Of a stretch of DNA of 64,000 nt, positions 1 through 64,000 are shown piece after piece. The notes beneath the pieces are model-generated. The model worked only from the letters and a program-made list of their open reading frames with translations, ran no database searches and was not told where the DNA came from. The position numbers were made by a program, and so were the translations under genes. Origin of the DNA: a virus (taxonomy: Duplodnaviria; Heunggongvirae; Uroviricota; Caudoviricetes); the IMG/VR virus record IMGVR_UViG_3300047444_000753, positions 5,256 to 69,255 of that record; one strand, given 5' to 3'. The stretch's first letter is position 1. Every line of letters starts with the position of its first letter.

Positions 1-353
1 TCGTTGAGAAACTTGGTGAACCTGCTTTGCGGATTCCGCTGAAGAGCGCGGACGCAGCAGAATTCACGGTTGCTGAGGAATTCGTCCTGATTGTCCCGAC
101 ATACGGGGCCAACGGCAAGGATTTCGTCCCAAAGCAGGTCATCAAATTTCTAAACAACATCAATAATCGTACCCTAATCCGGGGGGTCATAGGCACCGGG
201 AACCGTAACTTTTTGGAGGATTACGCCAAAAGTGGTAGGATCATAAGTGAGAAATGCCGCGTACCGCTGCTGTATACATTTGAGCTAGCCGGTATGGATG
301 AAGACGTAACGAACGTCAAAAGAGGACTGGAAAAGTTTTGGGAAACAAAGTAA
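1..353 (+). CDS. nrdI: NrdI flavodoxin-like protein (5' end cut by window)
   Basis: ORF is open to the window start and overlaps the nrdE start by 16 nt (338 vs 353). NrdI-like sequence (FVLIVPTYG..., GTGNRNF). Confidence 0.8.
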
Positions 354-2479
354 CCGAAGAGTCGTATATCGACCTCAATTCAAAGCTGAACCTTTGGACA
401 GACGACCACAAGATTGACTTCGAGGCGGACAAGGAAGCTGCTCGGCAGTACCACCTGCAGGAAGTCAACCGCAAATTCATGTACCACCCCTCCCTTGAGG
501 AAAAGCTGGACTACCTGTTTGTCAACGGGTACTACGACAAGAGCGTCTGGGACAAGTACGACGACGCGGAGATCAAGGATCTCTACAAGTACGCCTACGG
601 ATTCAAGCACCGCTTCACGTCGTTCCTTGGTGCCATGAAGTTCTACACGGCCTATGCCATGAAGTCCTTCGACGGCGAGACATGGATGGAGCGCTTCGAG
701 GACCGCGTTGTGGCTGTGGCTCTGGAGCTTGCCAATGGCAATTCGGAAGAGGCACGCCGGATCATCGAGGAGATCATCACCGGACGCCTGCAGCCCGCCA
801 CGCCGACCTTTGCCAACTGCGGTAAGATGCAGCGCGGCGAGCGTGTCTCCTGCTTCCTGATCGACATTCAGGACTCAATGAACTCCATCGGGCGTGCCGT
901 GAACACCGGCCTGCAGCTGTCCAAGCGTGGCGGCGGTGTCGGATTCAACATCTCCAACCTGCGTGAATTCGGTGCCCCGATCAAGCAGCTGGAGAACATG
1001 GCATCCGGTGTTCTGCCGGTCTGCAAGCTCTTCGATGACGCCTTCTCCTACGCCAACCAGCTGGGCTCCCGTCAGGGTGCCTGTGCCGTCTACATCTCCG
1101 CCCACCACCCGGACGTGTTCCGCGTGCTGGATGCGAAGAAGGAGAACGCTGATGAGAAGTCGCGCCTCAAGACGCTGTCAATCGGTCTAGTCCTCACGGA
1201 CAAGCTCTACGAGCTGGCCAAGAATGACGAGGTGCTCTACCAGTTTTCCCCGTACGACGTGGAGCGCTTCTACGGCGTACCGTTCTCCAAGGTGGACATC
1301 ACCGCCGAGTACGACAACATGGTTGACAACGCGGCCATCCGGAAGTACAAGCACAAGGACTACCCCAAGGCCCGTGACCTGTTCCAGCTGATCGCGGAGA
1401 TCCAGTTCGAGTCCGGCTACCCGTACATCCTCAACATTGACACTGTCAACCGCGCAAATCCTATTGCGGGTACGATTGATATGTCCAACCTCTGCTCCGA
1501 GATTGTACAGGTCTCCACCCCCTCCGTGCTGCGTGATGACCTCTCCTACGAGGAAGAGGGCCGGGACATTTCCTGCAACCTTGCTTCCATGAACGTCAAG
1601 TACGCCATGGATGGCGGCAACCTCGCCCAGACGGTCGAGACGGCTGTGCGCCTGCTGACCGAGGTCTCCGACATCACGTCGATCGATTCGGTTCCGTCTG
1701 TGCGCAATGGTAACGACAAATCGCACTCCATCGGACTGGGCCAGTTCGGCCTTCACCAATTTTTTATCACCGAAGGCATGCAGTATGGTGATGAGGACTC
1801 GCTTGACTTCACCAACATCTACTTCATGACTGTGGCTTTCCATGCCCTACGGGCATCATGCAAGTTGGCAGCGGAACGTGGGAAGCGTTTCTACGAATTC
1901 GAGAAATCAAAGTACGCGGATCCAGCCTACTTGACGGAGAAGTACTCCGATCCGTCCATGGTGGTGCCCAATGACAACACTGTGGCAATTTTCGAGAAAT
2001 ACGGCATTTGGATTCCGAACGAAGACAGCTGGGCTAACCTTGCAGAAGAAATTGCTGAGCACGGCCTCTATAACGCTTATCTCATGGCAGTGCCCCCGAC
2101 CGGATCCATCTCCTACGTCAACGGCGGGACGGCGTCCATCCACCCGTCTGTGGCCGCTGTGGAGATCCGCAAGGAGGGCAAGATCGGACGCGTGGCCTAC
2201 GCTACTCCGGGACTGACCAATGAGAACTACGCGGACTTCAAGGACGCCTACGATCTTGGCTGGCGTGCCGTTATCGACGTATATGCTGCTGCGCAGCCGC
2301 ACGTGGATCAGGCCATGTCGCTGACCCTGTTCTATACGAACCAAGACAGTACAAGGACCTTGAATCAGGCATACATTTACGCGTGGCGAAAAGGAATCAA
2401 GTCTCTTTACTACGCAAGGGTACGTAGTGACGCTCTTGAGGGTGCTGACGAATCCCAATGTGTCTCATGTACATTGTAG
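338..2479 (+). CDS. nrdE: Ribonucleotide reductase class Ib alpha subunit
   Basis: 713 aa with conserved NrdE blocks ([37 protein letters not shown]). Confidence 0.95.
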
Positions 2480-3221
2480 TGTTTTGGTAATCTACGGTTT
2501 ACGACTTTCAACCTGCTCTGAGTATAGGTATGTGGGGCTTACCACAAAAACTGCTCAGAGCAGGTTGAAAGGGCATATAAAGAGAACGAATAACCCTAAC
2601 CAGAAAAACTATCCTGTCAATGATTGGATAGCCAAGCATGGTAGCGATATGATAGTGGTTGATGTCCTGCAAGAGCTTATTGACCAGCCTTACGATGAAC
2701 TACTGCTAGCTGAAATTTATTGGATCAGTAAATTGCGTTTGGAAGGTAACCATCTTTTAAACATTGCCGAAGGCGGCAAAAGTTCTAAAGGCCACAAGTG
2801 GACTGAAGAGCGAAGAAAGATAGTGTCCGAGCGGATGAGGGGGAATACCTATGCAAAAGGTTGGCCCCAGCCGCGAGGCCCCAAGCACTCTGAATGGCAG
2901 AAGCGTAAGTGGTCTGAAGAACGTTCCGGAAGTATTACCGGTGAGCTAAACCCTAATTTTGGTAAATTCGGAGAGGATCACCCGGCATATGGACGAACTT
3001 TTTCTGAAGAGGCTCTAAAGAAAATTTCGGATGCAAAGAAGGGATCGAAAAATCCTAACTACGGCAAAGAAATGACGCAGGCGGAAAAAGATCTACGTTC
3101 TGCAGCACTTAAGGGCGTCCCTCAACCGAAGAATGCCTCCAATGCACATAAGAGACATCACACTAATAAAGGGGTTTCCAAGCCGGAAACCTGTAGGTAC
3201 TGTAAGGAAGAAAACGACTAA
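2427..3221 (+). CDS. GIY-YIG homing endonuclease with NUMOD3-like repeats (free-standing HEG)
   Basis: VIYGL...RYVGLT...R..GH motif, then repeated NPNYGK/NPNFGK/GNTYAKG modules. AT-rich (about 42% GC) compared with its neighbours. True start is probably TTG 2484; the annotated 5' end overlaps the nrdE stop. Confidence 0.8.
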   Translation: MTLLRVLTNPNVSHVHCSVLVIYGLRLSTCSEYRYVGLTTKTAQSRLKGHIKRTNNPNQKNYPVNDWIAKHGSDMIVVDVLQELIDQPYDELLLAEIYWISKLRLEGNHLLNIAEGGKSSKGHKWTEERRKIVSERMRGNTYAKGWPQPRGPKHSEWQKRKWSEERSGSITGELNPNFGKFGEDHPAYGRTFSEEALKKISDAKKGSKNPNYGKEMTQAEKDLRSAALKGVPQPKNASNAHKRHHTNKGVSKPETCRYCKEEND

Positions 3222-4165
3222 TGGTCAAAGCGATCAACTGGAATAACGTTCCAGATTTTGAGAAAAGTATCTGGAATAAGCTCACTGAGAACTTCTGGCT
3301 GCCAGAGAAGGTACCGCTATCCAACGACCTCCAGTCGTGGGGCAAGATGACGGACCACGAGAAGGAGACCACCATCAAGGTCTTCGCCGGTCTGACGTTC
3401 CTTGACACCATCCAAGGTACTACTGGGGCCGTCTCCCTGATGAAGGACGCCGGTAACCCCTTCGAAGAGGCCATTTACGCCAACATGTGCTTCATGGAGG
3501 TAGTGCACGCCAAATCCTACTCCTCCATCTTCTCCACGCTCTGCTCCACCAAAGAAATCGATGAGGTTTTCCGCTGGACCGAGGAAAATGACCAGCTGCA
3601 GTTCAAGGCCAACACGGTGCTTGAATACTACGAGGGCACTGACCCGATGAAGAAGAAGATCGCCTCCACCATGCTGGAAGGCTTCCTCTTCTACTCCGGC
3701 TTCTACCTTCCGCTGTACTGGTCTTCACGCCAGAAGCTGACCAACACCGCCGACCTGATCCGGCTCATCCTGCGCGACGAGGGGGTCCACTCCTACATGA
3801 TCGGCCAGTGGTTCCAGCGGGACCTCGCCATGTACCCGGCAGAGGTTCAGGCTGAATACAAGCAGTTCGCCTACGACCTACTCTTCGACCTCTACGAGAA
3901 CGAAGTTGAGTATACACAGGACCTCTACGACGGACTGGGCCTCACCGAGGACGTCAAGATGTTCCTGCGCTACAACGCCAACAAGTCCCTGATGAACCTC
4001 GGCTTCGATCCGCTGTTCCCCAAGGACCAGACCAACGTCAGCCCCGCCATCCTGTCGGCACTCTCCACCAACTCCGGAGAGAACCACGACTTCTTCTCGG
4101 GATCGGGATCCAGCTATGTCATCGGCAAGGTCGAGGAGAGCACGGACGAAGACTGGGATTTCTGA
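3221..4165 (+). CDS. nrdF: Ribonucleotide reductase class Ib beta subunit
   Basis: 314 aa di-iron R2 fold motifs (FWLPEKV, EVVHAKSYS, RDEGVH). Confidence 0.95.
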   Translation: MVKAINWNNVPDFEKSIWNKLTENFWLPEKVPLSNDLQSWGKMTDHEKETTIKVFAGLTFLDTIQGTTGAVSLMKDAGNPFEEAIYANMCFMEVVHAKSYSSIFSTLCSTKEIDEVFRWTEENDQLQFKANTVLEYYEGTDPMKKKIASTMLEGFLFYSGFYLPLYWSSRQKLTNTADLIRLILRDEGVHSYMIGQWFQRDLAMYPAEVQAEYKQFAYDLLFDLYENEVEYTQDLYDGLGLTEDVKMFLRYNANKSLMNLGFDPLFPKDQTNVSPAILSALSTNSGENHDFFSGSGSSYVIGKVEESTDEDWDF

Positions 4166-4200
4166 TTTGACACTGTAGATATTTAGGGTATGCTTGAGGT

Positions 4201-4407
4201 ATGGAATTTTTTACAAACGATATCGTCAAGCTTACTTCTGACGACTCGGTGAAGCTGGGCAAGATTGCTGAAATCGACGGGGACTTGATCCTCATCGGCG
4301 AAACATGGTACGATCTAAACGTATACAGCATTGAAGTCCTCTTCTCCGAGTCGTCAGGTATCGGGAATCCTCTAGTTGACACGGTCCAAACAACCGTGAT
4401 ACAATAG
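4201..4407 (+). CDS. hypothetical protein (68 aa), doubtful
   Basis: AT-rich ORF. Its 3' end contains a strong promoter that feeds the tRNA array. Confidence 0.3.
   Translation: MEFFTNDIVKLTSDDSVKLGKIAEIDGDLILIGETWYDLNVYSIEVLFSESSGIGNPLVDTVQTTVIQ
4376..4405 (+). promoter_or_regulatory. sigma70-like promoter TTGACA-18-TACAAT upstream of tRNA-Trp
   Basis: Exact -35 hexamer, 18-nt spacer, TACAAT -10 box. Confidence 0.6.
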
Positions 4408-4414
4408 AGACAAT

Positions 4415-4488
4415 GCGCAGGTAGTTTCAATTGGTTAAAATAACGGTCTCCAAAACCGTGGTTATAGGTTCGAGTCCTATCCGGCGTG
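4415..4488 (+). tRNA. tRNA-Trp (CCA)
   Basis: Cloverleaf folds. Anticodon loop CTCCAAA, T-arm ATAGG/TTCGAGT/CCTAT, one acceptor-stem mismatch, no encoded CCA. Confidence 0.75.
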
Positions 4489-4505
4489 CTGTACAACTGA
4501 ATATG

Positions 4506-4514
4506 TGGTACAAT
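4506..4514 (+). promoter_or_regulatory. extended -10 element TGgTACAAT
   Basis: TGnTACAAT directly before tRNA-Pro. The same GGTACAAT motif recurs at 8383. Confidence 0.35.
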
Positions 4515-4526
4515 GTATAAACACCT

Positions 4527-4600
4527 CGGGGTGTAGCTCAGCTTGGTAGAGCGCCTGTTTTGGGAACAGGAAGTCGCAGGTTCAAATCCTGTCTCCCCGA
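4527..4600 (+). tRNA. tRNA-Pro (TGG)
   Basis: D-arm GCTC/GAGC, anticodon stem CCTGT/ACAGG with loop TTTGGGA, T-loop TTCAAAT. Confidence 0.85.
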
Positions 4601-4611
4601 CGCAGTACAAT

Positions 4612-4682
4612 GGGATATTAGCTCAATGGTAGAGTCTCTGTCTTCCAAACAGATTACGGGAGTTCGATCCTCCCATATCCCT
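4612..4682 (+). tRNA. tRNA-Gly (TCC)
   Basis: Acceptor GGGATAT/ATATCCC, anticodon loop CTTCCAA, T-loop TTCGATC. Confidence 0.85.
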
Positions 4683-4705
4683 CGATCTGAGAGTGAGTTG
4701 TTGAT

Positions 4706-5140
4706 TTGAAGACGTGTACGTCCTGTAACGAGTCCAAACCTTTGGATGAATTTCAGAAGCGGGCATCCGCAGCTGACGGGCACACCAGCAAATGTAAGGT
4801 TTGTAAACGAGCCTACGACAATGACCACTACCGGAACAATCCAGATAGACGAGCATATATACGGGTAAATTCAAGTACTCGACGGGAAGAAAATCGGCTT
4901 TGGCTGATTGAATACCTTAGGGATCATCCCTGTGTAGACTGCTCAGAATCTGATATAGTAGTACTAGAGTTCGACCACCAGCAGGACAAGTTGTATAATA
5001 TCTCTGATATGATCAACTCACACGGTTTGTCTCGCGTTCAGGAAGAAATCTCGAAGTGTCAGGTAAGATGTGCTAACTGTCACAAGAGAAAAACGGCCCG
5101 AGATTTTGGTTGGTTGAAAGCTATAGGTTTGCCTCAATAA
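4706..5140 (+). CDS. HNH homing endonuclease
   Basis: TTG start. HNH motifs CVDCSES...LEFDH...NISD...CANCH. AT-rich, sits between tRNAs, and its 3' end overlaps tRNA-Thr. Confidence 0.85.
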   Translation: MKTCTSCNESKPLDEFQKRASAADGHTSKCKVCKRAYDNDHYRNNPDRRAYIRVNSSTRREENRLWLIEYLRDHPCVDCSESDIVVLEFDHQQDKLYNISDMINSHGLSRVQEEISKCQVRCANCHKRKTARDFGWLKAIGLPQ

Positions 5141-5205
5141 CTCAGTTCGGCCAGAGTGTCTCCTTTGTAACGAGAAAGTCGGGGGTTCGAATCCCTCTTG
5201 AGGCT
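5131..5205 (+). tRNA. tRNA-Thr (TGT)
   Basis: Acceptor GCCTCAA/TTGAGGC, D-arm ACTC/GAGT, anticodon loop TTTGTAA with a 31-39 C·C mismatch, T-loop TTCGAAT. Confidence 0.7.
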
Positions 5206-5220
5206 CGAATAATTGAATAT

Positions 5221-5293
5221 GCCCTTGAAGCTCAGGTGGTAGAGCGCTGGTCTGAAGAACCAGAGGTTTCCGGTTCGACGCCGGAGAAGGGCA
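5221..5293 (+). tRNA. tRNA-Phe (GAA)
   Basis: Anticodon stem CTGGT/ACCAG with loop CTGAAGA. T-arm TCCGG/TTCGACG/CCGGA. Confidence 0.8.
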
Positions 5294-5329
5294 CGCTTAA
5301 GCAACAGCAACCCATCGATAGGAATTACC

Positions 5330-5485
5330 ATGGCAGGTCTAGACCCAAAGCTCCAAGGATCCCAGTACACCGAACGTACCGAGAACGCACGCATCGCACT
5401 CGTCAACCAGCAGACTGGTGAGTCCGTCGCGACCGAAAACTCGGAAAACAAGCGAATTAGCAAGGTAGCCAACAAGGGCCACTAG
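5330..5485 (+). CDS. small hypothetical protein (51 aa) inside the tRNA array
   Basis: ATG preceded by AGGAA; GC-rich third codon positions. Below the ORF-track size cut-off. Confidence 0.3.
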   Translation: MAGLDPKLQGSQYTERTENARIALVNQQTGESVATENSENKRISKVANKGH

Positions 5486-5536
5486 TCTCAGCTGAGATCA
5501 GGTCCGTTGGCTACACAGCCAGCGGGCCTTTTCTTT

Positions 5537-5607
5537 TCCCCGTTCGTCTAACGGCAGGACGCTGTCTTTTGGCGGCAGCTATCGAGGTTCGAATCCTTGA
5601 CGGGGAA
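5537..5607 (+). tRNA. tRNA-Gln (TTG)
   Basis: Anticodon stem CTGTC/GGCAG with loop TTTTGGC, T-loop TTCGAAT, acceptor TCCCCGT/ACGGGGA. Confidence 0.75.
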
Positions 5608-5621
5608 CGCAGTACATTTAG

Positions 5622-5692
5622 TCCGGTGTCGTATAGCGGCATTACGCTCCCCTCTGGAGGGAGTCACTGAGGTTCGAATCCTTGCACCGGAA
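5622..5692 (+). tRNA. tRNA-Gln (CTG)
   Basis: Paralogue of the preceding Gln tRNA. Anticodon stem CTCCC/GGGAG with loop CTCTGGA. Confidence 0.75.
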
Positions 5693-5795
5693 CGCAGCTT
5701 GTATTTTCTGGAAGACCTGTGTATGCTGATAACGGATAGGCATATGAACCGTCACCGGCCCTGAGGGGAAGCGTGGAATACAAGTCATCCGTTGC

Positions 5796-5869
5796 AGTCG
5801 CTTAGCTCAGTTGGTCAGAGCGCGTCCCTGATAAGGACGAGGTCGTGAGTTCAATTCTCACAGTGGCTA
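5796..5869 (+). tRNA. tRNA-Ile (GAT)
   Basis: D-arm GCTC/GAGC, anticodon stem CGTCC/GGACG with loop CTGATAA, T-loop TTCAATT. Confidence 0.85.
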
Positions 5870-5884
5870 CGTAGTAAGAAATAG

Positions 5885-5956
5885 GCTCCCGTCTATGTTG
5901 GTTTGGATCTCGGACTTTCAATCCGGGCTACGCCGGTTCAATTCCGGTCGGGAGTA
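5885..5956 (+). tRNA. tRNA-Glu (TTC)
   Basis: Anticodon stem TCGGA/TCCGG with loop CTTTCAA, T-loop TTCAATT, acceptor GCTCCCG/CGGGAGT. Confidence 0.75.
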
Positions 5957-5957
5957 C

Positions 5958-6080
5958 GGGCTGTAGCTCAAAGTAGAGCGCTTTGGATATCGGTAGTCAT
6001 GAATGCCGATGACCACCTTCAGGGTCGCTCCCTGAGGGTCTGTGAAAAGAAGATATTCTGGGGTAACGTCCAGACGGCCT
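5958..6080 (+). other. disrupted tRNA-like element (tRNA 5' and 3' portions separated by about 75 nt containing a 9-bp hairpin)
   Basis: 5' GGGCTGT + D-arm GCTC/GAGC at 5958–5979. A T-arm-like CTGGG/TCCAG and a 7/7-complementary 3' acceptor ACGGCCT at 6056–6080. No anticodon arm. Hairpin CCTTCAGGG/CCCTGAGGG at 6015–6037. Confidence 0.3.
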
Positions 6081-6086
6081 AACCAA

Positions 6087-6159
6087 GCTCCCTTGGACTA
6101 GCGGTAATGTCGCTTCCCTCTCACGGAAGAGATCACGGGTTCGAATCCCGTAGGGAGTA
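6087..6159 (+). tRNA. tRNA-Glu (CTC)
   Basis: Acceptor GCTCCCT/AGGGAGT, anticodon stem CTTCC/GGAAG with loop CTCTCAC, T-arm ACGGG/TTCGAAT/CCCGT. Confidence 0.75.
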
Positions 6160-6213
6160 CAGGGCATCTATGCCTGTAGTATGGGCTAACCCCTCAGAGG
6201 CAAAAATAGAAAT

Positions 6214-6300
6214 GGAAGTATGGCCGAGTGGTAAGGCAGCTGTCTTGAAAACAGTAGTCGGGTGTGAAAGCCCGCGTGGGTTCAATCCCTACTACTTCCG
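6214..6300 (+). tRNA. tRNA-Ser (TGA), type II
   Basis: Long variable arm. Anticodon stem GCTGT/ACAGT with loop CTTGAAA. Acceptor GGAAGTA/TACTTCC. Confidence 0.8.
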
Positions 6301-6342
6301 CTAGCTACAGGAGGGCCTAATGGGATGGGACCTGTAGCTTCT

Positions 6343-6411
6343 GGACGGGGCGCTGGGACGCACAGGAGTTTTACACACTCCTTCCGCAGGGATCGATACC
6401 CTGACCGTCTA
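6343..6411 (+). tRNA. tRNA-Val (TAC)-like with a defective or non-canonical D-arm (possible pseudogene)
   Basis: Perfect anticodon arm GGAGT/TTTACAC/ACTCC and T-arm CAGGG/ATCGATA/CCCTG; acceptor pairs 6 of 7. The D-stem cannot be formed. Confidence 0.4.
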
Positions 6412-6412
6412 C

Positions 6413-6493
6413 GCCTTGGTGTTGGAATGGTAGACATGCTGGCCTCAAAAGCCGGTGCCTTAGTGCGTGTGGGTTCGAGTCCCACCCGAGGTA
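6413..6493 (+). tRNA. tRNA-Leu (CAA), type II
   Basis: Anticodon stem CTGGC/GCCGG with loop CTCAAAA, long variable arm, T-arm GTGGG/TTCGAGT/CCCAC. Confidence 0.75.
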
Positions 6494-6504
6494 CGCAGTA
6501 TATT

Positions 6505-6577
6505 GGCCCAGTAACTCAGCGGTGAGAGTGCCACTCTTATAAGGTGGAAGTCGAGGGATCAACACCCTCTTGGGCCA
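6505..6577 (+). tRNA. tRNA-Ile (TAT) (AUA decoder) or Met-like
   Basis: Anticodon stem CCACT/GGTGG with loop CTTATAA. Unusual T-loop ATCAACA. Acceptor GGCCCAG/TTGGGCC. Confidence 0.55.
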
Positions 6578-6658
6578 CGCACGGACTTATTTGCTACGAC
6601 GTTGCTTATCGGATCCGGAAACAGTCTCAACCTGAGGCTGCGGTAAAAGCCCGCACCT

Positions 6659-6731
6659 GCCTTCATAGCTCAGTGGATAGAGCGCTTCGCTACGGACGAA
6701 GAGGCCGGGGGTTCGAATCCCTCTGAGGGCA
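6659..6731 (+). tRNA. tRNA-Arg (ACG)
   Basis: D-arm GCTC/GAGC, anticodon stem CTTCG/CGAAG with loop CTACGGA, T-loop TTCGAAT. Confidence 0.85.
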
Positions 6732-6742
6732 CGCTAGACAAT

Positions 6743-6827
6743 GGAGAGTAAACCCAGCAGGTGCTGTGGCTTTGATTGCTAATCAGATGGCGGGTAAAAC
6801 CGTGGGTTTCGAATACTCTGCTCTCCG
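6743..6827 (+). tRNA. tRNA-Ser (GCT)-like, type II, non-canonical (possibly degenerate)
   Basis: Acceptor GGAGAGT/GCTCTCC. Anticodon stem TTTGA/TCAGA with loop TTGCTAA. Long variable arm. The T-stem closes with T53-A61 and the 8–9 linker is extended. Confidence 0.35.
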
Positions 6828-6830
6828 CGC

Positions 6831-6858
6831 TTGACACAGGTCTAATCTGTGGTATAGT
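6831..6858 (+). promoter_or_regulatory. sigma70-like promoter TTGACA-16-TATAGT inside the tRNA array
   Basis: Consensus -35 and near-consensus -10, immediately upstream of tRNA-Leu(GAG). Confidence 0.6.
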
Positions 6859-6869
6859 AGAGTAACTAT

Positions 6870-6954
6870 GTCAGTGTGGCGGAATGGTAGACGCGCTAGC
6901 TTGAGGTGCTAGTGGGCTGAAATGCTCGTGTGGGTTCGACTCCCATCATTGATA
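6870..6954 (+). tRNA. tRNA-Leu (GAG), type II
   Basis: Anticodon stem CTAGC/GCTAG with loop TTGAGGT, long variable arm, T-arm GTGGG/TTCGACT/CCCAT. Confidence 0.8.
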
Positions 6955-6955
6955 C

Positions 6956-7038
6956 GCAGGTGTGGCGCAATTGGTGGACGCGTACGATTTAGGATCGTAT
7001 ACTTTGATACACTGTGGGTTCGAATCCCATCACCTGTA
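6956..7038 (+). tRNA. tRNA-Leu (TAG), type II
   Basis: Anticodon stem TACGA/TCGTA with loop TTTAGGA, T-arm GTGGG/TTCGAAT/CCCAT. Lies 1 nt after the previous tRNA. Confidence 0.8.
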
Positions 7039-7165
7039 CGCGGGAGTTCCTGCTCCCACTCCGATAAGTAGCTGAAGAATAAACAGGCGACTGAAACGTC
7101 GTAAATCTAATCGGTAACCGGGGAACAGTCGGCTTCAGCACCTGCAGACCCCGAAGTGCCGGTAT

Positions 7166-7236
7166 GGGTCTTTCGTTCAAAGGCAGGACCGCTGGCTTTT
7201 ACCCAGCAGATAGGGTTTCGAGATCCCTAGGACCCA
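7166..7236 (+). tRNA. tRNA-Lys (TTT)
   Basis: Anticodon stem GCTGG/CCAGC with loop CTTTTAC. Acceptor GGGTCTT/AGGACCC. T-arm slightly irregular. Confidence 0.65.
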
Positions 7237-7361
7237 CTCCCGATCAAAGCCTCTGCTTGCATGCTCAAATTCGATTGAAGTACGCCGTCTTCTAGTAACG
7301 GATCCCGGACTTCACGGACGCTGGTATACCGCTCGCGGCTCTTTGAAACCGTATACCATAT

Positions 7362-7434
7362 GCCCCCGTAGCTCAGAGGACAGAGCAGGACCCTTCTAAA
7401 GTCTTGGCCGTAGGTTCGAATCCTACCGGGGGCA
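7362..7434 (+). tRNA. tRNA-Arg (TCT)
   Basis: Acceptor GCCCCCG/CGGGGGC, D-arm GCTC/GAGC, anticodon loop CTTCTAA, T-arm GTAGG/TTCGAAT/CCTAC. Confidence 0.75.
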
Positions 7435-7435
7435 C

Positions 7436-7879
7436 GTGAATACAGAATTCAATGACGCCATCTTCGATTACGAAGAACAGTCGTACACCATCAAAAATAA
7501 GTTCGAGTCCGGCACCACGGTCGAAATGGAATTTTGGCTGACGGAGACCAACAGACTCGACCCCACCCTGTACGTTGAAGTCGGACTGAGGTCCTACACC
7601 AAGAGACGGCAGCAGGATCGCCCCGACTTTGAGTTCTCTGTAACAGGCAAGGATGGCCTACGTCCTGCAATCTGGGCGACCAATCTCCTACTCAAGTTCC
7701 CTGAGTTCGTCCTCCGCGACTGGGATTTCCGGGACAAAGATCGAGTGGTCTACACCGTTTACTGGTCTGAATCTCGCCGCAGGAGCGTCTACCACAAATG
7801 GCTGTCTAGGCACGGCTTCTACTTCGATCAGGTGCTCGGTACCAAATGCCTGACAAAGGTATTTCCACGGGTCAAATAG
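7436..7879 (+). CDS. hypothetical protein (147 aa)
   Basis: GTG start 2 nt after tRNA-Arg. Coding-like composition. Confidence 0.6.
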   Translation: MNTEFNDAIFDYEEQSYTIKNKFESGTTVEMEFWLTETNRLDPTLYVEVGLRSYTKRRQQDRPDFEFSVTGKDGLRPAIWATNLLLKFPEFVLRDWDFRDKDRVVYTVYWSESRRRSVYHKWLSRHGFYFDQVLGTKCLTKVFPRVK

Positions 7880-7922
7880 TCGGTAGTGTATACTGAAAGT
7901 ACACTTACTATGAAGGAGCCTC

Positions 7923-8183
7923 ATGATGTCACTCTGGGCAATGGTACAAGGAGACCCAGTCTTCATGCGGCGCGTCAACGGATGGCTCGCCATCTTCTGG
8001 CTGGCCATGATTCCCGTCAGCATCGTCACCGGCTGGGTCAGCTCGGTCGAGTACGTCTCCGCACTCTCCATCTGGGCTCTGGTCTCTGGTCACTGGTCCG
8101 CTTGGCAGGCTGCTCGCGTCGAAGTCCGTCAGGAAGAGATCGAGAAGCAGCGTCAGGACGAATTGGACACCACAAACAACTAG
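7923..8183 (+). CDS. small membrane protein (2 predicted TM helices)
   Basis: AAGGAG RBS, then an ATG-ATG start. Hydrophobic segments WLAIFWLAMIPVSIV and ALSIWALVSG. Confidence 0.7.
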   Translation: MMSLWAMVQGDPVFMRRVNGWLAIFWLAMIPVSIVTGWVSSVEYVSALSIWALVSGHWSAWQAARVEVRQEEIEKQRQDELDTTNN

Positions 8184-8361
8184 CTGTATACTTTTACACA
8201 TGCGAATCTACAAAATGTGTGGCAGCGGTATCCGCAACGGATACCTTGAGTACGGCATCTACAAGGGCGGCACGATCCGCTGGAACATCGGCATCGGGGC
8301 TCGCCCGACGATGTCAAAGGGTGTCAAAGCCCTCGGCCCCTTCTGGTGGTCCAAGCGGTAC

Positions 8362-8390
8362 TAGACATCACTGAAAAATAGTGGTACAAT
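8362..8390 (+). promoter_or_regulatory. promoter TAGACA-17-TACAAT (with TGG extension) upstream of tRNA-Lys(CTT)
   Basis: -35-like hexamer, 17-nt spacer, extended -10 GGTACAAT. Confidence 0.45.
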
Positions 8391-8434
8391 TACTTTAGAC
8401 ACTTAGCCCCTCTGGCAACAAGGGCTAGGTTTTC

Positions 8435-8507
8435 GCCTCCATAGCTCAGTGGTTAGAGCTACTCCCTCTTAAGGAGAAGGTCCGGGGTTCAAATCCCTGT
8501 GGGGGCA
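8435..8507 (+). tRNA. tRNA-Lys (CTT)
   Basis: Acceptor GCCTCCA/TGGGGGC, D-arm GCTC/GAGC, anticodon loop CTCTTAA, T-arm CGGGG/TTCAAAT/CCCTG. Confidence 0.75.
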
Positions 8508-8508
8508 C

Positions 8509-8682
8509 ATGGCACAGACAAGAGAAGACCGTGTCTATTTGGCTTACAGGGTCTACAACATTCATTTCGTGAAGCAGGGGTCAAAGACCCCTCGCGCTCA
8601 CGCAATTCTTGAGGTCTGCGCACGATTCAACATGACGGTAAATGATGTACGAAACATCGTAAACGCCCGAGTGAAGAAGTGA
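8509..8682 (+). CDS. small hypothetical protein (57 aa), possible HTH
   Basis: ATG 2 nt after the tRNA 3' end; the GGGGG run in the tRNA tail could serve as an SD. Basic C-terminus. Confidence 0.3.
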   Translation: MAQTREDRVYLAYRVYNIHFVKQGSKTPRAHAILEVCARFNMTVNDVRNIVNARVKK

Positions 8683-8762
8683 TTTGACACTGTAGATGTA
8701 GTAAGCTAAGCTTTAGATATACGCAGTACCAACGACAAAAGACTAACGACTTAAGGAATCCA

Positions 8763-9497
8763 ATGACCAAGCTCAACCAGATCATCGCCATTGAAGGCGG
8801 ACTCAAGAACACTTCCAAGCGCGATATCACCGACGCTTACCACAAGATCCAGCGCACCACGAGCCTCAACGGCATCTCCCGTACCTACAAGCCCAAGGAC
8901 GAAGAGGGCGACCAGCTCCCGTCCGAAAGCACCCTCGTGCAGACCCGTGTTGAGGACGTACTCACCGAGGTCTCCGACTCCCTGACCCGACTCTTCGATG
9001 TCACCCTGACCAAGGAGACCGCCAACGGCTCGGCCAAGGCCGATGTCGTCGTGGACGGCAAGGTCATCGTCAAGGACGCCCCGGTCACCTACCTGCTCTT
9101 CCTTGAGAAGCAGCTCGTTGATCTGAAGACCTTCGTCGCGGCCCTCCCGACGCTGGATCCGGCAGAAGTCTGGAACCAGAACACTGCAACCGGCGACTGG
9201 GCCACCGAGGTCACTCAGACGGTGAAGACCAAGAAGATCCCGAAGAACTGGGAGAAGTCTCCGGCAACGGACAAGCACCCGGCACAGGTCGAGATCTTCC
9301 ACGAAGACGTCATCGTCGGCACGTGGAGCACCACCAAGTTCTCCGGTGCCCTGCCCCGTGAGCGCCGCAATGCGCTCCTGACCCGCGTCGATGACCTGCT
9401 GACCGCAGTCAAGTTTGCCCGCGAGGATGCAAACTCCACCACGGTCACCGATGTCGCGACCGGCAAGAAAGTTTTCGACTTCCTGTTTTCAGCGTAG
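8763..9497 (+). CDS. hypothetical protein (244 aa)
   Basis: AAGGAA RBS. No recognisable motifs. Confidence 0.7.
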   Translation: MTKLNQIIAIEGGLKNTSKRDITDAYHKIQRTTSLNGISRTYKPKDEEGDQLPSESTLVQTRVEDVLTEVSDSLTRLFDVTLTKETANGSAKADVVVDGKVIVKDAPVTYLLFLEKQLVDLKTFVAALPTLDPAEVWNQNTATGDWATEVTQTVKTKKIPKNWEKSPATDKHPAQVEIFHEDVIVGTWSTTKFSGALPRERRNALLTRVDDLLTAVKFAREDANSTTVTDVATGKKVFDFLFSA

Positions 9498-9575
9498 TCG
9501 AACAAGAATCCCCGTTGAGCGCGGGGTAGGTGCCATGCGGCACCCAAACTGAAACTGACGATTCAGATTCAAAAT

Positions 9576-9650
9576 AGCTCTCAGTGGTGGTTCGAGTCCA
9601 CCCCCTCCGACCAATCAACGGAGGGTAGCCCAAATGGTAGAGGCAGGCTC
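9576..9650 (+). other. permuted tRNA-like element: 3' half (T-arm + acceptor 3' strand + encoded ACCA), then a 5-nt linker, then 5' half (acceptor 5' strand + D-arm)
   Basis: GGTGG/TTCGAGT/CCACC + CCCTCCG + A + CCA at 9581–9611, then ATCAA, then CGGAGGG-TA-GCCC...GGGC at 9617–9645. The two acceptor strands pair 7 of 7 but in inverted gene order. Confidence 0.35.
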
Positions 9651-9729
9651 TTAGATTCAGATTATCGCTCTAGATTCAGAAGCTTCACGCTAGACTGATC
9701 GACCGTATACACGCCTTAGCTTTGAAATA

Positions 9730-9810
9730 AGGGTTCGATTCCCTTCCCGGCCTCTGTGTCCTAGACACTGTTTCACCCAAATGGCCGGGTGGCATAATGG
9801 TAATGCGCAA
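9730..9810 (+). other. second permuted tRNA-like element (T-arm + 3' acceptor upstream of the cognate 5' acceptor + D-arm)
   Basis: AAGGG/TTCGATT/CCCTT + CCCGGCC at 9730–9753. About 30 nt later comes GGCCGGG-TG-GCAT/AATGGTA/ATGC at 9784–9807. The acceptor strands pair 7 of 7. Confidence 0.3.
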
Positions 9811-9922
9811 ACTTCTTAAATTGATGTGTATACTTAAATGTGCAGTAGACTAGCATAATGTGGCTATAAACACTCAATCGAAGAGCGGCGGGAGCCGGAT
9901 ATGCTCCCGTCGCTCGCCACAT

Positions 9923-9994
9923 ATCCCTGTAGCTCAGTGGTAGAGCATCGGCATGACTCGCCGTGCGTCGGAGGTTCGAATCCTCTCGGGGATA
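9923..9994 (+). tRNA. tRNA-Val (GAC) (atypical position 37)
   Basis: D-arm GCTC/GAGC, anticodon stem TCGGC/GCCGT with loop ATGACTC, T-arm GGAGG/TTCGAAT/CCTCT, acceptor ATCCCTG/CGGGGAT. Confidence 0.55.
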
Positions 9995-10022
9995 CACAGA
10001 GACAGTTACTACGAAGGACGCT

Positions 10023-10475
10023 ATGTCGGATTACTCAGACTCTATCGCAATTATGTTCCCGGCGAATTACCCGGACGATAGGGCCGATCCGCACTGCACC
10101 CTGATCTGGCTGGGAGAAACTACCAGCTTCATGTTCTCCAAGGAGGACGTGCTGGCCGTTCTGAAGGCCGATGACTACACCCCGAACGACGAATACACCC
10201 CTCTCCCGCCCAAGATCTTCGGCAAGGATGACGAGCGCGTGGTCGTTCTCCCGCTCGATGATGCGGACGGCTCCCTGCAGGCCCTGCGTGACAAGCTAGA
10301 GAAGGCTCTGGGAGCCCTCGGGATCCAGTCCCCGTCCGAATACACCACCTATGTCCCACACGTGACCACAGAGGACTACGTCCCCGGCGTCACCAAGATG
10401 GCCAACTACCCGGTGCCGGACAAGATCAAGCTGGGCGCTGCCGAGCTCTGGTGGGGCGACGAGCGAGTCTCATAA
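10023..10475 (+). CDS. 2H phosphoesterase superfamily protein (LigT / 2'-5' RNA ligase-like or Acb1-like cyclic-nucleotide phosphodiesterase)
   Basis: 150 aa with the two H-x-T/S-x motifs of the 2H fold (HCTLIW and HVTT). GAAGGA RBS. Sits directly after a tRNA. Confidence 0.65.
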   Translation: MSDYSDSIAIMFPANYPDDRADPHCTLIWLGETTSFMFSKEDVLAVLKADDYTPNDEYTPLPPKIFGKDDERVVVLPLDDADGSLQALRDKLEKALGALGIQSPSEYTTYVPHVTTEDYVPGVTKMANYPVPDKIKLGAAELWWGDERVS

Positions 10476-10528
10476 AACGTAATACACCATGATAAAATAG
10501 TGGGACGCCCCACTATCAAGGATTTATC

Positions 10529-10924
10529 ATGGCACTTGTCGGACCCAACGCTGTCCCGGACTACACATACAAGGCAACCGTCGATAGGTGGGTGGACGGG
10601 GATACTGTCTGGCTCACCGTCGATCTCGGTTTCCGCTTCACAATGAACTCCGATTTCCGTCTCTACGGAATCAACACCCCGGAACACAACCAGCCCGGAT
10701 TTCATGAGGCCACAGCCTTTGCGGAAGCCCACGCACCGGCAGGGTCCCCCGTAGTCATCCGCAGCTACAAGGACCCTGACAAATATGGTCGCTGGATCGT
10801 ACAGATCTTCGTCGGCGGCACGGTTCTCGTCGGCCAGACGGACCTAAACGATGCCCTCGTGGCCAGCGGACTGGCTGTCCCATACTTCGGTGGAACCAAG
10901 GCTCCCGTAGCTACTGCAAAGTAG
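10529..10924 (+). CDS. SNase-like (thermonuclease family) nuclease
   Basis: RLYGINTPE motif and D..D/W pattern typical of the staphylococcal nuclease fold. Confidence 0.65.
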   Translation: MALVGPNAVPDYTYKATVDRWVDGDTVWLTVDLGFRFTMNSDFRLYGINTPEHNQPGFHEATAFAEAHAPAGSPVVIRSYKDPDKYGRWIVQIFVGGTVLVGQTDLNDALVASGLAVPYFGGTKAPVATAK

Positions 10925-10995
10925 ATAGTCTATCAGACAATGTCCAGATAAATCAAGGTAGAATGGTTATACACCATCTATTTTTGGAGATCCTT

Positions 10996-12699
10996 ATGGG
11001 ATACATCTGGCCAGTCAATGCTAGCATCAGTCAGGAATTCGGCGCTCTGCCGAACAACGGCTTCAACCCCTCCGGAGGGCACACAGGGCGCGACTTCGCG
11101 GTCTCTGTCGGCACGCCCATCCACGCAATCGGGGATGGTGTAGTCAAGGCTGTCGGACAGCTCACTGGCCTGTACAGTGACAACCCGTGGTGGATCATGC
11201 CGTCATGGGCCGGAAACATCGTCGTCATTGACCACGGCCCGATCCTGTCTATCTATGCCCACCTCTCGGCATGGAACGTCAACGTCGGAGACCGCGTCAC
11301 ACAGGGCGAAATCATCTGCCACTCCGGAGCATCGGGTGGGGCCTCAACGGGGCCTCACCTTCACTTCGAGATCATGCCGGACGGCTGGAACTTCGGCAAC
11401 GGCACCTATGGCCGCGTGAACCCGTCCCTCTACTGCAGCGGCTTCGCATCCAACGCCCTCGCGGGAAACCAGCGCATCGTCGGAAAGTACGGCGTCAACC
11501 AGCGTGCGTCTGCGTCGGCCACCGGCAAGGTCATGAACAACTTCGCTGCCGGTCTGGTGCTCGACTTCAAGGGTTATGTCCACGGCGAGACGGTCAACGG
11601 GACCAATATCTGGTTCGTCGGGGCACACACTGGCGGATACTTCTCAGCATCGGCCTTCGATGACGGAAGCGTCAACGGTCTGGCAAACCTCACCCCCGCA
11701 CCTGCGGCACCGGCCCTGAAGCCAAACCAGCGCATCACTTCGGAACCGGCAAATCAGCGCAGCGCCCCATCCACTTCCGCCCAGATCGTGAAGACCTTCG
11801 ATGCGGGTGTCATCCTTGACTTCAAGGGATTCACTCGCGCCGAAAACATCGGCGGAAACTACATGTGGTTCGTTGGTGCCTACTCAGATACCTACTTCTG
11901 GTCCGGCAACTTCAACGACAAGTCCGTAACCGGACTTGCGGATCTGACACCTAAGCCAGCTCCTGCCCCAGCACCAGCCCCTAAGCCTGTGCCAGCTCCT
12001 GCGCCTGCGCCGAACCCTACACCGGCTCCAGCGCCTGCACCTGTCCCTGCGCCGACACCGGCCCCACAGAACACCGGAGCATACTCCTTCACACCGGACT
12101 TCGACTTTGTTGAGTACCACCCAGCGGACATCAATAACGTCCGTCTCGGGGACTTCCCGGCCAACCCGGACCATGCGGTGATCCACCAGTTCGGCACACC
12201 GGGCGTGGACACCATCGGCAGCACGATCAACCAGTTCACGAACCCGAACCTCGGGCTCAAGGCTGTCTCGGCCCACTTCGTGGTTTCCGGGAACCGTATT
12301 GTTCAAATGGTATCACTAAAGGACCGTGCGTACCACGCCTACGTCGTTGGCAACAACTACGTCGGCATCGAGACGGACCCGAATCAGGATCCGGCCACCA
12401 TTGCGTCGGTAAACAAGCTGCTCCGCGCCCTCAAGGCCAAGTTCGGATACACACTCACTACGATCCGTCACAAGGACGTCCCGCAGTGTGTCACCAACTG
12501 TGGAGCCCTGATCAATCTCGCCAACTACCAGATTGATGCGCCTACTCCGGCCCCTGCACCGACCCCCACACCGGCTCCGGTGCCCACCCCTACACCAGCA
12601 CCTGTATCTACTGACCTGACAGTAGATCAGAAGCTCAAGGTCATCGCTGAATACCAGCAGTGGCAGCTAGATGCATGGAAACTGTATCTAGAAAAGTAA
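10996..12699 (+). CDS. endolysin (lysin A-like): M23 peptidase + two cell-wall-binding repeats + amidase_2/PGRP domain, joined by Pro/Ala-rich linkers
   Basis: M23 motifs HTGRDFAV...D and HLHFEI. A duplicated domain (VLDFKG...NIWFVGA). Amidase-like block AHFVVSGN...YHA...GIET. GGAGA RBS. No esterase-type lysin B is visible in the window, which would fit a non-mycolata actinobacterial host. Confidence 0.85.
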   Translation: MGYIWPVNASISQEFGALPNNGFNPSGGHTGRDFAVSVGTPIHAIGDGVVKAVGQLTGLYSDNPWWIMPSWAGNIVVIDHGPILSIYAHLSAWNVNVGDRVTQGEIICHSGASGGASTGPHLHFEIMPDGWNFGNGTYGRVNPSLYCSGFASNALAGNQRIVGKYGVNQRASASATGKVMNNFAAGLVLDFKGYVHGETVNGTNIWFVGAHTGGYFSASAFDDGSVNGLANLTPAPAAPALKPNQRITSEPANQRSAPSTSAQIVKTFDAGVILDFKGFTRAENIGGNYMWFVGAYSDTYFWSGNFNDKSVTGLADLTPKPAPAPAPAPKPVPAPAPAPNPTPAPAPAPVPAPTPAPQNTGAYSFTPDFDFVEYHPADINNVRLGDFPANPDHAVIHQFGTPGVDTIGSTINQFTNPNLGLKAVSAHFVVSGNRIVQMVSLKDRAYHAYVVGNNYVGIETDPNQDPATIASVNKLLRALKAKFGYTLTTIRHKDVPQCVTNCGALINLANYQIDAPTPAPAPTPTPAPVPTPTPAPVSTDLTVDQKLKVIAEYQQWQLDAWKLYLEK

Positions 12700-12715
12700 C
12701 AACGATAACAGCTGT

Positions 12716-12752
12716 GGAGGCAGAGGTTTGTATACCTCTGCCTCTTCTGTTA
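12716..12752 (+). terminator. rho-independent terminator
   Basis: 10-bp stem GAGGCAGAGG/CCTCTGCCTC, 8-nt loop, T-rich tail. Confidence 0.7.
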
Positions 12753-12815
12753 CAGTTGGTTGTTATGTCCAAGCAGTCGTAATATAGACAGCGTAAACAC
12801 AACAGAAAACGGAAT

Positions 12816-13514
12816 ATGAAGAACCTACAGAATACCTTTTTGACAGTTGCCATGGCCATTGGATTGGCCATCACCGGGCTCACTCCCGCTCACGCAAGCA
12901 CACCGCACACATCTGTCCAGCGAGTGACAGAAACCGTCTCTATCCCTGCCCCATCGATCACAGCCCCGGTTGTCAAGCTTCCTCCTTTTGAGAGGCCTGC
13001 CGTCCACACCAGCGCCCCCGTCCGCCAGCTACCGGCAACTGTTGTCGATGCTCCGGTGGAAATTGTTCAGCCCCCTATCAAGTCTGAATCAGTGTCCACT
13101 GTAGCTACAACCACCGTCGCAAAGGCAGCTGCACCAGCTGTCTCCCCGGCTCCAGCCCCTGCTCCTGTCCTACCAATCGCCCACTCATTCTCTGGTGGCG
13201 CAGTTGTTGCGGCAGCACTGGCCCAGTTGGGCGTTGAACAGGACTGCACGGCCCTCGTGACGCACTCCATCGCTGCGGTCGGCATCAATTTCCACGGATG
13301 GCCCGCTGGCTACCTGTCCCTAGGCCACACGGTTCCGGCATCAGCAGCACAGCCCGGAGATCTCGCCTACTACGAAAACGGCGGAATGGGCGTGCCCCAC
13401 ATCGCTGTATACGTTGGTAACGGAATGGCCGTTCACGGCGGCTGGAACGGTGGAATCACCGCACTCGCCTCTGTAAACATCGGATCCGGCCCTGTCTTCA
13501 TCCGTCTCGGATAG
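12816..13514 (+). CDS. secreted NlpC/P60-family cysteine peptidase
   Basis: Signal peptide ending AHA. Pro/Ala linker. Catalytic-type DCTALV...H...H arrangement. Confidence 0.7.
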   Translation: MKNLQNTFLTVAMAIGLAITGLTPAHASTPHTSVQRVTETVSIPAPSITAPVVKLPPFERPAVHTSAPVRQLPATVVDAPVEIVQPPIKSESVSTVATTTVAKAAAPAVSPAPAPAPVLPIAHSFSGGAVVAAALAQLGVEQDCTALVTHSIAAVGINFHGWPAGYLSLGHTVPASAAQPGDLAYYENGGMGVPHIAVYVGNGMAVHGGWNGGITALASVNIGSGPVFIRLG

Positions 13515-13617
13515 ACAGCCGTCAAATAATAAGCTACAATGGTAATGCCTGTTGCGTCTGGTGACCGGAACTCTCTCATAAGGAGCTCTAGCGGGGATCG
13601 TAACCCCGAACAGGTAC

Positions 13618-14331
13618 GTGAATGACATACTGACACCCTTCTGGACCCGTCCGCTGTGCGCCCTCGACACGGAGACCACCGGAGTTGATTCGTTCAACGA
13701 CCGGATAGTCACCTGTTCCATGATTTACGATGATGGACGAGGAAACCAGACCGAACGGGACTGGCTCATAAACCCCGGCGTCGAGATACCCACGGGTGCA
13801 TCCGACGTGCACGGCATCACCAATGAAGTTGCCCAGCGGGACGGCATGGAGCCCCAAAAAGGCATCTACGAAATTGCCACCTCGCTCTACCAGATGGTCA
13901 GTGCTGGTGTTCCGCTGGTGGTCTACAATGCACCCTTTGACCTCACCCTGCTGATCGCCGAGTTCCGGCGTTGGGGTATCGGCTGGGATCCTGTGTTCAA
14001 CAAGGTCATCGATCCTCTTGTGATCGACAAGGCCGTGGACAAGTACCGAAAGGGCAGTCGCAAGCTCATCGACACTGCCAAGCACTACGGCTACGACCTC
14101 ACCAACGCCCACGCGGCAGATGCGGACAACAAGGCGGCTATCCACATTGCCCGCCATATCTTCCCGGCCCACTTCACACCGGACACGACGCTGGAAGAGG
14201 TCCACCAGCTGCAGATCGGCTGGAAGGCGGCACAGGCCCGGAGCTTCCAAGCGTATCTGCGCAAGGAGAAGGACCCAGAGGCCGTCATCAATCAGGAATG
14301 GCCCGTCATGACAACACAGGAGAACCGATGA
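13618..14331 (+). CDS. DnaQ-like 3'-5' exonuclease (DEDDh family)
   Basis: Exo I ALDTETTG, Exo II YNAPFD, Exo III H..ADADNKAA. GTG start. Confidence 0.8.
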   Translation: MNDILTPFWTRPLCALDTETTGVDSFNDRIVTCSMIYDDGRGNQTERDWLINPGVEIPTGASDVHGITNEVAQRDGMEPQKGIYEIATSLYQMVSAGVPLVVYNAPFDLTLLIAEFRRWGIGWDPVFNKVIDPLVIDKAVDKYRKGSRKLIDTAKHYGYDLTNAHAADADNKAAIHIARHIFPAHFTPDTTLEEVHQLQIGWKAAQARSFQAYLRKEKDPEAVINQEWPVMTTQENR

Positions 14332-14537
14332 AAGTAGATGACCGCAAGCTCTACACAGACAGAGAGATGAACGTGTATATCCAAGGACAGCTCTCCATCC
14401 TCGACATCTTGGCCAAGAACATAGAGAAAAGCGGCTCATGGATACTGGTCACCTTTGCTTTACCCGTAATTGTTGAAACAAGAGGGCTAATGTTGGACAA
14501 ATATCGTAAAATCTTTCCGAAAAGCGATGTGTCTTAG
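14328..14537 (+). CDS. small membrane protein (69 aa), holin-like candidate
   Basis: AGGAG RBS. Start overlaps the previous stop (ATGA). One TM segment, WILVTFALPVIV. Confidence 0.6.
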   Translation: MKVDDRKLYTDREMNVYIQGQLSILDILAKNIEKSGSWILVTFALPVIVETRGLMLDKYRKIFPKSDVS

Positions 14538-14542
14538 GCACG

Positions 14543-14571
14543 TTGACACACATAAAATAAGTGTGTATAGT
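14543..14571 (+). promoter_or_regulatory. sigma70-like promoter TTGACA-17-TATAGT
   Basis: Consensus -35, 17-nt spacer, TATAGT -10. Upstream of 14607. Confidence 0.65.
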
Positions 14572-14606
14572 TGTTACATAAGCTTCCAACAACCTGAAAG
14601 AAGAAA

Positions 14607-15116
14607 ATGTCAAGACAAGATGTAAAAGACGGCGCTAAGATTCTCGGCGGCGGTTTCGGAATCCTGCTCCTCGTCATCCTCGGATTCATGGCCATCGGTG
14701 CCGTCATCTGGGGTGTCTCGGTCGCCACGAGCGATGTCCGTGGTCAGGGTGACGCGCAGATGCAGATCAACTCCGGCACCAACCGGATCGACCAGTATAC
14801 CCACTTCTGGACGCTGGACAAGGACATCCGTGCTGAGTCCGCGAACATCGCCACGGCAAAGCAGCAGCTGGCCGACTTCAACAAGTCGATGCCGATCTCC
14901 AAGGATGAGCCATTCAACATCTCGGAGCAGCGCACCAGCCTTCAGAACAACTACAATGGCCCGCTTCAGCTCTGCCGAGCCAACGTGGCCCAGTACAACA
15001 ACGACTCCAAGGCCTACACGTCGGCCAAGTTCAAGGACTCCCAGCTTCCGTGGAGCTACGATCCCTCGGTCTGTGACAACCCTGCCGCACTTCCTGTAGC
15101 CCCGCCCGCCCCGTAA
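14607..15116 (+). CDS. membrane-anchored hypothetical protein (169 aa, one N-terminal TM)
   Basis: TM segment ILLLVILGFMAIGAVIWGV. Coding-like. Confidence 0.7.
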   Translation: MSRQDVKDGAKILGGGFGILLLVILGFMAIGAVIWGVSVATSDVRGQGDAQMQINSGTNRIDQYTHFWTLDKDIRAESANIATAKQQLADFNKSMPISKDEPFNISEQRTSLQNNYNGPLQLCRANVAQYNNDSKAYTSAKFKDSQLPWSYDPSVCDNPAALPVAPPAP

Positions 15117-15152
15117 TTTTTTTTTACCAATGACAAAAGACGAAAGAAGATC

Positions 15153-15728
15153 ATGAAAAACACCCGAATCAAGGCATTCTCCGCTGCAGCTATTGCAACT
15201 GCTGCAGCTATCTCCCTCTCCGCCTGTGGCGGTAATCCACCCAGCTCGCAGGAAGCCAACCAAAAGGTGACCGAGCAGTATTCACAGAAGCTCACCAACG
15301 CCGAGGCGTACCCACTGTCTCAGATGAACGATTCGGCTGAACGTGCCAACCTGCGCGAAAAGCTGTTGCGTCTGAACGATCCCAACAAGATCGGTTACGT
15401 CTACGAGATGACCCAGAACGGTCAGATCATTGCCAGCTACACGGTCAAGGGCAAGGTCTCGTCCAACTCCTCGCAGCTGACCAACACCCAGAACATCAAC
15501 ACGGGCTACACGGGAAACCCGGTCACGGAGTCGATGGGTGATGATGGCTCCTACGGACCTTCGGAGCCCGGTGTCTTCTTCTTCACCACGACCGGTCAGA
15601 TGATCACGTGGAACGGGCTCTACCAGTACTCCGATGCCCCCGTGACGCTGACCTCCAAGCCGCTCATCACGATGGATGCCAATGCCCAGCCGTCCTCGAC
15701 TGCTGGACAGCTGAAGACTAGTAAGTAA
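15153..15728 (+). CDS. lipoprotein (lipobox LSAC)
   Basis: Signal peptide plus lipobox cysteine. A T9 run lies just upstream. Confidence 0.75.
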   Translation: MKNTRIKAFSAAAIATAAAISLSACGGNPPSSQEANQKVTEQYSQKLTNAEAYPLSQMNDSAERANLREKLLRLNDPNKIGYVYEMTQNGQIIASYTVKGKVSSNSSQLTNTQNINTGYTGNPVTESMGDDGSYGPSEPGVFFFTTTGQMITWNGLYQYSDAPVTLTSKPLITMDANAQPSSTAGQLKTSK

Positions 15729-15734
15729 GCCTCT

Positions 15735-15774
15735 CCAGAGGTACCGTGTTAGAGATTTGACACGGTACCTCTGG
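15735..15774 (+). terminator. 14-bp perfect inverted-repeat hairpin (terminator-like, no T tract)
   Basis: CCAGAGGTACCGTG ... CACGGTACCTCTGG. Confidence 0.45.
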
Positions 15775-15798
15775 GCATGGTATCATTGTTATACACAA

Positions 15799-15872
15799 CA
15801 CGGAGTGGGGAAGTTCGGTAACCCGTTGGGCTCATAACCCGAAGATCATCGGTTCAAATCCGATCTCCGTAA
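15799..15872 (+). tRNA. initiator tRNA-fMet (CAT)
   Basis: C1·A72 mismatch. Three consecutive G-C pairs in the anticodon stem (TTGGG/CCCGA), loop CTCATAA. T-arm ATCGG/TTCAAAT/CCGAT. Confidence 0.8.
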
Positions 15873-15888
15873 CGCAACAACTAAATAA

Positions 15889-15961
15889 TCCCCGGTAGCT
15901 CAGTTGGCAGAGCGCTTGACTGTTAATCAGGATGTCGCAGGATCGAGACCTGCCCGGGGAG
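15889..15961 (+). tRNA. tRNA-Asn (GTT)
   Basis: Acceptor TCCCCGG/CCGGGGA, D-arm GCTC/GAGC, anticodon stem CTTGA/TCAGG with loop CTGTTAA. Confidence 0.8.
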
Positions 15962-16042
15962 CGCAATTTAATGCCGCGAGGCCGTTAAACATCCCAACAG
16001 GAGTGGCGAACCCAATTCGCACAGCCGCTAGGACCGGCAACT

Positions 16043-16115
16043 GGGGAATTAGCTCATCTGGTAGAGCGCCTGCCTTGCAAGCAGGAGGCGAGCGGTTCAA
16101 GTCCGCTATTCTCCA
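16043..16115 (+). tRNA. tRNA-Ala (TGC)
   Basis: Anticodon stem CCTGC/GCAGG with loop CTTGCAA. T-arm AGCGG/TTCAAGT/CCGCT. Confidence 0.85.
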
Positions 16116-16244
16116 CAAACGCCCAGACACTTTCTTCGGGGGTAGTCTGGCGGGTCATTGCTTTGGCGAGGGAGAGATCCCCGAATGCTGCGGCACGCAA
16201 TGGCTAACCCACCCCCCATGTGGGTCGCGGCAAATGGGGATCTA

Positions 16245-16319
16245 GGCCCTGTGGTCCAGCTTGGAATGGACGCCTCCCTGTCACGGAGGAGATCGACGGT
16301 TCAAATCCGTTCAGGGTCG
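16245..16319 (+). tRNA. tRNA-Asp (GTC)
   Basis: Acceptor GGCCCTG/CAGGGTC, anticodon stem CCTCC/GGAGG with loop CTGTCAC. Confidence 0.8.
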
Positions 16320-16321
16320 CT

Positions 16322-16392
16322 GTGGCTATAGCTCAATGGTAGAGCGGCTGGTTGTGGTCCAGCATATGAGGGTTCAATTCCCTCTAGTCACC
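16322..16392 (+). tRNA. tRNA-His (GTG)
   Basis: Anticodon stem GCTGG/CCAGC with loop TTGTGGT. T-arm GAGGG/TTCAATT/CCCTC. Confidence 0.8.
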
Positions 16393-16393
16393 C

Positions 16394-16906
16394 GTGGATG
16401 ATGATAAGCATATAGGTATACACTGGCACCGAAGAAAATACAGCAAAGATCAGTTCATCGAAGCTTGGCGGACTGGCGATAGCATCACGGATGTCGTACG
16501 AAAACTGGGTCAGTATGGCTTTGCCGGAAATATTAATACAGTATCTAGAACAGCGGCTAAACTAGGCCTAACTCGGGAGCATTTCCAATATGAGGCACTG
16601 AGTAGATCTGCTGGACGAAAATTAACCATACCACTTGAAGAAATTCTTGTTTCTGGCTCTAGCTACGGTACCGATAGACTGAAACAGCGACTTTTCAAGG
16701 CAGGACTAAAAACTAGGCAGTGTGAGCAATGCAATATCACAGTCTGGCAGGGGGTTCCGGCCCCACTTAGTCTAGATCATATAAATGGTATAAGTGATGA
16801 CCATAGGCTTGAGAACCTTAGAATACTATGCTACAATTGCCATGGACTAACGGAAACTTACTCAGGTAAGAATCGTAAACCGCTTGGCCGTACCTCAGAG
16901 GTCTGA
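16394..16906 (+). CDS. HNH homing endonuclease
   Basis: GTG start abutting tRNA-His. HNH motifs CEQCN...LDHINGISDDHRLENLRILCYNCH. AT-rich. Confidence 0.8.
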   Translation: MDDDKHIGIHWHRRKYSKDQFIEAWRTGDSITDVVRKLGQYGFAGNINTVSRTAAKLGLTREHFQYEALSRSAGRKLTIPLEEILVSGSSYGTDRLKQRLFKAGLKTRQCEQCNITVWQGVPAPLSLDHINGISDDHRLENLRILCYNCHGLTETYSGKNRKPLGRTSEV

Positions 16907-17043
16907 GAATCGAGCTGTAACCTCGATGTCATTGCGACAATGTAGGATCGTTACCTACTGCGGTCACTTGGAAGTTAAGCGTATCTGTGTTAAAATACAC
17001 AGGTACGCTTTTCTTTTCAGGTTATTTTGATGAAAGACTATTA

Positions 17044-18120
17044 ATGACACAACGAATTCTTCTCACTGGCGCATCGGGATTCGTCGGCAGCCACGTTCTC
17101 CGGCACATTCTGACCACTACTGACTGGGACGTTGTATGTCCTGTTACCTTCCGCCACAAGGGCATCTCGGATCGACTGGAAACAGCGCTGGACGGACAGG
17201 ACGAGAGCCGCGTCACGATCGTCAAGACGGATCTCACCGCCCCAATCTCCCCGGTCACCGCCCACAAGTTCGGCGAAATCGACTTCATCCTCAACGTGGC
17301 CTCCGAGTCGCACGTGGACCGCTCGATCGAGGAGCCCGCAGAGTTCATCCAGAACAATGTCGCCTTGATCACCAACGTCCTCGACTACGCCCGTACCCTG
17401 CCCAACCTCAAGATCTTCCTGCAGGTCTCCACGGACGAGGTCTACGGCCCTGCGGCCCCCGGAGAAGCACACAGGGAGTGGGTGGACGGCTACAAGCCCT
17501 CCAACCCGTACTCGGCCTCCAAGGCTGCACAGGAAGCCATCGCGTACTCCTACTGGCGCACCTACGACATCCCGCTGATTATTTCAAACACCATGAACAT
17601 TATCGGCGAGACACAGGATTCCGAGAAGTTTTTCCCGAAGACTCTCAAGAAAGTCCTTGCTGGCGAAGAGATGCCAATCCACGCCTCGGCAGCCGGTGAG
17701 ATCGGATCCCGTTTCTACCTGCACGCCCGCAATCAGGCGGATGGCCTGCTTTTCCTGCTGGAATACTACGATCTTCAGCAGGTCCTTGGCGCACCCGCCC
17801 CCATATTTGACCCGGAGTCCGGTGAATACGAGTCCCTGCGCTATTCGCATGGCGGAACCGTCCCGTACCGCTTCCACATCGTGGGAAACCGTGAAGTGGA
17901 CAACCTTGAGCTGGCCCAGATGATTGCCGCCGCTGTCGGAAAGCCGCTGTCTTACCGGCTGGAGGACTTCCACTCCTCCCGGCCCGGACACGACCTGCGG
18001 TACGCCCTGAACGGCGACAAGATCGAAGCCCTTGGCTGGAAGGCACCCGTCTCGCTGGAGGATTCCATCAAATCCACCGTGGACTGGACATTGGCCCACA
18101 AGGAATGGTTGAAACTGTAA
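17044..18120 (+). CDS. NAD-dependent epimerase/dehydratase (SDR, RmlB/GalE-like)
   Basis: Rossmann GASGFVGSH motif and catalytic YSASK. Start moved to ATG 17044 (MTQRILLTGASG). Confidence 0.85.
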   Translation: MTQRILLTGASGFVGSHVLRHILTTTDWDVVCPVTFRHKGISDRLETALDGQDESRVTIVKTDLTAPISPVTAHKFGEIDFILNVASESHVDRSIEEPAEFIQNNVALITNVLDYARTLPNLKIFLQVSTDEVYGPAAPGEAHREWVDGYKPSNPYSASKAAQEAIAYSYWRTYDIPLIISNTMNIIGETQDSEKFFPKTLKKVLAGEEMPIHASAAGEIGSRFYLHARNQADGLLFLLEYYDLQQVLGAPAPIFDPESGEYESLRYSHGGTVPYRFHIVGNREVDNLELAQMIAAAVGKPLSYRLEDFHSSRPGHDLRYALNGDKIEALGWKAPVSLEDSIKSTVDWTLAHKEWLKL

Positions 18121-18137
18121 GCTGCGTATGTTAGACT

Positions 18138-18184
18138 GAGTCGGTGCAGGAAAAGAGCTTGACCTGCGCCGACTCTTTTCTTTC
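18138..18184 (+). terminator. rho-independent terminator
   Basis: 13-bp stem GAGTCGGTGCAGG/CCTGCGCCGACTC with one mismatch, followed by TTTTCTTTCT. Confidence 0.7.
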
Positions 18185-18201
18185 TCACGACAAAGGACAT
18201 C

Positions 18202-18807
18202 ATGACAAATCCAGACTATACAGCTCTGCTCTTCATTATCGATGAATCCGGTTCCATGTACGGCATCGCCCGTGATATGGAGGGCGGCATCGAAACGATC
18301 CTCGAAGAGCAGGCCAAGCTTCCCGGCAAGCTCACCGTGGATGTTGCCTACTTCGACGGCGACTTCCGCTACCCGACCTCCATGGTTGCCGCAGCAGAAG
18401 CCGACATCAAGATCATCCCGCAGGGATCCACCTCGCTCCACGACGCCATTGTCCGCGCCAGCACTCAGTTCGGGAAGACCCTCTCGGATCTCCCTGAAGA
18501 CGAGCGCCCCGGCAACGTCATCGTCACCATCGTCACTGACGGTTTCGAGAACTCCAGCACTGAATCCACCAAATCGGACGTGAAGGAGCTCATCACCAAG
18601 CAGCAGGACGAATTCAACTGGAGCTTCCTGTTCCTCGGTGCCAATCAGGACGCTGTTCTCACGGGCGAATCCTTTGGCCTGCGCAAGGGCGCTTCGATGA
18701 CCTACAACGCAACCTCCGCAGGCACAGTCGATGCAGCCACCATCACTGCCGGAACCATCACGTCGGCCCGCATCAAGGGTGGACCGGCCACGTTCCTCAA
18801 TGTCTAA
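18202..18807 (+). CDS. von Willebrand factor A (vWA) domain protein
   Basis: MIDAS motif IIDESGSM, plus ...TDGFEN. Confidence 0.8.
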   Translation: MTNPDYTALLFIIDESGSMYGIARDMEGGIETILEEQAKLPGKLTVDVAYFDGDFRYPTSMVAAAEADIKIIPQGSTSLHDAIVRASTQFGKTLSDLPEDERPGNVIVTIVTDGFENSSTESTKSDVKELITKQQDEFNWSFLFLGANQDAVLTGESFGLRKGASMTYNATSAGTVDAATITAGTITSARIKGGPATFLNV

Positions 18808-19048
18808 TCAGCAGGCCACTGACTCCCTCGGCAACCTTGTCTCCATTGGGGACAGGGTTGCCGTGGTCTTCAGGGAAGAACAGTTGCGCATCGGCACCGT
18901 GGACTCCTTCAGCAGCCGCCAGTATATGGGCTACGATGTGCCCACCATGCGCGTGAAGTGGGAGAAGAGTAGCGGGTACCTGCCGGACAAGGTCACAGCG
19001 GTTGACTTTCATTCTCGGCTCTTTTTGAAACTCTTTGAGGAAAAGTAG
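18800..19048 (+). CDS. hypothetical protein (82 aa)
   Basis: ATG overlaps the vWA stop (translational coupling). Confidence 0.55.
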   Translation: MSNQQATDSLGNLVSIGDRVAVVFREEQLRIGTVDSFSSRQYMGYDVPTMRVKWEKSSGYLPDKVTAVDFHSRLFLKLFEEK

Positions 19049-19056
19049 TCACAGAG

Positions 19057-19085
19057 TTGCACACTGATGTTTAGGTGTGTATAGT
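19057..19085 (+). promoter_or_regulatory. promoter TTGCAC-17-TATAGT
   Basis: Near-consensus -35 and -10. Upstream of the rIIA-like gene. Confidence 0.55.
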
Positions 19086-19124
19086 AGTTACTACAAGACA
19101 TACCAACGACAAAAGGACAAAGAA

Positions 19125-21260
19125 ATGATCATTGAGGCCAGCAAGAACGAAACCACCATCGTCTCCAACATCACTGTTGGCGAGGTGATCGAGATGACCG
19201 TCAGTGAAGCAGGCATGGCGTACGCAATGAGCGCGCTGTCCAACATGTACAACGACCCCAAGCTGGCAGTTATCCGTGAGTACTTCACGAATGCTCTGGA
19301 CTCCCACACCAAGGCCGGACAGACGGATCCGGTGCTGGTCAGCCTGCCGACCAACTACAACAAGATGTATGTTGTACAGGATTTCGGCGTCGGCATGGAC
19401 ATTGACACCATCCGGTCGGTCTACTCCAAGTACTGGGAGTCCACCAAGCGCGACTCGAACACCCAGATCGGCGCTTTCGGTCTTGGAGCCAAGTCGGCTC
19501 TGGCCATCGCCAACCAGTTCACGCTGGCCTCGGTAAAAGACGGTGTAAAGGTCACCGTGATCGTGCAGAAGGCAGGGGACGGTTCCGGCAAGCCTAAGAT
19601 GCTTGTGGTGTCCGCCATCGAAACCGATGAGCCCAACGGCGTCATGATCTCCATCCCGATCGATGACCCTTACACCTTCAACAACAAGGCCCGGGAATTC
19701 TTCCGCTTCGTGGATCCGGAACTGGTGCTCGTTGACGGCTACAAGCCCTCCTCGGTCTTCGATTCTGTGAAGCGTCTGGAGGACATCTCCGTCCCCGATG
19801 TAGACATCTACGTTGATCTGGACAACAGGTACGGCACCTCCTACGTCATCATGGGTCAGGTGGCCTACGCCCTGACCACCTCCAACATCGAAGAGGCTGC
19901 CGAGCGTCTGGGGATCTCCGCCAGCTACGAACTGCGCAGCATGCCGGTCTACTTCAAGGTCGGCATCGGCGATGTGAACCTGACCCCGAACCGCGAAGGC
20001 TTGCTCTTCGATGACAAGACCAACGCACTGATCGACTCCGTCATTGAAGCCTACTTGGAGACGGTCAAGAAGACGGCACAGGAGGAAATCGACGCGATCG
20101 AGAGCCGCTTCGATGTCTACTCGGTGGCCGAACGCTGGTCCGACCGTCTGGGTGTCAAGCTGGAATGGCGCGGGGAGAAAATCCGCACCAAGATCGGCAC
20201 GGCAGAGCCCTCCAGCACCATCAAGCGCACCTCATGGGACAAGTCCACCCACGGCAGCACGTACGATGTCAATGTCAAGGACCTCTCCACCAAGAAGATC
20301 ATCGTCACCGGCAAGCCGTTCGACAAGTACAAGCGGATGGCCAACTACATCACGGACTACTTGGCCATGATGGACATCAATAACGGTGCCAACTTCTACT
20401 TCCGCGAAAACTTGGATGAGCTGGACAACGAATGGGTTACCGAAAACCCGGCGTTCATCTTCGAGGACTTCGAGGATATGATCCAGCGCGTCAAGGACCA
20501 CCGGAAGGCCGAAAAGGCAGCTGCCAAGGCTCTGCTCCCGAAGGAGCTGCGGGACCGTCCGGCCAAGCTGGAGTACCCGGTGCTGGATATCGATGACAAA
20601 ACCCTCACCCGCACTGCCTACGACGCCATCCCTGCAGGATCCTTCTACATCCACGCTAATGATGTTGTGGACCCGGCAAAGCACAAGGACTTCTTCGAAG
20701 GCATCTACGCATCGCCCGGATACGTGGAATACCTGAAGGACATTGTGGGGGAGGGTGCAACGGTGGTCTTCATCTCCAAGGTCCGTTCGCTCGAATCCTT
20801 CAAGGCCCGCACAAAGGACATCCACGGCCTGCGTAGCATCCACGACGCCCTTCCTGATGTTCAGGAGCGCATCAACGAGCTCATGACCGATGATGTTCTG
20901 CGTGCCCGCAACCTGCGGCTCACACACACTGCTAACCGCAACCTCGCACGCCTCAGCCCCAAACTGATCGCGCAGATTCTGGATGACGAAGTGCGCGAAC
21001 AGCTGACCCCTGCGGACCCGGCACTGCTTGAGCAGGGTAACGCCGCTGTCTCGCTCTTCAGCTCCGTAATCCGCTTCGGTATCGCCCCGACCACCGTAAC
21101 ACTGCCGGAACTGGCAGAGGAGGCTGTGGAACTGGACACGTCGGATAAGTACCCGCTCACCGAGCTGCTCGGGATCTGGCCGAGCGAGGCTGCGCAGAAG
21201 GACATCATCCGCTACATGAACATGGTCTACACCGAGCAGTTGACACTTGTAGATGCATAA
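19125..21260 (+). CDS. rIIA: RIIA-like protein with N-terminal GHKL (HATPase_c) ATPase domain
   Basis: Bergerat-fold motifs: N-box EYFTNALDS, G1 DFGVGMD, G2 GAFGLGAKS. 711 aa (from ATG 19125), similar to T4 rIIA (725 aa). Followed by an rIIB-like gene. Confidence 0.7.
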   Translation: MIIEASKNETTIVSNITVGEVIEMTVSEAGMAYAMSALSNMYNDPKLAVIREYFTNALDSHTKAGQTDPVLVSLPTNYNKMYVVQDFGVGMDIDTIRSVYSKYWESTKRDSNTQIGAFGLGAKSALAIANQFTLASVKDGVKVTVIVQKAGDGSGKPKMLVVSAIETDEPNGVMISIPIDDPYTFNNKAREFFRFVDPELVLVDGYKPSSVFDSVKRLEDISVPDVDIYVDLDNRYGTSYVIMGQVAYALTTSNIEEAAERLGISASYELRSMPVYFKVGIGDVNLTPNREGLLFDDKTNALIDSVIEAYLETVKKTAQEEIDAIESRFDVYSVAERWSDRLGVKLEWRGEKIRTKIGTAEPSSTIKRTSWDKSTHGSTYDVNVKDLSTKKIIVTGKPFDKYKRMANYITDYLAMMDINNGANFYFRENLDELDNEWVTENPAFIFEDFEDMIQRVKDHRKAEKAAAKALLPKELRDRPAKLEYPVLDIDDKTLTRTAYDAIPAGSFYIHANDVVDPAKHKDFFEGIYASPGYVEYLKDIVGEGATVVFISKVRSLESFKARTKDIHGLRSIHDALPDVQERINELMTDDVLRARNLRLTHTANRNLARLSPKLIAQILDDEVREQLTPADPALLEQGNAAVSLFSSVIRFGIAPTTVTLPELAEEAVELDTSDKYPLTELLGIWPSEAAQKDIIRYMNMVYTEQLTLVDA

Positions 21261-21311
21261 CAAACCTGCTAAACTGATATTACTCAACCACCAACGACAA
21301 AAGGACTCGAA

Positions 21312-22448
21312 ATGACAATGTTTTCCATGGCCGGTACGACTCCGGATCGCACCCTCTCGGTTATCTATGCCACTGGCGACACCGCCACCATCCCGGAATC
21401 GCACGACCGCTTCGAAGAGCTCCTTACCCTGCTCTTCTCGGGGGCCGAAGACGAAGAGGTCGGCGATCTCGTAGATGTGATGCTGGCTGTCACCAAGAGG
21501 ATGGCCCAGCTCTCCGAACGCGTCAGCATCCGTGGTCGCTCGGTCTACTTCGACGGAGACCAGCTGCGCGGCGAACTCGCTGACGTTCTCGTGGAGATCT
21601 TCGAGACCGGAAACCCAGAGTCCCTGCGCCCGGTGGTCAACTTCCTTGAGAAGGCCGCGACCAACCCATCCCGCCAGTCGGTCGATGACCTCTACCGCTG
21701 GATCACCAAGGGTGATCTCATCATCCACGAGGACGGCGACTTCCTTGCCTACAAGGGCACCCGCACCACGAAGGATGGAACCCGCACCTCGATCAACGAG
21801 GGAACGGCATTCGTGGACGGCGTGGAAGTCACCGGACACATCCCCAACCCGGACGGTGCTGTCGTCACGATGCCGCGTTCGGAGGTGGATGACAACTCCA
21901 TGGAAGGCTGCTCCACCGGACTGCACGCCGGTACTGCGGACTACGCGTTTGGATTCGCTTGGTCCGAGACGGTTCTGGTCAAGATCAACCCCCGTGACGT
22001 TGTGTCGGTCCCGACAGACTCCTCCAACCAGAAGCTGCGCGTCTGCCGCTACGTGGTTCAGGGCAAGGTCGAGGAGCGCCGCACCAGCCGGGTCTTCCGC
22101 GAGCCGGTTGCGGATGGGGTCACTGCGCCCCTGTTCACCGTGATCGGCTTCGACGTCTTCGATGCCAACGAAGATGACGGCGAGCTGGAGGTCGATGGGT
22201 CGATCGAAGAGTCCACGCTCGATGACTCGGTCCAGACTGACGAGGAGCGTCTGGCAAGCGAGGAGGCCCTTGCGGCTCTCCGCGAGAAGCTGCAGGATCT
22301 GCAGACTCCGCCGCAGAGCGAGGCCGAGGCAGAAGCTGAGGCCGAAGCTGCCGAAAAGGTCATCCGTGACGCCAAGGGCCGCTTCACCAGCGAGAGCGCG
22401 GCGAAGGCAGTCCGCAACGCCAAGGGACAGTTTACAAGGCAGTCCTAG
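21312..22448 (+). CDS. rIIB: RIIB-like protein
   Basis: Follows the rIIA-like gene. Acidic EAEAEA C-terminal tail. AAAGGA RBS. Confidence 0.55.
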   Translation: MTMFSMAGTTPDRTLSVIYATGDTATIPESHDRFEELLTLLFSGAEDEEVGDLVDVMLAVTKRMAQLSERVSIRGRSVYFDGDQLRGELADVLVEIFETGNPESLRPVVNFLEKAATNPSRQSVDDLYRWITKGDLIIHEDGDFLAYKGTRTTKDGTRTSINEGTAFVDGVEVTGHIPNPDGAVVTMPRSEVDDNSMEGCSTGLHAGTADYAFGFAWSETVLVKINPRDVVSVPTDSSNQKLRVCRYVVQGKVEERRTSRVFREPVADGVTAPLFTVIGFDVFDANEDDGELEVDGSIEESTLDDSVQTDEERLASEEALAALREKLQDLQTPPQSEAEAEAEAEAAEKVIRDAKGRFTSESAAKAVRNAKGQFTRQS

Positions 22449-22459
22449 TCGTATACAAT

Positions 22460-22497
22460 AGAAGCACCACTCCTACAGGGGTGGTGCTTCTATTTTG
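22460..22497 (+). terminator. rho-independent terminator
   Basis: 11-bp stem AGAAGCACCAC/GTGGTGCTTCT followed by ATTTTG. Confidence 0.75.
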
Positions 22498-22568
22498 CCT
22501 ACATCGTCCAAGGGATAGGGCGACAGCCTCCTAAGCTGTAAATTCTGGTTCGAGTCCAGATGTAGGTA
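22497..22568 (+). tRNA. tRNA-Arg (CCT)
   Basis: Acceptor GCCTACA/TGTAGGT, D-arm GTCC/GGGC, anticodon stem ACAGC/GCTGT with loop CTCCTAA, T-arm TCTGG/TTCGAGT/CCAGA. Confidence 0.75.
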
Positions 22569-22569
22569 C

Positions 22570-23073
22570 ATGATCAACATATATCAAGACGTAGACGGTG
22601 TCCTTAGCCCCTTCTCCAAGGGTGCCCCGAGGACAAACACCATGTGGAAGGGCGAGTGGCGCACGGAGCGTATAGCAGGCTTTGACATGCTGTGGTCCGT
22701 AGAGCTCATCGACGCCCTGAAGGAGCTCGACAACCGGGAGGATGTCAAGTTCATCTGGCTCACCTCATGGGAGGACATGGCGGTCGAATTCTTCGCCCCC
22801 GTGGTCGGTATCGGCGCAGACTGGCCGGTACTCTCCTCCAACGACGCACAGGACGATCTCAAGACGTGGTGGAAGCTGCGTGCGATCCACGAGCACATCG
22901 CCGCAACAGCACCGGAAAAAGCTGTCTGGCTGGATGACGACATCAACTACGATGTCGGCGGAAAGACGTTCGTACAAGAGATGGGTGACAGCTTGCTGGC
23001 CGTCAACCCCAACCGAAACCATGGACTGACTGTAAAGCACCTCAAGAGGATACAGGAATTCATTGACAACTAG
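22570..23073 (+). CDS. HAD-superfamily hydrolase/phosphatase-like protein
   Basis: N-terminal DVDGVL (HAD motif I, DxDG). Starts 2 nt after the tRNA. Confidence 0.5.
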   Translation: MINIYQDVDGVLSPFSKGAPRTNTMWKGEWRTERIAGFDMLWSVELIDALKELDNREDVKFIWLTSWEDMAVEFFAPVVGIGADWPVLSSNDAQDDLKTWWKLRAIHEHIAATAPEKAVWLDDDINYDVGGKTFVQEMGDSLLAVNPNRNHGLTVKHLKRIQEFIDN

Positions 23074-23134
23074 CAGCTTATGTGCAGTGCCCTGCTAGAA
23101 TTAAGTGATAACGTATCACGATTCTAAGGCGAAC

Positions 23135-23680
23135 ATGGAACTCCTCGGACAGGTCGGGCTCATCCCGGACGGCAAGACATTCATCCCCGAACTCATCGAC
23201 TGGGCCACGCGCTCCACTGTCCATCACGTGATCATGGCGATCTCCGAGACGGAGTGCATCGGAGCCGAGCCCAATGGCGCGATCATCCGCCCGCTGTCGT
23301 TCTTTCCCAACGCCATCTGGTCCCAGTTCGACCTCACCCCACAGCAGGCCCGAGACGCTGCTGACTGGGCTCGTGCCCGCGAGGGACGCCCCTACAACTG
23401 GGTGGACGACGGGATCATTGGGTTCCAGTGCATCACAGGCATCGTCTTCCCGAAGTTCGTCACAGACCACTATGACAACGACGACTCCTACGAATGTGCA
23501 CAGCTGGCGGACGCGGCCCTGACCCACGGTGCCAACTTCAGCGTCTTTGACGATAACCGCCCACCCGGCCTTGTCTACCCGGGATCTTTCGAGAAACTGT
23601 ATCGTCAAAATGGCTGGTGGACTCGCCCGGACCTGCTCCCGCGTTCCCCGAAGGGTACTCCGGTCCTCGCCCGACTGTAA
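23135..23680 (+). CDS. hypothetical protein
   Basis: ATG with AAGGCG RBS. An upstream GTG at 23105 is also possible. Confidence 0.6.
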   Translation: MELLGQVGLIPDGKTFIPELIDWATRSTVHHVIMAISETECIGAEPNGAIIRPLSFFPNAIWSQFDLTPQQARDAADWARAREGRPYNWVDDGIIGFQCITGIVFPKFVTDHYDNDDSYECAQLADAALTHGANFSVFDDNRPPGLVYPGSFEKLYRQNGWWTRPDLLPRSPKGTPVLARL

Positions 23681-23687
23681 CTCGGGT

Positions 23688-23715
23688 TTGACACATACTT
23701 GTATCATGATATACT
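23688..23715 (+). promoter_or_regulatory. promoter TTGACA-16-TATACT
   Basis: Consensus -35, good -10. Upstream of tRNA-Cys. Confidence 0.6.
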
Positions 23716-23732
23716 GTGACATGTATGTTCTT

Positions 23733-23803
23733 GGCGGTTGGGATGGATGGAAAGTCGCTCCCCTGCAAAGGGATAGATGCCGGTTCGATTCCGGCAATCG
23801 CCT
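23733..23803 (+). tRNA. tRNA-Cys (GCA)
   Basis: Acceptor GGCGGTT/AATCGCC, anticodon loop CTGCAAA, T-arm GCCGG/TTCGATT/CCGGC. Confidence 0.7.
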
Positions 23804-23870
23804 CCAAGTAGTTTACTTCTGTGTGTTTTTATGCTAATCTTGACGTAACGATTCGAAGAAAGGATGACAA

Positions 23871-24371
23871 GTGAGTACTATTACATCATCGGCAATACGC
23901 GTGGATGTTATGAACGCGACCTATGAGCCTCTGGGGGCTGCAAAGCTCTCACGCGCCCTAGCGCTTGTCATCGAAGGCCGAGCCGTCATCGTGGAGTCGG
24001 ACGACACTCGGATGGTCCGTTCCATGGGCGTGGATTTCCCACTTCCCAAGGTGATCCGGCTGCTCTCCGCCCTCAAGGTCCCCTTCTACACGGCTGAGGT
24101 CTACTTCTCCCGCGAGGGTCTGCTGGACCGAGACCGCCACAAGTGCGGCTACTGCAGTGAGCACGCCACCACCCACGACCACATCCTGCCGAAGTCCCGT
24201 GGCGGACGTGACGAGTGGATGAACGCGATCGCTGCCTGCAGCCGCTGCAACAACCGCAAGGGTGACAGGACTCCGGAAGAGGCAGGAATGCCACTTCTGT
24301 TTAAGCCGACCATCCCCATGAGGATCTACCTGCGCAGTGACAAGAAGCCGCGCCGCAAGGTCCGCAACTAG
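23871..24371 (+). CDS. HNH endonuclease
   Basis: HNH motifs CGYC...HDHILPKSRGG...N...CSRCN. GTG start with AAAGGA RBS. Confidence 0.8.
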   Translation: MSTITSSAIRVDVMNATYEPLGAAKLSRALALVIEGRAVIVESDDTRMVRSMGVDFPLPKVIRLLSALKVPFYTAEVYFSREGLLDRDRHKCGYCSEHATTHDHILPKSRGGRDEWMNAIAACSRCNNRKGDRTPEEAGMPLLFKPTIPMRIYLRSDKKPRRKVRN

Positions 24372-24378
24372 CTGTACC

Positions 24379-24451
24379 GCCTTTGTAGCTCAGTGGATAG
24401 AGCACGGTCCTCCGGAGACCGGGGTCGGGAGTTCGATTCTCCCCAAGGGCA
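24379..24451 (+). tRNA. tRNA-Arg (CCG)
   Basis: D-arm GCTC/GAGC, anticodon stem CGGTC/GACCG with loop CTCCGGA, T-arm GGGAG/TTCGATT/CTCCC. Confidence 0.85.
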
Positions 24452-24476
24452 CTCCATCAACGACGAATGAGGACCC

Positions 24477-24983
24477 ATGATTCAGATCAATGTTGGCTGC
24501 GGAGAATTCCGTGCTGAAGGCTGGCTCAACGTAGACATCTACAGCGGAGACGAAGGCCCTCAGCCTGACATCATCGCTTCCGCCGATGACCTGCCGTTTG
24601 GCAGCGGTACCGTGGACCGGATCTACGCCGGACATATCCTTGAGCACATCGAGCTGAGCAAGGTTCCAAAGATCCTCCGGGAGTTCAAGCGTGTCCTCTC
24701 ACCCACTGGAGGTCTCCTTGTGGTCGGCCCTGATCTAGACCGCGCTGAGGTTGACTTCCCTGAAGAGGTCGAGCTGATCAAGACGGGCGGTCACCGCTGG
24801 CCCGGGGACGCACATCTCTGGGAGAGCCGGGAATCCACCATGCTGGCACTGCTAGTCACTGGCGGCTGGGATGTCGCTACAGCTGACGTACATGAGGTAT
24901 ATTCTTCCGGGACGTGGCCGGTAACCAGTGGTGTCGGCTGGCAGTTTGCAATTTTTGCAACAAAGCTCCCAGAGGTGGCCTGA
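24477..24983 (+). CDS. class I SAM-dependent methyltransferase
   Basis: Motif I VGCGEF and DLPF acidic loop. 168 aa. Confidence 0.65.
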   Translation: MIQINVGCGEFRAEGWLNVDIYSGDEGPQPDIIASADDLPFGSGTVDRIYAGHILEHIELSKVPKILREFKRVLSPTGGLLVVGPDLDRAEVDFPEEVELIKTGGHRWPGDAHLWESRESTMLALLVTGGWDVATADVHEVYSSGTWPVTSGVGWQFAIFATKLPEVA

Positions 24984-24984
24984 C

Positions 24985-25395
24985 GTGGGGATGTACACCG
25001 AAATCCACTTCAGGGCAGAGCTTATCAAAAATGTCCCGGAAGAAGTCATCAAAGTGCTGCAGCACCTGATTGATCGAGAATTCGCTCAAGAGTTTACTGA
25101 CCCGCTTCCAGATCACGAGCTCTTCCAGTGCCCTCGCTGGGATCTGTTGGCGCGCTGCAATTCCGCATACTTCCCGGACCACCCGGAGTCCTTTATCCAC
25201 GAGGACGAATACACTGGCCGATGGCACGTCACCATGAATGCCGACCTGAAGAACTACGGCGGAGAGATCGCGAAGTTCTTTGACTGGATCGATCCGTACG
25301 TCAGTGGGCATGAGGGCCAGTTCCTTGGGTACTCACTCTACGAAGAGTCCGATGATCCGATCATTTACCACAAACAATCAGCTAGCAGCTGGTAA
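24985..25395 (+). CDS. hypothetical protein
   Basis: GTG 24985 (or ATG 24991) after a GAGGTGG RBS. Confidence 0.55.
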   Translation: MGMYTEIHFRAELIKNVPEEVIKVLQHLIDREFAQEFTDPLPDHELFQCPRWDLLARCNSAYFPDHPESFIHEDEYTGRWHVTMNADLKNYGGEIAKFFDWIDPYVSGHEGQFLGYSLYEESDDPIIYHKQSASSW

Positions 25396-25396
25396 A

Positions 25397-25434
25397 GAAA
25401 TACCCCGCCAAATTCGATTCGACGGGGTATTTCT
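25397..25434. terminator. bidirectional terminator between convergent genes
   Basis: Perfect 12-bp stem AGAAATACCCCG/CGGGGTATTTCT, with A/T tracts on both sides. Confidence 0.75.
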
Positions 25435-25443
25435 ATGTCCTGA

Positions 25444-26472
25444 TTACTTCTGTGTTGCCAGCCATGCGTTCGCAGCTGTCTTGAGGTACGCCGGGAGGTT
25501 GTGGTGGGCGAGTGCGCGTTCCAGTGCCGCTACCAGATCCTTGTCCACCGTGTCTGCCGGAACAGGCGCAGGCGTCGGCTCCGGGGCTGGAGCAGGGGCA
25601 GGAGCCGGTGTCGGCTCAGGAGTGGGTGCCGGAGCCGGAGCAGGCGTCGGAAGCGGGAGATCGCCGCCTGTGAGCTGCTTGAACAGGCTCGCCAGCGTCG
25701 GCAGGTCGATGCCCATGAGGAAGGACTTGTCCTTGAGCATTTCGGGCCAGATGACCACCCATGCCTCATCTTCCTGCTGGGTGACGAATCCGCGAGTCAT
25801 GGCGACATCGGTAGCCCACGTGATGATGTCCACGCGGTCAGAGGCCGTGCCGGACGGGTCGTTGTACTTTCCGGCCAATACGGCGTGTCCGCCCCAGTCC
25901 GGGGATCCCGAGACATAGTCCCAGACCTTCTGGCGCTGCTGCGCGGTCTTCAGGCTCAGGCCGAGCAGGACGCCGCCGAAGAGGGCAATCGCCTTGTCCA
26001 AGGTATCCATGTCGCCCGGTGCGATCTTGGCGAAGGCGACAGGCTTGGCTCCGCCGATGCCACCCTTCATCAGAGCCTCAAGCATGGTCTGCATGTCCAC
26101 GCCGTTGTCGTCCTGCTTGGAGGAGCCGTCCGGCAGCGTCGGATCAAACTTGGGGTTGCCCGAGCGGCGGTACAGATCGAAGACATCGTTGAGTGCCGGA
26201 GCCTGCTCTGCGCCCAGCATGGCCGAAGTCACGAGACGACGGTGGTTGGCCACGGAGGTAGGGCCGCAGGTGCCGAAGCGGTCATTGGCTCCGAGCTCCC
26301 AGCCGGTTGCCTGTGAGAAGTGGTCCACGAAAGTCGGAACTTCCGGAGTAGTTCCAGTGAGGAAATCGCGGAGCATCAGTGCGGGCTTGTGGGAAGGGTT
26401 GCGCTTTCCGAGTTTTACGGACTCGAATGGGAATTCAGTGTTGTCAGAAGTAGACATTGGTGACTTTCTCAA
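25444..26472 (-). CDS. putative papain-like cysteine peptidase with Pro/Ala/Thr linker and C-terminal helical domain
   Basis: Candidate C/H/D triad (GTCGPT ... GGHAVLAG ... DIITW). TPAPAPAP linker resembles the endolysin linkers. Confidence 0.45.
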   Translation of the reverse strand: MRKSPMSTSDNTEFPFESVKLGKRNPSHKPALMLRDFLTGTTPEVPTFVDHFSQATGWELGANDRFGTCGPTSVANHRRLVTSAMLGAEQAPALNDVFDLYRRSGNPKFDPTLPDGSSKQDDNGVDMQTMLEALMKGGIGGAKPVAFAKIAPGDMDTLDKAIALFGGVLLGLSLKTAQQRQKVWDYVSGSPDWGGHAVLAGKYNDPSGTASDRVDIITWATDVAMTRGFVTQQEDEAWVVIWPEMLKDKSFLMGIDLPTLASLFKQLTGGDLPLPTPAPAPAPTPEPTPAPAPAPAPEPTPAPVPADTVDKDLVAALERALAHHNLPAYLKTAANAWLATQK

Positions 26473-26517
26473 AGATTTACAGGAGCATGGACTAGTATAC
26501 GCGGCAAAGCTGGGAAT

Positions 26518-27843
26518 TTACTCATAGTCCATGAATTTAATCTTGCCATTACGGGTCAAGAATGTGACTGCGGACGGATTTCCGACCAAACCAGTGCGGT
26601 GGCGGAAATATGTGGACTCTTTCTCGAATGCAGGCGTCCGGATCATGTGCTTGAAGTTCTGCTGCTCGTAAACGCCGGAGTGCAGGTGGCCGCAGATGAG
26701 AATATCGGCCTTACCGGGCTCGTGATCGCCCCAGTGCTGTCCGCGCCACCACTCCCAGTGCTTACCACGCGCCCACTGGTGTCCGTGGGCGTGCGTGATG
26801 ATGCTGCCAGCGACCTCTACAGTCGTCGTAAGCTCGTCGTAGGGCACAACTTCACAGGTGACGTGTCCGAAGGCCTCAGGATTGAAGGAAAGGGCCTCCG
26901 AGACGGCTACAAGGGCGTCAACTGCCCAAGAATCCGAGAAATCGGTCGCCACGGGCTCGCGCTGGGCCTCATCGTGGTTTCCGGGGACGGAAACGACGCG
27001 CAAATCGTCAGTCAGCGGGGCAAAAGCCTTGATTGTCTCGGTCATGAGCAGACGGAGGAGCTTTGCCTGCTGTGTGGTACTCAATTCGGTCCTGCGGGCG
27101 TTCCTACCGCCCTGTGAGACCATGCCCTCGATGCAATCGCCCACCCACGAGATGAGAATGGGACCGTACATGTCCCGGAGGGCGTGAGCCTTGTTCACGG
27201 CCAGCTGGAGGGATTCCCGGTAGCGTTTTACGATTCCCTCCGTACCATCAGCATCGGATTTTCCGAGCTGGAGATCTCCTGCGGCGAATACGAAGGCGTA
27301 ATCTCCGGGAGAATCGACTTCGGCGTGCGGTACGACGTCCTTGATGTTCTCAACGATGTACGCAATGTCCTGAATGGTCTTACGCTTGCGGATGTTGAAC
27401 TTGTAGTAGGAGAGCCAGTCACCGCCGTAGGCCTGCCACTGGCGGACCTGAATGGTCTCATCGATGACCTCGAAAACGTCGGGATCAATCTGGAAAAAGC
27501 GCAGGATGTCGGAGAAATCCTTCAGATCCGGCTTGTTCTGTGCCGGGGAGCAGACCTCGCCCTCATCGCCCTTGACCGTCGCCTGCGGTTCCCAGCCCTT
27601 GGGCGGCTTTCCGAGGAAAGGCTGCACAGGTTTGTCGCTCTTCTTGGCGTGGAACCTGCGGTGATTTGACAAAGCCTTGCGTGATATGGATATATTGTAG
27701 GTAGAGAGAAGTCGGCGGGAGATCTCGGCAGACTCCACTTGCTCATCGAACCAGCCGTGGATCTCATTTGCGATATTGTCTCGCAAATTGCAGGTGAGGC
27801 ACTGTGGATTGTAGTCAAACAGTGCGGTTTTTTCTGTTGTCAT
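26518..27843 (-). CDS. calcineurin-like metallophosphoesterase with N-terminal CxxC zinc-finger
   Basis: MPP motifs GDLQLG, GNHDE, GHLH; N-terminal CLTC. Confidence 0.7.
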   Translation of the reverse strand: MTTEKTALFDYNPQCLTCNLRDNIANEIHGWFDEQVESAEISRRLLSTYNISISRKALSNHRRFHAKKSDKPVQPFLGKPPKGWEPQATVKGDEGEVCSPAQNKPDLKDFSDILRFFQIDPDVFEVIDETIQVRQWQAYGGDWLSYYKFNIRKRKTIQDIAYIVENIKDVVPHAEVDSPGDYAFVFAAGDLQLGKSDADGTEGIVKRYRESLQLAVNKAHALRDMYGPILISWVGDCIEGMVSQGGRNARRTELSTTQQAKLLRLLMTETIKAFAPLTDDLRVVSVPGNHDEAQREPVATDFSDSWAVDALVAVSEALSFNPEAFGHVTCEVVPYDELTTTVEVAGSIITHAHGHQWARGKHWEWWRGQHWGDHEPGKADILICGHLHSGVYEQQNFKHMIRTPAFEKESTYFRHRTGLVGNPSAVTFLTRNGKIKFMDYE

Positions 27844-27945
27844 ACTGGGTATCGTACCACATTTTGGTGTGGTAGTATAACTTTCATGCCGAATACGACA
27901 TTGACACCCGCAAATAGTGAAACACCATCAACAAACGAAGTGGAT

Positions 27946-28164
27946 ATGGTGAATTCACCACCCCACTACAATGGCCACCCCAAAGGGTACGAAGCCATTG
28001 ACATCATCGAGGACAACACCTTCCTGAACCTCGGAAACGCCATGAAGTATCTCTGGCGCGTCTCATGGGGCAGCAAGGGCCGCGACATCGAGGACCTGCA
28101 AAAGGCCATCTGGTATATCCAGCGCGAGATCTCCCGCCGTCTCAAGAATGCGGTGAGCAAGTAA
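27946..28164 (+). CDS. DUF3310-family phage protein
   Basis: Characteristic SPPHYNGHPKGYEAIDII...NAMKYLWR...DL.KA.WY signature. Confidence 0.7.
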   Translation: MVNSPPHYNGHPKGYEAIDIIEDNTFLNLGNAMKYLWRVSWGSKGRDIEDLQKAIWYIQREISRRLKNAVSK

Positions 28165-28382
28165 TGGCGTTCATCGATCCGGGCAACTCCCAGACCTACG
28201 AAGCGACCGTCAAACTCACGTGGTCCAGCGAAATCTTCGAGGGTGATCCCGACGACGTGTTCGAACTGGCAGGCCTTGAGCGGGTCTTCCTTGCAACCGT
28301 CTTGGACACTGCGGTACTCGCACTGAATCCCGAAGACGCCACCTTCGACATCATCGCCATCGATCCGGTTCTGGAGCCCTAA
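28164..28382 (+). CDS. hypothetical protein (72 aa)
   Basis: ATG overlaps the previous stop (TAATG). Confidence 0.55.
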   Translation: MAFIDPGNSQTYEATVKLTWSSEIFEGDPDDVFELAGLERVFLATVLDTAVLALNPEDATFDIIAIDPVLEP

Positions 28383-29437
28383 TGAAAATTCTCGCCCTCT
28401 CCGCCGATGAAGGTGGCTGCGAGTTCTACCGCATCAAGGAGCCTGCGAGAGTAGCGCGTCAGCTCGGCGTGGACATCGAGGTATCACACTCCATCGATGT
28501 CCGCGCCGAGACAACCCCTGATGGCCTGACAACGGTGCACGAGATCCACTCGGACGCCGACATCATCATCATGCAGCGCCCACTGGACAACTCCTTTACC
28601 TCGCTGATCAAGCAGGCCAAGCGTCAGGGCATCACCACTGTGGTGGAGCTCGATGACGACTACGAGACGATCAGCACGGCGAACGTCGCCTACGGGCAGG
28701 TCAATGGTAAGACTGCCATGGGTCCGTACTGGCTGCGACAGGCCACCGAATCCGCCGACCATGTCACCGTCTCAACCCCCGCGCTGGAGAAGTACGCACC
28801 CCATGGCCGGGTGTCGCTGCTGCGCAACTGCGTCCCCGAACGATTCTTCGAGATGCCTCCCGCCTATGAACTGCACGACGGGATCCCGCCAGTGCTTGGC
28901 TGGTCCGGAACTGTCGGCACCCACCCCTATGACCTGCAGGAGGCTGGCCGGACGGTTGGCGAGATTCTGCGGAAGAACGACCTGAATTTTTACGTGGTCG
29001 GAGACGGCGGAAGGGTAGAGCAGAATCTCGACATCCGGAACGGGAAGATGCAGGCAAGTGGCTGGGTCGATGTCAACGAGTACCACAAGTACCTTCTGGG
29101 CATGACCCTCGGTATCGTCCCACTGGAGATTACCCCCTTCAATCAGGCCAAGTCCTCCCTCAAGGGCATGGAGATGGCGGCAATGGGCATCCCGTTCGTG
29201 GCATCCCCAACCCGTGAATACCTCCGTCTGGAAGCCTACGGCGTAGGCAAGACCGCCCGGAACCCGAGTGAGTGGCGCAGGCACCTGCAGCGCTGGATTG
29301 ACCGCCCTGAGGAGCTCCGTAGGGACGCGGAGCGCTACCGCAGTGAGGTACAATTGTCTATGACGTATGAAAAAAATGCTGCCGATTGGGTAGCTGCATG
29401 GAACAAAGCTTTGTCCTACAGAAAGTCCCAGTCATGA
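28382..29437 (+). CDS. glycosyltransferase (GT-B fold, family 4-like)
   Basis: 351 aa. GT4-type C-terminal domain with an EX7E-like region and GIPFVAS. Confidence 0.65.
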   Translation: MKILALSADEGGCEFYRIKEPARVARQLGVDIEVSHSIDVRAETTPDGLTTVHEIHSDADIIIMQRPLDNSFTSLIKQAKRQGITTVVELDDDYETISTANVAYGQVNGKTAMGPYWLRQATESADHVTVSTPALEKYAPHGRVSLLRNCVPERFFEMPPAYELHDGIPPVLGWSGTVGTHPYDLQEAGRTVGEILRKNDLNFYVVGDGGRVEQNLDIRNGKMQASGWVDVNEYHKYLLGMTLGIVPLEITPFNQAKSSLKGMEMAAMGIPFVASPTREYLRLEAYGVGKTARNPSEWRRHLQRWIDRPEELRRDAERYRSEVQLSMTYEKNAADWVAAWNKALSYRKSQS

Positions 29438-29679
29438 CACCCGAAGAACTGATCTCCTTTGTACAGAAGAACCCCACCAGCCTCATCTTGGTGGCATCCG
29501 ACGCAGAGGGCAACAGTTTCTCCTCGCTCGATGAGGTCTGTGCAGCCTACGTGCTGAAGGACTATGAGGGCGGGCGCACCGACGAGGTGTTCGACGCTGT
29601 GGACCTTGTCGATGAAACGGACCCGGATGAGGCAGTGCTGGAACACTTCAAGCCGGTTCTGGTCATCTATCCGTCTTAG
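29434..29679 (+). CDS. hypothetical protein (81 aa)
   Basis: ATGA overlap with the glycosyltransferase stop. Acidic. Confidence 0.55.
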   Translation: MTPEELISFVQKNPTSLILVASDAEGNSFSSLDEVCAAYVLKDYEGGRTDEVFDAVDLVDETDPDEAVLEHFKPVLVIYPS

Positions 29680-29714
29680 GGATCAAAGTCCGTCAAAAGA
29701 TTTTTTCCATAGGT

Positions 29715-29743
29715 GTTGACATAAATTTCTTGAGGGCCTAAGC
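29715..29743 (+). promoter_or_regulatory. promoter TTGACA-17-TAAGCT
   Basis: Consensus -35, weaker -10. Confidence 0.45.
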
Positions 29744-29786
29744 TATTTACAAGAGCAAGGCACAGACCAAGAAAAGGAAAAACACC

Positions 29787-30743
29787 ATGGCACACGCACT
29801 CGAAATCAAGGCAGACGGCAAGGCAAGCATGTTCTCCGGCGAGGGAAAGACCCCTTGGCACGGACTCGGTGAGGTAGTCTCCGGACTGGCCACCGCAGCA
29901 GAGGCACTGGAGTACGCAGGCCTTGACTGGACTGTCGAAAAGCAGCCCATCTTCTTCGGCGAACAGTTCAACGGTTTCCCGGGACGCTTCGCCACTGTCC
30001 GGACCTCGGATCAGAAGCCGCTCGGCATCGTCTCCGATGGCTACCACATCTTCCAGAACGTCGAAGCCTTCGACTTCTTCGACGCCGTCACCGATCACGG
30101 TACCGGCGAGGCACACTACACTGCAGCTGGATCCCTCTTCGGTGGGCAGCGCGTTTTCCTCACGGCCAAGATCGGCGATACCTTCGAGGTGGCCGGTCAG
30201 GATGCACACGACATGTATCTCCTGATCACTAACTCCCACGACGGCACGCAGGCCTTCACGGCAGCCATCACCACCATCCGCGCCGTCTGCAACAATACGG
30301 TCACCCTCGGCCTGAACTCCGCGAAGACCAAGTGGTCCATCCGCCACAAGTCCTCGCTCGAAGGCAAGGTCCACGAGGCCCGCGAGTCGCTGATGATGTC
30401 CTACAAGTACCGTGACGCCTTCCAAGAGGAAGTCGAAAAGATGATGGCGGTTCAGGTCAACAAGGACCAGTTCAAGAAGATCATCGAGGGCATCGTCCCT
30501 CCCTCCAAGTTCCAGCACGACAAGGCTGTTGCCGGAATGATGGACGTCTTCGAGAACGAGCCCACGGTCATCAACACTGAGGCCAACGGCACCGGCTACG
30601 GCGCATACAACGCCGTCACCTTCTGGTCCGACTGGGTCCGCAACTACCAGACCACCGACTCCCGCTTCAAGTCCCTTGTCGGCGGCGGCATCGCCGAGAC
30701 CCTGCGGGACAAGATGCACAGCAAGGTTCTGGCTCTCGGATAG
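29787..30743 (+). CDS. DUF932-family (phage/plasmid-like) protein
   Basis: N-terminal MAHALE...ADG signature typical of DUF932. Confidence 0.65.
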   Translation: MAHALEIKADGKASMFSGEGKTPWHGLGEVVSGLATAAEALEYAGLDWTVEKQPIFFGEQFNGFPGRFATVRTSDQKPLGIVSDGYHIFQNVEAFDFFDAVTDHGTGEAHYTAAGSLFGGQRVFLTAKIGDTFEVAGQDAHDMYLLITNSHDGTQAFTAAITTIRAVCNNTVTLGLNSAKTKWSIRHKSSLEGKVHEARESLMMSYKYRDAFQEEVEKMMAVQVNKDQFKKIIEGIVPPSKFQHDKAVAGMMDVFENEPTVINTEANGTGYGAYNAVTFWSDWVRNYQTTDSRFKSLVGGGIAETLRDKMHSKVLALG

Positions 30744-30808
30744 TATTGAAGCCTAGTAGTAAAAGTGGTAGGGTGTCTATAGATGCCCTACCACTTTTAT
30801 GAGGACCT

Positions 30809-31459
30809 ATGTATAAAGTCGGGATCGGTGTCATCACCATCCAGAAACGCGAACTCCACCCCAACCTGCTGAACCTGATCAGCCGCCCCACACAGTTCTA
30901 TGTCTACACGGACTACGAGCGCCGGGGTCCGGCCTACGGGCGCAACGAGTGCATCAAGAATCTGTACGAGGCAGGGTGCGACTTCATCTTCCTGTTCGAT
31001 GACGACACGTACCCACAGCTGGAGAACTGGCAGGAATATCTGATCGGCTGCCACGAACAGAGCGGCTACCACTGCTTCAGCTACCCGGACAAGAGAATCG
31101 CCACGCTCTACAAGAGCGAAGATCTCATCGACTTCTGGGCACACAACACCGGCTGTTTCAAGTCCATCACGCGTGAGCTGGTGGAGATGATCGGCTACTT
31201 CAACACCGCCTACAAGACCTACGGGCACGAGGACATCGCGTACCTGTACCGTGCCCGTGCATCAGGTCTGTCCGGAGACGGGATGGCAGACGCCAGCCCA
31301 AAGCTGATCCACGAGTACATCTTCAGCGAGGACATCTCCGGAAACCCTACGATACACAACATGACAGTGGCCGAGAAGACCGCTGCCATTGAGGCTAACC
31401 GCCCCGCATTCACGCAGGAGGTCTCCTCAGGAGTGCTGTATTACCCGTACACCAACTAG
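30809..31459 (+). CDS. nucleotide-diphospho-sugar (GT-A fold) glycosyltransferase-like protein
   Basis: DxD motif FLFDDDTYP. GAGGA RBS. Confidence 0.55.
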   Translation: MYKVGIGVITIQKRELHPNLLNLISRPTQFYVYTDYERRGPAYGRNECIKNLYEAGCDFIFLFDDDTYPQLENWQEYLIGCHEQSGYHCFSYPDKRIATLYKSEDLIDFWAHNTGCFKSITRELVEMIGYFNTAYKTYGHEDIAYLYRARASGLSGDGMADASPKLIHEYIFSEDISGNPTIHNMTVAEKTAAIEANRPAFTQEVSSGVLYYPYTN

Positions 31460-31526
31460 ACTTGCACTGTAAGTCCCTGTATGTTAGAGTTATTACACAA
31501 GCCCACCAACGACAGAAAGACATCAA

Positions 31527-32516
31527 ATGCCCGGAATTATTATCTTCCTCATTCTCACCCTTGTGGCCCTCGGGTTCGCAAAGTTCTTCAAGCACGAGGT
31601 CCCCGGCGTTACCGAGGACATGTACGGTCGCAAGAAGAGCGACGGAACGATCAAGACCAACCGCCTGCCCAACCGGATCGCGTACGGTGTTGCAGGACTC
31701 TTTGGAGCCCTTACCCTGCTGTTCTTGATGCTCAGCACCGTCTACACACAGGGCGTCGGAGAAGCCAGCGTCATCAAGTCCTTCACAGGTGAGATCGTAG
31801 GCTACAACGACAAGAGCGGCCTTGCTACTAAGGCACCGTGGGATGACCGTATCACCTACGACATTCTGAACCAGCAGGCCATCTTCTCCAACCCGAACAA
31901 CGTCCACGAGGACCAGAAGGACTTCGTCAAGGGCGGCGAGATCTCAGTCACTGACTCGGAAGGCGTTGGAGCCAATGTCGATGTCGCGGTCACGTACTCG
32001 ATTCGGGCCGACAAGGTCATTGACACCTTCAGCCACTACGGCGATCAGAAGGCTTTCGAAGCGAAGCTCGTGACGCAGGATGTGCGGACCATGGTCCGTG
32101 AGGCACCGTCAACCTTCACCACGATTGAAGTGCTCACCAAGCGCGATCAGGTCGAGGCCAAGATCGTTGAGGAGCTGAAGGCCCGCTGGGAGAAGGAGGG
32201 TGTTCAGGTAGAGAAGGTACAGCTGCAGGACATCCGCTACCCGGACTCCACCCGCCAGAAGTTCACTGATGCCCAGAACGCCCGGACTCAGGCAATTCAG
32301 GCTCAGGCCGAGCTGGACGCCACTAAGATCTCCTCGCAGCAGAAGGTTGTTCAGGCCAAGGCTGACGCAGAGGCCAACCGCGTGCTCAACGCATCCCTGA
32401 CCCCGGCAATCCTCCAGATCCGTGCACAGGATGCCTTCAAGGACGCAGCCAGCCACGGCAACATGGTAGTCACCGATGGAAGCACGATGCTCCAGCTTCC
32501 GGTAGCCAAGAAGTAG
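31527..32516 (+). CDS. SPFH/band-7 (stomatin/prohibitin-like) membrane protein
   Basis: N-terminal TM, band-7 core, coiled-coil tail (AQAELDATK...). Confidence 0.8.
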   Translation: MPGIIIFLILTLVALGFAKFFKHEVPGVTEDMYGRKKSDGTIKTNRLPNRIAYGVAGLFGALTLLFLMLSTVYTQGVGEASVIKSFTGEIVGYNDKSGLATKAPWDDRITYDILNQQAIFSNPNNVHEDQKDFVKGGEISVTDSEGVGANVDVAVTYSIRADKVIDTFSHYGDQKAFEAKLVTQDVRTMVREAPSTFTTIEVLTKRDQVEAKIVEELKARWEKEGVQVEKVQLQDIRYPDSTRQKFTDAQNARTQAIQAQAELDATKISSQQKVVQAKADAEANRVLNASLTPAILQIRAQDAFKDAASHGNMVVTDGSTMLQLPVAKK

Positions 32517-32525
32517 TAACAAGCA

Positions 32526-32580
32526 AAAGGGAAGCAGTCTGGCGTTCATTCGTCGGACTGCTTCCCTTTTTGTTGCTTTT
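32526..32580 (+). terminator. rho-independent terminator
   Basis: 14-bp stem AAAGGGAAGCAGTC/GACTGCTTCCCTTT followed by TTTGTTGCTTTT. Confidence 0.8.
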
Positions 32581-32617
32581 CCCGTGCTAATATTTCAGTA
32601 GTGTATAGTTAATTGAA

Positions 32618-32902
32618 ATGGTTACAACACCGATGGCGGGAACCCCAATGCTCGAATACGTATACACCAAACAACAACACAAGAGGACGATGACGATCCT
32701 CTTGACTCTTTGGGCGTTGCTATTTGTTGCCCGGATCGTCCTCTTCTCCATCTACTCGTGGGACTTCGTCTACTCCAGCTACAACCTGACGCTGGTGTCC
32801 GTCTCAGGCATCCTCGTAGGCCTCATCATCAGGACCCTGATCATCCGTAAGAGGTCCGTCGAACTGTCCCCGGAGACGATCGTCCTGCCCGTCCAAGAGT
32901 AG
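32618..32902 (+). CDS. small membrane protein (2 TM)
   Basis: Hydrophobic segments LLTLWALLFVARIVLF and LVSVSGILVGLII. Confidence 0.65.
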   Translation: MVTTPMAGTPMLEYVYTKQQHKRTMTILLTLWALLFVARIVLFSIYSWDFVYSSYNLTLVSVSGILVGLIIRTLIIRKRSVELSPETIVLPVQE

Positions 32903-32931
32903 TTGACACTCTGGAAGATACTGTGTATTCT
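32903..32931 (+). promoter_or_regulatory. promoter TTGACA-17-TATTCT
   Basis: Consensus -35. Confidence 0.45.
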
Positions 32932-32996
32932 TGTAATACAAACCAACGCAGTATCTCACCAGAGGTACAATGTACTAACTACTTAGAGGAGACACC

Positions 32997-33278
32997 ATGA
33001 CTACCACCGCCACCGCTCCGGCTGCATCCGCTCACAAGGTCAGCGAAAAATCATGGGAAGAGGGTACGGCCCCCCGTTTCAATGCCAAGGACCGCTGCGA
33101 TCTCTGCGGGGCTCAGGCCTATGTCGAGGCCGTCTTCACCAGCGGAAACAAGCTTCTATTCTGCTCCCACGACGCCAACGCCCAGCGCCCGCACATGGAA
33201 TCCAAGGGTGTTTTGGTGCTGTGGTACTCAGAAACTGGCCGTCTCAACGAGAACCGCAAGCAAGGATCCGAAAACTAA
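32997..33278 (+). CDS. hypothetical Cys-rich protein (93 aa)
   Basis: GGAGA RBS. CDLCG...CSH zinc-binding-like pattern. Confidence 0.6.
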   Translation: MTTTATAPAASAHKVSEKSWEEGTAPRFNAKDRCDLCGAQAYVEAVFTSGNKLLFCSHDANAQRPHMESKGVLVLWYSETGRLNENRKQGSEN

Positions 33279-33348
33279 AGGTTTACAGCACGGCCACTAT
33301 GGTGTAGAATGGGATACTGTAAGACGATTCCTGTTCCTACCAGCGTAA

Positions 33349-34632
33349 GTGAACAATATGCCAGCAATCATGGTTCTTGATACGAGTGTACTTCTAGCCG
33401 CAGGGAAGAAGGCCTTGTACTCATTTGAACAAAATGATCTGGTCATTCCTTACACCGTGCTGAAAGAGCTTGAGTCCAAGAAATCCGATCCGGAACTGGG
33501 CCGCATGGCGCGTTCGGTAATCAAGGAGCTCGACAACCTCAACGAGACGGGCGACATCAAGACCGGCGTCAGCCTTGGAGAAGATTTCGGTAGCATTCGG
33601 GTCGAGGTCAATCATGTCGGAGATGTCCCGGAGATCCTTCAGCCGTATCCTTCAAACGATACCAAGATCATCACGGTTGCCGCCTACCTGACCGGACAGG
33701 CCGATCAAGAAGTCTTCCTCGTTTCCAAGGACATCGCGCTCCGCATCGTCGCCTCTACGGTGGACGTCAAGACCCGGGACTTCACCCCGAACTTCGACGG
33801 CAACTTCATTGACAAGGTGGAGTCCTTCGACGTTCCGGTCGAGGCCATCGATGAGATCCACGAAGAGGGCGACGTCAAGCTGACGCTAAAGGTGCCCATG
33901 AACGCTGGTGTCATCCTGCGCTCCGAGATCAACCCCAAGCACTCGGCCCTCGCCATCGCCAAGGGGGATTACTCCTTCAAGATCATCGATGACCAGAAGG
34001 TCAAGGGCCTTGAATCGCACAGCGCCGAACAGGCCATCGCGATCGAGTACCTGATGGATCCGAAGATCAAGATCGTCTCCCTCGGTGGCCGTGCCGGTAC
34101 AGGTAAGACCACACTGGCGCTGGCCGCTGGCATCGAGCAGCTGAACGACTACAAGAAGATCACGGTGTTCCGCTCCATGCACGCTGTCGGCGGCGAGGAG
34201 CTTGGCTTCCTCCCGGGCACCGAGCAGGAGAAGATGGATCCTTGGACACAGGCGATCTACGACTCCCTCGAATCCTTCATGGACAAGAGCCAGATCAACG
34301 CTCTCAAGATGAAGGGCCAGATCGAAGTCCTGCCGCTGACCCACATCCGTGGCCGTACGCTCCACAACCGCTTCGTGATCGTGGATGAGGCGCAGAACCT
34401 CCACAAGGATGTCCTGATGACCGCTCTGTCCCGTCTGGGTCAGAAGTCCAAGGCCGTCCTGAGCTGGGACGCCGCACAGCGTGACAACATGTACGTTGGC
34501 CGCTTCGATGGGGTCTATGAGGTCGCCAGCCGACTTCTCGGGGAAAAGCTCTTCGGCCACGTATCGCTGCAGCGCTCCGAGCGTTCGGACGTTGCGGACC
34601 TTGTGACCCGGAAGCTGGACGATCTCAACTAG
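33349..34632 (+). CDS. PhoH-like ATPase with N-terminal PIN domain (YlaK-like)
   Basis: PIN-like IMVLDTSVLL, then Walker A GGRAGTGKTTLA. Confidence 0.85.
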   Translation: MNNMPAIMVLDTSVLLAAGKKALYSFEQNDLVIPYTVLKELESKKSDPELGRMARSVIKELDNLNETGDIKTGVSLGEDFGSIRVEVNHVGDVPEILQPYPSNDTKIITVAAYLTGQADQEVFLVSKDIALRIVASTVDVKTRDFTPNFDGNFIDKVESFDVPVEAIDEIHEEGDVKLTLKVPMNAGVILRSEINPKHSALAIAKGDYSFKIIDDQKVKGLESHSAEQAIAIEYLMDPKIKIVSLGGRAGTGKTTLALAAGIEQLNDYKKITVFRSMHAVGGEELGFLPGTEQEKMDPWTQAIYDSLESFMDKSQINALKMKGQIEVLPLTHIRGRTLHNRFVIVDEAQNLHKDVLMTALSRLGQKSKAVLSWDAAQRDNMYVGRFDGVYEVASRLLGEKLFGHVSLQRSERSDVADLVTRKLDDLN

Positions 34633-34657
34633 AAACTGGGTATACAATAGATAGACT

Positions 34658-35350
34658 ATGATAAATCTATTGGCCAGTGGGCTTCTCCTAGCAATTTCCG
34701 CCGTAGCGCCTACACCTTCTCCGGACTGTGTAGGTGCTACGGTCGCGCCAATAATCTCTACCACTGTGTGCCCACTACCCACAGATCCAGTGACACTCCC
34801 GCCTGCGGTGTCCGTGACGCCTCCAACTGCTCTGCCAGTGCCTCCGGTGACGATCACACTGCCTCCGGCACTTGTTGTACCATCGAAGCCCCCGGTACAC
34901 ACACCTGCGCCCGTGCCTGCCCCCGCACCAGCTCCGCTTCCGTACGTGCCCTACCAGCCTCCGGTCTACCAGCCTCCTGTGTATCAGGCTCCGACACCCG
35001 CCCAGCCGGTCCCGGACATCACCACAGCACCTGTCCACGTGCAGAAGCTCCCGACCCCTGCAGCACCTGCCACACGGCCAGCAGTCACAGGCCTACAGCT
35101 GATCAAGCACTTTGGTACCGGAACCGCGAAGCCTCAAGACTCTGTGACGGCCCCCGAGGCTGTTCCGCACCGCCAGCCGCCCTTTGACAACTCCATTGCC
35201 GGGGTCATCGGAAACACGGCGGCACAGTTCCCAGACCTTGGCTGGATCTTCCTTGCCCTCTGCGGGCTCGGCGTTATTGTGCTGACCGAAAAACTTGATA
35301 GATCACCAAAAATCAAGCCGGTCGGACGCCACTCAACTAAGCTGAAATAG
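34658..35350 (+). CDS. proline-rich secreted/membrane-anchored protein
   Basis: N-terminal signal peptide, PAPVPAP repeats, C-terminal TM. Confidence 0.55.
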   Translation: MINLLASGLLLAISAVAPTPSPDCVGATVAPIISTTVCPLPTDPVTLPPAVSVTPPTALPVPPVTITLPPALVVPSKPPVHTPAPVPAPAPAPLPYVPYQPPVYQPPVYQAPTPAQPVPDITTAPVHVQKLPTPAAPATRPAVTGLQLIKHFGTGTAKPQDSVTAPEAVPHRQPPFDNSIAGVIGNTAAQFPDLGWIFLALCGLGVIVLTEKLDRSPKIKPVGRHSTKLK

Positions 35351-35402
35351 TCTGATTCTTAAAAATCTTGTCATTTTGGCTTACCCTGTGTATACTCAAT
35401 AG

Positions 35403-36845
35403 GTGTTGAAGGACAGCACCGATATACTAAAGGGACACGTGAAACGCATAATCTCAGACATGTTCAAATCCAGCGGATCACCCGAGAATGACGGGAAGCT
35501 GGATACACTGGAAATTCTCCGGGAGATGACGACCATTGTCTCGCTTTCGGCAAACCTCACCGGCAACAAGCGCCTCGCCAAGGCCGTCACCGGAATCAGT
35601 GTCGCAACATCCCTGAGCACCGTGGCAAGCCACTTCATCGGTATCTACCAGAAGCGCGGGTCCTCCTCTGAATTCGTGATCAAGATCTCCGAGACCGATC
35701 CGATCTTCACTGTCGCCGAGAAGTGGCTGAATGACGCCCTGCCCGCCGACCAGCAGAAGTCCATCTTTCTCCGGACCAGCACACCCGCCAACGCCAACTA
35801 CGCATCCCACACCGACCACCCGGTGTCCGACACCCCGGGCAGCGCACGCCCCGCACGCATCGATCTCAAGCGACAGATCGACGGCACGATTACCCAGAGC
35901 GTCACCATCGCCGGGTTCCCCGTGACCATTGGAACCAACAACCCGTCGATCTCGGACGACAAGCAAAAGAAAAACTTCTACACCGCCCGGTCCATCGTCA
36001 TCACCTGCCGGTCCCTCGCGGCCCGTGATGCAGTGCTGGGGCGGCTGGATCTAGAAGCCCAGAAGTTGATCAACCAGAAGCCCACCTTCAGCACCTCGAT
36101 GAGCTGGGGAAGCTTCCGCGTTGTCTCCGACACCCCCGTGCGTCCGATCGACTCCGTCATCCTCAAGGACGGGCAGATGGAGCGCATCCTCGCCTTCCTG
36201 CGCCGGTTCCTCGACAATGAGGCGACCTACGTCAAGCTCGGAATCCCCTACCGCACCGGACTGATGCTGCATGGCAACCCGGGGTCCGGAAAGTCCTCCA
36301 CGGCCACGGCGATCGCCAACGAACTCGGCCTGAACATCTACTACATCTCCCTGTCCGGACTGGACGACGATGATGCACTGGCCCGCGCCTTCGGTGAAAT
36401 CCCCGCCTACTCTCTCGCTGTCCTCGAAGACGTGGATGTCTACAGCAGCACCAAGATCCGCACCGACAAGGATACCGGCGAATCCAAGGGAATCACCAAG
36501 GCAGGCCTGCTCAACTGTCTTGACGGTCTGACGGCACCACACGGTGTCATCACCGTCATGACCACCAACTTCCTCAACGCCATCGACCCGGCCATCATCC
36601 GGCCCGGACGCGTGGACCTGATGGAAGAGCTCAACGAGCTGGACACCGATCAGCTGCGCCGCCTCTGCGAGTACTTTGTCGGCTACGTGCCCTTCGGTCT
36701 GCCTGAGGTTACCGTGGAGGACGGAATCACCAGTGCCCAGATCGTGGACATCATCCGGAAACACATCCCGATGGTCGAAGATTCGGCGGATGATATCCTG
36801 AAATTCGTCGTAAGTAAAGTACGTAGCTTTACAAAAATATCTTGA
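35403..36845 (+). CDS. AAA+ ATPase (BCS1-like)
   Basis: Walker A GNPGSGKSS and Walker B LAVLEDVD. GTG start, uncertain. Confidence 0.75.
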   Translation: MLKDSTDILKGHVKRIISDMFKSSGSPENDGKLDTLEILREMTTIVSLSANLTGNKRLAKAVTGISVATSLSTVASHFIGIYQKRGSSSEFVIKISETDPIFTVAEKWLNDALPADQQKSIFLRTSTPANANYASHTDHPVSDTPGSARPARIDLKRQIDGTITQSVTIAGFPVTIGTNNPSISDDKQKKNFYTARSIVITCRSLAARDAVLGRLDLEAQKLINQKPTFSTSMSWGSFRVVSDTPVRPIDSVILKDGQMERILAFLRRFLDNEATYVKLGIPYRTGLMLHGNPGSGKSSTATAIANELGLNIYYISLSGLDDDDALARAFGEIPAYSLAVLEDVDVYSSTKIRTDKDTGESKGITKAGLLNCLDGLTAPHGVITVMTTNFLNAIDPAIIRPGRVDLMEELNELDTDQLRRLCEYFVGYVPFGLPEVTVEDGITSAQIVDIIRKHIPMVEDSADDILKFVVSKVRSFTKIS

Positions 36846-36891
36846 TAGTGTAGAATCATATGGTACGCCCCCAATTTGAGGACACCCCCAT

Positions 36892-37140
36892 ATGCCAAAT
36901 TACACGGTACAGTATGCATTTAGTAACGATACTGCAGACACAAAAGAGAAGAAATTTGGGTATGCCAAGACCCAGATCAATACCGACCTCCCGGTGGAAA
37001 CCGAGGAGCACCGGATCGAAATCGGCAGGTTCATCGGCCAGAAGAACGGCTACACTGCCGTAGGCATCATGGACATCCAGCCGTCTGACCACTTCACCGA
37101 TGACTCCGAGACCGTCTACGAGGGCGAAATTGTCATCTAA
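36892..37140 (+). CDS. hypothetical protein (82 aa)
   Basis: GAGGACA RBS. Confidence 0.6.
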   Translation: MPNYTVQYAFSNDTADTKEKKFGYAKTQINTDLPVETEEHRIEIGRFIGQKNGYTAVGIMDIQPSDHFTDDSETVYEGEIVI

Positions 37141-37534
37141 TTCCGGGAAACATTGGACAGATGACGCGGCCTGCCTTGGGCTAGAACAGTTCTTCCACTC
37201 CTACAAGGATGAAGAAAAGAAGATCGCCAAGGGCATCTGCGCCGAATGCCCGGTGAGACTGGAGTGCTTGCAGGATGCTCTTGACATCCACGAACGTTTC
37301 GGGATCCGTGGTGGCGTGGACGAGCGCGAGCTCCGTATCGCACAGGGCATCAACCATAAAGGTGAGACAGCTGTAGACCCCAACAGGCGTATCCGCTGCC
37401 TGTACTGCGGCCCGCGCACCAGCGACCAGCTGGAGGTCGTGGAACGCAAGCGGACCAAGACCGAAGTAAAATGTACGGTGTGTGGCCTAAAGTGGTGGAC
37501 TCGCAAGCTTATCAATAAGAAGAACAATTTCTAA
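37100..37534 (+). CDS. WhiB-family transcription factor
   Basis: Four conserved Cys (AACLG...CAECPVRLECL) and GIRGG turn. Start could be TTG 37130. Confidence 0.8.
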   Translation: MTPRPSTRAKLSSNSGKHWTDDAACLGLEQFFHSYKDEEKKIAKGICAECPVRLECLQDALDIHERFGIRGGVDERELRIAQGINHKGETAVDPNRRIRCLYCGPRTSDQLEVVERKRTKTEVKCTVCGLKWWTRKLINKKNNF

Positions 37535-37613
37535 AATATGCTTGATTGACAATGTATATGCCACCCTGTAGGCTTCCACATAGGAACCAACAAGGATCAG
37601 GTAGGATATACAA

Positions 37614-39716
37614 TTGACAACATGGACTGAAGTCTTCGCGCCTGTCGCCGCAAAGGGCCGGGAAGCAAGATCAGGACAGGCACTTCTGGGACAGGCCGTC
37701 CTCGACGTGATCGAAAAGGGCGGGTCCCTGATGGGCGAAGCCGCCACCGGCACGGGAAAATCATTCGCCACCCTCATCCCCATCATCCACGCCATCCGCA
37801 CGGCCAAGAATGAGAAGAAGACATACAGGGGTGTCGTCTCCACGGAGACCCTGACGCTGCAGCGCCAGCTTACCCAGAAGGATCTGCCCTTCCTCGAAAC
37901 CCTCTACCCGGGGTTCACGTTCCGGAAACTCATGGGACGTGCCAATTACCTGTGCCTGCCGCAGGCCAAGCTCAACGGTCGCGGCAACGCCCAGACCGCT
38001 GCCATGGTGGAGAAGCTGAAGATCCGCCAGAGCAACCTCGGCGACGGGGAGCTTGGCGACGTGTGCCGGGTGCTGGGACGCGAGATCTCCAAAGAGGAAT
38101 GGGATTCCCTCACGGGATCCTCCAAGTTCTGCGCGGACAACCAGTGCGATGCCAAGGACTGCTACTCCACTGCCGCACGTGCCAAGGCCATGGCGGCGGA
38201 CCTTGTCGTCGTCAACCACGCCCTGCTCATCACCGACGTGGAGATGAAGGTCAACAACGGCGGAGGACCATTCGCTGACGGCATGCTGGGGCAGATCGAC
38301 TGCCTTGTGGTGGATGAGGCCCACAAGCTGGAGGGCGTGATGATCGACCAGTGGACGAAGAAGATCAACGACTGGGAGCTCTCCGAGATGTCCGCCTCCG
38401 TCATGGACGGGATCGAAGCGGGCAAGAACTTTGTCTCCAACGCCTCCATCGGATACACGGTGGACGAGGGTCTGGAGAAGTTCACGGACGTGCTCAACAA
38501 CATCCGGAAGTACTTCGCCGCCATGGCCCAGAACGGCAACGAAGAGTGGAAGAACAACTCCTTTGCCCTCTGCCCGAAAAACCATAGTTCATCGGATCCC
38601 CAGCACATCCTGACCATGATGACGGAGTTTGAGACGGAGAACCCGGCGCGTCTGGTAAAGGTCATCGAAGTGCTCGAAAAGGCTACCAAGTACCTCAAGG
38701 CAGCACAGGAGCCAGCGTCGGAGCAAAAGGGCACCGGCCTGCGGAAAATCAACAAGGCCATCCGCGCCTGCAAGGACCTCACCGAGACCGCTGAGATCAT
38801 TTCTAAGGCCCTAGAATCCTCCAACGGGGTAGTCAGCCAGTACGGTGCCTACGGGGCGATCGTAGACGGCTGGGAGCGCCGCAACGGGGAAAAGGGGATG
38901 ACCTTGCGTCTGGTGCCTTTGGACGTCTCCACGCGGGCCAAGTCGGTCTGGAAGGAAAACCGGACCAACATCATGGTCTCGGCCACCTTGACCGACCTCA
39001 CGGACGGCACCCTGAAGTACGCCCGCGAGAGCGTGGGCTTCCCGGAAGGCCGGGAGCTGAAGGTTGGCACCCCGTTTGCCCTCTCGGATGTCCAGCGTGT
39101 ATACCTTACTTCCGCCAAGGGCGAGAAAACCGAGGGAGCCCAGTACGATTTCAACGAACTGGTGGCGCTCCTCAAGGTATCCAAGGGGCGTGCCCTTGTC
39201 CTGTTTACCTCCCGGGTGGAGCTGGACACGGCAGCCATGATGCTCCGGGCACTATACAACAGTGGCGAATTCCCGTATCGTGTTCTGGTGCAAGAAAAGG
39301 ATTCCGATAAGGACAAGCTGGCAGACGACTTCAAGGAAGACGTGCACTCGGTCCTGCTGGCAACCAAGTCCTTCTTCACGGGATTTGACGCTCCGGGCGA
39401 GACGCTGTCTATGGTAGTCATGTGCAAGTTCCCGCTGCCCCGGTACTCTGTCGAATGCAAGATGATGATCGAGCACTGGCGTAAGCGGGGCTTCCCGAAC
39501 TGGTACTCGCGTCTGGCACTGACGGATCTTGAACAGGCCTTTGGCCGACTCATCCGATCCAGCCAGTGCCGGGGCATTCTGGCCATGCTGGACTTCCGGG
39601 TAGTCGCCTCCAACACGAATGTGGGTAAGACCGCCGCCATTGGCCTGAGCGCCATTGGATCCCCGATCACCTATGACATGAACGCTGCCGGGGCCTTCAT
39701 CGACCAAGCAGCATAA
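37614..39716 (+). CDS. DinG/XPD-family (Rad3-like) SF2 DNA helicase with Fe-S domain
   Basis: Walker A AATGTGKS, DEAH box VVDEAH, and CADNQCDAKDC cysteine cluster. Confidence 0.85.
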   Translation: MTTWTEVFAPVAAKGREARSGQALLGQAVLDVIEKGGSLMGEAATGTGKSFATLIPIIHAIRTAKNEKKTYRGVVSTETLTLQRQLTQKDLPFLETLYPGFTFRKLMGRANYLCLPQAKLNGRGNAQTAAMVEKLKIRQSNLGDGELGDVCRVLGREISKEEWDSLTGSSKFCADNQCDAKDCYSTAARAKAMAADLVVVNHALLITDVEMKVNNGGGPFADGMLGQIDCLVVDEAHKLEGVMIDQWTKKINDWELSEMSASVMDGIEAGKNFVSNASIGYTVDEGLEKFTDVLNNIRKYFAAMAQNGNEEWKNNSFALCPKNHSSSDPQHILTMMTEFETENPARLVKVIEVLEKATKYLKAAQEPASEQKGTGLRKINKAIRACKDLTETAEIISKALESSNGVVSQYGAYGAIVDGWERRNGEKGMTLRLVPLDVSTRAKSVWKENRTNIMVSATLTDLTDGTLKYARESVGFPEGRELKVGTPFALSDVQRVYLTSAKGEKTEGAQYDFNELVALLKVSKGRALVLFTSRVELDTAAMMLRALYNSGEFPYRVLVQEKDSDKDKLADDFKEDVHSVLLATKSFFTGFDAPGETLSMVVMCKFPLPRYSVECKMMIEHWRKRGFPNWYSRLALTDLEQAFGRLIRSSQCRGILAMLDFRVVASNTNVGKTAAIGLSAIGSPITYDMNAAGAFIDQAA

Positions 39717-39723
39717 GGAAAAA

Positions 39724-40905
39724 ATGAGACTCGCAGATAAGCGCGGAGAGATCGAAATCTCCGCTGACCTTGCCAAGCAGTACGTCAAGGCGTGGTTCAA
39801 GCCAACGGACTTGATCACAATCGTCGGACGGCGTTCTGTTCCGACCGGGAATTTCGATACAATAACGCAAACAGTGGTGGCCAAGGAGTTTCTTGAGCAC
39901 CTTGATAATGATTCACTACAGTCAATTGTCTTCGATTCCGATGGCAGCTCGTGGAACATCTACGCCGGAATCTGCCCGGTCAAGGAAGAGCTGAGCATTT
40001 ACCGGCGCGGGACCAAGGAGAATATCGCCTACGTTCCCGGGCTCTGGGCCGACATCGACATCAAGGCCGGATCCTTCGACACCGAGCAGGACATCATCAA
40101 CTGGCTCCACTCTCTGGACCTGCAGCCCACGATGATCTGCGGGTCCGGGTCCGGTGGCATCCACGCCTACTGGCGGGCGCACTGGACCGAACAGTTCGAT
40201 GAAAATCTGGTCGAGCGCTGGTGGAGCTACCTCGATGAGAAGGCCGGGGAGAACCGACACATTGACAAGCTGATCGACAGCACCCGCATGCTCCGTCTTC
40301 CCGGCACCGTGCACTTCCCCAAGCTGACCTCCTCTTCCAGTGACGCCTCGCGCAAGCTGGGCATGGTCAAGATCATCGAGCTGACCGGCATAACCTACGG
40401 CACACAGCAGGTCATGGACATCTCCGAGGGTGCCTACCTGCGTCGTGGCGAGCGCCGCAAGCGGCTGGTCGGCGAGGATGCACAGCGCCGGATCGACGGG
40501 GATGCACTGGCCAAGAGCCTGCTGTCCGGCCAGAAGCCCGGTCGCTGGAAGCTGCTCCGGGCCATTGCATATGTCGAGGACATTGTCAACGACACCTACT
40601 CATGGGACGAGATCCTTGCCCCCATGGGCTGGACGTGGATGAAGGAACTTCGGGACGGGTCCAACGAATGGGCACGCCCGGGACGCTCCGAACGCTCGGC
40701 TGTGGTGGATTTTGAGGGTTCCCCAGTGATGAGCCTGCTGTCCACCTCGCTTGAGACGGGGCTGGCGGATCTCAAGGATGCCGGGATCCACCTCAGCAAG
40801 TACCGCGTGCTGCTCCGTCTGCACTTCAACGACGACATCGATGCCCTGATTTCAGCGGTCATCGGTAGAAACAACCAACAGGAACAGGAACCATACTATG
40901 TCTAA
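39724..40905 (+). CDS. bifunctional primase-polymerase (AEP/PrimPol)
   Basis: D.D motif (ADIDIK) and sGsGGIHAYW motif. Confidence 0.75.
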   Translation: MRLADKRGEIEISADLAKQYVKAWFKPTDLITIVGRRSVPTGNFDTITQTVVAKEFLEHLDNDSLQSIVFDSDGSSWNIYAGICPVKEELSIYRRGTKENIAYVPGLWADIDIKAGSFDTEQDIINWLHSLDLQPTMICGSGSGGIHAYWRAHWTEQFDENLVERWWSYLDEKAGENRHIDKLIDSTRMLRLPGTVHFPKLTSSSSDASRKLGMVKIIELTGITYGTQQVMDISEGAYLRRGERRKRLVGEDAQRRIDGDALAKSLLSGQKPGRWKLLRAIAYVEDIVNDTYSWDEILAPMGWTWMKELRDGSNEWARPGRSERSAVVDFEGSPVMSLLSTSLETGLADLKDAGIHLSKYRVLLRLHFNDDIDALISAVIGRNNQQEQEPYYV

Positions 40906-41074
40906 TGATGATTTTGGCGCGGCTTTCGGGAGCAAGAAAATTGTGATCGAGCCCACTGCAGAGATGCGTCAGAACGCCACAGCACTGTTTCAGATGAAGC
41001 AGGCATGGATCGATGCCGGGTTCACCGAGACGCAGGCCATGCAGCTCGTCCTTGCAATAATTGCAAAAGGTTGA
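40898..41074 (+). CDS. small hypothetical protein (58 aa)
   Basis: ATG overlaps the previous stop. GGAAC/AGGAA RBS. Confidence 0.45.
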   Translation: MSNDDFGAAFGSKKIVIEPTAEMRQNATALFQMKQAWIDAGFTETQAMQLVLAIIAKG

Positions 41075-41077
41075 TCC

Positions 41078-41380
41078 ATGCCAGTGACACGGGGGACTTC
41101 AAACTCGAACTCGCGTGGCAGCTCTGAGGACAGGCGTCGTCGCCGGAAGTACGTCATTGACACTTTCGGCGACGGCGTCACCGCACGCTGCAGTTTCGAC
41201 GGCTGCACGGTGATGCTCACCGTTGACACCGTCACCATTGACCGGATCAAGCCCGGTGCACTCGGCGGAAGATATACACGTGACAATATCCGTCCAGCGT
41301 GCGGACCCCACAATTTCTCGGACGGCGCTACCAATGTCAAGGAACAAGTGAGGAAGGCACGACTTGAAGTATTTGCGTGA
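41078..41380 (+). CDS. small HNH endonuclease
   Basis: C..C ... DRIKP ... N ... CGPHN pattern. Confidence 0.65.
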   Translation: MPVTRGTSNSNSRGSSEDRRRRRKYVIDTFGDGVTARCSFDGCTVMLTVDTVTIDRIKPGALGGRYTRDNIRPACGPHNFSDGATNVKEQVRKARLEVFA

Positions 41381-41651
41381 TGATGTAGACCAGTTTTATC
41401 GTCTCCGTATGATCGCCACCTTCAAAAGCGGGCGCATACATCAGGAGATCTACGGCCCTTTCACCAAGGAGTCCAAGGCCCGAGAAATTCGGACCCGCAT
41501 GACTAAGGTCTGGTCCGGATGCTTTTCGGATCGCAGACAGAATCCGGCACGTGGTGATAACCACATTGTCCAAAGTATTCGATTCGTTACCGAAGTTCTT
41601 CCCAGCTTTGGATGGCATATCAAATCCGACGACACCATTACGACGGATTGA
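41364..41651 (+). CDS. hypothetical protein (95 aa)
   Basis: TTG start with GAGGAAGG RBS. Confidence 0.55.
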   Translation: MKYLRDDVDQFYRLRMIATFKSGRIHQEIYGPFTKESKAREIRTRMTKVWSGCFSDRRQNPARGDNHIVQSIRFVTEVLPSFGWHIKSDDTITTD

Positions 41652-41682
41652 CCCCAACTCCTACAGCATGTAGAATAGACAG

Positions 41683-41712
41683 GTGCGAACTTCGGTTCGC
41701 ACTTGCTGTTTA
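41683..41712 (+). terminator. rho-independent terminator
   Basis: Stem GTGCGAAC / TTCG loop / GTTCGCAC, then TTGCTGTTT. Confidence 0.65.
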
Positions 41713-41803
41713 CGCAGTAAATATACACCCCCAACAGCTAAAGCTCCAACTAAGGCATGCTAGAATTATTGCCTAATGATATGAAGAAATACAGGTAAAG
41801 AAA

Positions 41804-42088
41804 ATGAGTGAAACCCCCGCCTCTGTACGACGCCGCGTCGGTAACAAGAAGATCTGGCGTTTCGTGAATGTCATCCTTGACCACGAACCCGGCAAGTACA
41901 TCTGCATCCAAGAACTTGACGGCGATTTCGGTGAGCCCAACGTTGACGGCCACGATGAAAACGGCTGGCGAGACGCCGACATTCCGGCATCCACGCGCAT
42001 CATCCGCGTCACCATTGACGACTCCGGTACCGCACGCACAGATCACAAGCCGTATGACGGCGACAGGATTTCGCTGCGCGACTCCTAA
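41804..42088 (+). CDS. hypothetical protein (94 aa)
   Basis: Coding-like. Confidence 0.55.
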   Translation: MSETPASVRRRVGNKKIWRFVNVILDHEPGKYICIQELDGDFGEPNVDGHDENGWRDADIPASTRIIRVTIDDSGTARTDHKPYDGDRISLRDS

Positions 42089-42145
42089 ATGACTGAGTGA
42101 CACAAGACAAAGAAAATAACATACACAGTCATATAAAGGTAAGGC

Positions 42146-43828
42146 ATGGGAGAAACAGATATCCTAGCGAGACTCCGGAAGGAGCTTCGCCTCGACGTAT
42201 GGTGGCACGACCTGATTGGTCAGGCCCCACGAGTCGAAGGTTTTGATTACGACAAAGCCGCAGAGGCATTGCCTCGCACTGAGGCCACGGCATCCGCCGC
42301 GATTGCCTCCAAGCTCAAAGACCTCTTGTCCTACACCGAAAAGGACAACCGCTGGTACCTCTGGGATGAACGGATCCACACACCCTGTGACGGCGAGATC
42401 GTGGCGCTTCAGGTTGCCAAGATCTTCTACGATGCCCTCTGTGACGCGCTGGAATTCATTCAGGACGCGTGCTACAGCAACGCGGACCAGATGGCCATCT
42501 CCGGTGTTCCAGACGCCGACAAGAAGGCTCAGGCCATCCGGGACGCCTACGACAAGTTCATCTTCCCCAAGCACCGCGCATTCCGCGACCGCATGGCGGA
42601 GAGCTCCGGGATCAGTGCCCTGATCAAGATGCTCCGGATCGACTGCGTCGTGCCCGGGGACTACTACGAAAATGACCAACGCTGGTTCGTCATGCGCAAC
42701 AAGGTCCTTGATCTGGACGCGCTCCGGGACTTTTCTTCGGGGAAACTGCAGTGGGTCTTCCTTGACCACTCCCCGTCACGCCCAGTGACCAAGTACTTCG
42801 ACGCGGACTGGGAAGCTGTCTTGGGGACGGATGACTGGGTGAACTTCCTTGGCCGGTCCATCCCGGATGAAGCCAGCCGCAACTACATCCAGCGTGTCGT
42901 CGGCGCGGCCTTCATGGGCACGTCAAAGCTCAAGTGTGTCATAAACCTCCAAGGACCACCCAACTCGGGCAAGTCGGTCTTCGGCGGTACCCTGTTCAAG
43001 CTGGGGAAGCCCGGTGCAGGCTATTCGGCCATGCCGGACTCCAAGGTGGTTACCAAGGTGAACGGACAGAACTTCGAGCAGGATTCCTGCCGTGGCCGAC
43101 GTGTCGTCGTTATCTCCGAGCCGAGCTCCTCCGAGCGGATCGATGATGACTTCATCAAGCAGTTTACAGGTGACGACTGGATCGAGACCCGTACCCTGAA
43201 CGTTAAGAGCTCCGGCTGGGTCCCACAGGGTGTCATCTTCGTGCTGTCCAACGACCGGCTCAAGATCAACACCCGTGACAAGGCCATCGTGGACCGTGTC
43301 CAGACCATCTCCTTCCCGATCCACTTTGAGGCGGAGATCCCGGGCATTTCACACGTTCCCGAAGAACGGCGCATGATCGAAGGGCTGGAGGGGAAGCTGA
43401 TGGATGACCGTGCGGCCATCCTGCAGTGGATCGTCTATGGCATGGGCCACTTCGTCAAGGAGGGCCAGAAGCTCAACCCACCGGAGTCTGTGAAGCAGCA
43501 GGCTGGTGACGCCGTTGCGGACGCCTCACAGGCCCTGCGGTGGCTCGGTGAATACGTGGAGGAAGGCCTGCTGGAGATCGATTTCTCCGAAGAGGCCCAG
43601 TATTTCCTGCCTGTCATGGAAGCCTACTCGCGTTACAAAATGTGGGCAGTGTTTTCCGGGGAGAACCGTCCTTTGTCTAAGAAGCTTTTTGAAAAGGATA
43701 TCGAAAATAGGTACGGAGCAAAGGTCCGTGCCGCTGATGAATTGCGATTTACTGCAATAAAACCCACCCTCAAGTACCGTAAAAAGTACGGAATTGGAAT
43801 AGATAATTCCGTTGACGCCGGGTTCTGA
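42146..43828 (+). CDS. D5/P4-type primase-helicase (SF3 NTPase)
   Basis: Walker A GPPNSGKS, Walker B VVVISE, D5-N-like N-terminus. Confidence 0.8.
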   Translation: MGETDILARLRKELRLDVWWHDLIGQAPRVEGFDYDKAAEALPRTEATASAAIASKLKDLLSYTEKDNRWYLWDERIHTPCDGEIVALQVAKIFYDALCDALEFIQDACYSNADQMAISGVPDADKKAQAIRDAYDKFIFPKHRAFRDRMAESSGISALIKMLRIDCVVPGDYYENDQRWFVMRNKVLDLDALRDFSSGKLQWVFLDHSPSRPVTKYFDADWEAVLGTDDWVNFLGRSIPDEASRNYIQRVVGAAFMGTSKLKCVINLQGPPNSGKSVFGGTLFKLGKPGAGYSAMPDSKVVTKVNGQNFEQDSCRGRRVVVISEPSSSERIDDDFIKQFTGDDWIETRTLNVKSSGWVPQGVIFVLSNDRLKINTRDKAIVDRVQTISFPIHFEAEIPGISHVPEERRMIEGLEGKLMDDRAAILQWIVYGMGHFVKEGQKLNPPESVKQQAGDAVADASQALRWLGEYVEEGLLEIDFSEEAQYFLPVMEAYSRYKMWAVFSGENRPLSKKLFEKDIENRYGAKVRAADELRFTAIKPTLKYRKKYGIGIDNSVDAGF

Positions 43829-43897
43829 TTGCTGATACTGTGTATATTGTAGTTACAATGTACGTAATTGCAATTCACTACCAAAGATAGGCCCCCA

Positions 43898-44185
43898 ATG
43901 ACTGCACTGCGCGGCGACAAAATCGAATCACTCCTCTGGGAAAACGGATTCGAGGTACGACACAGACTGCAGCTTCAGGGGCCATCCGAGGTAGAGGTGT
44001 TCGCCGACTCCTTTTCGATCATTCTCGGTGAGACATGGGTCGAAGACGGCGACTGGATGCTGGACGGGTTCTCCACCTACTACGAATGTGTTCAGGGCGG
44101 GGAAGTGTTTGACATGGGCTATCTCGATGACGCCCACACGGAAGATGATCTGGTGGCGCGGATCGTGGAGATAGGGGAACGATGA
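43898..44185 (+). CDS. hypothetical protein
   Basis: ATG 43898; an alternative TTG at 43868 exists. Confidence 0.5.
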   Translation: MTALRGDKIESLLWENGFEVRHRLQLQGPSEVEVFADSFSIILGETWVEDGDWMLDGFSTYYECVQGGEVFDMGYLDDAHTEDDLVARIVEIGER

Positions 44186-44188
44186 GTC

Positions 44189-44362
44189 ATGGTGCTCTTC
44201 AGCAGGGAAACGAAGCGTCTCCGAGCTAGGCGCAACCAACTTCAAGCCGAGGTCTACGGCCTTGCCTCACGAGAGAGGCGGCTTGCGGACCAGCTCCGCA
44301 AGCTCGCCCAGCGGGAGGACATGCTGCGGGCTGACAAGACTGAGATGGATGATGGAGACTGA
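44189..44362 (+). CDS. small coiled-coil protein (57 aa)
   Basis: Overlaps both neighbours. Charged heptad-like sequence. Confidence 0.35.
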   Translation: MVLFSRETKRLRARRNQLQAEVYGLASRERRLADQLRKLAQREDMLRADKTEMDDGD

Positions 44363-44546
44363 CTTCAGCGACGGGCAGACGTTCCGGTTCCACCGCTTCG
44401 GCGTGGGGCCGGACATCTATGTCGCCATCAGGCAAAACTCGCTCTGGAGCGTTACTCTAGAGGGGAACACCAACCTGTGGATGTGCTGGCTGATCAATGA
44501 TGCAGGCGTTCGGGATCGGTGTTGGGACTACCGCTTGACAGACTGA
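44349..44546 (+). CDS. hypothetical protein (65 aa)
   Basis: ATG-ATG start. Confidence 0.5.
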   Translation: MMETDFSDGQTFRFHRFGVGPDIYVAIRQNSLWSVTLEGNTNLWMCWLINDAGVRDRCWDYRLTD

Positions 44547-44604
44547 CTCAATGTGGCCTATTGTATATATTACAAGTCAACCACTGAGACAAAGGAGCAA
44601 GACA

Positions 44605-44967
44605 ATGACCGAGACCCAGATTCAGACACAGGCCGAGATCGCCCTCGCGGAAGAACTCGAAGCAGCACGGCAGGAAGGTGCCGAGCCGATCAGCGCTGAA
44701 ATCCTCGAACTCGTGGAGCGCTACCGTGAACTCAACAAGCTCATGGCCCCATTCAAGGTCGAGCAGGATGCGATCAAGGAACTGGTCATTGACCTGATGC
44801 ACAAGGACCACGTCAAGACCCTGACCCTCAACGGCGTTCCTCAGGTCGAGCTCGTCAAGGCCACCCGCCAGAAGACGGACACCAAGGCCCTCGCTGCGGA
44901 TCTGCCGGAGGTCTACGCCGCCTACGTCTCCACCACCACCTACGAGCGCTTCGACGCGAAGAAGTAG
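44605..44967 (+). CDS. hypothetical protein (120 aa)
   Basis: AAAGGAG RBS. Confidence 0.7.
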   Translation: MTETQIQTQAEIALAEELEAARQEGAEPISAEILELVERYRELNKLMAPFKVEQDAIKELVIDLMHKDHVKTLTLNGVPQVELVKATRQKTDTKALAADLPEVYAAYVSTTTYERFDAKK

Positions 44968-44969
44968 TC

Positions 44970-45116
44970 GTGGCTGAACTAACCAACGCACAGGTAGCCC
45001 TGCAGGCTGCGGTAGCAACCTACGCCGAAGTCTCAGGGACCTACCTATCCACCTCCACAATCATTAATCGGGCCGATGAGTTCAAGAAGTGGCTCGACAA
45101 GAAGGACAGAGAATGA
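44970..45116 (+). CDS. small hypothetical protein (48 aa)
   Basis: GTG start after the previous stop. Its stop overlaps the macro gene start (ATGA). Confidence 0.35.
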   Translation: MAELTNAQVALQAAVATYAEVSGTYLSTSTIINRADEFKKWLDKKDRE

Positions 45117-45613
45117 CATTCGAAATCATCCAAGGGGATCTGTTTGATCCCGACCACGACTTCACCGCCATCGCTCAGGGCGTGAACTGTCAGGGCGTCA
45201 TGGGTGCCGGGATAGCCGTTCCTTTCCGTCTACGCTATCCGGAGATGTACGAGGAATATAAGGCCCTCTGCAGCACCAATAAGCACCTCCTGCCGGGAAC
45301 TGTTCATTCGTACATGGTAGACCAGTCGGACAGCCGACCCGATGTGTTCAATCTCTTCACGCAGTTCCAGCCGGGGAGTAATGGGGACTACGCCTATCTT
45401 GAGCAGGCCATCTACAATATGAAGAATGCCATCGCAATGACCAAGAGTGTGTTTCACATCATCTACGGGCAGTCCCTGCCGTACCGGGTGGGCATGCCTT
45501 GGATCGGCTGCGGCATTGCGGGTCTGGAGAAGCACAACGTGGAGCACATTCTGCGCTGGCACCTGACCGATTCTGTGGACGAATTCGTCCTCGTAGAGCA
45601 GCCAACAGTGTAA
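45113..45613 (+). CDS. macro-domain (ADP-ribose binding/processing) protein
   Basis: IIQGDLF...AIAQGVNCQGVMGAGIA signature of the macro / Appr-1-p fold. Confidence 0.75.
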   Translation: MTFEIIQGDLFDPDHDFTAIAQGVNCQGVMGAGIAVPFRLRYPEMYEEYKALCSTNKHLLPGTVHSYMVDQSDSRPDVFNLFTQFQPGSNGDYAYLEQAIYNMKNAIAMTKSVFHIIYGQSLPYRVGMPWIGCGIAGLEKHNVEHILRWHLTDSVDEFVLVEQPTV

Positions 45614-45716
45614 GTTGCATTCTCCTGCTGGAGATGTTAGAATTACATTGTTGGTCAAACAACAGAGAACAGGGCGTTTGTCTCCTTTAGTCCTGCTGTT
45701 GGGCGCATAGCGCCGG

Positions 45717-45771
45717 GTCCCCGTAGTTGAGCGGTTGTTGGTACCATAAGCTCCTACGGGGATCTTTTTTG
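45717..45771 (+). terminator. terminator (8-bp stem, large loop, T6 tail)
   Basis: TCCCCGTA ... TACGGGGA, then TCTTTTTTG. Confidence 0.55.
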
Positions 45772-45780
45772 CCCAAAACC

Positions 45781-45809
45781 TTGACTACACACATACAAAG
45801 CTGTACACT
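45781..45809 (+). promoter_or_regulatory. promoter TTGACT-17-TACACT
   Basis: Upstream of the HTH gene. Confidence 0.55.
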
Positions 45810-45831
45810 ACTAAAAGCGAAAGGATATCGA

Positions 45832-46170
45832 ATGCCCAAGGTCGATCTAGCAATTCCCAGCAATAGGGTACGAGTAAACATCGGTGGCGTCTCTTACTGG
45901 CGTGAGCCTGAGAAGGTCACCGTTCGTGTCCCGTCGCGCATGGGACCTATGCGCCTGTTCATGGGCGAGGTCCTGCGGGAAGAGCGGAAGGCTCAGGGAA
46001 AGAGTCTCCGGGACATCGACGGCATTGCCCTCGGGTTCGTGTCGGAGATCGAGCGCGGAATCAAGGAGCCCTCCAGTGAAGTACTGGAAACGTTCTGCAA
46101 GAACCTTGATCTGGACCTTGTGGAAGCCCTTCGCCGAACCGCTGACAAAATCGAAACCGCACGTATTTAA
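45832..46170 (+). CDS. XRE-family helix-turn-helix transcriptional regulator
   Basis: HTH region SLRDIDGIALGFVSEIERG. AAAGGA RBS. Confidence 0.7.
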   Translation: MPKVDLAIPSNRVRVNIGGVSYWREPEKVTVRVPSRMGPMRLFMGEVLREERKAQGKSLRDIDGIALGFVSEIERGIKEPSSEVLETFCKNLDLDLVEALRRTADKIETARI

Positions 46171-46181
46171 AGGATAGTCTT

Positions 46182-46382
46182 TTGGAAAAAGTGTACTACA
46201 GCAACGTCCTGATCCCGAAGCAACTGGACTGGAGGTTTGAGGCCACCCACCTGATCGAAGACATCATGGCCGGGTTCCGGCTGGTCAACACCACCCGTTC
46301 CGGTAACTGGGTGGTCCAGATTTCCTCGGCGGAAAAGAAGAACCTCAAGAAGATTCTTGATCGAGCGATCGAGAAATACTAA
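46182..46382 (+). CDS. hypothetical protein (66 aa)
   Basis: TTG start with AAGGAT RBS. Confidence 0.5.
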   Translation: MEKVYYSNVLIPKQLDWRFEATHLIEDIMAGFRLVNTTRSGNWVVQISSAEKKNLKKILDRAIEKY

Positions 46383-46537
46383 TGCCCGAGGATCCGGCAC
46401 TGGTATTCTTCAACCAAGCCAACCGGACAGCACACGAGAACTGGGATTTTGATGTCACCGGATACCTCCAGCGGTCGGCGACTGACCTCTACAACGCGCT
46501 TGCGAGGTCGGCACGAGAGCTGGACGAAACAGCGTAA
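46382..46537 (+). CDS. small hypothetical protein (51 aa)
   Basis: ATG overlaps the previous stop. Confidence 0.4.
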   Translation: MPEDPALVFFNQANRTAHENWDFDVTGYLQRSATDLYNALARSARELDETA

Positions 46538-46540
46538 AGA

Positions 46541-46575
46541 AAAATCCCCCGTCAATCACTGGCGGGGGATCTCTC
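46541..46575. terminator. bidirectional terminator
   Basis: Stem ATCCCCCG/CGGGGGAT between convergent genes. Confidence 0.65.
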
Positions 46576-48012
46576 TTAGCGTCTGCGTATGGATGGCCTG
46601 TGTGGCTGCGTACGCCCTGTTGCCAGTCCTGTGGGTAGTTTACGGTGCGCTGCGGAAGTAGTGGACACCTTACCCACTTTGAGCTCCTTAGGCGGCGTCA
46701 CGAGGGTTGCAATGACGCCCCAGACAAACGCGTCCATCCTGTCCGGAGAATAGGTCGAGTTGGCCGGGTCGAAGAACAGTAGCTGCTCCTCTAGCGTCGG
46801 CATGTAGTCCACGAACCTGACACGCTTCTGCTGCATGGCAATCACGACAGGTTCCGCACGGACGGTCTTACCCTTGACGGCGACCACCAGCATGACCTTC
46901 AGGGTCGGATCGACGGCATTGATCGCCATCTGCAGGAGCTGTCCGCCCTGATTCTTCTCCACGACAACGAACTTGGTGCGGTGCGCTTCGGCGGCATCGA
47001 CAACCTGCTTGGCCCAGATATCCGGCGAGGCACGCAGCGAGTAGTCACCCAGCACGTAGGCACGGCGGCGGGAGAGGTCACGCTCGGCTGTGGCACCGAT
47101 GGCAATGATGCCGCACTCGTCGGCTGCGGACGGATCGCCGGAGACGGACGGATCCACGGCGATGATGCGCAGCGGCAGGTTCGGCACGATCTCGTTGTCC
47201 AGAAGACGCGCATCGTCAATCATGCTCTGCTTGAAGACCAGACCTTCGGCGTCGTCCAGCATCTGCCCGTAGAGCTCCTGCTTGGCGAGATCCGAGTTGC
47301 CGTATCTGCGGACAAGGTTTTCGATGTACAGGTTGGACAGCGAGGTGTTATCGAAGGTGGAGCCACGGATGATGTTGATGCGCTCCTTGGGGTCCTGAGA
47401 GAGCTTCATCAGATCCTGCATGACCTTGGTACGCTTGGGCGTCGTGGCAAGCAGGATCTGCGGATTCTGCCCCAGACGGGTGGCAGCGATCATGTTGGAG
47501 TACAGCGTGGCACCGGAGGAGTCCACGGTGGTCTTCCACGCCGCAAACTCGTCCCCAACCGAAAAGTGGAACTGCGGACCACGGGCGGAGTCGGGGGATT
47601 CCGAGGACAATAGTAGGGCACTGGAGCCGTTAGGCCAGTGCAGGGAGGTGGTGGACGGCTTGTACTCTGGCATCTCGGACGGCGAGTGCACGGACATGAC
47701 GCCGGACTCTCCAGTGATCACGGTACTTCGGTGGTCGGCGGCACGACGGGCGGCAATGCCGATACGGCAGCCCGGGTTTTCCAAGGCCTTGCGCTTAATC
47801 CAGTGGGCGATGGCCAGCGTCTTTCCGAAACCACGACCAGCGACAAGGGCGGTAATTCCCCAGTCACCGTCAGGAATCATCTGCTCTGGACGCAGCCAGA
47901 ATTTGGCGTCGAACTGCAGATTGGCCGCGTCTTCCATTGATAGTTCATTAAGAACTTCGAGACGCTGTGCCTCCGGCAGTTCGGCTAGTTGTTCAGCTAG
48001 GGATTTTCCCAT
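46576..48012 (-). CDS. terminase large subunit
   Basis: Walker A-like GRGFGKT, ATPase and nuclease blocks. 478 aa from ATG 48012, with AAGAAGG RBS. Confidence 0.85.
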   Translation of the reverse strand: MGKSLAEQLAELPEAQRLEVLNELSMEDAANLQFDAKFWLRPEQMIPDGDWGITALVAGRGFGKTLAIAHWIKRKALENPGCRIGIAARRAADHRSTVITGESGVMSVHSPSEMPEYKPSTTSLHWPNGSSALLLSSESPDSARGPQFHFSVGDEFAAWKTTVDSSGATLYSNMIAATRLGQNPQILLATTPKRTKVMQDLMKLSQDPKERINIIRGSTFDNTSLSNLYIENLVRRYGNSDLAKQELYGQMLDDAEGLVFKQSMIDDARLLDNEIVPNLPLRIIAVDPSVSGDPSAADECGIIAIGATAERDLSRRRAYVLGDYSLRASPDIWAKQVVDAAEAHRTKFVVVEKNQGGQLLQMAINAVDPTLKVMLVVAVKGKTVRAEPVVIAMQQKRVRFVDYMPTLEEQLLFFDPANSTYSPDRMDAFVWGVIATLVTPPKELKVGKVSTTSAAHRKLPTGLATGRTQPHRPSIRRR

Positions 48013-48265
48013 GGGGAGCCTTCTTTGTAGACAAAGGCTCGACAAGCAGGAACAGGGCGGACGGGCCGAGATCCTTCTGGTGTGCAAGTAGCTGGTCCGC
48101 TACGTCAACCGGGAGCCCCTGTGGCAGTGTGGGGGATAGCCGGTGCAGGCACTCGTTTTCCGGGAAATGTTCGTTGGTAATCGACGTTGCAATTTCTGCA
48201 AGTCGCGCCGTTCCGGGGTCTTCCGCCAGAAGAAATGTCGCACCGTGGTATGTAGAATTCGTCAT
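47993..48265 (-). CDS. hypothetical protein overlapping the terminase start (small-terminase candidate)
   Basis: 90 aa. GGAGT immediately abuts the ATG (no spacer), so ribosome-binding support is weak. Ends 20 nt inside the terminase gene. Confidence 0.4.
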   Translation of the reverse strand: MTNSTYHGATFLLAEDPGTARLAEIATSITNEHFPENECLHRLSPTLPQGLPVDVADQLLAHQKDLGPSALFLLVEPLSTKKAPHGKIPS

Positions 48266-48367
48266 ACTCCATTGTATCTTGGGGAAAAAGCCCGATTGTG
48301 TGGAATAGACAGCTAGCTTATGGTATTATGTATAGGTTAACGAAACTAGACAGATTGGTTATAACTA

Positions 48368-48535
48368 ATGGGATCTCTTGCAATTTGGATTATCGGAATC
48401 GCGCTCGCGCTTATCGTCGGCCTTTGGCTGGCGTTCGCGGCAGCCGGACTCATCATCCACATTCTGGGCTACATTCTTCTGATCGCTGCGGTGATCGGTA
48501 TCTTCAAGCTCGCAACCCGAGGCAGTACCCGCTAG
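48368..48535 (+). CDS. small membrane protein (55 aa, 2 TM)
   Basis: Very hydrophobic. Followed by terminator 48552..48594. Confidence 0.4.
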   Translation: MGSLAIWIIGIALALIVGLWLAFAAAGLIIHILGYILLIAAVIGIFKLATRGSTR

Positions 48536-48551
48536 CTAGCAGACACAAAGT

Positions 48552-48594
48552 GCACCCCCTGTTGACATTGATCAGCAGGGGGTGTATCTTTTAT
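48552..48594 (+). terminator. rho-independent terminator
   Basis: 9-bp stem CACCCCCTG/CAGGGGGTG, then TATCTTTTAT. Confidence 0.65.
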
Positions 48595-48597
48595 ATA

Positions 48598-48780
48598 TCA
48601 GTTCACCGGAAAAACAGTGAGGCTGCTGCGGTCTCTACTGATGCTGTAGCAGAAGCGCTGGTGATCTGAGAAGAACTGAGTGTAGATCGCATGCGCCAGA
48701 CCAATGATCTGCTCGGAGTTGTACCCTGCGGGGACAGGTACCGAGACACCGTTGTCTGGCTTGCGGGAAGAATTGGCCAT
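48598..48780 (-). CDS. hypothetical protein (60 aa), possibly leaderless
   Basis: TATAAT box 7 nt upstream of the ATG on the − strand, with no SD. Confidence 0.4.
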   Translation of the reverse strand: MANSSRKPDNGVSVPVPAGYNSEQIIGLAHAIYTQFFSDHQRFCYSISRDRSSLTVFPVN

Positions 48781-48848
48781 GTTGCAATTATACAGCACAT
48801 GGATGTAAGATTAATCACACACTACGACAAAAGACAAAGGACAAGAAC

Positions 48849-49193
48849 ATGACCGACCTCAAAGCATTCCACCTCGGAGACCTGATCTCCATTACGGACG
48901 GCCATCTCGTGGCCCCCCGCCACATGGATGCCATCTATGACATTCTTGGATACCTCGCGGAGGATGACGGCCTCACCACTATCGCACTGCCGATGGTCGG
49001 TCGGATCATGGAGCCCGTGGTCCGGGAGCAGCACCCGTTCCTGAACGACATCGTCTGGGACGAATCGATCAGCGACATCGAAGACATTGACGAGCGCAAG
49101 GCCGCGATCGATGTCTGGCTGAAGAACCTGACCGACCAGTACGGTGAATTCCACACCGTCGTACCGGCCTCTGACTGGAAGGCAGGCAAGTAA
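48849..49193 (+). CDS. hypothetical protein (114 aa)
   Basis: AAAGGACAAG RBS. Confidence 0.7.
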   Translation: MTDLKAFHLGDLISITDGHLVAPRHMDAIYDILGYLAEDDGLTTIALPMVGRIMEPVVREQHPFLNDIVWDESISDIEDIDERKAAIDVWLKNLTDQYGEFHTVVPASDWKAGK

Positions 49194-50077
49194 TGGGACG
49201 CGAGATCAAGCGAGTAGCCCTCGATTTTTACTGGCCGCTCAACAAGGTCTGGGAAGGGTTCCTGCTGCCCCAGACTCTTCGGCAGACCACCTGTGAGACG
49301 TGCGATGGCCGAGGATACAGCCCGGAAGCTCTGCACCTTGAGCAGCGCTGGTACGGCAAGGTACCCTTCTCGCCGGAGGAAACCGGCTCCACGCCGTTCA
49401 CGCCGGAGACTCCTGAAGTCCGGGCCTTCGCGGAGCGCAACGTCTCCGGGGCTGAGTGGTATTACGGATCGGGAGAGATGGCCATCCAGAAGGAAGCCCG
49501 ACGCCTTTCCGATCTGTGGAACGGGATGTGGATGCACCACCTCTCGCAGGATGAGGTGGATGTGTTGGTTGCAAATGATGGCCTTCGCGACTACACCCAT
49601 GCGTGGTCGAGGGAGGATGGGTGGCAGAAGATCGAGCCTACACCTGAGGTTATCGCAGAGCAGGTCAACCGCCGATCTTTGTCAAGCTGGTCGGGGTCCA
49701 GTGGTTTGGGTACCTTGATGGAACACTACCTGAAACTGCAGGGCAAGAGCGACAGGTGCAAGGTGTGCGACGGCCACGGCTGCATCGAGTCCTATCCCGG
49801 ACAGCGTGCCGAACAGGAGAAGTGGTACGAGGAAGAACACGAACCTCCGGCAGGTGAAGGCTGGCAGGTCTGGGAAACCGTCTCGGAGGGCTCACCGATC
49901 TCTCCGGTCTTTGCCGACCGGGAGGGACTGATCCAGTGGCTCATGTCCCCCGCATACACATGGGGCACGTCCCGACCGCTGACCCGGGAGCAGGCCGAGA
50001 ATTTCACTGAAGCTGCATGGGCACCCACAGGCATCGTGACGTCTGAGGGCGTCTTCCCCGGAGACCAGATGAGTTGA
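49193..50077 (+). CDS. hypothetical protein with two CxxC pairs (zinc-ribbon-like)
   Basis: CETC...CKVCDGHGC. Confidence 0.65.
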   Translation: MGREIKRVALDFYWPLNKVWEGFLLPQTLRQTTCETCDGRGYSPEALHLEQRWYGKVPFSPEETGSTPFTPETPEVRAFAERNVSGAEWYYGSGEMAIQKEARRLSDLWNGMWMHHLSQDEVDVLVANDGLRDYTHAWSREDGWQKIEPTPEVIAEQVNRRSLSSWSGSSGLGTLMEHYLKLQGKSDRCKVCDGHGCIESYPGQRAEQEKWYEEEHEPPAGEGWQVWETVSEGSPISPVFADREGLIQWLMSPAYTWGTSRPLTREQAENFTEAAWAPTGIVTSEGVFPGDQMS

Positions 50078-50082
50078 CATCT

Positions 50083-50111
50083 ATGTCTCCTAGCCCTAGA
50101 CTGGATATATA
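50083..50111 (+). promoter_or_regulatory. promoter TTGACA-17-TAGACT
   Basis: Consensus -35. Confidence 0.45.
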
Positions 50112-50146
50112 CCGACCAACAACCTAGGATATACAAGGAGACCACG

Positions 50147-50431
50147 ATGCCCACGCATAGCTACGATACAGAGGTATACTACAAGATCCTCATTCCCACA
50201 CCCAAGATCAGAAACCAGATGAAAATCTGCACGCTGCAGGACTTCGATGAGTATCATTACGTCGAGTCCGAGTGGCTGGCCGACGATGACGGCGTCGTGA
50301 GCTTTGACACCGAGCAGGAGGCACGGCAGTATCTCGCGGACCACGTCGATGACGTATGGATCTGCGATGCCGACCGGCTCCCGAAGTCCCACGTCAGCAA
50401 CTGGAAGGCCCATCACCACCATGAGGACTAG
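50147..50431 (+). CDS. hypothetical protein (94 aa)
   Basis: AAGGAGA RBS. His-rich C-terminus. Confidence 0.7.
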   Translation: MPTHSYDTEVYYKILIPTPKIRNQMKICTLQDFDEYHYVESEWLADDDGVVSFDTEQEARQYLADHVDDVWICDADRLPKSHVSNWKAHHHHED

Positions 50432-50603
50432 TGATGAGGTCTACCGGGAACTCGAAGCCACCAGCGGCTTGATCGCCATGGCCAAGTACATGGGAGAAGA
50501 CGTCAGCTACATCTATGCCCTTACAATCAAGAGAGACAATCTGCGCAATGAATACAACCTCCTCAACACAGTCCCGGGTAAAGACACGCCGGGACAGGGT
50601 TAA
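50421..50603 (+). CDS. hypothetical protein (60 aa), doubtful
   Basis: Weak RBS. Overlaps the next gene by at least 56 nt. Confidence 0.3.
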   Translation: MRTSDEVYRELEATSGLIAMAKYMGEDVSYIYALTIKRDNLRNEYNLLNTVPGKDTPGQG

Positions 50604-50739
50604 AGCTCTGGCCCTCAAGGGCAAGAGCCGTGCCGAGATCTCCCGAGAGCTGGGCACCGACTACCAGACCATCCGTCAGGACCTCAAGGTCTTGGGAATC
50701 ATCCCGGCCTCCACCTACAAACTCAAGGAGAAAGCATGA
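50548..50739 (+). CDS. small HTH DNA-binding protein
   Basis: KGKSRAEISRELGTDYQTIRQDL helix-turn-helix. Start uncertain (ATG 50515 or 50548). Confidence 0.5.
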   Translation: MNTTSSTQSRVKTRRDRVKALALKGKSRAEISRELGTDYQTIRQDLKVLGIIPASTYKLKEKA

Positions 50740-51002
50740 ACGACAACGACCTTACCGACATGATGGAGCACATTGCCTCCGACTACTGGGACTCGCGCAT
50801 CATGATCGATGGCCGGGAACCGTGGTCCGAGCAGCCTGTCGCTGTCAAGAACCAGCTCAAGGAAGCGATCCTGCCATGGGTCTTCCGGGCAGCGCCGCTG
50901 CTGGAGCAGAAAGTCATCGAGGGCAACCGCAGCTTCATCGCACAGGCCCGCGAGGCGGGTGCCACCGACACGGAAATCCTCGACCTGATGCTGGCAGCCT
51001 AG
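50736..51002 (+). CDS. hypothetical protein (88 aa)
   Basis: AAGGAGAAAG RBS. Overlapping ATGA start. Confidence 0.7.
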   Translation: MNDNDLTDMMEHIASDYWDSRIMIDGREPWSEQPVAVKNQLKEAILPWVFRAAPLLEQKVIEGNRSFIAQAREAGATDTEILDLMLAA

Positions 51003-51040
51003 AGGGTGGTGGACGCTAGACTAGTCACGGGAGGAGAGGA

Positions 51041-51340
51041 ATGACAATGGACGACATTGACATCGCGATCCTTGACATGAGCGCCTTTGAATTCAAGGTC
51101 GAGTGTGACGTGGCCTACAAGCACAAGGGTGACGGCGTGATCATGCACCGTGGTTCGACCGAGGCAACACACTTCGTCAAGGCCACGTGCGCCTACTGCC
51201 AGACCGAGACGGAGGAGACTGCCGTATGCCTCAGCTTCATTGCCGAGGCGTACGGCAAGCTCAATCTGCAGTGGCGGTGCCTGCATTGCCGGAGCCTGAA
51301 TCGCTATTCGGCCACCTTGAAGGCCGTCGAGATTCGATGA
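51041..51340 (+). CDS. hypothetical Cys-rich protein (99 aa)
   Basis: GGGAGGAGAGG RBS. CAYC...CLHC zinc-ribbon. Confidence 0.7.
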   Translation: MTMDDIDIAILDMSAFEFKVECDVAYKHKGDGVIMHRGSTEATHFVKATCAYCQTETEETAVCLSFIAEAYGKLNLQWRCLHCRSLNRYSATLKAVEIR

Positions 51341-51416
51341 TATACAGCGTCAAGTAGACATCTGTGGCCTTTGGTGTTAGAATCGACCTAATTCTATCAA
51401 TTACAAAGGACACACG

Positions 51417-51794
51417 ATGGCTGAACTGACAGCAATTGATTTTTCCGACATCAAGGCCGGGGATACAATCCGCACCATCCGCAAGAGCGATGGACTGCTC
51501 ACCACGATCGAGGGTGTGGTGTCTCAGCAGGATAGCGACGGGGACTGGCTCAACGACCAAGACGATCTCATTACCTACTCGGATGGTTATGCCGAGACCT
51601 ACTTCCTTGTCCGTGGTGATCTTCCGGAGGACCCGGGGTCCTACATCACCTTCGGCAGCACCACGAGCGACAGCCCGGTGTTCGCGGTGAAGATGTATGG
51701 CGGGGCCGGATGGCTTGCGTCCTTCCCGGACGGCAGCTACGGCGTCTTCTCGGACACCTACATCGGCAACAAGGACTGGGCTCTGATTCGCTAA
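51417..51794 (+). CDS. hypothetical protein (125 aa)
   Basis: AAAGGA RBS. Confidence 0.7.
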   Translation: MAELTAIDFSDIKAGDTIRTIRKSDGLLTTIEGVVSQQDSDGDWLNDQDDLITYSDGYAETYFLVRGDLPEDPGSYITFGSTTSDSPVFAVKMYGGAGWLASFPDGSYGVFSDTYIGNKDWALIR

Positions 51795-51807
51795 GCTTAG
51801 GGGAATC

Positions 51808-51834
51808 GGCACCTTCGGGTGCCTTTTCTTTTGC
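51808..51834 (+). terminator. rho-independent terminator
   Basis: Stem GGCACC / TTCG loop / GGTGCC, then TTTTCTTTTG. Confidence 0.75.
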
Positions 51835-51900
51835 TTGCACTATCGACAACTGTATGTCATACTGATAAGAGATAACCCAAAGACTACGAAAGGCACTGAC

Positions 51901-52341
51901 ATGGCAGACAACCTAGTGAATGACCTCGCCACCTCCATCTCGGACTCTCTCTTGCAGGGAGGCCCGAGTAGCGCTGCCCGGGATATCCTTGAGGACTACG
52001 CCGTCATCCCGGTCTCCGAGCTCCCCAAGGTCGAGCGCGAAGGTGACACCCTATGGATCAATGGACATATCTTCGCCTACGGGATGGTGACAGAGCAGGC
52101 GATGCACCAGATGGCCCTCAGGGGCCTTGCCGGGTTGCGTTTCTTAGAGCTTGAGGCCGAGGCCAGAGCTAAGGCTGAACAGGCTGAGAAGGATGCCCTG
52201 CTCACCGAGGCCTTCACCCTCTGGAAATCCACCCACCCAGAGCCCATGGCCCAGTGGGAGTTCGAGATTCTGGTGAACGACGAGGAGCGGGAGAAGTGGC
52301 TCAGCATTGCCCGTGCCGCCCGGAGTCTCCACGTAAAGTGA
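51901..52341 (+). CDS. hypothetical protein (146 aa)
   Basis: GAAAGG RBS; start chosen at the internal ATG. Confidence 0.65.
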   Translation: MADNLVNDLATSISDSLLQGGPSSAARDILEDYAVIPVSELPKVEREGDTLWINGHIFAYGMVTEQAMHQMALRGLAGLRFLELEAEARAKAEQAEKDALLTEAFTLWKSTHPEPMAQWEFEILVNDEEREKWLSIARAARSLHVK

Positions 52342-52405
52342 CTAATCTCGGCGGGTCGCGTAATATAGTCAGTGCACTTACTCAACCACACAGAAGGATG
52401 TCCCG

Positions 52406-52756
52406 ATGAGCAAACTGCACGACGCGATCCTAGCCGAGACCAAGAAGCGGAAACCCACCACCGGATCTGGCTCCACCTACGGTAAGGGCTGGAATGCGGC
52501 GATGGAGAACATCGCTCGCATGTTGGAAAGCTTTGAGGACGACGGCTCCAGTGAGAGCCGGGTCCGCTATGAGTGGGCCATCCGGGATGACACTGGGGCC
52601 GTTCACGGCATCACCGTGGCCCGATCCATTGCCGAGATTGAGCTGACACAGCAGCTGGAGCGACATCCGGGAATCAAGGCCGAGCTGGTTTCCAGCCGAG
52701 TGGTGGGCGAAATGCGCAGCGCTTGGACTGTTCCGAGCGAGGCTGGGGTATACTAG
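52406..52756 (+). CDS. hypothetical protein (116 aa)
   Basis: GAAGGA RBS. Confidence 0.7.
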   Translation: MSKLHDAILAETKKRKPTTGSGSTYGKGWNAAMENIARMLESFEDDGSSESRVRYEWAIRDDTGAVHGITVARSIAEIELTQQLERHPGIKAELVSSRVVGEMRSAWTVPSEAGVY

Positions 52757-52783
52757 CACCCGCATTATACCACAGTCTCTAAA

Positions 52784-52825
52784 GCCGCCTGTAGTGTTTC
52801 CCCTCACACTGCAGGCGGTTTTTTG
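52784..52825 (+). terminator. rho-independent terminator
   Basis: 13-bp stem CCGCCTGTAGTGT/ACACTGCAGGCGG, then TTTTTTG. Confidence 0.8.
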
Positions 52826-52829
52826 CGTC

Positions 52830-52858
52830 TTGACAGCTGTACACGTCAGTTGTACACT
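52830..52858 (+). promoter_or_regulatory. promoter TTGACA-17-TACACT
   Basis: Directly after the terminator. Confidence 0.6.
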
Positions 52859-52864
52859 GTATAT

Positions 52865-53017
52865 ATGACAACCAAGAAGGCAGCCACACCGGCTTGTGGC
52901 ATCGATGATCGCCCCACCCAGTGGGATCCCGAAGTCAAGGCGTGGCGCTGCACACGCTGCGGAGCCTACTGGACCGAAACCAACGGCGCGGACTACGCGC
53001 CACCGAAGGAGAACTAA
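52865..53017 (+). CDS. small zinc-ribbon protein (50 aa)
   Basis: CG...C..C pattern. Start moved out of the promoter. Confidence 0.55.
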   Translation: MTTKKAATPACGIDDRPTQWDPEVKAWRCTRCGAYWTETNGADYAPPKEN

Positions 53018-53022
53018 GACTC

Positions 53023-53388
53023 ATGGCACCAACAAACTCAACCAAGCTCATGGAGTGGACCGACCCGCCCGAGCCCGGACGCAGCGCCGACGACTGGCCC
53101 TACCCCACGACACACGTCAAGTACCTGATCAGCGGGGAGCTCGCCGATCGGATCCGTGCGCGTCTGGGCCAGCCTGCCGAGACTCCGGTAGTCATGACCG
53201 AGGATCAGGAGAGCGGTGGGTACTCCGAGTACACGCAAGAGACGGATTACAGCCATACTATCGACTGCGGGCCTCACACGGTCCAATTGGGCTATGCCCC
53301 TTGGGGCCTCAACTCGATCTCCGCATACGGGAGGAACGGCCTGACAAACCTGCTCGAATGGCTGGACAAGGTCGATGAAGGCCTGTGA
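53023..53388 (+). CDS. hypothetical protein (121 aa)
   Basis: AAGGAGAAC RBS. Confidence 0.7.
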   Translation: MAPTNSTKLMEWTDPPEPGRSADDWPYPTTHVKYLISGELADRIRARLGQPAETPVVMTEDQESGGYSEYTQETDYSHTIDCGPHTVQLGYAPWGLNSISAYGRNGLTNLLEWLDKVDEGL

Positions 53389-53716
53389 GTACTGTGGTGG
53401 GGAATTTTCTCCATACAGTATTGAACAAGTCTACTGCAGCCGATCCCATGCCAAGAAGGCCTCCAAGAAGCGGGCAGAAGAGCGCAAGCTGATCCGTGAG
53501 ATGACCATCAACGGGACAGGCCATGGCATCTGCCCGCACCCCTACAAGCGCGGTTACAGCTCTCCAGAGCAGGCGGCACTGGATGAGTTCCCCGCCGCCA
53601 ACTACGAACTTTACAGATGTGTATGTGGTGGGCTACACTATACAAGTAACCTAACGAGAAACCCGAACAGAAAGACATTCAATGATAGACGAGAGCCTGC
53701 TGGAGCCATTCTTTGA
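53375..53716 (+). CDS. zinc-finger protein (113 aa)
   Basis: CEYCG...CSRSH and CVCGG motifs. Confidence 0.65.
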   Translation: MKACEYCGGEFSPYSIEQVYCSRSHAKKASKKRAEERKLIREMTINGTGHGICPHPYKRGYSSPEQAALDEFPAANYELYRCVCGGLHYTSNLTRNPNRKTFNDRREPAGAIL

Positions 53717-54077
53717 GATCGTCCTCTCCGAGAGCATCGGGGACTACCAAGGCGACACGCTGCTGGTACTGAGGAACAAGAGCGACTACGGCTGGCGCTG
53801 GACGGACTCTGAGAGCAAGGTGTGGGGCTTCCTTGTCACCGGCTACGGGTCCTGCTCCGGCTGTGACGTATGGGAGGGAGCGGAGACCGGAACCCAGAAG
53901 TTCGCACTGCTGGCCGAGGAGATTGAGGGCATCAGGTGGTTCCAAACCCTTCCTCAGCTTCAGGCCTACGTCACCGACAAGTACACCACGGAGCTGGAGT
54001 GGTGGGGCAACGAGCCTGACTACAAAGCTTTTGCAAAGACAGTATCGGAACTAACGGGAGGAGAGACAGATGGGTAA
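53682..54077 (+). CDS. hypothetical protein (131 aa)
   Basis: Coding-like. CSGC motif. Confidence 0.65.
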   Translation: MIDESLLEPFFEIVLSESIGDYQGDTLLVLRNKSDYGWRWTDSESKVWGFLVTGYGSCSGCDVWEGAETGTQKFALLAEEIEGIRWFQTLPQLQAYVTDKYTTELEWWGNEPDYKAFAKTVSELTGGETDG

Positions 54078-54630
54078 CATTTTCTACACGTCAGATCTAC
54101 ATTTCAACCACGACTTCGTCGCAGCGACCCGCGACTTCTCCACGGCGGAAGAGCACGACGAGGCCTTGATCGAGCGCTTCAACAAGGTGCTCACCAAGCG
54201 TGACCAGCTCTGGGTCCTCGGGGACGTGTTCATGGGCTCGGTGGCCAAGGGGCTGCCTCTGGTGGCTCGGATCAACGGCACCAGTCATCTGGTGCTGGGC
54301 AACCACGACGCACCCCACCCGCGACACAAGAAATCGCACACGCAGCAGCGCCGGTTCCTTGAGGTCTTCGAGTCGGTCCACGTGCACGAACAGCACGTGA
54401 TCGCCAGTCAGAAGGTACTGCTGAGCCACTACCCGTACACCGGGGACCACTCCGACCGGGAGGACCGCGATGTCCAGTGGCGTCTGCGGGACGAGGGCCA
54501 GCCCCTGCTGCACGGCCACGTGCACGACGAGTGGCTGCACAACGGTCGGCAGTTCAACGTCGGCGTAGACCACAGCCCGGAGCCGGTGCCTGTGGACGCG
54601 GTGGCGGAGTGGCTTGCCAACCTCAGCTAA
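54070..54630 (+). CDS. metallophosphoesterase (lambda-phosphatase-like Ser/Thr phosphatase family)
   Basis: SDLHFNH, GDVF, GNHD and GHVH motifs. GGAGAGA RBS. Confidence 0.8.
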   Translation: MGNIFYTSDLHFNHDFVAATRDFSTAEEHDEALIERFNKVLTKRDQLWVLGDVFMGSVAKGLPLVARINGTSHLVLGNHDAPHPRHKKSHTQQRRFLEVFESVHVHEQHVIASQKVLLSHYPYTGDHSDREDRDVQWRLRDEGQPLLHGHVHDEWLHNGRQFNVGVDHSPEPVPVDAVAEWLANLS

Positions 54631-54642
54631 ACCATATACACT
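54614..54642 (+). promoter_or_regulatory. promoter TTGCCA-17-TACACT
   Basis: Lies in the 3' end of the previous gene. Same -10 as 56727 and 59119. Confidence 0.45.
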
Positions 54643-54673
54643 TGTAGTAACGACGACGACGAAAGGAAAACAC

Positions 54674-54934
54674 ATGAGCTTCTCAGAGGAATTCGACAAG
54701 AGATTGCGCCGCGTCTGCGGTGTCGAGGATGACACCCGCAGTGTCAGCTACGAGGTCGAATTCGACAAGGCCTACTTCACCGGCTGCGACACTTGTGGGT
54801 ACGGCGGCGACGATGACCGAACCTACGTCACGGTAACCGTAATGGGCGAGGACAACTCGTGGCGTGGACAGACGAGCCGTGAATTTCCGGACCTAGGCTC
54901 GTTGATGCGTGCCGTGGATGATGTGACCTTGTGA
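54674..54934 (+). CDS. hypothetical protein (86 aa)
   Basis: GAAAGGAAAA RBS. Confidence 0.7.
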   Translation: MSFSEEFDKRLRRVCGVEDDTRSVSYEVEFDKAYFTGCDTCGYGGDDDRTYVTVTVMGEDNSWRGQTSREFPDLGSLMRAVDDVTL

Positions 54935-55188
54935 AAGAGGACATCGACTACCATACATGGCCGAAGGGTGAGATATTCGAGAGAAAGAGGACTCTGCTGG
55001 AACGAATCGCCTCTGACTACTCGGATACAGGTGAGGTCACCGAGAACGACTTCAACTACCTATGGGACAAGAGCAAACACTTTTGGGTGCTCTTCAACCA
55101 CTTCGCTGAGTCCCGCGTGCAATGGATGACGGAAGCAATGTTGAAGGATATCGAAATCGCTGACCTGCGCAAGCAGATCGGTAAATAA
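54931..55188 (+). CDS. hypothetical protein (85 aa)
   Basis: GTGA overlap start. Confidence 0.55.
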   Translation: MKEDIDYHTWPKGEIFERKRTLLERIASDYSDTGEVTENDFNYLWDKSKHFWVLFNHFAESRVQWMTEAMLKDIEIADLRKQIGK

Positions 55189-55216
55189 CAAACACTACAA
55201 AGAAAAGGACAAGACA

Positions 55217-55813
55217 ATGGGAACACGCGGACTGATGGCCTTTGCCCACAACGGCGAGATCAAGGCAATGTACAACCACTGGGACTCCTACCCCACGGGA
55301 CTGGGCGAGGTTATGGTCAAGTGGATGCTGGCGCAGGACGGCGACTTCTCCGATGCCATCGAGAAGTTCGACCGTCTCACTGCCGTGGACGAGAACGCGG
55401 AGCCGACCGAAGACCAGAAGCTGGCACTGGTCCGGTATCTGAACCTGAGCGTCGGAAGCCGGACGGACAGTGACTGGTACAACCTGCTGCGGGACACACA
55501 GGGAAATCCCGTAGGTGCCCTTGAGGCTGGTTTCTTTGCGGACTACTTCAAGTTCGGTGAGGACTCACTCTTCTGCGAATACGGCTACGTCGTGGATCTG
55601 GACCGGAAGGTGCTGGAGGTCTACAAAGGCTTCCAGACCGCTCCACACGAGGAGGGCCGCTGGGCAGGTGGGGCGAGCCGTACCGTGGATTTCGGTAGCC
55701 GGGATACCTACCACCCGATCAAGCTGATCGAGGAGTTCACCCTTCCGGACCTGATCCAGAATCCAGACGTCATGGAGATTCTGGAAGCGAAGCTGGACTC
55801 CGAAGAGGATTAG
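55217..55813 (+). CDS. hypothetical protein (198 aa)
   Basis: AAAGGACAAG RBS. Confidence 0.75.
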   Translation: MGTRGLMAFAHNGEIKAMYNHWDSYPTGLGEVMVKWMLAQDGDFSDAIEKFDRLTAVDENAEPTEDQKLALVRYLNLSVGSRTDSDWYNLLRDTQGNPVGALEAGFFADYFKFGEDSLFCEYGYVVDLDRKVLEVYKGFQTAPHEEGRWAGGASRTVDFGSRDTYHPIKLIEEFTLPDLIQNPDVMEILEAKLDSEED

Positions 55814-55843
55814 TTGACAGGTATGTATCCAGTGGTCTACACT
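55814..55843 (+). promoter_or_regulatory. promoter TTGACA-18-TACACT
   Basis: Consensus -35. Confidence 0.5.
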
Positions 55844-55879
55844 GGATACATACCAACAACCACTACAAAGGAGAACTAA

Positions 55880-56119
55880 ATGTCATACGGATACCGAAAC
55901 CGCGAACAACGCCTCAACGACCGCAGAGCCACTGAACTCATCGGGGCGGCAAAGAAGGCGGCTAGTTCCAACGTCAACACTGACCTGCTGCTCGGCAAGC
56001 TGATTGCCGAAGTCCAGCTCTCCAACCTCCTCGCTGTCGCCAATGGTGAGAGCTTCCCCAAGGCTGTCCGGGATGAGGCTCGGGACACCGCGCTGGATAT
56101 CCTGAGGGAGCAGGCATAA
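55880..56119 (+). CDS. hypothetical protein (79 aa)
   Basis: AAAGGAGAAC RBS. Confidence 0.7.
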   Translation: MSYGYRNREQRLNDRRATELIGAAKKAASSNVNTDLLLGKLIAEVQLSNLLAVANGESFPKAVRDEARDTALDILREQA

Positions 56120-56313
56120 TGGCCGGAGGATACGCTGACGCACAGCAAGAACTGCGGATGTGCGTTCAGGTTGCTTGGGAGAAGGCCATGGACGTCTTCT
56201 ATGAGAATCTGGACAGAATCCCGCGTGACAACGACGATGATGTTCTGGGTGCTGTTCGTACCCAAATTGACGAAGAGACGGCAGATGCCTATCAGGAATG
56301 GATTGACGCATGA
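56119..56313 (+). CDS. hypothetical protein (64 aa)
   Basis: TAATG overlap. Acidic. Confidence 0.55.
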   Translation: MAGGYADAQQELRMCVQVAWEKAMDVFYENLDRIPRDNDDDVLGAVRTQIDEETADAYQEWIDA

Positions 56314-56639
56314 GCTACGACGTTTCCCTTGGCACCTACGTGCGGGACCGCTGGTACGAGATCATCGACATCGGCAACATGACCTCCAACGTGGCGGGCA
56401 TGTGGCGTCTCGCCAGCCCCGACACGGACGGCCTGAAGGGTCTGCACGGTATGACGGCGGGGGAGGCCATCGGACCCCTGAGCAAGGCGATCCTGCGCAT
56501 GCGTGCGGATCCTGACGCCTACGCCCCACTGACCCCGTCCAACGGGTGGGGCAGCTACGAGGGGGCAATGGGATTCATGGATGACATCCTCAGGGCTTGC
56601 CGCTCGCACCCATGGCTCACGATCAGTGTTGACGTCTGA
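56310..56639 (+). CDS. hypothetical protein (109 aa)
   Basis: ATGA overlap. Confidence 0.65.
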   Translation: MSYDVSLGTYVRDRWYEIIDIGNMTSNVAGMWRLASPDTDGLKGLHGMTAGEAIGPLSKAILRMRADPDAYAPLTPSNGWGSYEGAMGFMDDILRACRSHPWLTISVDV

Positions 56640-56655
56640 TATACTGGTACCAACA

Positions 56656-56700
56656 CGACTGGTCACCTTTCCTAGATGGAACGGTGGCCAGTTCTTTTTG
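56656..56700 (+). terminator. rho-independent terminator
   Basis: Stem GACTGGTCACC/GGTGGCCAGTT, then CTTTTTG. Confidence 0.75.
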
Positions 56701-56703
56701 CCC

Positions 56704-56732
56704 TTGCGCACCCCAAACTAATGGCATACACT
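56704..56732 (+). promoter_or_regulatory. promoter TTGCGC-17-TACACT
   Basis: Part of a 38-bp unit repeated at 59096. Confidence 0.5.
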
Positions 56733-56767
56733 TGTAATAGATATAGACAAATGACACAGGAGACACC

Positions 56768-57010
56768 GTGACAGACAGCAAGCACGCCATCCATGTCCGC
56801 AGGGCATGGTACGACCACGAGCCGGAACGACTGACGGTCTCCGTCGAGTCGGACGGCCAGACCGGCGATCGGTACACCGTGTTCACCACCTCCAGCACAT
56901 GGCTGGACCCGACGCAGGTGGACCAGCTGATTGACTACCTGCAGTACTGCAAGGTGGTCATGGCGGAGGAGGACACCTTCGACGGCGTAACCAAAGAACT
57001 GAAAGACTAA
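56768..57010 (+). CDS. hypothetical protein (80 aa)
   Basis: GTG start with AGGAGA RBS. Confidence 0.65.
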   Translation: MTDSKHAIHVRRAWYDHEPERLTVSVESDGQTGDRYTVFTTSSTWLDPTQVDQLIDYLQYCKVVMAEEDTFDGVTKELKD

Positions 57011-57019
57011 GGAGAAAAC

Positions 57020-57265
57020 ATGTTCCCCAAATTCACTCCAGAAGAGCTCCACGTTGCTCGCGACATGCTGGGCTTCTACGGACTGCCCGGTGGCTATAGC
57101 CCCGGATCCTTCACTACCAACCTGATCCGGACACTGGAAGTGGCCGACTCATACAACACCGCACGAATCCTGAACGAGTTCCACGAGTTCCGGACGGCCT
57201 ACTCTGTGTTGACCACCTACGGCGGGGAGACCCTAGCCAAGATGGTTGAGGAACAGTCGAAGTAA
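57020..57265 (+). CDS. hypothetical protein (81 aa)
   Basis: AAGGAGAAAA RBS. Confidence 0.7.
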   Translation: MFPKFTPEELHVARDMLGFYGLPGGYSPGSFTTNLIRTLEVADSYNTARILNEFHEFRTAYSVLTTYGGETLAKMVEEQSK

Positions 57266-57347
57266 ACTAGACAGTTGCGTAGTTGACATGCACGTGCCAT
57301 ACTAAGGAGTACTAGCAGTAACCAAACAAACAACAAGGAGAAAGATC

Positions 57348-57911
57348 ATGAAAAAGCTCGCTATCAGTACAGCCATCGCCGCCTTCGCCATCGCTGCCCT
57401 CACCGGCTGTGGGTCCGAGTCGTCAGGAAACACCATCAGCAGTGCGTCCGCTGCTGCACCTGCGGCAGCTGCAGCCCCAGCCTCTTCGGCTCCGGCAGCC
57501 ATCCCGGGAGCGGCCAAGTTCGGCCAGACCGTTACCTTCCCGTCCGGCGTCTCGGTTACCGTCACGCCCGAGGTACACACCGCCAGCGAAAGTGCAGCTG
57601 GGGCCATCGATGGAAAGATCGTCTACTTCAACGTCAAGATCCACAACGGATCCAAGGCCACGATCAATGGCTCGCTCTCCTCCTCTCCGACCGTCAGCTA
57701 CGGTGCTGACGGGACCGAGGCGTCCTCCGGCGTGGACTTGGGTACCAAGGGCGGCGACACCGGCTGGGTCAGGACTCTCCTGCCCGGTGAGACGAAGACT
57801 GCACGCTCCGGCGTCGGTATCCCCACCAAGTACTTCGGTGATGTCCGGGTTGAGGTCTCCTCTCCCGACATGTCTGACGAGCCCGCCATCTTCAAGGGCT
57901 CCGTCAAATAG
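57348..57911 (+). CDS. lipoprotein (lipobox LTGC)
   Basis: Signal peptide plus Cys. AAGGAGAAAG RBS. Confidence 0.75.
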   Translation: MKKLAISTAIAAFAIAALTGCGSESSGNTISSASAAAPAAAAAPASSAPAAIPGAAKFGQTVTFPSGVSVTVTPEVHTASESAAGAIDGKIVYFNVKIHNGSKATINGSLSSSPTVSYGADGTEASSGVDLGTKGGDTGWVRTLLPGETKTARSGVGIPTKYFGDVRVEVSSPDMSDEPAIFKGSVK

Positions 57912-57995
57912 CATTTCCGGTAGGGGACTAGACACCTAGTTCCCTACCGTGTATGCTTGATTTATACCAACCAAGACAAAGAAAAGGGACAGACC

Positions 57996-58574
57996 ATGAC
58001 ACTCAGCACCGACATCTACCTCACCGGACCCGTGGACGCCAAGGAGGTCTTCGACTTCTGCAACTCCCTGATGGGAGCGAAGAACCCCTCCTTCAGCAAC
58101 GAGGAGTCCAGCTGGAGCGAGGGCCGCTGGTCCTACCTGAATGCCCCCGGACAGGGCTACAACGCGTGGATGGGCGTCTACTACCGTCCGGATGGGCCGC
58201 TGGCTGCGGAGGATGTCTGGGTTGAGGATACGGATGTCTGGACTGAAGACGGTAGTGTCTACCGCTATCTGGATCAGAAGGCGTGCACCGTCCGGATCAA
58301 CTTCGACACCGGCTACGGCTACCGGGACGAATTCGGCGGATGCTCTGAGCTCCATGGCCGGTACATCGTCGCACTGCACCGCTGGGCCGAGGATCACGGG
58401 GCCACGCTCGAATGGCAGAACGAATTCACGGGCGAGTACTTCAAGGGTCTGGACGGGCTCTCGGACTTCGGCGGCGAGGGAGACAAGGCCGCTGACTGGG
58501 TGAAGGAGATCTACCAGCTCATCAAGGCCAGCGTTGTCGAGGACATCGCCAAGAAGTTTGAAGACACCAAGTAA
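57996..58574 (+). CDS. hypothetical protein (192 aa)
   Basis: AAAGGGACAG RBS. Confidence 0.7.
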   Translation: MTLSTDIYLTGPVDAKEVFDFCNSLMGAKNPSFSNEESSWSEGRWSYLNAPGQGYNAWMGVYYRPDGPLAAEDVWVEDTDVWTEDGSVYRYLDQKACTVRINFDTGYGYRDEFGGCSELHGRYIVALHRWAEDHGATLEWQNEFTGEYFKGLDGLSDFGGEGDKAADWVKEIYQLIKASVVEDIAKKFEDTK

Positions 58575-58601
58575 CCACACCAATCTAGGAAGAGAATCAA
58601 T

Positions 58602-59051
58602 ATGGGTTATTACGACGAGAAGTTTACGGCACTGAACGGAAAGACCGTTCGCGAGATCTGGATGAGCGACGACTACCTGACCTTTGTCACGGACGACGGC
58701 AAGGTCACCTACGCGGTATACGGGGACTGCTGCTCCGACAGCGCGTTCTTCGACTTCTACGGGGTCGAGAACGTACTGGGCCGGGAGGTTGTGGCCTTCG
58801 AATCGGTCAGCCTATCACCGGGGGATCCCGGCTACCGTGCGGAGACCTTTGAGACCCCCGCAAATGACTACGGTGAGACACAGGTCTACGGCTACCGGAT
58901 CACCACGGAGCACCCGATGTTCGGCCACGTCTCGGCGGTGATGAGTTTCCGGAACGAGTCCAACGGCTACTACGGCGGCTGGATGGAGCTGACGGACTAC
59001 GAGCCGACGTACCTGCCTGAATGTCAGCTGCTCACCGACAAGGTCGGCTAA
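58602..59051 (+). CDS. hypothetical protein (149 aa)
   Basis: AGGAAGAG RBS. Confidence 0.7.
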   Translation: MGYYDEKFTALNGKTVREIWMSDDYLTFVTDDGKVTYAVYGDCCSDSAFFDFYGVENVLGREVVAFESVSLSPGDPGYRAETFETPANDYGETQVYGYRITTEHPMFGHVSAVMSFRNESNGYYGGWMELTDYEPTYLPECQLLTDKVG

Positions 59052-59054
59052 CAC

Positions 59055-59092
59055 ACTGGCCGTCACCGAAAGGTGGCGGTCAGTTTTGTTTG
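59055..59092 (+). terminator. rho-independent terminator
   Basis: Stem ACTGGCCGTCACC / GAAA loop / GGTGGCGGTCAGT, then TTTGTTT. Confidence 0.75.
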
Positions 59093-59095
59093 GGC

Positions 59096-59124
59096 TTGCG
59101 TCCCGAACCAATAGGGTATACACT
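59096..59124 (+). promoter_or_regulatory. promoter TTGCGT-17-TACACT
   Basis: Repeat of the unit at 56704. Confidence 0.5.
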
Positions 59125-59157
59125 TGTATTACCAACCAAGACAACCAAGGAGACACC

Positions 59158-59454
59158 ATGAACGACATCGACCCGAACCTCGTCAAGCAGATGGCAAACA
59201 TGCCGGAAACGCACGCCCTCACCATCGGCATGGGCGTCAAGATGATGGGCATGAAGCAGGCCGTCGTCACCATCTTTGACGGAGCCCTCTTCAAGGACGA
59301 GACCCTGAAAGACCTCGCCATGAACGCGTTCCGCGTCTGGATGGACAACAGCGAAGAGGCCAACAACTGGGAGCCCTCGATGATCTGGCTGGACGAGAAG
59401 GACGGCGGAGCCTACCGGGCTACCCGCTACGTCACCATGCGGAAGATGCGATGA
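59158..59454 (+). CDS. hypothetical protein (98 aa)
   Basis: AAGGAGACACC RBS (identical context to 56768). Confidence 0.7.
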   Translation: MNDIDPNLVKQMANMPETHALTIGMGVKMMGMKQAVVTIFDGALFKDETLKDLAMNAFRVWMDNSEEANNWEPSMIWLDEKDGGAYRATRYVTMRKMR

Positions 59455-59636
59455 CCGGCGTAACCACGGGCCGCATGTCTCGCAAGGAGAACACCGCGCT
59501 CTGGCTAGGCCGCAAGGCCTTCGTGCCCAACAAGGACACCGTCTACGTGCTGGATCAGCACATGTCTAAGCTGCTGCTGGACTACGATCCCGGTGAGGGA
59601 TTCGAAGTCCATCTGCCTGCCGTGAGCCGTGATTAA
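59451..59636 (+). CDS. hypothetical protein (61 aa)
   Basis: ATGA overlap. Confidence 0.5.
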   Translation: MTGVTTGRMSRKENTALWLGRKAFVPNKDTVYVLDQHMSKLLLDYDPGEGFEVHLPAVSRD

Positions 59637-59702
59637 AGTCACACACTTGTTTAATCTTCATGATAGACTTGCAAGTAATGCACCGTCTATCATGGGACTG
59701 AT

Positions 59703-60440
59703 ATGGCCAACCCCGCGAACCTACAATATTGCAAAGTCTTTGGAAGTTTCAAGGCCTTTGTAGCTGACTCCTCGGACGCGGACGATCTTCCAGACCTCAT
59801 CCCGATGACAGGCACAGGCGAGATCTACGCCAACATCGACCGCGCCAAGGACCTAACGCCGGGACAAAAGTCGATCTACTTCAACACGTCGATTCCGGTC
59901 ACGGTCGATTCCGATGGAGACCTCTCGCAGGGTGGCCGCAAGTATGTCATGGTGCTGGCCCCGTCCGATACCATCAGCCCCGTAGGATTCAACTACACCA
60001 TCAAGCTGACGCTGAGTGTTCCGGGGATTTCGGGTACCCGAACCTTCGGACCCTTCGCCATCCCCGTTGTCGGCGGAACCGAGGTCGATCTGGCGGACTT
60101 CCTGCCGGTCTCGTCATCGGCGGGCACCCCTGTCATTACCGGACCCATGGGACCAGCGGGACCTCCCGGGGCGTCGGTCACCGGACCAGCTGGGCCTGCA
60201 GGTCCTGCCGGACCACAGGGACCTGCGGGGGAGTCAATCACAGGCCCTGCGGGACCTGTAGGTCCTGCCGGTCCAATGGGGCCTGCGGGGGCCGACTCAA
60301 CCGTTCCGGGTCCGAAGGGTGATACGGGTGCGACGGGTCCAGTCGGTCCTGAGGGGCCAGTCGCAGGGGCAAAGGTCACCGTCTCCGCTACTGCACCCGC
60401 AAGCCCTGCCGAGGGTGACGTCTGGTTCGACATTTCATGA
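59703..60440 (+). CDS. minor tail / tail-fibre protein with collagen-like Gly-X-Y repeats
   Basis: About 25 consecutive GPxGPx triplets ([31 protein letters not shown]...). Confidence 0.75.
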
Positions 60441-61117
60441 CAGACTATAGTCTTTTCCAGAGCTTTCCGGATGTTCAGCCAGCGCTCAGCGACAACGATG
60501 CTGTCACGCTTGGCACCCAGTTCTCCGTCACTGGTCCTGCGTGGCTGACAGCGATACGTTACCCGCATGCCGTAACCGCTGACGAGTTCGCCCAGCGCAC
60601 GGCAGCGCTCTATAAGCTGACCGACCTCAACTGGGGTGTTGTAGCTACAGGACCATTGACCATGCCGGTCCCGGTTGCCGGGGAATGGTGCGTCGTGGAG
60701 CTACCAACACCGTTCCAGTTGGAACAGGGGGCCAGTTACCGCGTAGCCGTTCTGCACCCGGGCGGACATTACCCGGCTACCGGAGCCTACTTCAAGGACG
60801 GCCCCGGCAGTACGGAGCAGGATTTCGGCCCACTACACCTGCCCAATATGGACAACGTCGCCTACTACAATCAGGGCTCGTTTTTCTATGGCACGGCGAT
60901 GACATTCCCCGACAAGTCCTTTAACGGCGCGTCCTACTTCTCTGACGTTGTAGTCTCCGACGTGGACCCGGCACTGGCAGGGCCTAGGGTAAGTCTCAAG
61001 ACCCTTGAGTCCGGCCTGTGGGCCACGCACAGCGCCACCCCGAAGGTCTTTTCTGCCGGGGCATGGGTGCCAAAGGCACCTAAGCGCTGGGACGGAACGG
61101 GATGGGTCAATCTCTAG
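60437..61117 (+). CDS. tail-fibre-associated / minor tail protein candidate
   Basis: ATGA-coupled to the collagen-like gene. Confidence 0.55.
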
Positions 61118-61119
61118 GG

Positions 61120-61148
61120 TTGACATCTAACCATCTTTAGATTAGTCT
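61120..61148 (+). promoter_or_regulatory. promoter TTGACA-17-TAGTCT
   Basis: Consensus -35, weak -10. Confidence 0.4.
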
Positions 61149-61188
61149 TAGTACATAGGGATTACCAACACCCACTAAGGAGAGACTA

Positions 61189-61353
61189 ATGGAAGAGAAC
61201 GACCTGAAGAACCTCATCCCGGAGCGGATCTCGATGACCCCCATCCAGTTCGAGCGCTTCGAGAAGATGCTGGACGCCGAGCCCAAGGACATGCCCAAGC
61301 TACGTGCCCTGATGAACCGTCCGGTGATCTGGACAGACGAGCCGTGCTCATGA
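61189..61353 (+). CDS. small hypothetical protein (54 aa)
   Basis: Strong AAGGAGAG RBS. Confidence 0.55.
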   Translation: MEENDLKNLIPERISMTPIQFERFEKMLDAEPKDMPKLRALMNRPVIWTDEPCS

Positions 61354-61625
61354 GCACCAAGGCACGCGTCGAGGCATTCTGCGCGAAACACAACATCGAG
61401 CTCGATGATTCGAGTACCCGCTACGACATCGACATCTCCGTGTATACGCCCAAGGGGATCCGCTTCAAGGCTACGAACTGCCACAGCGCCGTGACGGCCT
61501 TCAGCTATCTCGAAGGCAACAAGGAGGACGGATGGCGTCATGTCTGGGACGACCTGTCTTTCGGGCTGGAAGAGTGCGACGAGCCCAACTGCGGCTTCTG
61601 CGAGCGGGGATTGCGTAACGTCTAG
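61350..61625 (+). CDS. hypothetical Cys-rich protein (91 aa)
   Basis: ATGA overlap. CDEPNCGFC motif. Confidence 0.65.
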   Translation: MSTKARVEAFCAKHNIELDDSSTRYDIDISVYTPKGIRFKATNCHSAVTAFSYLEGNKEDGWRHVWDDLSFGLEECDEPNCGFCERGLRNV

Positions 61626-61683
61626 CTTGGTAGACATCAAGGGGATATCGTAAGGTGGTCTCATCAACCACCAAAGGAGTCAC

Positions 61684-62010
61684 ATGTCTCGGTCCACGAA
61701 CAGCCACTCTGACAACGAAAGAGCGGGGTCTAGTTTTGAGGAAGAGGGCATCCACGAGATCAGATACTACGACGCCGTGGGGCGTCCCCGGAAACTCGCC
61801 AGCGGGGCCATGACAGCCATGCAGCGCGAGTTCCAGTACGGGACACCCACCAAGGAGCTTGCCAGCCGGTACGGAGTCTCTGTCTCGCTTGTGCTAACAA
61901 TCTGCTATCACGTACCCAAGGGACAGCCACGCAAGCGTCCGGCACCGCAGAGCATGCGTCCGGTCATCTATGCCGTCCCTGATGACTCAACAGGAGTTGC
62001 AAATGATTAG
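61684..62010 (+). CDS. HTH DNA-binding protein (108 aa)
   Basis: AAAGGAG RBS. TPTKELASRYGVSVSLVLTI helix-turn-helix. Confidence 0.65.
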   Translation: MSRSTNSHSDNERAGSSFEEEGIHEIRYYDAVGRPRKLASGAMTAMQREFQYGTPTKELASRYGVSVSLVLTICYHVPKGQPRKRPAPQSMRPVIYAVPDDSTGVAND

Positions 62011-62461
62011 TCTCAACGACATCACGGCGGCGAACACTCTGCTTATCTCACTCGGCGGAGAGGACCAGATGAGCCGGATCGCCGCCACCGCGATTGACCG
62101 CTCACTCGAACTGCAGCACCGGGTGGACCGGGCATTGAAGTATGCGTCGGAGGCACCGGCAAACTCGGTGCACGCCAAGAACATGGCCCGCATCCTAGAC
62201 GGATCCATCACCGTGGACGATGAGCTGAATGAGGTCGCGGAGCAGAACCTACCGCAGCCCCAGCGGCTCAAGGCAGTCGTGGCCAAGAGTTCCCGGGGGA
62301 TGGGGCTCAAGGGCCGGTCCACGAAGGAGCGGAAGGCCTTCCGTGACTGGCTGCAGACCCACAACATCGACCTGCCCAAGTACGGGCCGATCGACCAGAG
62401 CTACATCGATGCGTTCGATGAGGACATGGCCAACAAGGGCAGAGGCACCGTCAGCGCCTAG
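62003..62461 (+). CDS. hypothetical protein (152 aa)
   Basis: CAGGAG RBS. ATG overlaps the previous stop. Confidence 0.65.
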   Translation: MISLNDITAANTLLISLGGEDQMSRIAATAIDRSLELQHRVDRALKYASEAPANSVHAKNMARILDGSITVDDELNEVAEQNLPQPQRLKAVVAKSSRGMGLKGRSTKERKAFRDWLQTHNIDLPKYGPIDQSYIDAFDEDMANKGRGTVSA

Positions 62462-62465
62462 GAGA

Positions 62466-62500
62466 GCCCAGCCTCAGTCTTGGGGCTGGGTTTCTCTTTG
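62466..62500 (+). terminator. rho-independent terminator
   Basis: Stem CCCAGCC / GGCTGGG, then TTTCTCTTTG. Confidence 0.75.
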
Positions 62501-62509
62501 TCTGGGTAG

Positions 62510-62561
62510 TTGACAGGCCTGTATGGTGGAACTAGACATAGCCACACATAATGTGTACACT
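62510..62561 (+). promoter_or_regulatory. tandem promoters TTGACA-17-TAGACA and TAGACA-17-TACACT
   Basis: The first -10-like hexamer doubles as the -35 of a second promoter. Confidence 0.45.
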
Positions 62562-62593
62562 GTATGTAATAGACCAACAACTAAGGAGTAAAT

Positions 62594-62800
62594 ATGGGCG
62601 ACAGCAACATCGAACTGAGTTTCACTGATGACGACGAAGAGGTGTTCACCGTCAAGGATCTTGCGGACGGGCACATGATCGAGCTGTCAGTAAAGACCCC
62701 TGACGGATCTTACAAGAACATCCAGTTCTACACGGCGGACGCTAAGACGTTGGTCCACATGATCGCGACTGTCGCCCGGGGTCAGGGGGTGGAGGTGTGA
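62594..62800 (+). CDS. hypothetical protein (68 aa)
   Basis: TAAGGAG RBS. Confidence 0.7.
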   Translation: MGDSNIELSFTDDDEEVFTVKDLADGHMIELSVKTPDGSYKNIQFYTADAKTLVHMIATVARGQGVEV

Positions 62801-62952
62801 CCTTCGACCCGATGTTCATCACGACGAACTTCTTCCTGCAGTCCCAGCGGGCTGCAGAGCTTATGGCCGAGCGCGACGAGAAGATGATCAAGGTCATCGA
62901 AGACCTGCGGGTGTCCGGCTACTCGCTCAAATCCATCAGCTACGACTACTGA
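62797..62952 (+). CDS. small hypothetical protein (51 aa)
   Basis: GTGA overlap start preceded by GGGGGTGGAGG. Confidence 0.45.
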   Translation: MTFDPMFITTNFFLQSQRAAELMAERDEKMIKVIEDLRVSGYSLKSISYDY

Positions 62953-62965
62953 AAGGACATACACT

Positions 62966-63343
62966 ATGACAAGTTTTGAAGATGCCGAAAGACGCATTGG
63001 TATGCATATCAAGTCTGACCACCCCTACGCCTACAACTCCGGCAAATGGGCCACGATCGTCTCGGTCGAGCAGCGCCCTGACCGGATCGTCTGGGGTCTG
63101 GTCTGGCCGGACGGCAAGGCGGACACGTGGGTCGTGGACGACGAGCTGGGGGACTACAAGTTCCGGGACCCCTTCCAGTCCGTGGAGATCGCTCTGCGGG
63201 CACTGGACACCCTGCAGGAGATCGCGCTGGCCGTAATGTGGGACGAGATGACGGAAGGTGTCCGTGCCCCGCGTGAGCTGCGCAACGAGCTGAAGCGGCT
63301 CCTTGAGGACTACCCCCGGAAGAAAGCGGCGGCGGAAGCATGA
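62966..63343 (+). CDS. hypothetical protein (125 aa)
   Basis: GAAAGGACAT RBS. Confidence 0.7.
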   Translation: MTSFEDAERRIGMHIKSDHPYAYNSGKWATIVSVEQRPDRIVWGLVWPDGKADTWVVDDELGDYKFRDPFQSVEIALRALDTLQEIALAVMWDEMTEGVRAPRELRNELKRLLEDYPRKKAAAEA

Positions 63344-63564
63344 CCGAACGCGAGTGGGGCGTCGTCTACACCCGGCACGGGAACATCCACACCAAGTGGG
63401 GCTACATCCGGAACCCGCTGGACCAGCTTGACGCGGACGGACAGATCAATATCGGCAAGCGCGACTGGGTCGATGTCTACGAGATCAAGAGCCGTCCCGT
63501 AATGGAAGAACGCAGTGAGTGGCAGTCACCTGACTGCCCGTGGAGAAAGGAAACCGACGCGTGA
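63340..63564 (+). CDS. hypothetical protein (74 aa)
   Basis: ATGA overlap. Confidence 0.6.
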   Translation: MTEREWGVVYTRHGNIHTKWGYIRNPLDQLDADGQINIGKRDWVDVYEIKSRPVMEERSEWQSPDCPWRKETDA

Positions 63565-63692
63565 GAAACTTCAGCATTCTGACCCCGTTCTGCGCCCTGA
63601 TGGGGCACGACTACCGGGACACACGGAACACCACCAACTACATCTATCAGGAGTACAGGCTGTGCAGCGCGGAACGGAAGCTCAAGAAATGA
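63561..63692 (+). CDS. small hypothetical protein (43 aa)
   Basis: GTGA overlap at its 5' end and ATGA overlap at its 3' end. Confidence 0.35.
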   Translation: MRNFSILTPFCALMGHDYRDTRNTTNYIYQEYRLCSAERKLKK

Positions 63693-63898
63693 GCCTGCGC
63701 CGGGGAGGAAACTACGATGACTACGCCTTTGTCAAGGTGGTAGACATCGAGAAGCGGGCATGGGCCGATGTTGAACGCCTGCGCCTCAAGGGGGCGTCGG
63801 ATGCCGATGTCGAACGCGCCACGCTGCGAGCACAGAGCTGGACGGATCTGATCCACACATACCTCAAGGGAAAGAAGATGCAAGATGGAGTTGAGTAA
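63689..63898 (+). CDS. hypothetical protein (69 aa)
   Basis: ATGA overlap. Confidence 0.55.
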   Translation: MSLRRGGNYDDYAFVKVVDIEKRAWADVERLRLKGASDADVERATLRAQSWTDLIHTYLKGKKMQDGVE

Positions 63899-64000
63899 AT
63901 TCGCGGAGAAATACTTCTCCGAATACGCCGGTCGGAGCGTTCCACTGGATCTGCTTCTCGCATGGCTGTCAGAGAACCACTGGCACCCGGAGCCTGATGA
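63885..64000 (+). CDS. hypothetical protein (3' end cut by window)
   Basis: ATG overlapping the previous gene. Open to the window edge. Confidence 0.45.
   Translation, partial: MELSKFAEKYFSEYAGRSVPLDLLLAWLSENHWHPEPD

Follow-up and report, generated by a model that had tools for sequence, protein, structure and literature searches.

A dense tRNA gene array with an embedded HNH gene in an uncultured relative of Arthrobacter phage Racecar

We analyzed a 64,000-nt stretch of DNA (the window) and found that positions 4376-7443 hold a genuine, very dense tRNA cluster, which is an ordinary feature of large phages. Taken as a whole, the region is very probably best explained as a promoter-driven tRNA array of a near-complete minimal decoder set, with a mobile HNH gene. 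Terminase, lysins and IMG/VR relatives provide the phage context. The source is a large actinobacterial phage that has not been cultured and is a distant relative of Arthrobacter phage Racecar. Synteny links the array to Racecar and to several IMG/VR contigs; no phage record matches as much as 10% of its span at an identity of 85% or higher. We concluded that the sequence of the array is new and that the cluster type is already known.

tRNA genes of the array

ARAGORN and Rfam (at the gathering threshold) agreed on every tRNA gene that they called in the window, 28 in total and each on the + strand; 18 of them fall within 4376-7443 (Table 1). Rfam E-values of the array tRNAs ranged from 1e-6 to 1e-13, with the exception of Glu-UUC. 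An earlier note, made from the sequence alone, had counted about 20 tRNA genes in 3 kb and was to be judged by whether tRNA-finding software missed most of them. The two programs called 18 of the ~20, and the two genes that they missed are backed by comparative evidence, so that 3,021 nt hold 18 canonical and two non-canonical genes, a density of 6.6 per kb. "Extremely dense" was an overstatement, since published viral tRNA clusters contain 15-37 genes, have densities of 2-10 per kb and in some cases include HNH genes (PMC6409571). The estimate of about 29 foldable tRNAs in the window was close to the 28 called plus two non-canonical genes. The array is the promoter-proximal part of a ~20-kb tRNA island (4376-24452).

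The isoacceptors listed earlier (two Gln, two Glu, three Leu and two Arg) were all found, and the tight spacing is real: the Val-like/Leu and Leu/Leu pairs are each 1 nt apart. The Val-like discriminator A6411 is followed by C6412 and tRNA-Leu begins at 6413; the Leu-GAG discriminator A6954 is followed by C6955 and Leu-UAG begins at 6956. Array tRNA 3' ends read N73-C-G, not CCA. That no tRNA encodes CCA thus holds within 4376-7443 and fails for the window, where tRNA-Cys at 23733 encodes it.

Table 1. Features of the tRNA array and of the adjoining DUF7873 locus.
Feature	Position	Strand	Evidence or remark
Sigma70-like promoter P1, TTGACA-18-TACAAT, TG extension	4376-4405	+	Scan; 10 nt 5' of tRNA-Trp
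tRNA-Trp(CCA)	4415-4489	+	ARAGORN, Rfam
tRNA-Pro(UGG)	4527-4601	+	ARAGORN, Rfam
tRNA-Gly(UCC)	4612-4683	+	ARAGORN, Rfam; 100% identical to copy in relative L002
HNH homing-endonuclease gene, predicted	4706-5140	+	PHROG 2255, E 5.6e-34
tRNA-Thr(UGU)	5131-5206	+	ARAGORN, Rfam; allele strongly diverged from that of L002
tRNA-Phe(GAA)	5221-5294	+	ARAGORN, Rfam
Small ORF, 51 aa, conserved, inside array	5330-5485	+	55% identity over 38 aa to Racecar gp122
Terminator-like 13-bp hairpin and U-tract	5500-5539	+	Ends exactly at tRNA-Gln 5' end
tRNA-Gln(UUG)	5537-5608	+	ARAGORN, Rfam
tRNA-Gln(CUG)	5622-5693	+	ARAGORN, Rfam
98-nt lineage-specific insert	5697-5794	+	Absent from L002
tRNA-Ile(GAU)	5796-5870	+	ARAGORN, Rfam
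tRNA-Glu(UUC)	5885-5957	+	ARAGORN, Rfam (lowest Rfam score, 31 bits)
Structured tRNA-like RNA, Glu-Glu spacer	5958-6086	+	Fold, covariation
tRNA-Glu(CUC)	6087-6160	+	ARAGORN, Rfam
tRNA-Ser(UGA), class II	6214-6301	+	ARAGORN, Rfam
tRNA-Val(UAC), non-canonical	6343-6411	+	Cloverleaf fold, synteny, covariation
tRNA-Leu(CAA)	6413-6494	+	ARAGORN, Rfam; 1 nt 3' of Val-like gene
tRNA-Ile(UAU)	6505-6578	+	ARAGORN, Rfam; T-loop AUCAACA
tRNA-Arg(ACG)	6659-6732	+	ARAGORN, Rfam
tRNA-Ser(GCU), non-canonical class II	6743-6828	+	Position, fold, double-change pairs
Sigma70-like promoter P2, TTGACA-16-TATAGT, TG extension	6831-6858	+	Scan; 11 nt 5' of tRNA-Leu(GAG)
tRNA-Leu(GAG)	6870-6955	+	ARAGORN, Rfam
tRNA-Leu(UAG)	6956-7039	+	ARAGORN, Rfam; single C6955 between Leu(GAG) and Leu(UAG)
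~100-nt conserved spacer	7065-7165	+	95% identical in L005 and L006
tRNA-Lys(UUU)	7166-7237	+	ARAGORN, Rfam
124-nt lineage-specific insert	7238-7361	+	Absent from L002
tRNA-Arg(UCU)	7362-7435	+	ARAGORN, Rfam
147-aa ORF, GTG start	7436-7879	+	Directly 3' of tRNA-Arg(UCU): discriminator, C, GTG
DUF7873 gene	8763-9497	+	Pfam PF25283, E 1e-104; same tRNA island, outside 4376-7443
Permuted tRNA-like module 1	9578-9647	+	Model R1, 70.4 bits
Permuted tRNA-like module 2	9721-9811	+	Model R1, 70.2 bits

Non-canonical genes, the HNH gene and the decoding set

Neither ARAGORN nor Rfam called the Val-like and Ser-like elements, even at E≤10. The Val-like element has a 3-bp D-stem, a short D-loop, the T-loop AUCGAUA (A54) and a G7·A66 mismatch. 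Its minimum free energy fold is a cloverleaf with anticodon UAC (z = -2.0), Racecar has its homologue, tRNA-Val(tac), at the same position, the homologue in L009 is called by ARAGORN, and double changes in relatives occur in 10 of its 20 pairs. The Ser-like element (A8, U·U at 49-65, 4-bp D-stem; fold z = -2.8) holds the position of a canonical Ser(gct) in L002, L005, L006 and L009, and L008 and Racecar keep its variant form, with double changes at 5 pairs. The comparison supports both as genuine non-canonical tRNA genes. In the Glu-Glu spacer, a predicted RNA combines a 7-bp closing stem, D-like and T-like hairpins, and three extra hairpins that replace the anticodon arm (MFE -53.2 kcal/mol, z = -4.4, equalled by none of 200 shuffles). 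Double changes at six pairs separate it from L005, and only two IMG/VR contigs, both related, showed the pattern. The conserved spacer near tRNA-Lys gave a weak fold signal (z = -1.3). The 98-nt insert matched no fetched locus and the 124-nt insert nothing elsewhere among them, with no fold signal (z = +0.4 and +0.3, respectively). A homologue of the 51-aa ORF is called as a gene on Logan contig L015.

As the earlier note had it, the HNH gene ends inside tRNA-Thr: its last 10 nt overlap the tRNA gene, stop codon (5138-5140) included. A Pfam search of the ORF gave no match at 0.01. Its base composition is foreign (GC3 0.46, vs. ~0.75 in phage genes), and its homologues in C1 mycobacteriophages overlap tRNA-Trp similarly. 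In L002, a ~85% identical relative, the HNH gene is absent, tRNA-Gly is unchanged and tRNA-Thr has diverged. Because of this absence we regard the HNH gene as a mobile homing-endonuclease insertion that, judged from the sequence comparison, came with a different tRNA-Thr allele. The same comparison shows the array as a whole evolving through cassette swaps and small insertions.

The anticodon list fits the earlier suggestion of a phage that brings most of its decoding set itself, with corrections for Tyr, elongator Met and Leu-UAA. Each four-codon box (Pro, Gly, Thr, Ala, Ser, Val, Leu) has one U34 tRNA, Gln, Glu, Lys and Arg-AGR have a U34 as well as a C34 tRNA, and pyrimidine boxes are covered by G34 tRNAs. 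The window set lacks tRNA-Tyr, tRNA-Leu(UAA) and an elongator Met tRNA, the sole Met tRNA being of initiator type (C1xA72 mismatch, GGG/CCC in the anticodon stem). UUA is nearly unused in the phage (3 of 10,298 codons). With Tyr and elongator Met tRNAs missing, the phage is still host-dependent. Such a near-complete minimal decoder would sustain phage translation if host tRNAs became limiting, were depleted or were cut by defence nucleases; there are reports of phage tRNAs that counteract defences directed at tRNA (PMC10264068, PMC11555353).

The long spacers and the two uncalled elements, Val-like and Ser-like, could instead be decaying tRNA pseudogenes and junk, as might be expected of elements that both finders reject and that break near-universal tRNA features (A8, A54, short D-arm, mismatched T-stem pair), and of two spacers, 5697-5794 and 7238-7361, that are lineage-specific and give no fold signal. 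We consider this unlikely: the Val-like element of the window has 100% identity to that of L002, against differences of 15-20% in the flanking canonical tRNAs, the unusual Val and Ser forms are seen again, with compensatory changes, in distant relatives, and the Glu-Glu spacer far out-folds shuffled versions and covaries. The array might also be mainly selfish cargo, in which homing endonucleases drag tRNA cassettes from one co-infecting phage to another and the phage itself gains little. In the window, three HNH genes and one GIY-YIG gene adjoin genes for tRNA or ribonucleotide reductase, the identity to L002 forms a mosaic (70% to 100% between successive tRNAs), and SegB drives preferred inheritance of the T4 tRNA region (PMC2330249). 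However, gene order is kept across relatives whose proteins are just 59-75% identical, tRNA stems stay paired via compensatory changes, promoters are conserved and the anticodon set is non-redundant, which together argue for purifying selection on function and make this reading improbable.

It is somewhat less doubtful, though still not favored, that the tRNAs serve pure codon compensation, reading only those phage codons that a high-GC host decodes poorly. The phage is ~56% GC, its cultured relatives infect Arthrobacter, and many of the tRNAs read A/U-ending codons (anticodons UAU, UAG, UCU, UUG, UGA and UUU). Several of these codons are nevertheless rare in the phage (AUA 4%, CUA 4%, AGA 4%, CAA 9%), and tRNAs are also present for its commonest codons (AAG 87%, CAG 91%, AUC 80%, CAC 92%), and these should be read well by any host of high GC content. 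The set thus spans cognates of very common and of very rare phage codons, and the pattern, based on phage codon usage alone, resembles a complete minimal decoder set and not a patch.

Promoters and processing

The sigma70-type promoters proposed at 4376 and 6831 were the two top sites of our scan, each with 11 of 12 matches plus a TG extension; overall, the scan was only mildly above expectation (8 sites vs. 4.5 ± 2.2 in shuffled sequence). The P1 hexamers are identical in L002, and a comparable promoter lies 5' of tRNA-Trp in L003, L004, L008 and Racecar. P2 is kept in L002, with extended -10 elements at the equivalent place in L006, L008 and Racecar. Host RNA polymerase would produce polycistronic precursors from both promoters, between which the terminator-like hairpin lies. 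This hairpin is kept in L002 with altered loop and stem bases. The scan found no promoter for the block beginning at tRNA-Gln directly 3' of it; either the hairpin is leaky or the scan missed a promoter.

Host RNase P would cleave the tRNA 5' ends, and at the single-C spacers one cut may also leave the upstream tRNA ending in N73-C74. Since array genes do not encode CCA, this end would be completed post-transcriptionally; the window proteins that we scanned yielded no CCA-adding enzyme.

Start codons adjoin tRNA 3' ends at a single fixed offset, for which we found no literature report in phages. In mitochondrial tRNA punctuation, tRNA processing frees the adjoining mRNAs. Here, processing would likewise free an mRNA with essentially no leader. 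Start codons directly 3' of tRNA ends recall both this punctuation and actinobacterial leaderless mRNAs (PMC4633059), from which the present arrangement, seen in sequence, differs in having one nucleotide between discriminator and start codon.

Related clusters and the DUF7873 locus

One of the closest known arrays is that of Racecar (MN234206, with Mimi, Talia1610 and Atuin). Both are flanked by ribonucleotide reductase genes, share the near-identical order Trp-Pro-Gly-Thr-Phe-Gln-Gln ... Glu-Glu-Ser-Val-Leu-Ile-Arg ... Leu-Leu-Arg-Lys and are followed by DUF7873, tRNA-like RNAs and lysins. Nucleotide identity is patchy (70-85%). Unlike the window, Racecar has Tyr, Thr-GGU and a second Met tRNA, its inserted ORFs are different ones (a Holliday junction resolvase and one of 1.3 kb), and there is no HNH gene between its tRNA-Gly and tRNA-Thr.

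T4 tRNAs arise from dimeric precursors, T4 also makes small stable RNAs, and the T5 tRNA region carries HNH nicking endonucleases. The present array resembles these regions in its tightly packed tRNAs, there derived from multimeric precursors and some without encoded CCA, in small stable RNAs among tRNAs, and in homing endonuclease genes inside the cluster, which in T4 bias its inheritance (SegB: PMC2330249). It differs in host phylum, in a set far larger than the eight tRNAs of T4, and in an endonuclease gene that physically overlaps a tRNA gene. Clusters of C1 mycobacteriophages (Bxz1, ET08) and of Streptomyces and Gordonia phages are also similar, with at least 15 same-strand tRNAs at 2-10 per kb in large genomes of tailed actinobacterial phages and interspersed small ORFs and HNH genes (PMC6409571, PMC5966550); the two software-missed tRNAs and structured non-tRNA spacers set this array apart.

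Two permuted YrlA-like tRNA mimics lie 3' of the DUF7873 gene. Module 1 runs T-arm, acceptor 3' strand, ACCA and short loop, acceptor 5' strand, D-arm; module 2 sits within a long covarying helix (about 9683-9850). This pairing of a function-unassigned protein with tRNA-mimic RNAs occurs in 78 of 80 IMG/VR loci and in phages of four bacterial phyla, with no Ro60 gene found; it is widespread and apparently undescribed. Like the bacterial Y RNA YrlA (RF02553; PMC4201824), the RNAs at 9578-9811 have a T-arm, a loop-closed acceptor-like stem and a D-arm within a longer helix, and the 7-bp stem of module 1, with ACCA after it, recalls Mycobacterium smegmatis YrlA, an RNA that RNase P cuts and that acquires CCA (PMC4201824). 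Unlike YrlA, they lie 3' of DUF7873 and do not adjoin Ro60, form a tandem pair and do not clearly keep the GNCGAA motif. No TROVE protein was found in the window, and no Arthrobacter phage record has a Ro60 homologue. Rfam scores were below the gathering threshold; a model made from the RNAs at 9578-9811 detects, at 39 bits, the YrlA that is linked to Ro60 in phage ET08.

Composition, relatives and decoding capacity of the tRNA gene array

ARAGORN called 28 tRNA genes across the window, every one on the + strand, of which 18 fall within 4376-7443; Rfam at its curated threshold gave the identical 28 genes. The earlier note had counted about 20 tRNA genes in this region. Each program called 18 of these, and the number is reached when two uncalled elements, a Val-like and a Ser-like tRNA, are added. 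Its 1-nt spacers were confirmed by sequence inspection, and so were its pairs of isoacceptors. The statement that none of the genes encodes CCA is correct for every gene within the region, where nearly all 3' ends read discriminator-C-G, but not elsewhere in the window: tRNA-Cys carries an encoded CCA and is the sole gene of the window to do so. With 18 to 20 genes in 3,021 nt, the array has a density of 6.0-6.6 tRNA/kb. A viral tRNA gene cluster has been defined by at least 15 tRNA genes at a density of at least 2 per kb, with a published range of 2-10 per kb (PMC6409571). The array is such a cluster by its gene number, its density and its location in a virus genome. Since 6.6 tRNA/kb falls within the reported range, we concluded that it is a further example of an already known class.

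The window carries terminase, lysin/endolysin and tail-like genes, which confirms that it is of phage origin. In a megablast search, coverage of the span by any phage record stayed at or below 5%. Among cultured phages, the nearest are Racecar, Mimi, Talia1610 and Atuin, which infect Arthrobacter and have genomes of roughly 194 kb. The Racecar array (MN234206; locus L001) resembles that of the window in having the same ribonucleotide reductase genes upstream and almost the same gene order. Closer relatives were found in IMG/VR, where locus L002 is about 85% identical across 14 kb, and the Logan contig L015 has the gene layout of the window and an identical DUF7873 protein. A metagenome scan with the ribonucleotide reductase small subunit yielded one further short locus only.

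Codon usage was counted in 31 confident genes (10,298 codons). The tRNA set reads the commonest phage codons (AAG, CAG, AUC, CAC, UUC) as well as the rarest (AUA, CUA, AGA, CAA). A U34 tRNA is present for every four-codon box; Gln, Glu, Lys and Arg-AGR each have U34 and C34 tRNAs, and the Arg-CGN tRNAs are ACG and CCG. The Leu-UAA tRNA is missing, and its codon UUA is used only three times. We searched for a hidden tRNA-Tyr by BLAST with the Tyr genes of Racecar and of locus L010; only T-arm matches were obtained in the window, and Tyr is absent. The sole Met tRNA shows two initiator hallmarks, the C1xA72 mismatch and an anticodon stem with GGG/CCC. The proposal that the phage largely supplies its own decoding set is therefore upheld as a near-complete set by the comparison of anticodons with codons, but it falls short at Tyr and Leu-UAA and in having a Met tRNA of the initiator type only. 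Overall, the set is better explained as a near-complete minimal decoder than as a rare-codon patch. It has been proposed that phage tRNAs stand in for host tRNAs lost through degradation or defence (PMC10264068, PMC11555353), and the pattern is in line with this. The array is a well-documented case of a large actinophage assembling such a decoder.

Coordinates of the main features in the window
Feature	Position	Context or architecture	Remark
GIY-YIG/NUMOD3 homing-endonuclease gene	2427-3221	between ribonucleotide reductase subunit genes	GC3 0.46; absent from L002
HNH gene	4706-5140 (+)	overlaps tRNA-Thr	
98-nt insert	5697-5794	between tRNA-Gln and tRNA-Ile	absent from L002
Glu-Glu spacer RNA	5958-6086	between the two tRNA-Glu genes	129 nt
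Val-like tRNA, Val(UAC)	6343-6411	one nt upstream of tRNA-Leu(CAA)	T-loop AUCGAUA
tRNA-Ile(UAU)	6505-6578		T-loop AUCAACA
Ser-like class II tRNA, Ser(GCU)	6743-6828		
124-nt insert	7238-7361		absent from L002
DUF7873 gene	8763-9497 (+)		
Permuted module 1	9578-9647	T-arm, acceptor 3' strand, loop, acceptor 5' strand, D-arm	read from sequence
Permuted module 2	9721-9811	T-arm, acceptor 3' strand, loop, acceptor 5' strand, D-arm	read from sequence
Hairpin	9880-9915	after the tRNA mimics	
tRNA-Met	15799-15873		sole Met tRNA of the window
HNH gene	16394-16906	adjoins, after tRNA-His	GC3 0.37
tRNA-Cys	23733-23806		encoded CCA
HNH gene	23871-24371	between tRNA-Cys and tRNA-Arg(CCG)	

Endonuclease genes and mosaic relationship to L002

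The HNH gene described in the earlier note, with its stop codon inside tRNA-Thr, was verified by the ORF and tRNA coordinates and by a match to PHROG 2255 'HNH endonuclease' (E 5.6e-34). Its translation shows the motifs EFDH...N...CANCH; the Pfam HNH models gave no match to this ORF at E 0.01. At the Gly-Thr junction L002 has an 11-nt spacer where the window has 4685-5137. GC3 was 0.37-0.46 in the HNH gene and one other endonuclease gene, vs. about 0.75 for phage genes. HNH homologues of C1 mycobacteriophages overlap tRNA-Trp in the same manner. Homing endonucleases are known from the T4 tRNA region (PMC2330249) and have been noted in mycobacteriophage tRNA clusters (PMC6409571). The pattern of the HNH gene matches that of homing endonucleases of other tRNA regions, and we regard it as a putative homing gene; it arrived beside a diverged tRNA-Thr allele. 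The gene caller used for L015 called neither this gene nor the HNH gene after tRNA-His.

A base-by-base alignment with L002 revealed a mosaic: tRNA-Gly, the Val-like tRNA, Ile-UAU and Arg-ACG are 97-100% identical, and Thr, Glu-UUC, Lys-UUU and Arg-UCU are ∼70% identical. This mosaic identity suggests cassette exchange. Also missing from L002 are the HNH segment, the GIY-YIG gene that separates the two reductase subunits, and the 98-nt and 124-nt inserts. We considered whether the two inserts are repeats or miniature mobile elements; neither recurs elsewhere in the window or in any of the loci, and neither gives a fold signal, so that this explanation was rejected. We also ruled out that Ile2-CAU and Ile-UAU, found in the slot following Leu-CAA, are related by a C-to-U switch in the anticodon: the CAU tRNAs of L006 and L008 belong to a different lineage, so the tRNA in this slot was replaced and did not arise by a point change. 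The array is likewise a well-documented example of homing endonucleases and cassette swaps reshaping a phage decoder. At the site of the 98-nt insert, between Gln and Ile, L001 (4753-4824) and L009 (55-129) carry 72-75-nt tRNAs called as 'Ser' (anticodons tga, cga) without a long variable arm.

Non-canonical tRNAs, transcription and gene junctions

The Val-like and Ser-like elements went uncalled by ARAGORN, and Rfam gave no tRNA match to them even at E<=10. The Val-like sequence folds as a cloverleaf with the anticodon loop UU-UAC-AC and a 3-bp D-stem, and the tRNA-Val(tac) of Racecar is placed alike with respect to tRNA-Leu(CAA). The form with the short D-arm was also found in L002, L005, L006 and L009, the L009 copy being called by ARAGORN, and among five sequences 10 of the 20 pairs of the cloverleaf carry compensatory double changes. 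The position of the Ser-like element is occupied by a canonical tRNA-Ser(gct) in four relatives. The window instead carries a variant with A8, a U.U-mismatched T-stem and a long variable arm; it is kept in L008 and Racecar (5/29 pairs doubly changed and none broken in three sequences). Judged from these alignments, both cloverleaves are kept by compensatory changes in the homologues, and standard tRNA finders overlook such conserved non-canonical phage tRNAs. In Racecar, the Ser(GCU)-like tRNA (L001 8487-8572; MN234206 about 96486-96571) lies beneath gene 136, annotated as a hypothetical protein, which is probably an annotation gap. An A replaces T at the first T-loop position in Val-UAC and Ile-UAU of the window, and the Ile-UAU of Racecar retains this A.

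The two sigma70-type promoters proposed at 4376 and 6831 stood up to examination as promoter-like sites, with 11/12 consensus positions and a TG extension. Both are kept in L002. In diverged relatives, the corresponding places ahead of tRNA-Trp and tRNA-Leu(GAG) hold sigma70-like or extended -10 elements. Similar elements precede the Lys-CUU and Met-Asn clusters. A conserved 51-aa ORF and a strong hairpin with a U-tract at 5500-5539 part the first block from tRNA-Gln. The promoter scan found none for the block starting at tRNA-Gln, so read-through into it is likely.

Because CCA is not encoded in the array, maturation must include CCA addition; no CCA-adding enzyme was found among 40 ORF translations of the window scanned against Pfam. 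In the two pairs with a single-C spacer, the RNase P cut would by itself give the upstream tRNA an N73-C74 end. Most spacers are without a fold signal. The exception is the Glu-Glu spacer (-53 kcal/mol, z = -4.4), in which a 7-bp acceptor-like stem encloses a D-like and a T-like hairpin with three more hairpins between them. L005 retains this structure, with covariation, despite largely different hairpin sequences, and the Racecar spacer at the same position may hold an analogous element. An IMG/VR pattern scan for more copies returned only two contigs, both already known relatives, and the spacer RNA is confined to this clade. The spacers at 6579-6658 and 7065-7165 are 93-96% identical in L002, L005 or L006, above several flanking tRNAs, and gave no convincing fold or coding signal.

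Start-codon positions relative to tRNA ends were tabulated with ARAGORN on the window and 15 loci (200 tRNAs; ORFs of at least 50 codons). In 12 cases the start codon lies exactly one base past the ARAGORN end coordinate, and every other offset from -2 to +29 occurs in 0-3 cases. The layout at the favoured offset is the discriminator, one base, then ATG or GTG. Eight of the junctions are independent, and four are in the window (7435/7436, 8508/8509, 16393/16394, 22569/22570). The 57-aa gene at 8509 shares a conserved N-terminus with relatives in which this gene has a Shine-Dalgarno leader instead, so its ATG is the genuine start codon. Actinobacteria commonly translate leaderless mRNAs (PMC4633059). 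Taken with the start codons at tRNA ends, this suggests that tRNA processing may release near-leaderless mRNAs, a form of tRNA punctuation in phages; we found no report in the literature of mRNAs released this way. The fixed offset suggests a simple route by which tRNA processing could control the expression of neighbouring genes. The same junction was seen in L001 at 7961/7962 and 15272/15273.

A DUF7873 gene followed by permuted tRNA mimics

Four details of this locus are of interest: the software-missed tRNAs, the structured RNA of the Glu-Glu spacer, the regularity with which start codons abut tRNAs, and, above all, a module of the DUF7873 gene and tRNA mimics just outside 4376-7443. The module consists of the DUF7873 gene followed by one or two same-strand, YrlA-type permuted mimics, the first often with an encoded ACCA. 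In the window, the loop of module 1 opens with ACCA, and module 2 is set within a long covarying helix. In 15 diverse phages, whose sequences were selected by a script that demands pairing, 15/15 core pairs are kept, 14 of them with double changes.

YrlA is the tRNA-like Y RNA partner of bacterial Ro60 (PMC4201824), and the modules resemble it in their permuted tRNA-like domain (T-arm, closed acceptor-like stem, D-arm). The Rfam YrlA model (RF02553) scored 22 bits in the window and 25-38 bits in relatives, below the gathering score of 69 bits. The published Ro60-linked YrlA of phage ET08 itself reaches only 37 bits with this model, so the gathering-score test has little power for phage RNAs. 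The YrlA motif GNCGAAN0-1G near the 5' end is found exactly (GTCGAAG) in cyanophage Pam2; actinophages have ATCGACCG or ATCAACC there. A covariance model trained on 27 modules (R1) found only the two module sites in the window. It detected the untrained module of phage Ziko at 52 bits, and it gave the ET08 YrlA 39 bits, with tandem-tRNA junctions setting a background of 32 bits or less. The RNA at 9540-9920 could also be read as a two-piece tmRNA, and the beta_tmRNA model does match 9578-9922 weakly (25 bits), at the permuted junction only. This reading was rejected: there was no ARAGORN tmRNA call, no tag frame and no G3.U70 pair, the acceptor-like stems having C1-G72, G2-C71 and G3-C70 without G.U.

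A YrlA RNA is expected to be encoded on the same strand as a Ro60 (TROVE) gene and no more than about 4 kb from it. The modules differ in their neighbour, which is DUF7873, with no Ro60 gene found in the window. The Pfam scan of 40 window ORF translations gave no TROVE/Ro60 match, and a Ro60 tblastn search matched 357 phage records, none of them from Arthrobacter phages. The pairing of DUF7873 with a mimic was present in 78/80 IMG/VR loci tested; there the RNAs share the strand of the gene without exception and mostly lie no more than 650 nt past its stop codon. Among actinophages it was found in Racecar, Gordonia phages GodonK and Ziko, and Rhodococcus phage NiceHouse, and elsewhere in cyanophage Pam2, Rhizobium phage RHph_TM30, Klebsiella jumbo phage KpLz-2_45 and Vibrio phage D472. 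The hosts of these cultured phages span Actinobacteria, Cyanobacteria, Alphaproteobacteria and Gammaproteobacteria, and no phage Ro60 gene was found in them. DUF7873 has about 7,000 homologues, and each of the 75 phage records with the gene annotates it as hypothetical. Searches for structural relatives detected none, and no mention of DUF7873 was found in the literature searched.

The tRNA island would thus also bear a conserved, apparently undescribed RNA-protein module, with DUF7873 as a new partner of Y-like RNA, a reading that we judge to be evenly balanced between right and wrong. DUF7873 might act on tRNA ends, e.g., as decoy or scaffold in a conflict over the cleavage and repair of host tRNAs. 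The link to the mimics makes a family of ∼7,000 members with no known function a testable RNA-binding candidate, and it widens the range of Y-RNA-like tRNA mimics to phages where no Ro60 gene turned up.

All close relatives have a further hairpin after the mimics, with the invariant loop CGGATATG, a freely covarying stem and the flanks ATGTGGC/GCCACAT. Genes linked to RNA ends were seen in or near the tRNA island at 10023-10475, 13618-14331, 22570-23073 and 33349-34632. These are a 2H phosphoesterase (2'-5' RNA ligase superfamily, weak match), an exonuclease resembling RNase T, a 'Swiss Army Knife' RNA repair HAD domain and a PIN-PhoH protein.

What the first reader, a model, noticed from the sequence alone, without database searches (positions are those of the whole stretch)
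9540..9922. Two consecutive circularly permuted tRNA-like elements (3' half with encoded CCA placed upstream of its cognate 5' half), plus local direct repeats
First element: a complete T-arm and 3' acceptor strand with an encoded ACCA (GGTGG-TTCGAGT-CCACC-CCCTCCG-A-CCA, 9581–9611) is followed after 5 nt by the perfectly complementary 5' acceptor strand and a D-arm (CGGAGGG-TA-GCCC...GGGC, 9617–9645). Second element: the same inverted order recurs (T-arm + CCCGGCC at 9730–9753, then GGCCGGG + D-arm at 9784–9807). No other tRNA in the window encodes CCA. The arrangement resembles the gene order of permuted tRNAs and two-piece tmRNAs, where the 3' part precedes the 5' part and maturation goes through a circular or trans-assembled intermediate. 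It could also be the footprint of repeated endonuclease-driven recombination among tRNA genes. Nearby direct repeats (GATTCAGATT...GCTCT at about 9562 and 9649; CTTAAAT...GTG at 9818 and 9833) fit the recombination explanation. Either way it is an unusual, previously unannotated structure.
Basis: partly seen in the sequence, partly recalled or inferred. Interest (0 to 1): 0.8.

Follow-up and report, generated by a model that had tools for sequence, protein, structure and literature searches.

The report
Tandem tRNA-mimic RNA beside DUF7873
The two "back-to-front tRNAs" are real: they are the two tRNA-shaped domains of a roughly 425-base noncoding RNA, related to bacterial Y RNAs (YrlA), that sits next to a protein of unknown function (DUF7873) in most of the roughly 160 phage and bacterial loci examined and is unannotated in every record examined.

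Summary
At 9586-9644 and 9729-9806 a T-arm and 3' acceptor strand come before the perfectly complementary 5' acceptor strand and a D-arm. Element 1 encodes A-CCA.

These are not permuted tRNA genes, a two-piece tmRNA or recombination debris. They are two closed-acceptor tRNA-like domains (TLDs) of one conserved structured RNA (about 9498-9922) directly downstream of a DUF7873 gene (8763-9497).

The same gene-RNA pair occurs in about 60 of 84 viral loci and 77 of 80 bacterial loci. Hosts include Streptomyces, Nocardia, Armatimonadota and Acidobacteria, and it is seen or hinted at in Klebsiella, Rhizobium and cyanobacterial phages.

Covariation is strong: 95-98% of cells paired against 66-68% in shuffles, and 45 of 47 pairs show double changes.

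The architecture matches YrlA Y RNAs, but Ro60 is absent from the window and from the closest phage genomes. It adjoins DUF7873 in only 3 loci.

New features:
- tandem TLDs;
- hexamer-periodic flanks;
- a conserved GGAUA-loop terminal hairpin;
- NCCA encoded in 44% of phage TLDs;
- a TLD1 D-arm otherwise found only in short tRNA-Leu, together with A73.

The D-arm and A73 suggest that RNase P opens TLD1 and that it may then accept leucine. The function is untested.

The parts
8763..9497 (+). DUF7873 protein gene (244 aa), the conserved neighbour of the RNA
   Evidence: Pfam PF25283, E=1.2e-104. 7015 homologues. AF2 model pLDDT 82 with no informative fold match.
9510..9526 (+). Hairpin H0, CCCCG-UUGAGCG-CGGGG, just after the stop codon
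   Evidence: The stem covaries between homologues (CCCUG/CAGGG, CUACG/CGUAG, CCGGU/GCCGG) and the loop always ends in GAGCG.
9529..9544 (+). Hairpin H1, GGUGCC-AUGC-GGCACC
   Evidence: A hairpin with a different sequence occupies this position in homologues, e.g. GCGC-GAGUA-GCGC and GCGC-GAGGA-GCGC.
9546..9575 (+). 5' flank of TLD1: tandem hexamers (AAACUG AAACUG ACGAUUC AGAUUC ...)
   Evidence: Across 118 unique family members, identity is 0.495 at lag 6 and 0.505 at lag 12, against 0.25 +/- 0.009 in shuffles.
9576..9585 (+). 5' strand of the anticodon-stem analogue (AGCU, pairs with GGCU 9646-9649) plus variable region CUCAGU (U48 = 9585)
   Evidence: In homologues the pairing is replaced by ACCGU/ACGGU and CGCGGU/ACCGCG. 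AGU before the T stem is invariant.
9586..9602 (+). TLD1 T-arm
   Evidence: Covarying 5-bp stem with a UUCGAGU loop.
9603..9625 (+). TLD1 acceptor hairpin: CCCUCCG, A73, CCA, spacer AUCAA, CGGAGGG. The predicted RNase P site is 5' of C9619.
   Evidence: All 7 pairs show double compensatory changes. 31 distinct acceptor strands occur among 39 unique phage copies, and NCCA is present in 44% of them.
9626..9645 (+). U8 A9 plus the TLD1 D-arm (GCCC-AAAUGGUAGA-GGC) and A26. This is a tRNA-Leu-type D-arm.
   Evidence: Nearly invariant in the family. The motif occurs in 111 of 111 cases, and 4 of 4 in an unbiased set, only in short tRNA-Leu.
9646..9687 (+). 3' flank of TLD1: GGCU, then UUAGAUUCAGAUUAUCGCUCUAGAUUCAGAAGC (conserved motif, hexamer periodic)
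   Evidence: Conserved block ...UCAGAUUAUCGCUCYAGAYU.... Lag-6 identity is 0.378 against 0.252. In most homologues the MFE fold pairs it with the 5' hexamers as a long interrupted helix.
9689..9712 (+). 5' strands of the outer helix (GCUAGACUG 9689-9697) and of helix Pc (GUAUACAC 9705-9712), separated by the conserved loop AUCGACC
   Evidence: RNAalifold and pair counts on an unbiased MAFFT alignment: outer helix 6/6 and Pc 9/9 pairs with double changes. MFE of the window, z = -3.7.
9720..9728 (+). TLD2 anticodon-stem analogue 5' strand (CUUUG, pairs with CAAAC 9808-9812) plus variable region AAAU
   Evidence: Read from the sequence. Racecar has CAUUG/CAAUA, with an A-U to U-A switch.
9729..9745 (+). 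TLD2 T-arm
   Evidence: 100% paired, with 4 of 5 pairs showing double changes.
9746..9789 (+). TLD2 acceptor hairpin: CCCGGCC, U73, a 30-nt loop with inner hairpin GUGUC/GACAC (9756-9768), GGCCGGG
   Evidence: 7 of 7 pairs covary and 100% are paired. The inner hairpin covaries with Racecar (GAGUC/GACUC).
9790..9812 (+). U8 G9, TLD2 D-arm (GCAU-AAUGGUA-AUGC), G26, CAAAC
   Evidence: D stem: 4 of 4 pairs with double changes.
9826..9854 (+). 3' strands: Pc (GUGUAUAC 9826-9833), conserved CUUAAAUGUG (9833-9842), outer helix CAGU-AGA-CUAGC (9843-9854)
   Evidence: UUAAA is invariant in 25 diverse sequences. The Ro60-linked YrlA of phage Bxz1 carries the same CUUAAACGCC motif after its D-arm.
9858..9922 (+). 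3' domain: closing helix AUGUGGC (9858-9864) x GCCACAU (9916-9922) around a 13-bp hairpin (9883-9915) with loop CGGAUAU
   Evidence: Inverted repeat, 92% complementary. 47 distinct stems of at least 8 bp (12-13 bp in most) carry the conserved loop YGG(A/C)(U/C)AY. The closing helix covaries (GAUGGAAAC/GUUUCCAU in L006).
9923..9995 (+). tRNA-Val(gac), an ordinary tRNA that abuts the 3' end of the RNA
   Evidence: ARAGORN and Rfam, 55.8 bits.
10023..10475 (+). 2H-phosphoesterase / LigT-like ORF. This is RNA-end-healing context and is not shown to be part of the system.
   Evidence: Weak Pfam 2_5_RNA_ligase2 hit, E=5e-5, below the cutoff. Gene call in L012. Conserved only in the closest relatives.

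Best explanation
Window 9498-9922 encodes one structured noncoding RNA of about 425 nt on the + strand. It probably reads on from the DUF7873 gene.

Anatomy, 5' to 3':
- two small 5' hairpins;
- a first tRNA-like domain (TLD1) closed by flanks made of hexamer repeats;
- a second tRNA-like domain (TLD2) on top of two covarying helices separated by conserved internal loops;
- a 3' hairpin with a conserved GGAUA-type loop.

Each TLD has a T-arm, a 7-bp acceptor stem closed by a loop, and a D-arm. This is the YrlA (bacterial Y RNA) way of mimicking a tRNA. The elbow formed by the D and T loops is presented while the place of the anticodon arm is taken by a protein-binding stem.

Shown here: the anatomy, its conservation with covariation, and the tight genetic linkage to DUF7873.

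Inferred: the RNA and DUF7873 form an RNP that belongs to the Ro60/Y-RNA sphere of RNA surveillance and repair. RNase P cuts 5' of C9619, and trimming of the 5-nt trailer exposes the encoded CCA. TLD1 then becomes a two-piece, tRNA-Leu-like acceptor end. In a phage tRNA island the module most likely recruits or distracts tRNA-binding enzymes.
For: 1. Structure. For TLD1, 98.3% of cells are paired against 68% in shuffles and about 45% with slid partners. 15 of 16 pairs show double changes, and the covariation score is 0.715 against 0.166 (0 of 500 shuffles). For the TLD2 module, on a MAFFT alignment not fitted to any model, 95.1% are paired against 65.6% and about 43%, with 30 of 31 pairs showing double changes.

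2. Linkage.
- A covariance model of element 1 hits full length (45-135 bits) just after the DUF7873 stop in about 60 of 84 viral sources.
- It hits in 60 of 80 bacterial loci (59 at 97-124 bits, plus L171), and 17 more bacterial loci carry a short variant.
- In the window it hits nowhere else.
- No other protein neighbour is conserved.
- Klebsiella, Rhizobium, cyanobacterial and Vibrio phages carrying DUF7873 have a 350-700 nt unannotated gap downstream of the gene. TLDs are detected there significantly in the Klebsiella and cyanobacterial phages, weakly in Rhizobium (E about 0.01) and not significantly in Vibrio (E about 0.08).

3. YrlA likeness.
- YrlA is the best Rfam match to both modules: 22.1 bits in the window, and 25.1 and 19.9 bits in Streptomyces.
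- The order of stems and loops is the same.
- The UUAAAC motif is shared with the Ro60-linked YrlA of Bxz1, which itself scores only 32.5 bits.
- In 3 viral loci a TROVE/Ro60 gene lies directly upstream of DUF7873, and in one of them a YrlA-like TLD lies between the two genes.

4. Processing. The acceptor stem is 7 bp. NCCA follows it in 44% of unique phage TLD1 and TLD2 copies, against 1.6% by chance. M. smegmatis YrlA gives an in vivo precedent.

5. Strand. G-U pairs and the canonical UUCGA T-loops fit only the + strand.
Against: - There are no expression, processing or binding data.
- Both Rfam YrlA scores are far below the gathering score of 69.
- The Ro60-contact motif GNCGAAN0-1G is absent from the window copy. 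Some bacterial TLD2 stems carry GCCGAA.
- Pairing of the hexamer flanks (P1) is predicted by MFE in most homologues but is not supported column by column. In the window the fold of this part is not better than shuffles (z = -1.1).
- TLD1 is replaced by a plain hairpin in about 17 Streptomyces loci, so it is dispensable there.
- A few DUF7873 genes (Herpetosiphon) have no RNA within 6 kb.
- The DUF7873 fold gives no hint of RNA binding.
Confidence: 0.8

Rival explanations
1. It is an ordinary Ro60-dependent Y RNA pair (YrlA/YrlB). The RNA tethers a phage or host Ro60/Rsr ring to an exoribonuclease, and DUF7873 is a bystander or accessory.
For: The architecture is the same, and YrlA is the best Rfam match. 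Tandem Y RNAs made from one precursor are known in M. smegmatis. TROVE genes sit directly upstream of DUF7873 in L046, L090 and L093. Some bacterial TLD2 stems carry GCCGAA and UGUCGGCG.
Against: There is no TROVE ORF in the 64-kb window. tblastn with Bxz1 Ro60 finds 357 phage records, but none from Arthrobacter, Klebsiella, Serratia, Rhizobium, Pseudanabaena or Ralstonia phages, all of which carry DUF7873. Only 3 of about 160 DUF7873 loci have Ro60 nearby. The window copy lacks the GNCGAA motif.
Confidence: 0.2
2. TLD1 is a leucine-accepting, anticodon-less tRNA-like domain. After RNase P cleavage and CCA exposure, LeuRS charges it, and the RNP delivers or sequesters Leu. This would parallel the way tmRNA uses the anticodon-independent Ala identity.
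For: The TLD1 D-arm motif is found only in tRNA-Leu: 111 of 111 cases, and 4 of 40 Leu against 0 of 260 other tRNAs in an unbiased set. The discriminator is A73 in 74% of phage copies and 92% of bacterial copies. A14, A15, G18, G19 and U48 are invariant. [quoted passage not shown] CCA is encoded in 44% of phage copies.
Against: The likeness to tRNA-Leu may only record ancestry. 26% of phage TLD1 copies lack A73. Bacterial copies rarely encode CCA and have long closing loops. TLD1 is lost in some Streptomyces. Nothing is known about actinobacterial LeuRS rules. No biochemical data exist.
Confidence: 0.2
3. The RNA is a cis-acting 3' UTR device for the DUF7873 mRNA. tRNA-like domains direct RNase P cleavage to define or stabilise the mRNA 3' end, as mascRNA does for MALAT1, and the RNA has no trans function.
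For: The RNA starts at the stop codon, and no promoter or terminator is predicted in between. The orientation is almost always the same and the position downstream.
Against: Some 400 nt of covarying structure beyond the first cleavage site would be unnecessary. The RNA lies upstream of the gene in L094, 330-900 nt away in L133 and L171, and is duplicated in L171.
Confidence: 0.1
4. These are circularly permuted tRNA genes that mature through a circular or trans-joined intermediate into normal tRNAs.
For: The order 3' half then 5' half, and the perfect acceptor complementarity.
Against: No anticodon stem-loop can be rebuilt, because the outer ends form long conserved helices and repeats. ARAGORN makes no call. 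Bacteria and phages lack the splicing endonuclease pathway (established knowledge).
Confidence: 0.02
5. It is a two-piece (permuted) tmRNA, or degenerate debris left by recombination among tRNA genes.
For: A permuted acceptor end with CCA, local direct repeats, and a location inside a tRNA island. Tandem identical tRNAs do give the same look, and this is a plausible remote origin of the TLDs.
Against: ARAGORN calls no tmRNA and reports no tag peptide. No Rfam tmRNA family matches at E<=10. Pair 3:70 is G-C. Debris would not keep 95-98% pairing through dozens of compensatory changes across phyla.
Confidence: 0.01

Closest known systems
YrlA, the tRNA-like bacterial Y RNA (Rfam RF02553; Chen et al. 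2014, PMC4201824; crystal structure preprint 10.1101/312249)
   Same: The order is T-arm, closed acceptor stem, D-arm, with the anticodon arm replaced by a stem with internal loops. tRNA tertiary nucleotides are present. It also occurs in phages and often has a second Y RNA in tandem. The M. smegmatis member has a 7-bp acceptor stem, is cut by RNase P and receives CCA.
   Different: The conserved neighbour is DUF7873, not Ro60. Scores are far below the family threshold. Both modules are full TLDs. TLD1 has tRNA-Leu-type features and hexamer-repeat flanks. There is a conserved GGAUA-loop 3' hairpin. NCCA is often genome-encoded. The whole RNA is about 425 nt against about 115 nt.
Ro60-linked YrlA/YrlB of cluster C mycobacteriophages (Bxz1 gp220 locus)
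   Same: An actinophage with a large tRNA set. A TLD is followed by the same UUAAACGCC motif, and a second stem-loop RNA follows.
   Different: It lies upstream of a TROVE protein. It has a single TLD, no DUF7873 and no hexamer flanks. My element-1 model scores it at only 13 bits.
Two-piece (permuted) tmRNA of alpha-proteobacteria, cyanobacteria and others
   Same: The 3' acceptor piece with encoded CCA comes before the 5' piece. The acceptor end is opened by RNase P. The aminoacylation identity does not depend on the anticodon (Ala there, possibly Leu here).
   Different: No tag reading frame, no pseudoknots, no G3:U70, a true D-arm is present, and ARAGORN and Rfam do not detect it.
Permuted tRNA genes of Cyanidioschyzon merolae and Thermofilum (from my own knowledge)
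   Same: The 3' half is encoded ahead of the 5' half.
   Different: Those rebuild a complete tRNA through a BHB-dependent circular intermediate. Here there is no anticodon loop, and the termini are conserved helices.
Large ornate phage-associated RNAs next to tRNAs (GOLLD, ROOL) and MALAT1 mascRNA-type RNase P processing signals (from my own knowledge)
   Same: A large conserved structured RNA of unknown function inside a phage tRNA region. A tRNA-like element that can direct RNase P.
   Different: No Rfam match to GOLLD or ROOL. Here a specific protein gene is always adjacent.

Membership tests
YrlA / bacterial Y RNA | tRNA-like module in the order T-arm, closed acceptor stem-loop, D-arm, with D/T tertiary nucleotides | tested here: met
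   Both elements have this order. The helices covary. U8, A14, G18G19 and the UUCGA T-loop are present.
YrlA / bacterial Y RNA | Reaches the Rfam RF02553 gathering score (69 bits) | tested here: not met
   22.1 bits in the window, and 25.1 and 19.9 bits in Streptomyces. The test is weak, because the Ro60-linked YrlA of Bxz1 also fails at 32.5 bits.
YrlA / bacterial Y RNA | Encoded next to a Ro60/Rsr (TROVE) gene | tested here: not met
   No TROVE ORF in the window. None in Arthrobacter phages. Only L046, L090 and L093 among about 160 loci have one.
YrlA / bacterial Y RNA | 5' motif GNCGAAN0-1G (presumed Ro60 contact) | tested here: inconclusive
   The window has GACGAUUC and CUGAUCGA, which do not match. 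Streptomyces and Nocardia TLD2 stems have GCCGAAUC, and other loci have GCCGGAUC.
YrlA / bacterial Y RNA | Binds Ro60 and tethers an effector | not testable with these tools
   Needs immunoprecipitation.
tmRNA (two-piece) | Detected by ARAGORN or the Rfam tmRNA models; has a tag reading frame | tested here: not met
   No call and no tag peptide. No tmRNA family match at E<=10.
tmRNA (two-piece) | G3:U70 alanine identity pair | tested here: not met
   TLD1 has C1-G72, G2-C71 and G3-C70. TLD2 pair 3:70 is C-G.
Permuted tRNA gene | The outer ends join to restore a 5-bp anticodon stem and a 7-nt loop | tested here: not met
   The outer ends continue into covarying helices and conserved repeats.
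tRNA-Leu-like acceptor (bacterial LeuRS identity set) | A73; A14, the A15:U48 Levitt pair, G18G19, the Leu-type D-loop; intact D/T core; 7-bp acceptor stem | tested here: met
   All are present in the window copy. A73 is found in 74% of phage and 92% of bacterial copies. The D-arm motif is exclusive to tRNA-Leu. The rules are taken from PMC9976931.
tRNA-Leu-like acceptor (bacterial LeuRS identity set) | Free CCA end and actual leucylation | not testable with these tools
   CCA is encoded, but cleavage and charging need biochemistry.
DUF7873 (Pfam PF25283) | Full-length match above the curated cutoff | tested here: met
   349.8 bits against a cutoff of 27; residues 1-242 match positions 1-242 of 244.

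The most novel reading that the evidence does not exclude
DUF7873 and this double-TLD RNA form a widespread ribonucleoprotein of phages and bacteria that has not been recognised before. RNase P opens both acceptor loops, so the mature RNA is held together as two or three base-paired pieces with tRNA-like CCA ends. TLD1, which carries the anticodon-independent tRNA-Leu identity set, is leucylated. That would make it a second natural aminoacylated tRNA-like domain embedded in a larger RNA, after tmRNA. It would be used for a non-decoding purpose, such as a decoy or antidote against tRNA-targeting defence nucleases, or a donor for aminoacyl transfer.
Probability: 0.2. Interest if true: 0.9.

Novelty: new variant of a known kind. 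Interest (0 to 1): 0.72.

Why it matters
Y RNAs and their tRNA-like YrlA branch are known only as partners of Ro60, and what the tRNA-like domain is for remains an open question.

Here the same kind of RNA, enlarged to two tRNA-like domains, is genetically tied to a different, uncharacterised protein. That protein family has about 7000 homologues and is about 60% identical between phages and distant bacterial phyla.

This has four consequences:
1. It gives DUF7873 a first functional context.
2. It defines a roughly 400-nt structured RNA class that is missing from Rfam and from phage annotations. SEA-PHAGES genomes show an empty gap or small spurious ORFs at this position.
3. It offers a sharply testable idea: RNase P cleavage, CCA exposure and leucylation of an anticodon-less domain.
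4. It may explain why large phages place such modules in their tRNA islands next to RNA-repair enzymes.

Tried and rejected
- ARAGORN and Rfam at gathering thresholds found nothing at the locus.
- tmRNA and permuted-tRNA readings were rejected (see the rival explanations).
- Neighbourhood analysis of 80 bacterial loci found no conserved partner gene. An ABC-F ATPase next to DUF7873 in Actinomadura is lineage-specific.
- Column-wise covariation for the hexamer-flank helix P1 failed. The repeats allow register shifts, so P1 remains only an MFE prediction.
- The sigma-70 promoter and terminator scan was uninformative.
- The reverse test asked whether the RNA motif predicts DUF7873, using the D-arm pattern. 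It was swamped by genuine short tRNA-Leu genes. This was useful for a different reason, because it revealed the tRNA-Leu signature. Only 3 true TLD hits were found, and all had DUF7873 within 275 nt.
- Literature searches for DUF7873, YrlA in phages, and tRNA-like ncRNAs in actinobacteria or jumbo phages found no description of this module.
- I did not settle whether individual Gordonia, Rhodococcus or Vibrio phages carry both Ro60 and DUF7873.
Full report
**1. What is in the sequence**

The window is a tRNA-rich stretch of a large actinophage. It carries 28 tRNAs and is syntenic with the 194-kb Arthrobacter phages Racecar, Mimi and Talia1610 at about 69% nucleotide identity.

Between the stop codon of ORF 8763-9497 and tRNA-Val (9923-9995) lie 425 nt with no credible ORF.

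- Element 1: T-arm 9586-9602, CCCTCCG 9603-9609, A 9610, CCA 9611-9613, ATCAA, CGGAGGG 9619-9625, TA, D-arm 9628-9644.
- Element 2: T-arm 9729-9745, CCCGGCC 9746-9752, a 30-nt loop, GGCCGGG 9783-9789, TG, D-arm 9792-9806.

The coordinates in the finding are 1-5 nt off. The repeats it mentions exist. One statement is wrong: tRNA-Cys at 23733-23806 also encodes CCA. ARAGORN reports no tRNA and no tmRNA here, and Rfam at curated thresholds reports only the 28 tRNAs.

**2. First lead**

A permissive Rfam scan of 9400-10000 gave, besides tRNA-Val, one match of note. It was YrlA (Y RNA-like, RF02553) over 9555-9674, at 22.1 bits and E=0.034, well under the gathering score of 69.

YrlA RNAs are the bacterial and phage Y RNAs found next to Ro60/Rsr. 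Their central domain mimics a tRNA in exactly this order: T-arm, an acceptor stem closed by a loop, then a D-arm. Their authors describe them as resembling circularly permuted tRNAs (PMC4201824; 10.1101/312249).

In Mycobacterium smegmatis the YrlA acceptor stem has 7 bp. It is cut by RNase P in vitro and in vivo, and the 5' piece acquires CCA. A second Y RNA (YrlB) comes from the same precursor.

**3. The neighbour is not Ro60**

The upstream ORF is a full-length DUF7873 protein (PF25283, E=1e-104). None of the large ORFs of the window has a TROVE domain, and tblastn with the Ro60-like protein of phage Bxz1 finds nothing in the window.

DUF7873 is a big family with 7015 homologues. It occurs in bacteria such as Streptomyces, Actinomadura, Nocardia, Micromonospora, Herpetosiphon, Armatimonas, Blastocatellia and Ktedonobacterales at about 60% identity. 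It also occurs in cultured phages of Arthrobacter, Gordonia, Rhodococcus, Klebsiella/Serratia, Vibrio, Rhizobium, Ralstonia and cyanobacteria, where it is always annotated as hypothetical.

**4. The RNA travels with DUF7873**

In Racecar the homologous 410-nt gap is unannotated and contains both elements with compensatory changes. The first acceptor stem is CCCCGGC/GCCGGGG instead of CCCTCCG/CGGAGGG. The second T stem is GCGGG/CCCGC instead of AAGGG/CCCTT.

I fetched about 80 viral and 80 bacterial DUF7873 loci. A covariance model of element 1 gave these results.

- Viral loci: full-length hits (45-135 bits) directly after the gene in about 60 of 84 sources. The second domain showed up about 150 nt further on as a partial hit. 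Nothing else in the 64-kb window matched.
- Bacterial loci: 60 of 80 hit full length (59 at 97-124 bits, plus L171). In 17 more the first tRNA-like domain is replaced by a plain hairpin while the flanks and the second domain remain.

Among bacterial loci from different phyla no other gene is conserved next to DUF7873.

More distant phages with DUF7873 also have an unannotated 350-700 nt gap after the gene.

- A Klebsiella jumbo phage has two detectable tRNA-like domains there, the first again with ACCA.
- A Pseudanabaena phage has one clear domain and one marginal one.
- A Rhizobium phage gives only a weak hit (E about 0.01).
- A Vibrio phage gives none that is significant (E about 0.08).

There are exceptions. 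The RNA lies upstream of the gene in L094, 0.3-0.9 kb away in L133 and L171, and is not found near the Herpetosiphon genes.

**5. Structure and selection**

On the model-derived alignment of 93 distinct sequences, 98.3% of cells in the T, acceptor and D helices are standard pairs. The figures are 68% after shuffling and about 45% with partners slid by 1-3 columns. 15 of 16 pairs show changes on both sides.

For the second module I used a plain MAFFT alignment of 25 diverse sequences. RNAalifold recovered an outer 6-bp helix, a 9-bp helix, and the T, acceptor and D helices. 95.1% of cells were paired against 65.6% and about 43%, 30 of 31 pairs showed double changes, and the covariation score was 0.855 against 0.265.

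Other conserved features:
- The internal loops between the helices are nearly invariant. They read AUCGACC on the 5' side and CUUAAACGUG on the 3' side.
- The 3' end is a long hairpin, 12-13 bp in most loci, whose stem varies freely (47 distinct versions). Its loop is conserved as YGG(A/C)(U/C)AY, which is CGGAUAU in the window.
- The two small hairpins after the stop codon are also conserved in position, and their stems covary.

G-U pairs and the T-loops fix the strand as +. The window's second half folds into exactly this structure on its own (z = -3.7).

**6. The direct repeats**

The flanks of the first domain are built of tandem hexamers, roughly N-A-R-R-Y-U. Over 118 unique sequences the 5' flank is 49.5% self-identical at lag 6 and 50.5% at lag 12. 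Shuffles give 25 +/- 0.9%. The 3' flank gives 37.8% at lag 6.

In most homologues the minimum-energy fold pairs the two flanks into a long helix interrupted every few base pairs. I could not confirm this by covariation, because the repeats allow register shifts. In the window this part does not fold better than shuffles.

The repeats are therefore a conserved feature and not recombination scars. A periodic binding platform for an oligomeric protein is possible but untested.

**7. The acceptor ends**

In 100 loci with two recognisable domains the acceptor stems are 7 bp and almost always perfectly paired. There are 31 different strands among 39 unique phage copies of domain 1.

| Feature | Domain 1 | Domain 2 |
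|---|---|---|
| Base after the stem | A in 74% of phage and 92% of bacterial copies | U or G |
| NCCA after the stem, unique phage copies | 44% | 44% |
| NCCA after the stem, bacterial copies | 10% | 6% |

Chance expectation for NCCA is 1.6%. In this window 27 of 28 true tRNA genes do not encode CCA. This points to selection for a tRNA-like 3' end once the loop is opened, as shown experimentally for M. smegmatis YrlA. That step is inferred, not shown.

**8. A tRNA-Leu signature**

The D-arm of domain 1 is U-R-GCCCAA-N(1-4)-GG-N-AGAGGC, a 3-bp stem with a 13-22 mismatch and loop AA(N)UGGUAGA.

I scanned the viral collection with this motif. It returned mostly genuine tRNA genes. ARAGORN types all 111 unique tRNAs carrying the motif as tRNA-Leu, all of a short 73-79 nt kind. 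In loci that were not chosen by the pattern, the motif occurs in 4 of 40 tRNA-Leu and in 0 of 260 other tRNAs.

According to the identity review PMC9976931, E. coli LeuRS depends on A73, the A15:U48 pair, G18G19, A20a and the D/T tertiary core. [quoted passage not shown]

Domain 1 has every one of these features. It is therefore a tRNA-Leu mimic. Whether this reflects ancestry only, or real leucylation, is open.

Tandem identical tRNA genes produce the same 'permuted' look (L220). This is a plausible remote origin of the domains.

**9. Relation to Ro60 systems**

tblastn with Bxz1 Ro60 finds 357 phage records: Mycobacterium 212, Streptomyces 117, Gordonia 11, Microbacterium 10, and a few others. 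None comes from Arthrobacter, Klebsiella, Serratia, Rhizobium, Pseudanabaena or Ralstonia phages. The closest complete relatives of this window therefore lack Ro60.

The Bxz1 YrlA upstream of Ro60 scores only 32.5 bits with the Rfam model, and it shares the UUAAACGCC motif after its D-arm with our second module. The failed Rfam threshold is therefore weak evidence against kinship.

In three viral loci (L046, L090, L093) a TROVE/vWA gene lies directly upstream of DUF7873. L046 has a PNKP-phosphatase gene in between. L090 has a YrlA-like domain with encoded ACCA in between.

DUF7873 thus belongs to the functional neighbourhood of Y RNAs and RNA repair, but in most genomes it stands alone with the RNA.

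In the window, the next genes after tRNA-Val are a weak 2H-phosphoesterase-like ORF and a staphylococcal-nuclease-like ORF.

**10. Verdict**

The feature is a conserved noncoding RNA of about 425 nt with two YrlA-type tRNA-like domains, genetically coupled to DUF7873. It is a new variant of the Y-RNA/tRNA-mimic theme. It is absent from Rfam at threshold, from phage annotations and from the literature I could search.

The mechanism beyond the anatomy is inference and needs the experiments listed. This covers the RNP with DUF7873, opening by RNase P, the CCA end and possible leucylation.

Noticed in passing
window 23733-23806: tRNA-Cys(gca) encodes its 3' U-CCA, unlike the other 27 tRNA genes of the window.
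   Followed up: yes
window 4415-24452: The 28 tRNAs cover 19 amino acids, and tRNA-Tyr is missing. Racecar has tRNA-Tyr(gta) between Arg(tct) and Lys(ctt). In the window that interval (7436-8434) instead holds ORF 7886-8374, which has no family match.
   Followed up: no
window 2427-3221: A GIY-YIG/NUMOD3 homing-endonuclease-like ORF sits between the large (338-2479) and small (3221-4165) ribonucleotide reductase subunit genes.
   Followed up: no
window 5885-5957: tRNA-Glu(ttc) scores only 31.3 bits with the Rfam tRNA model, against a gathering score of 29. It is an atypical or degenerate tRNA.
   Followed up: no
L185, L186, L189, L190, L192, L202, L220, L236; also L026 3735-3810 and L046 3831-4073: Many phages encode short (73-79 nt) tRNA-Leu genes without the long variable arm that bacterial tRNA-Leu normally has. 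They share a characteristic D-arm, GCCCAA..GG.AGAGGC.
   Followed up: partly
L121, L134, L141, L144 (Streptomyces), about 6830-6920: In about 17 Streptomyces loci the first tRNA-like domain is replaced by a simple hairpin, while the hexamer flanks, the second domain and the 3' hairpin are kept.
   Followed up: partly
L171 6173-6321 and 6741-6886; L094 2129-2269: A Ktedonobacterales genome has two copies of element 1 about 0.9-1.5 kb downstream of DUF7873. In viral locus L094 the element lies upstream of the gene.
   Followed up: no
L183 3480-3556 (Mycobacterium phage Bxz1): The Ro60-linked YrlA of Bxz1 scores 32.5 bits, far below the Rfam gathering score of 69. The curated YrlA model therefore misses actinophage members. 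A second stem with GCCGAAGG follows at about 3612-3695.
   Followed up: partly
L046 140-2288; L090 481-1848; L093 454-1755: Viral contigs carry a TROVE/vWA (Ro60-like) gene directly upstream of DUF7873. In L046 a PNKP-phosphatase-domain gene lies between the two.
   Followed up: partly
L189 4531-4882: A viral contig fetched by the D-arm pattern carries a standard one-piece tmRNA (tag ANDNALVPMQMAA) inside its tRNA island.
   Followed up: no
window 33349-34632: A PIN-PhoH fusion protein (PIN_4 plus PhoH), a predicted RNA-targeting ATPase/nuclease, is encoded 24 kb downstream.
   Followed up: no
L177 4729-5197 (Gordonia phage Ziko genes 125, 126); L176 5003-5131 (GodonK gene 151): Small 'hypothetical protein' ORFs annotated in cultured phages overlap the conserved RNA region and are probably spurious calls.
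   Followed up: no
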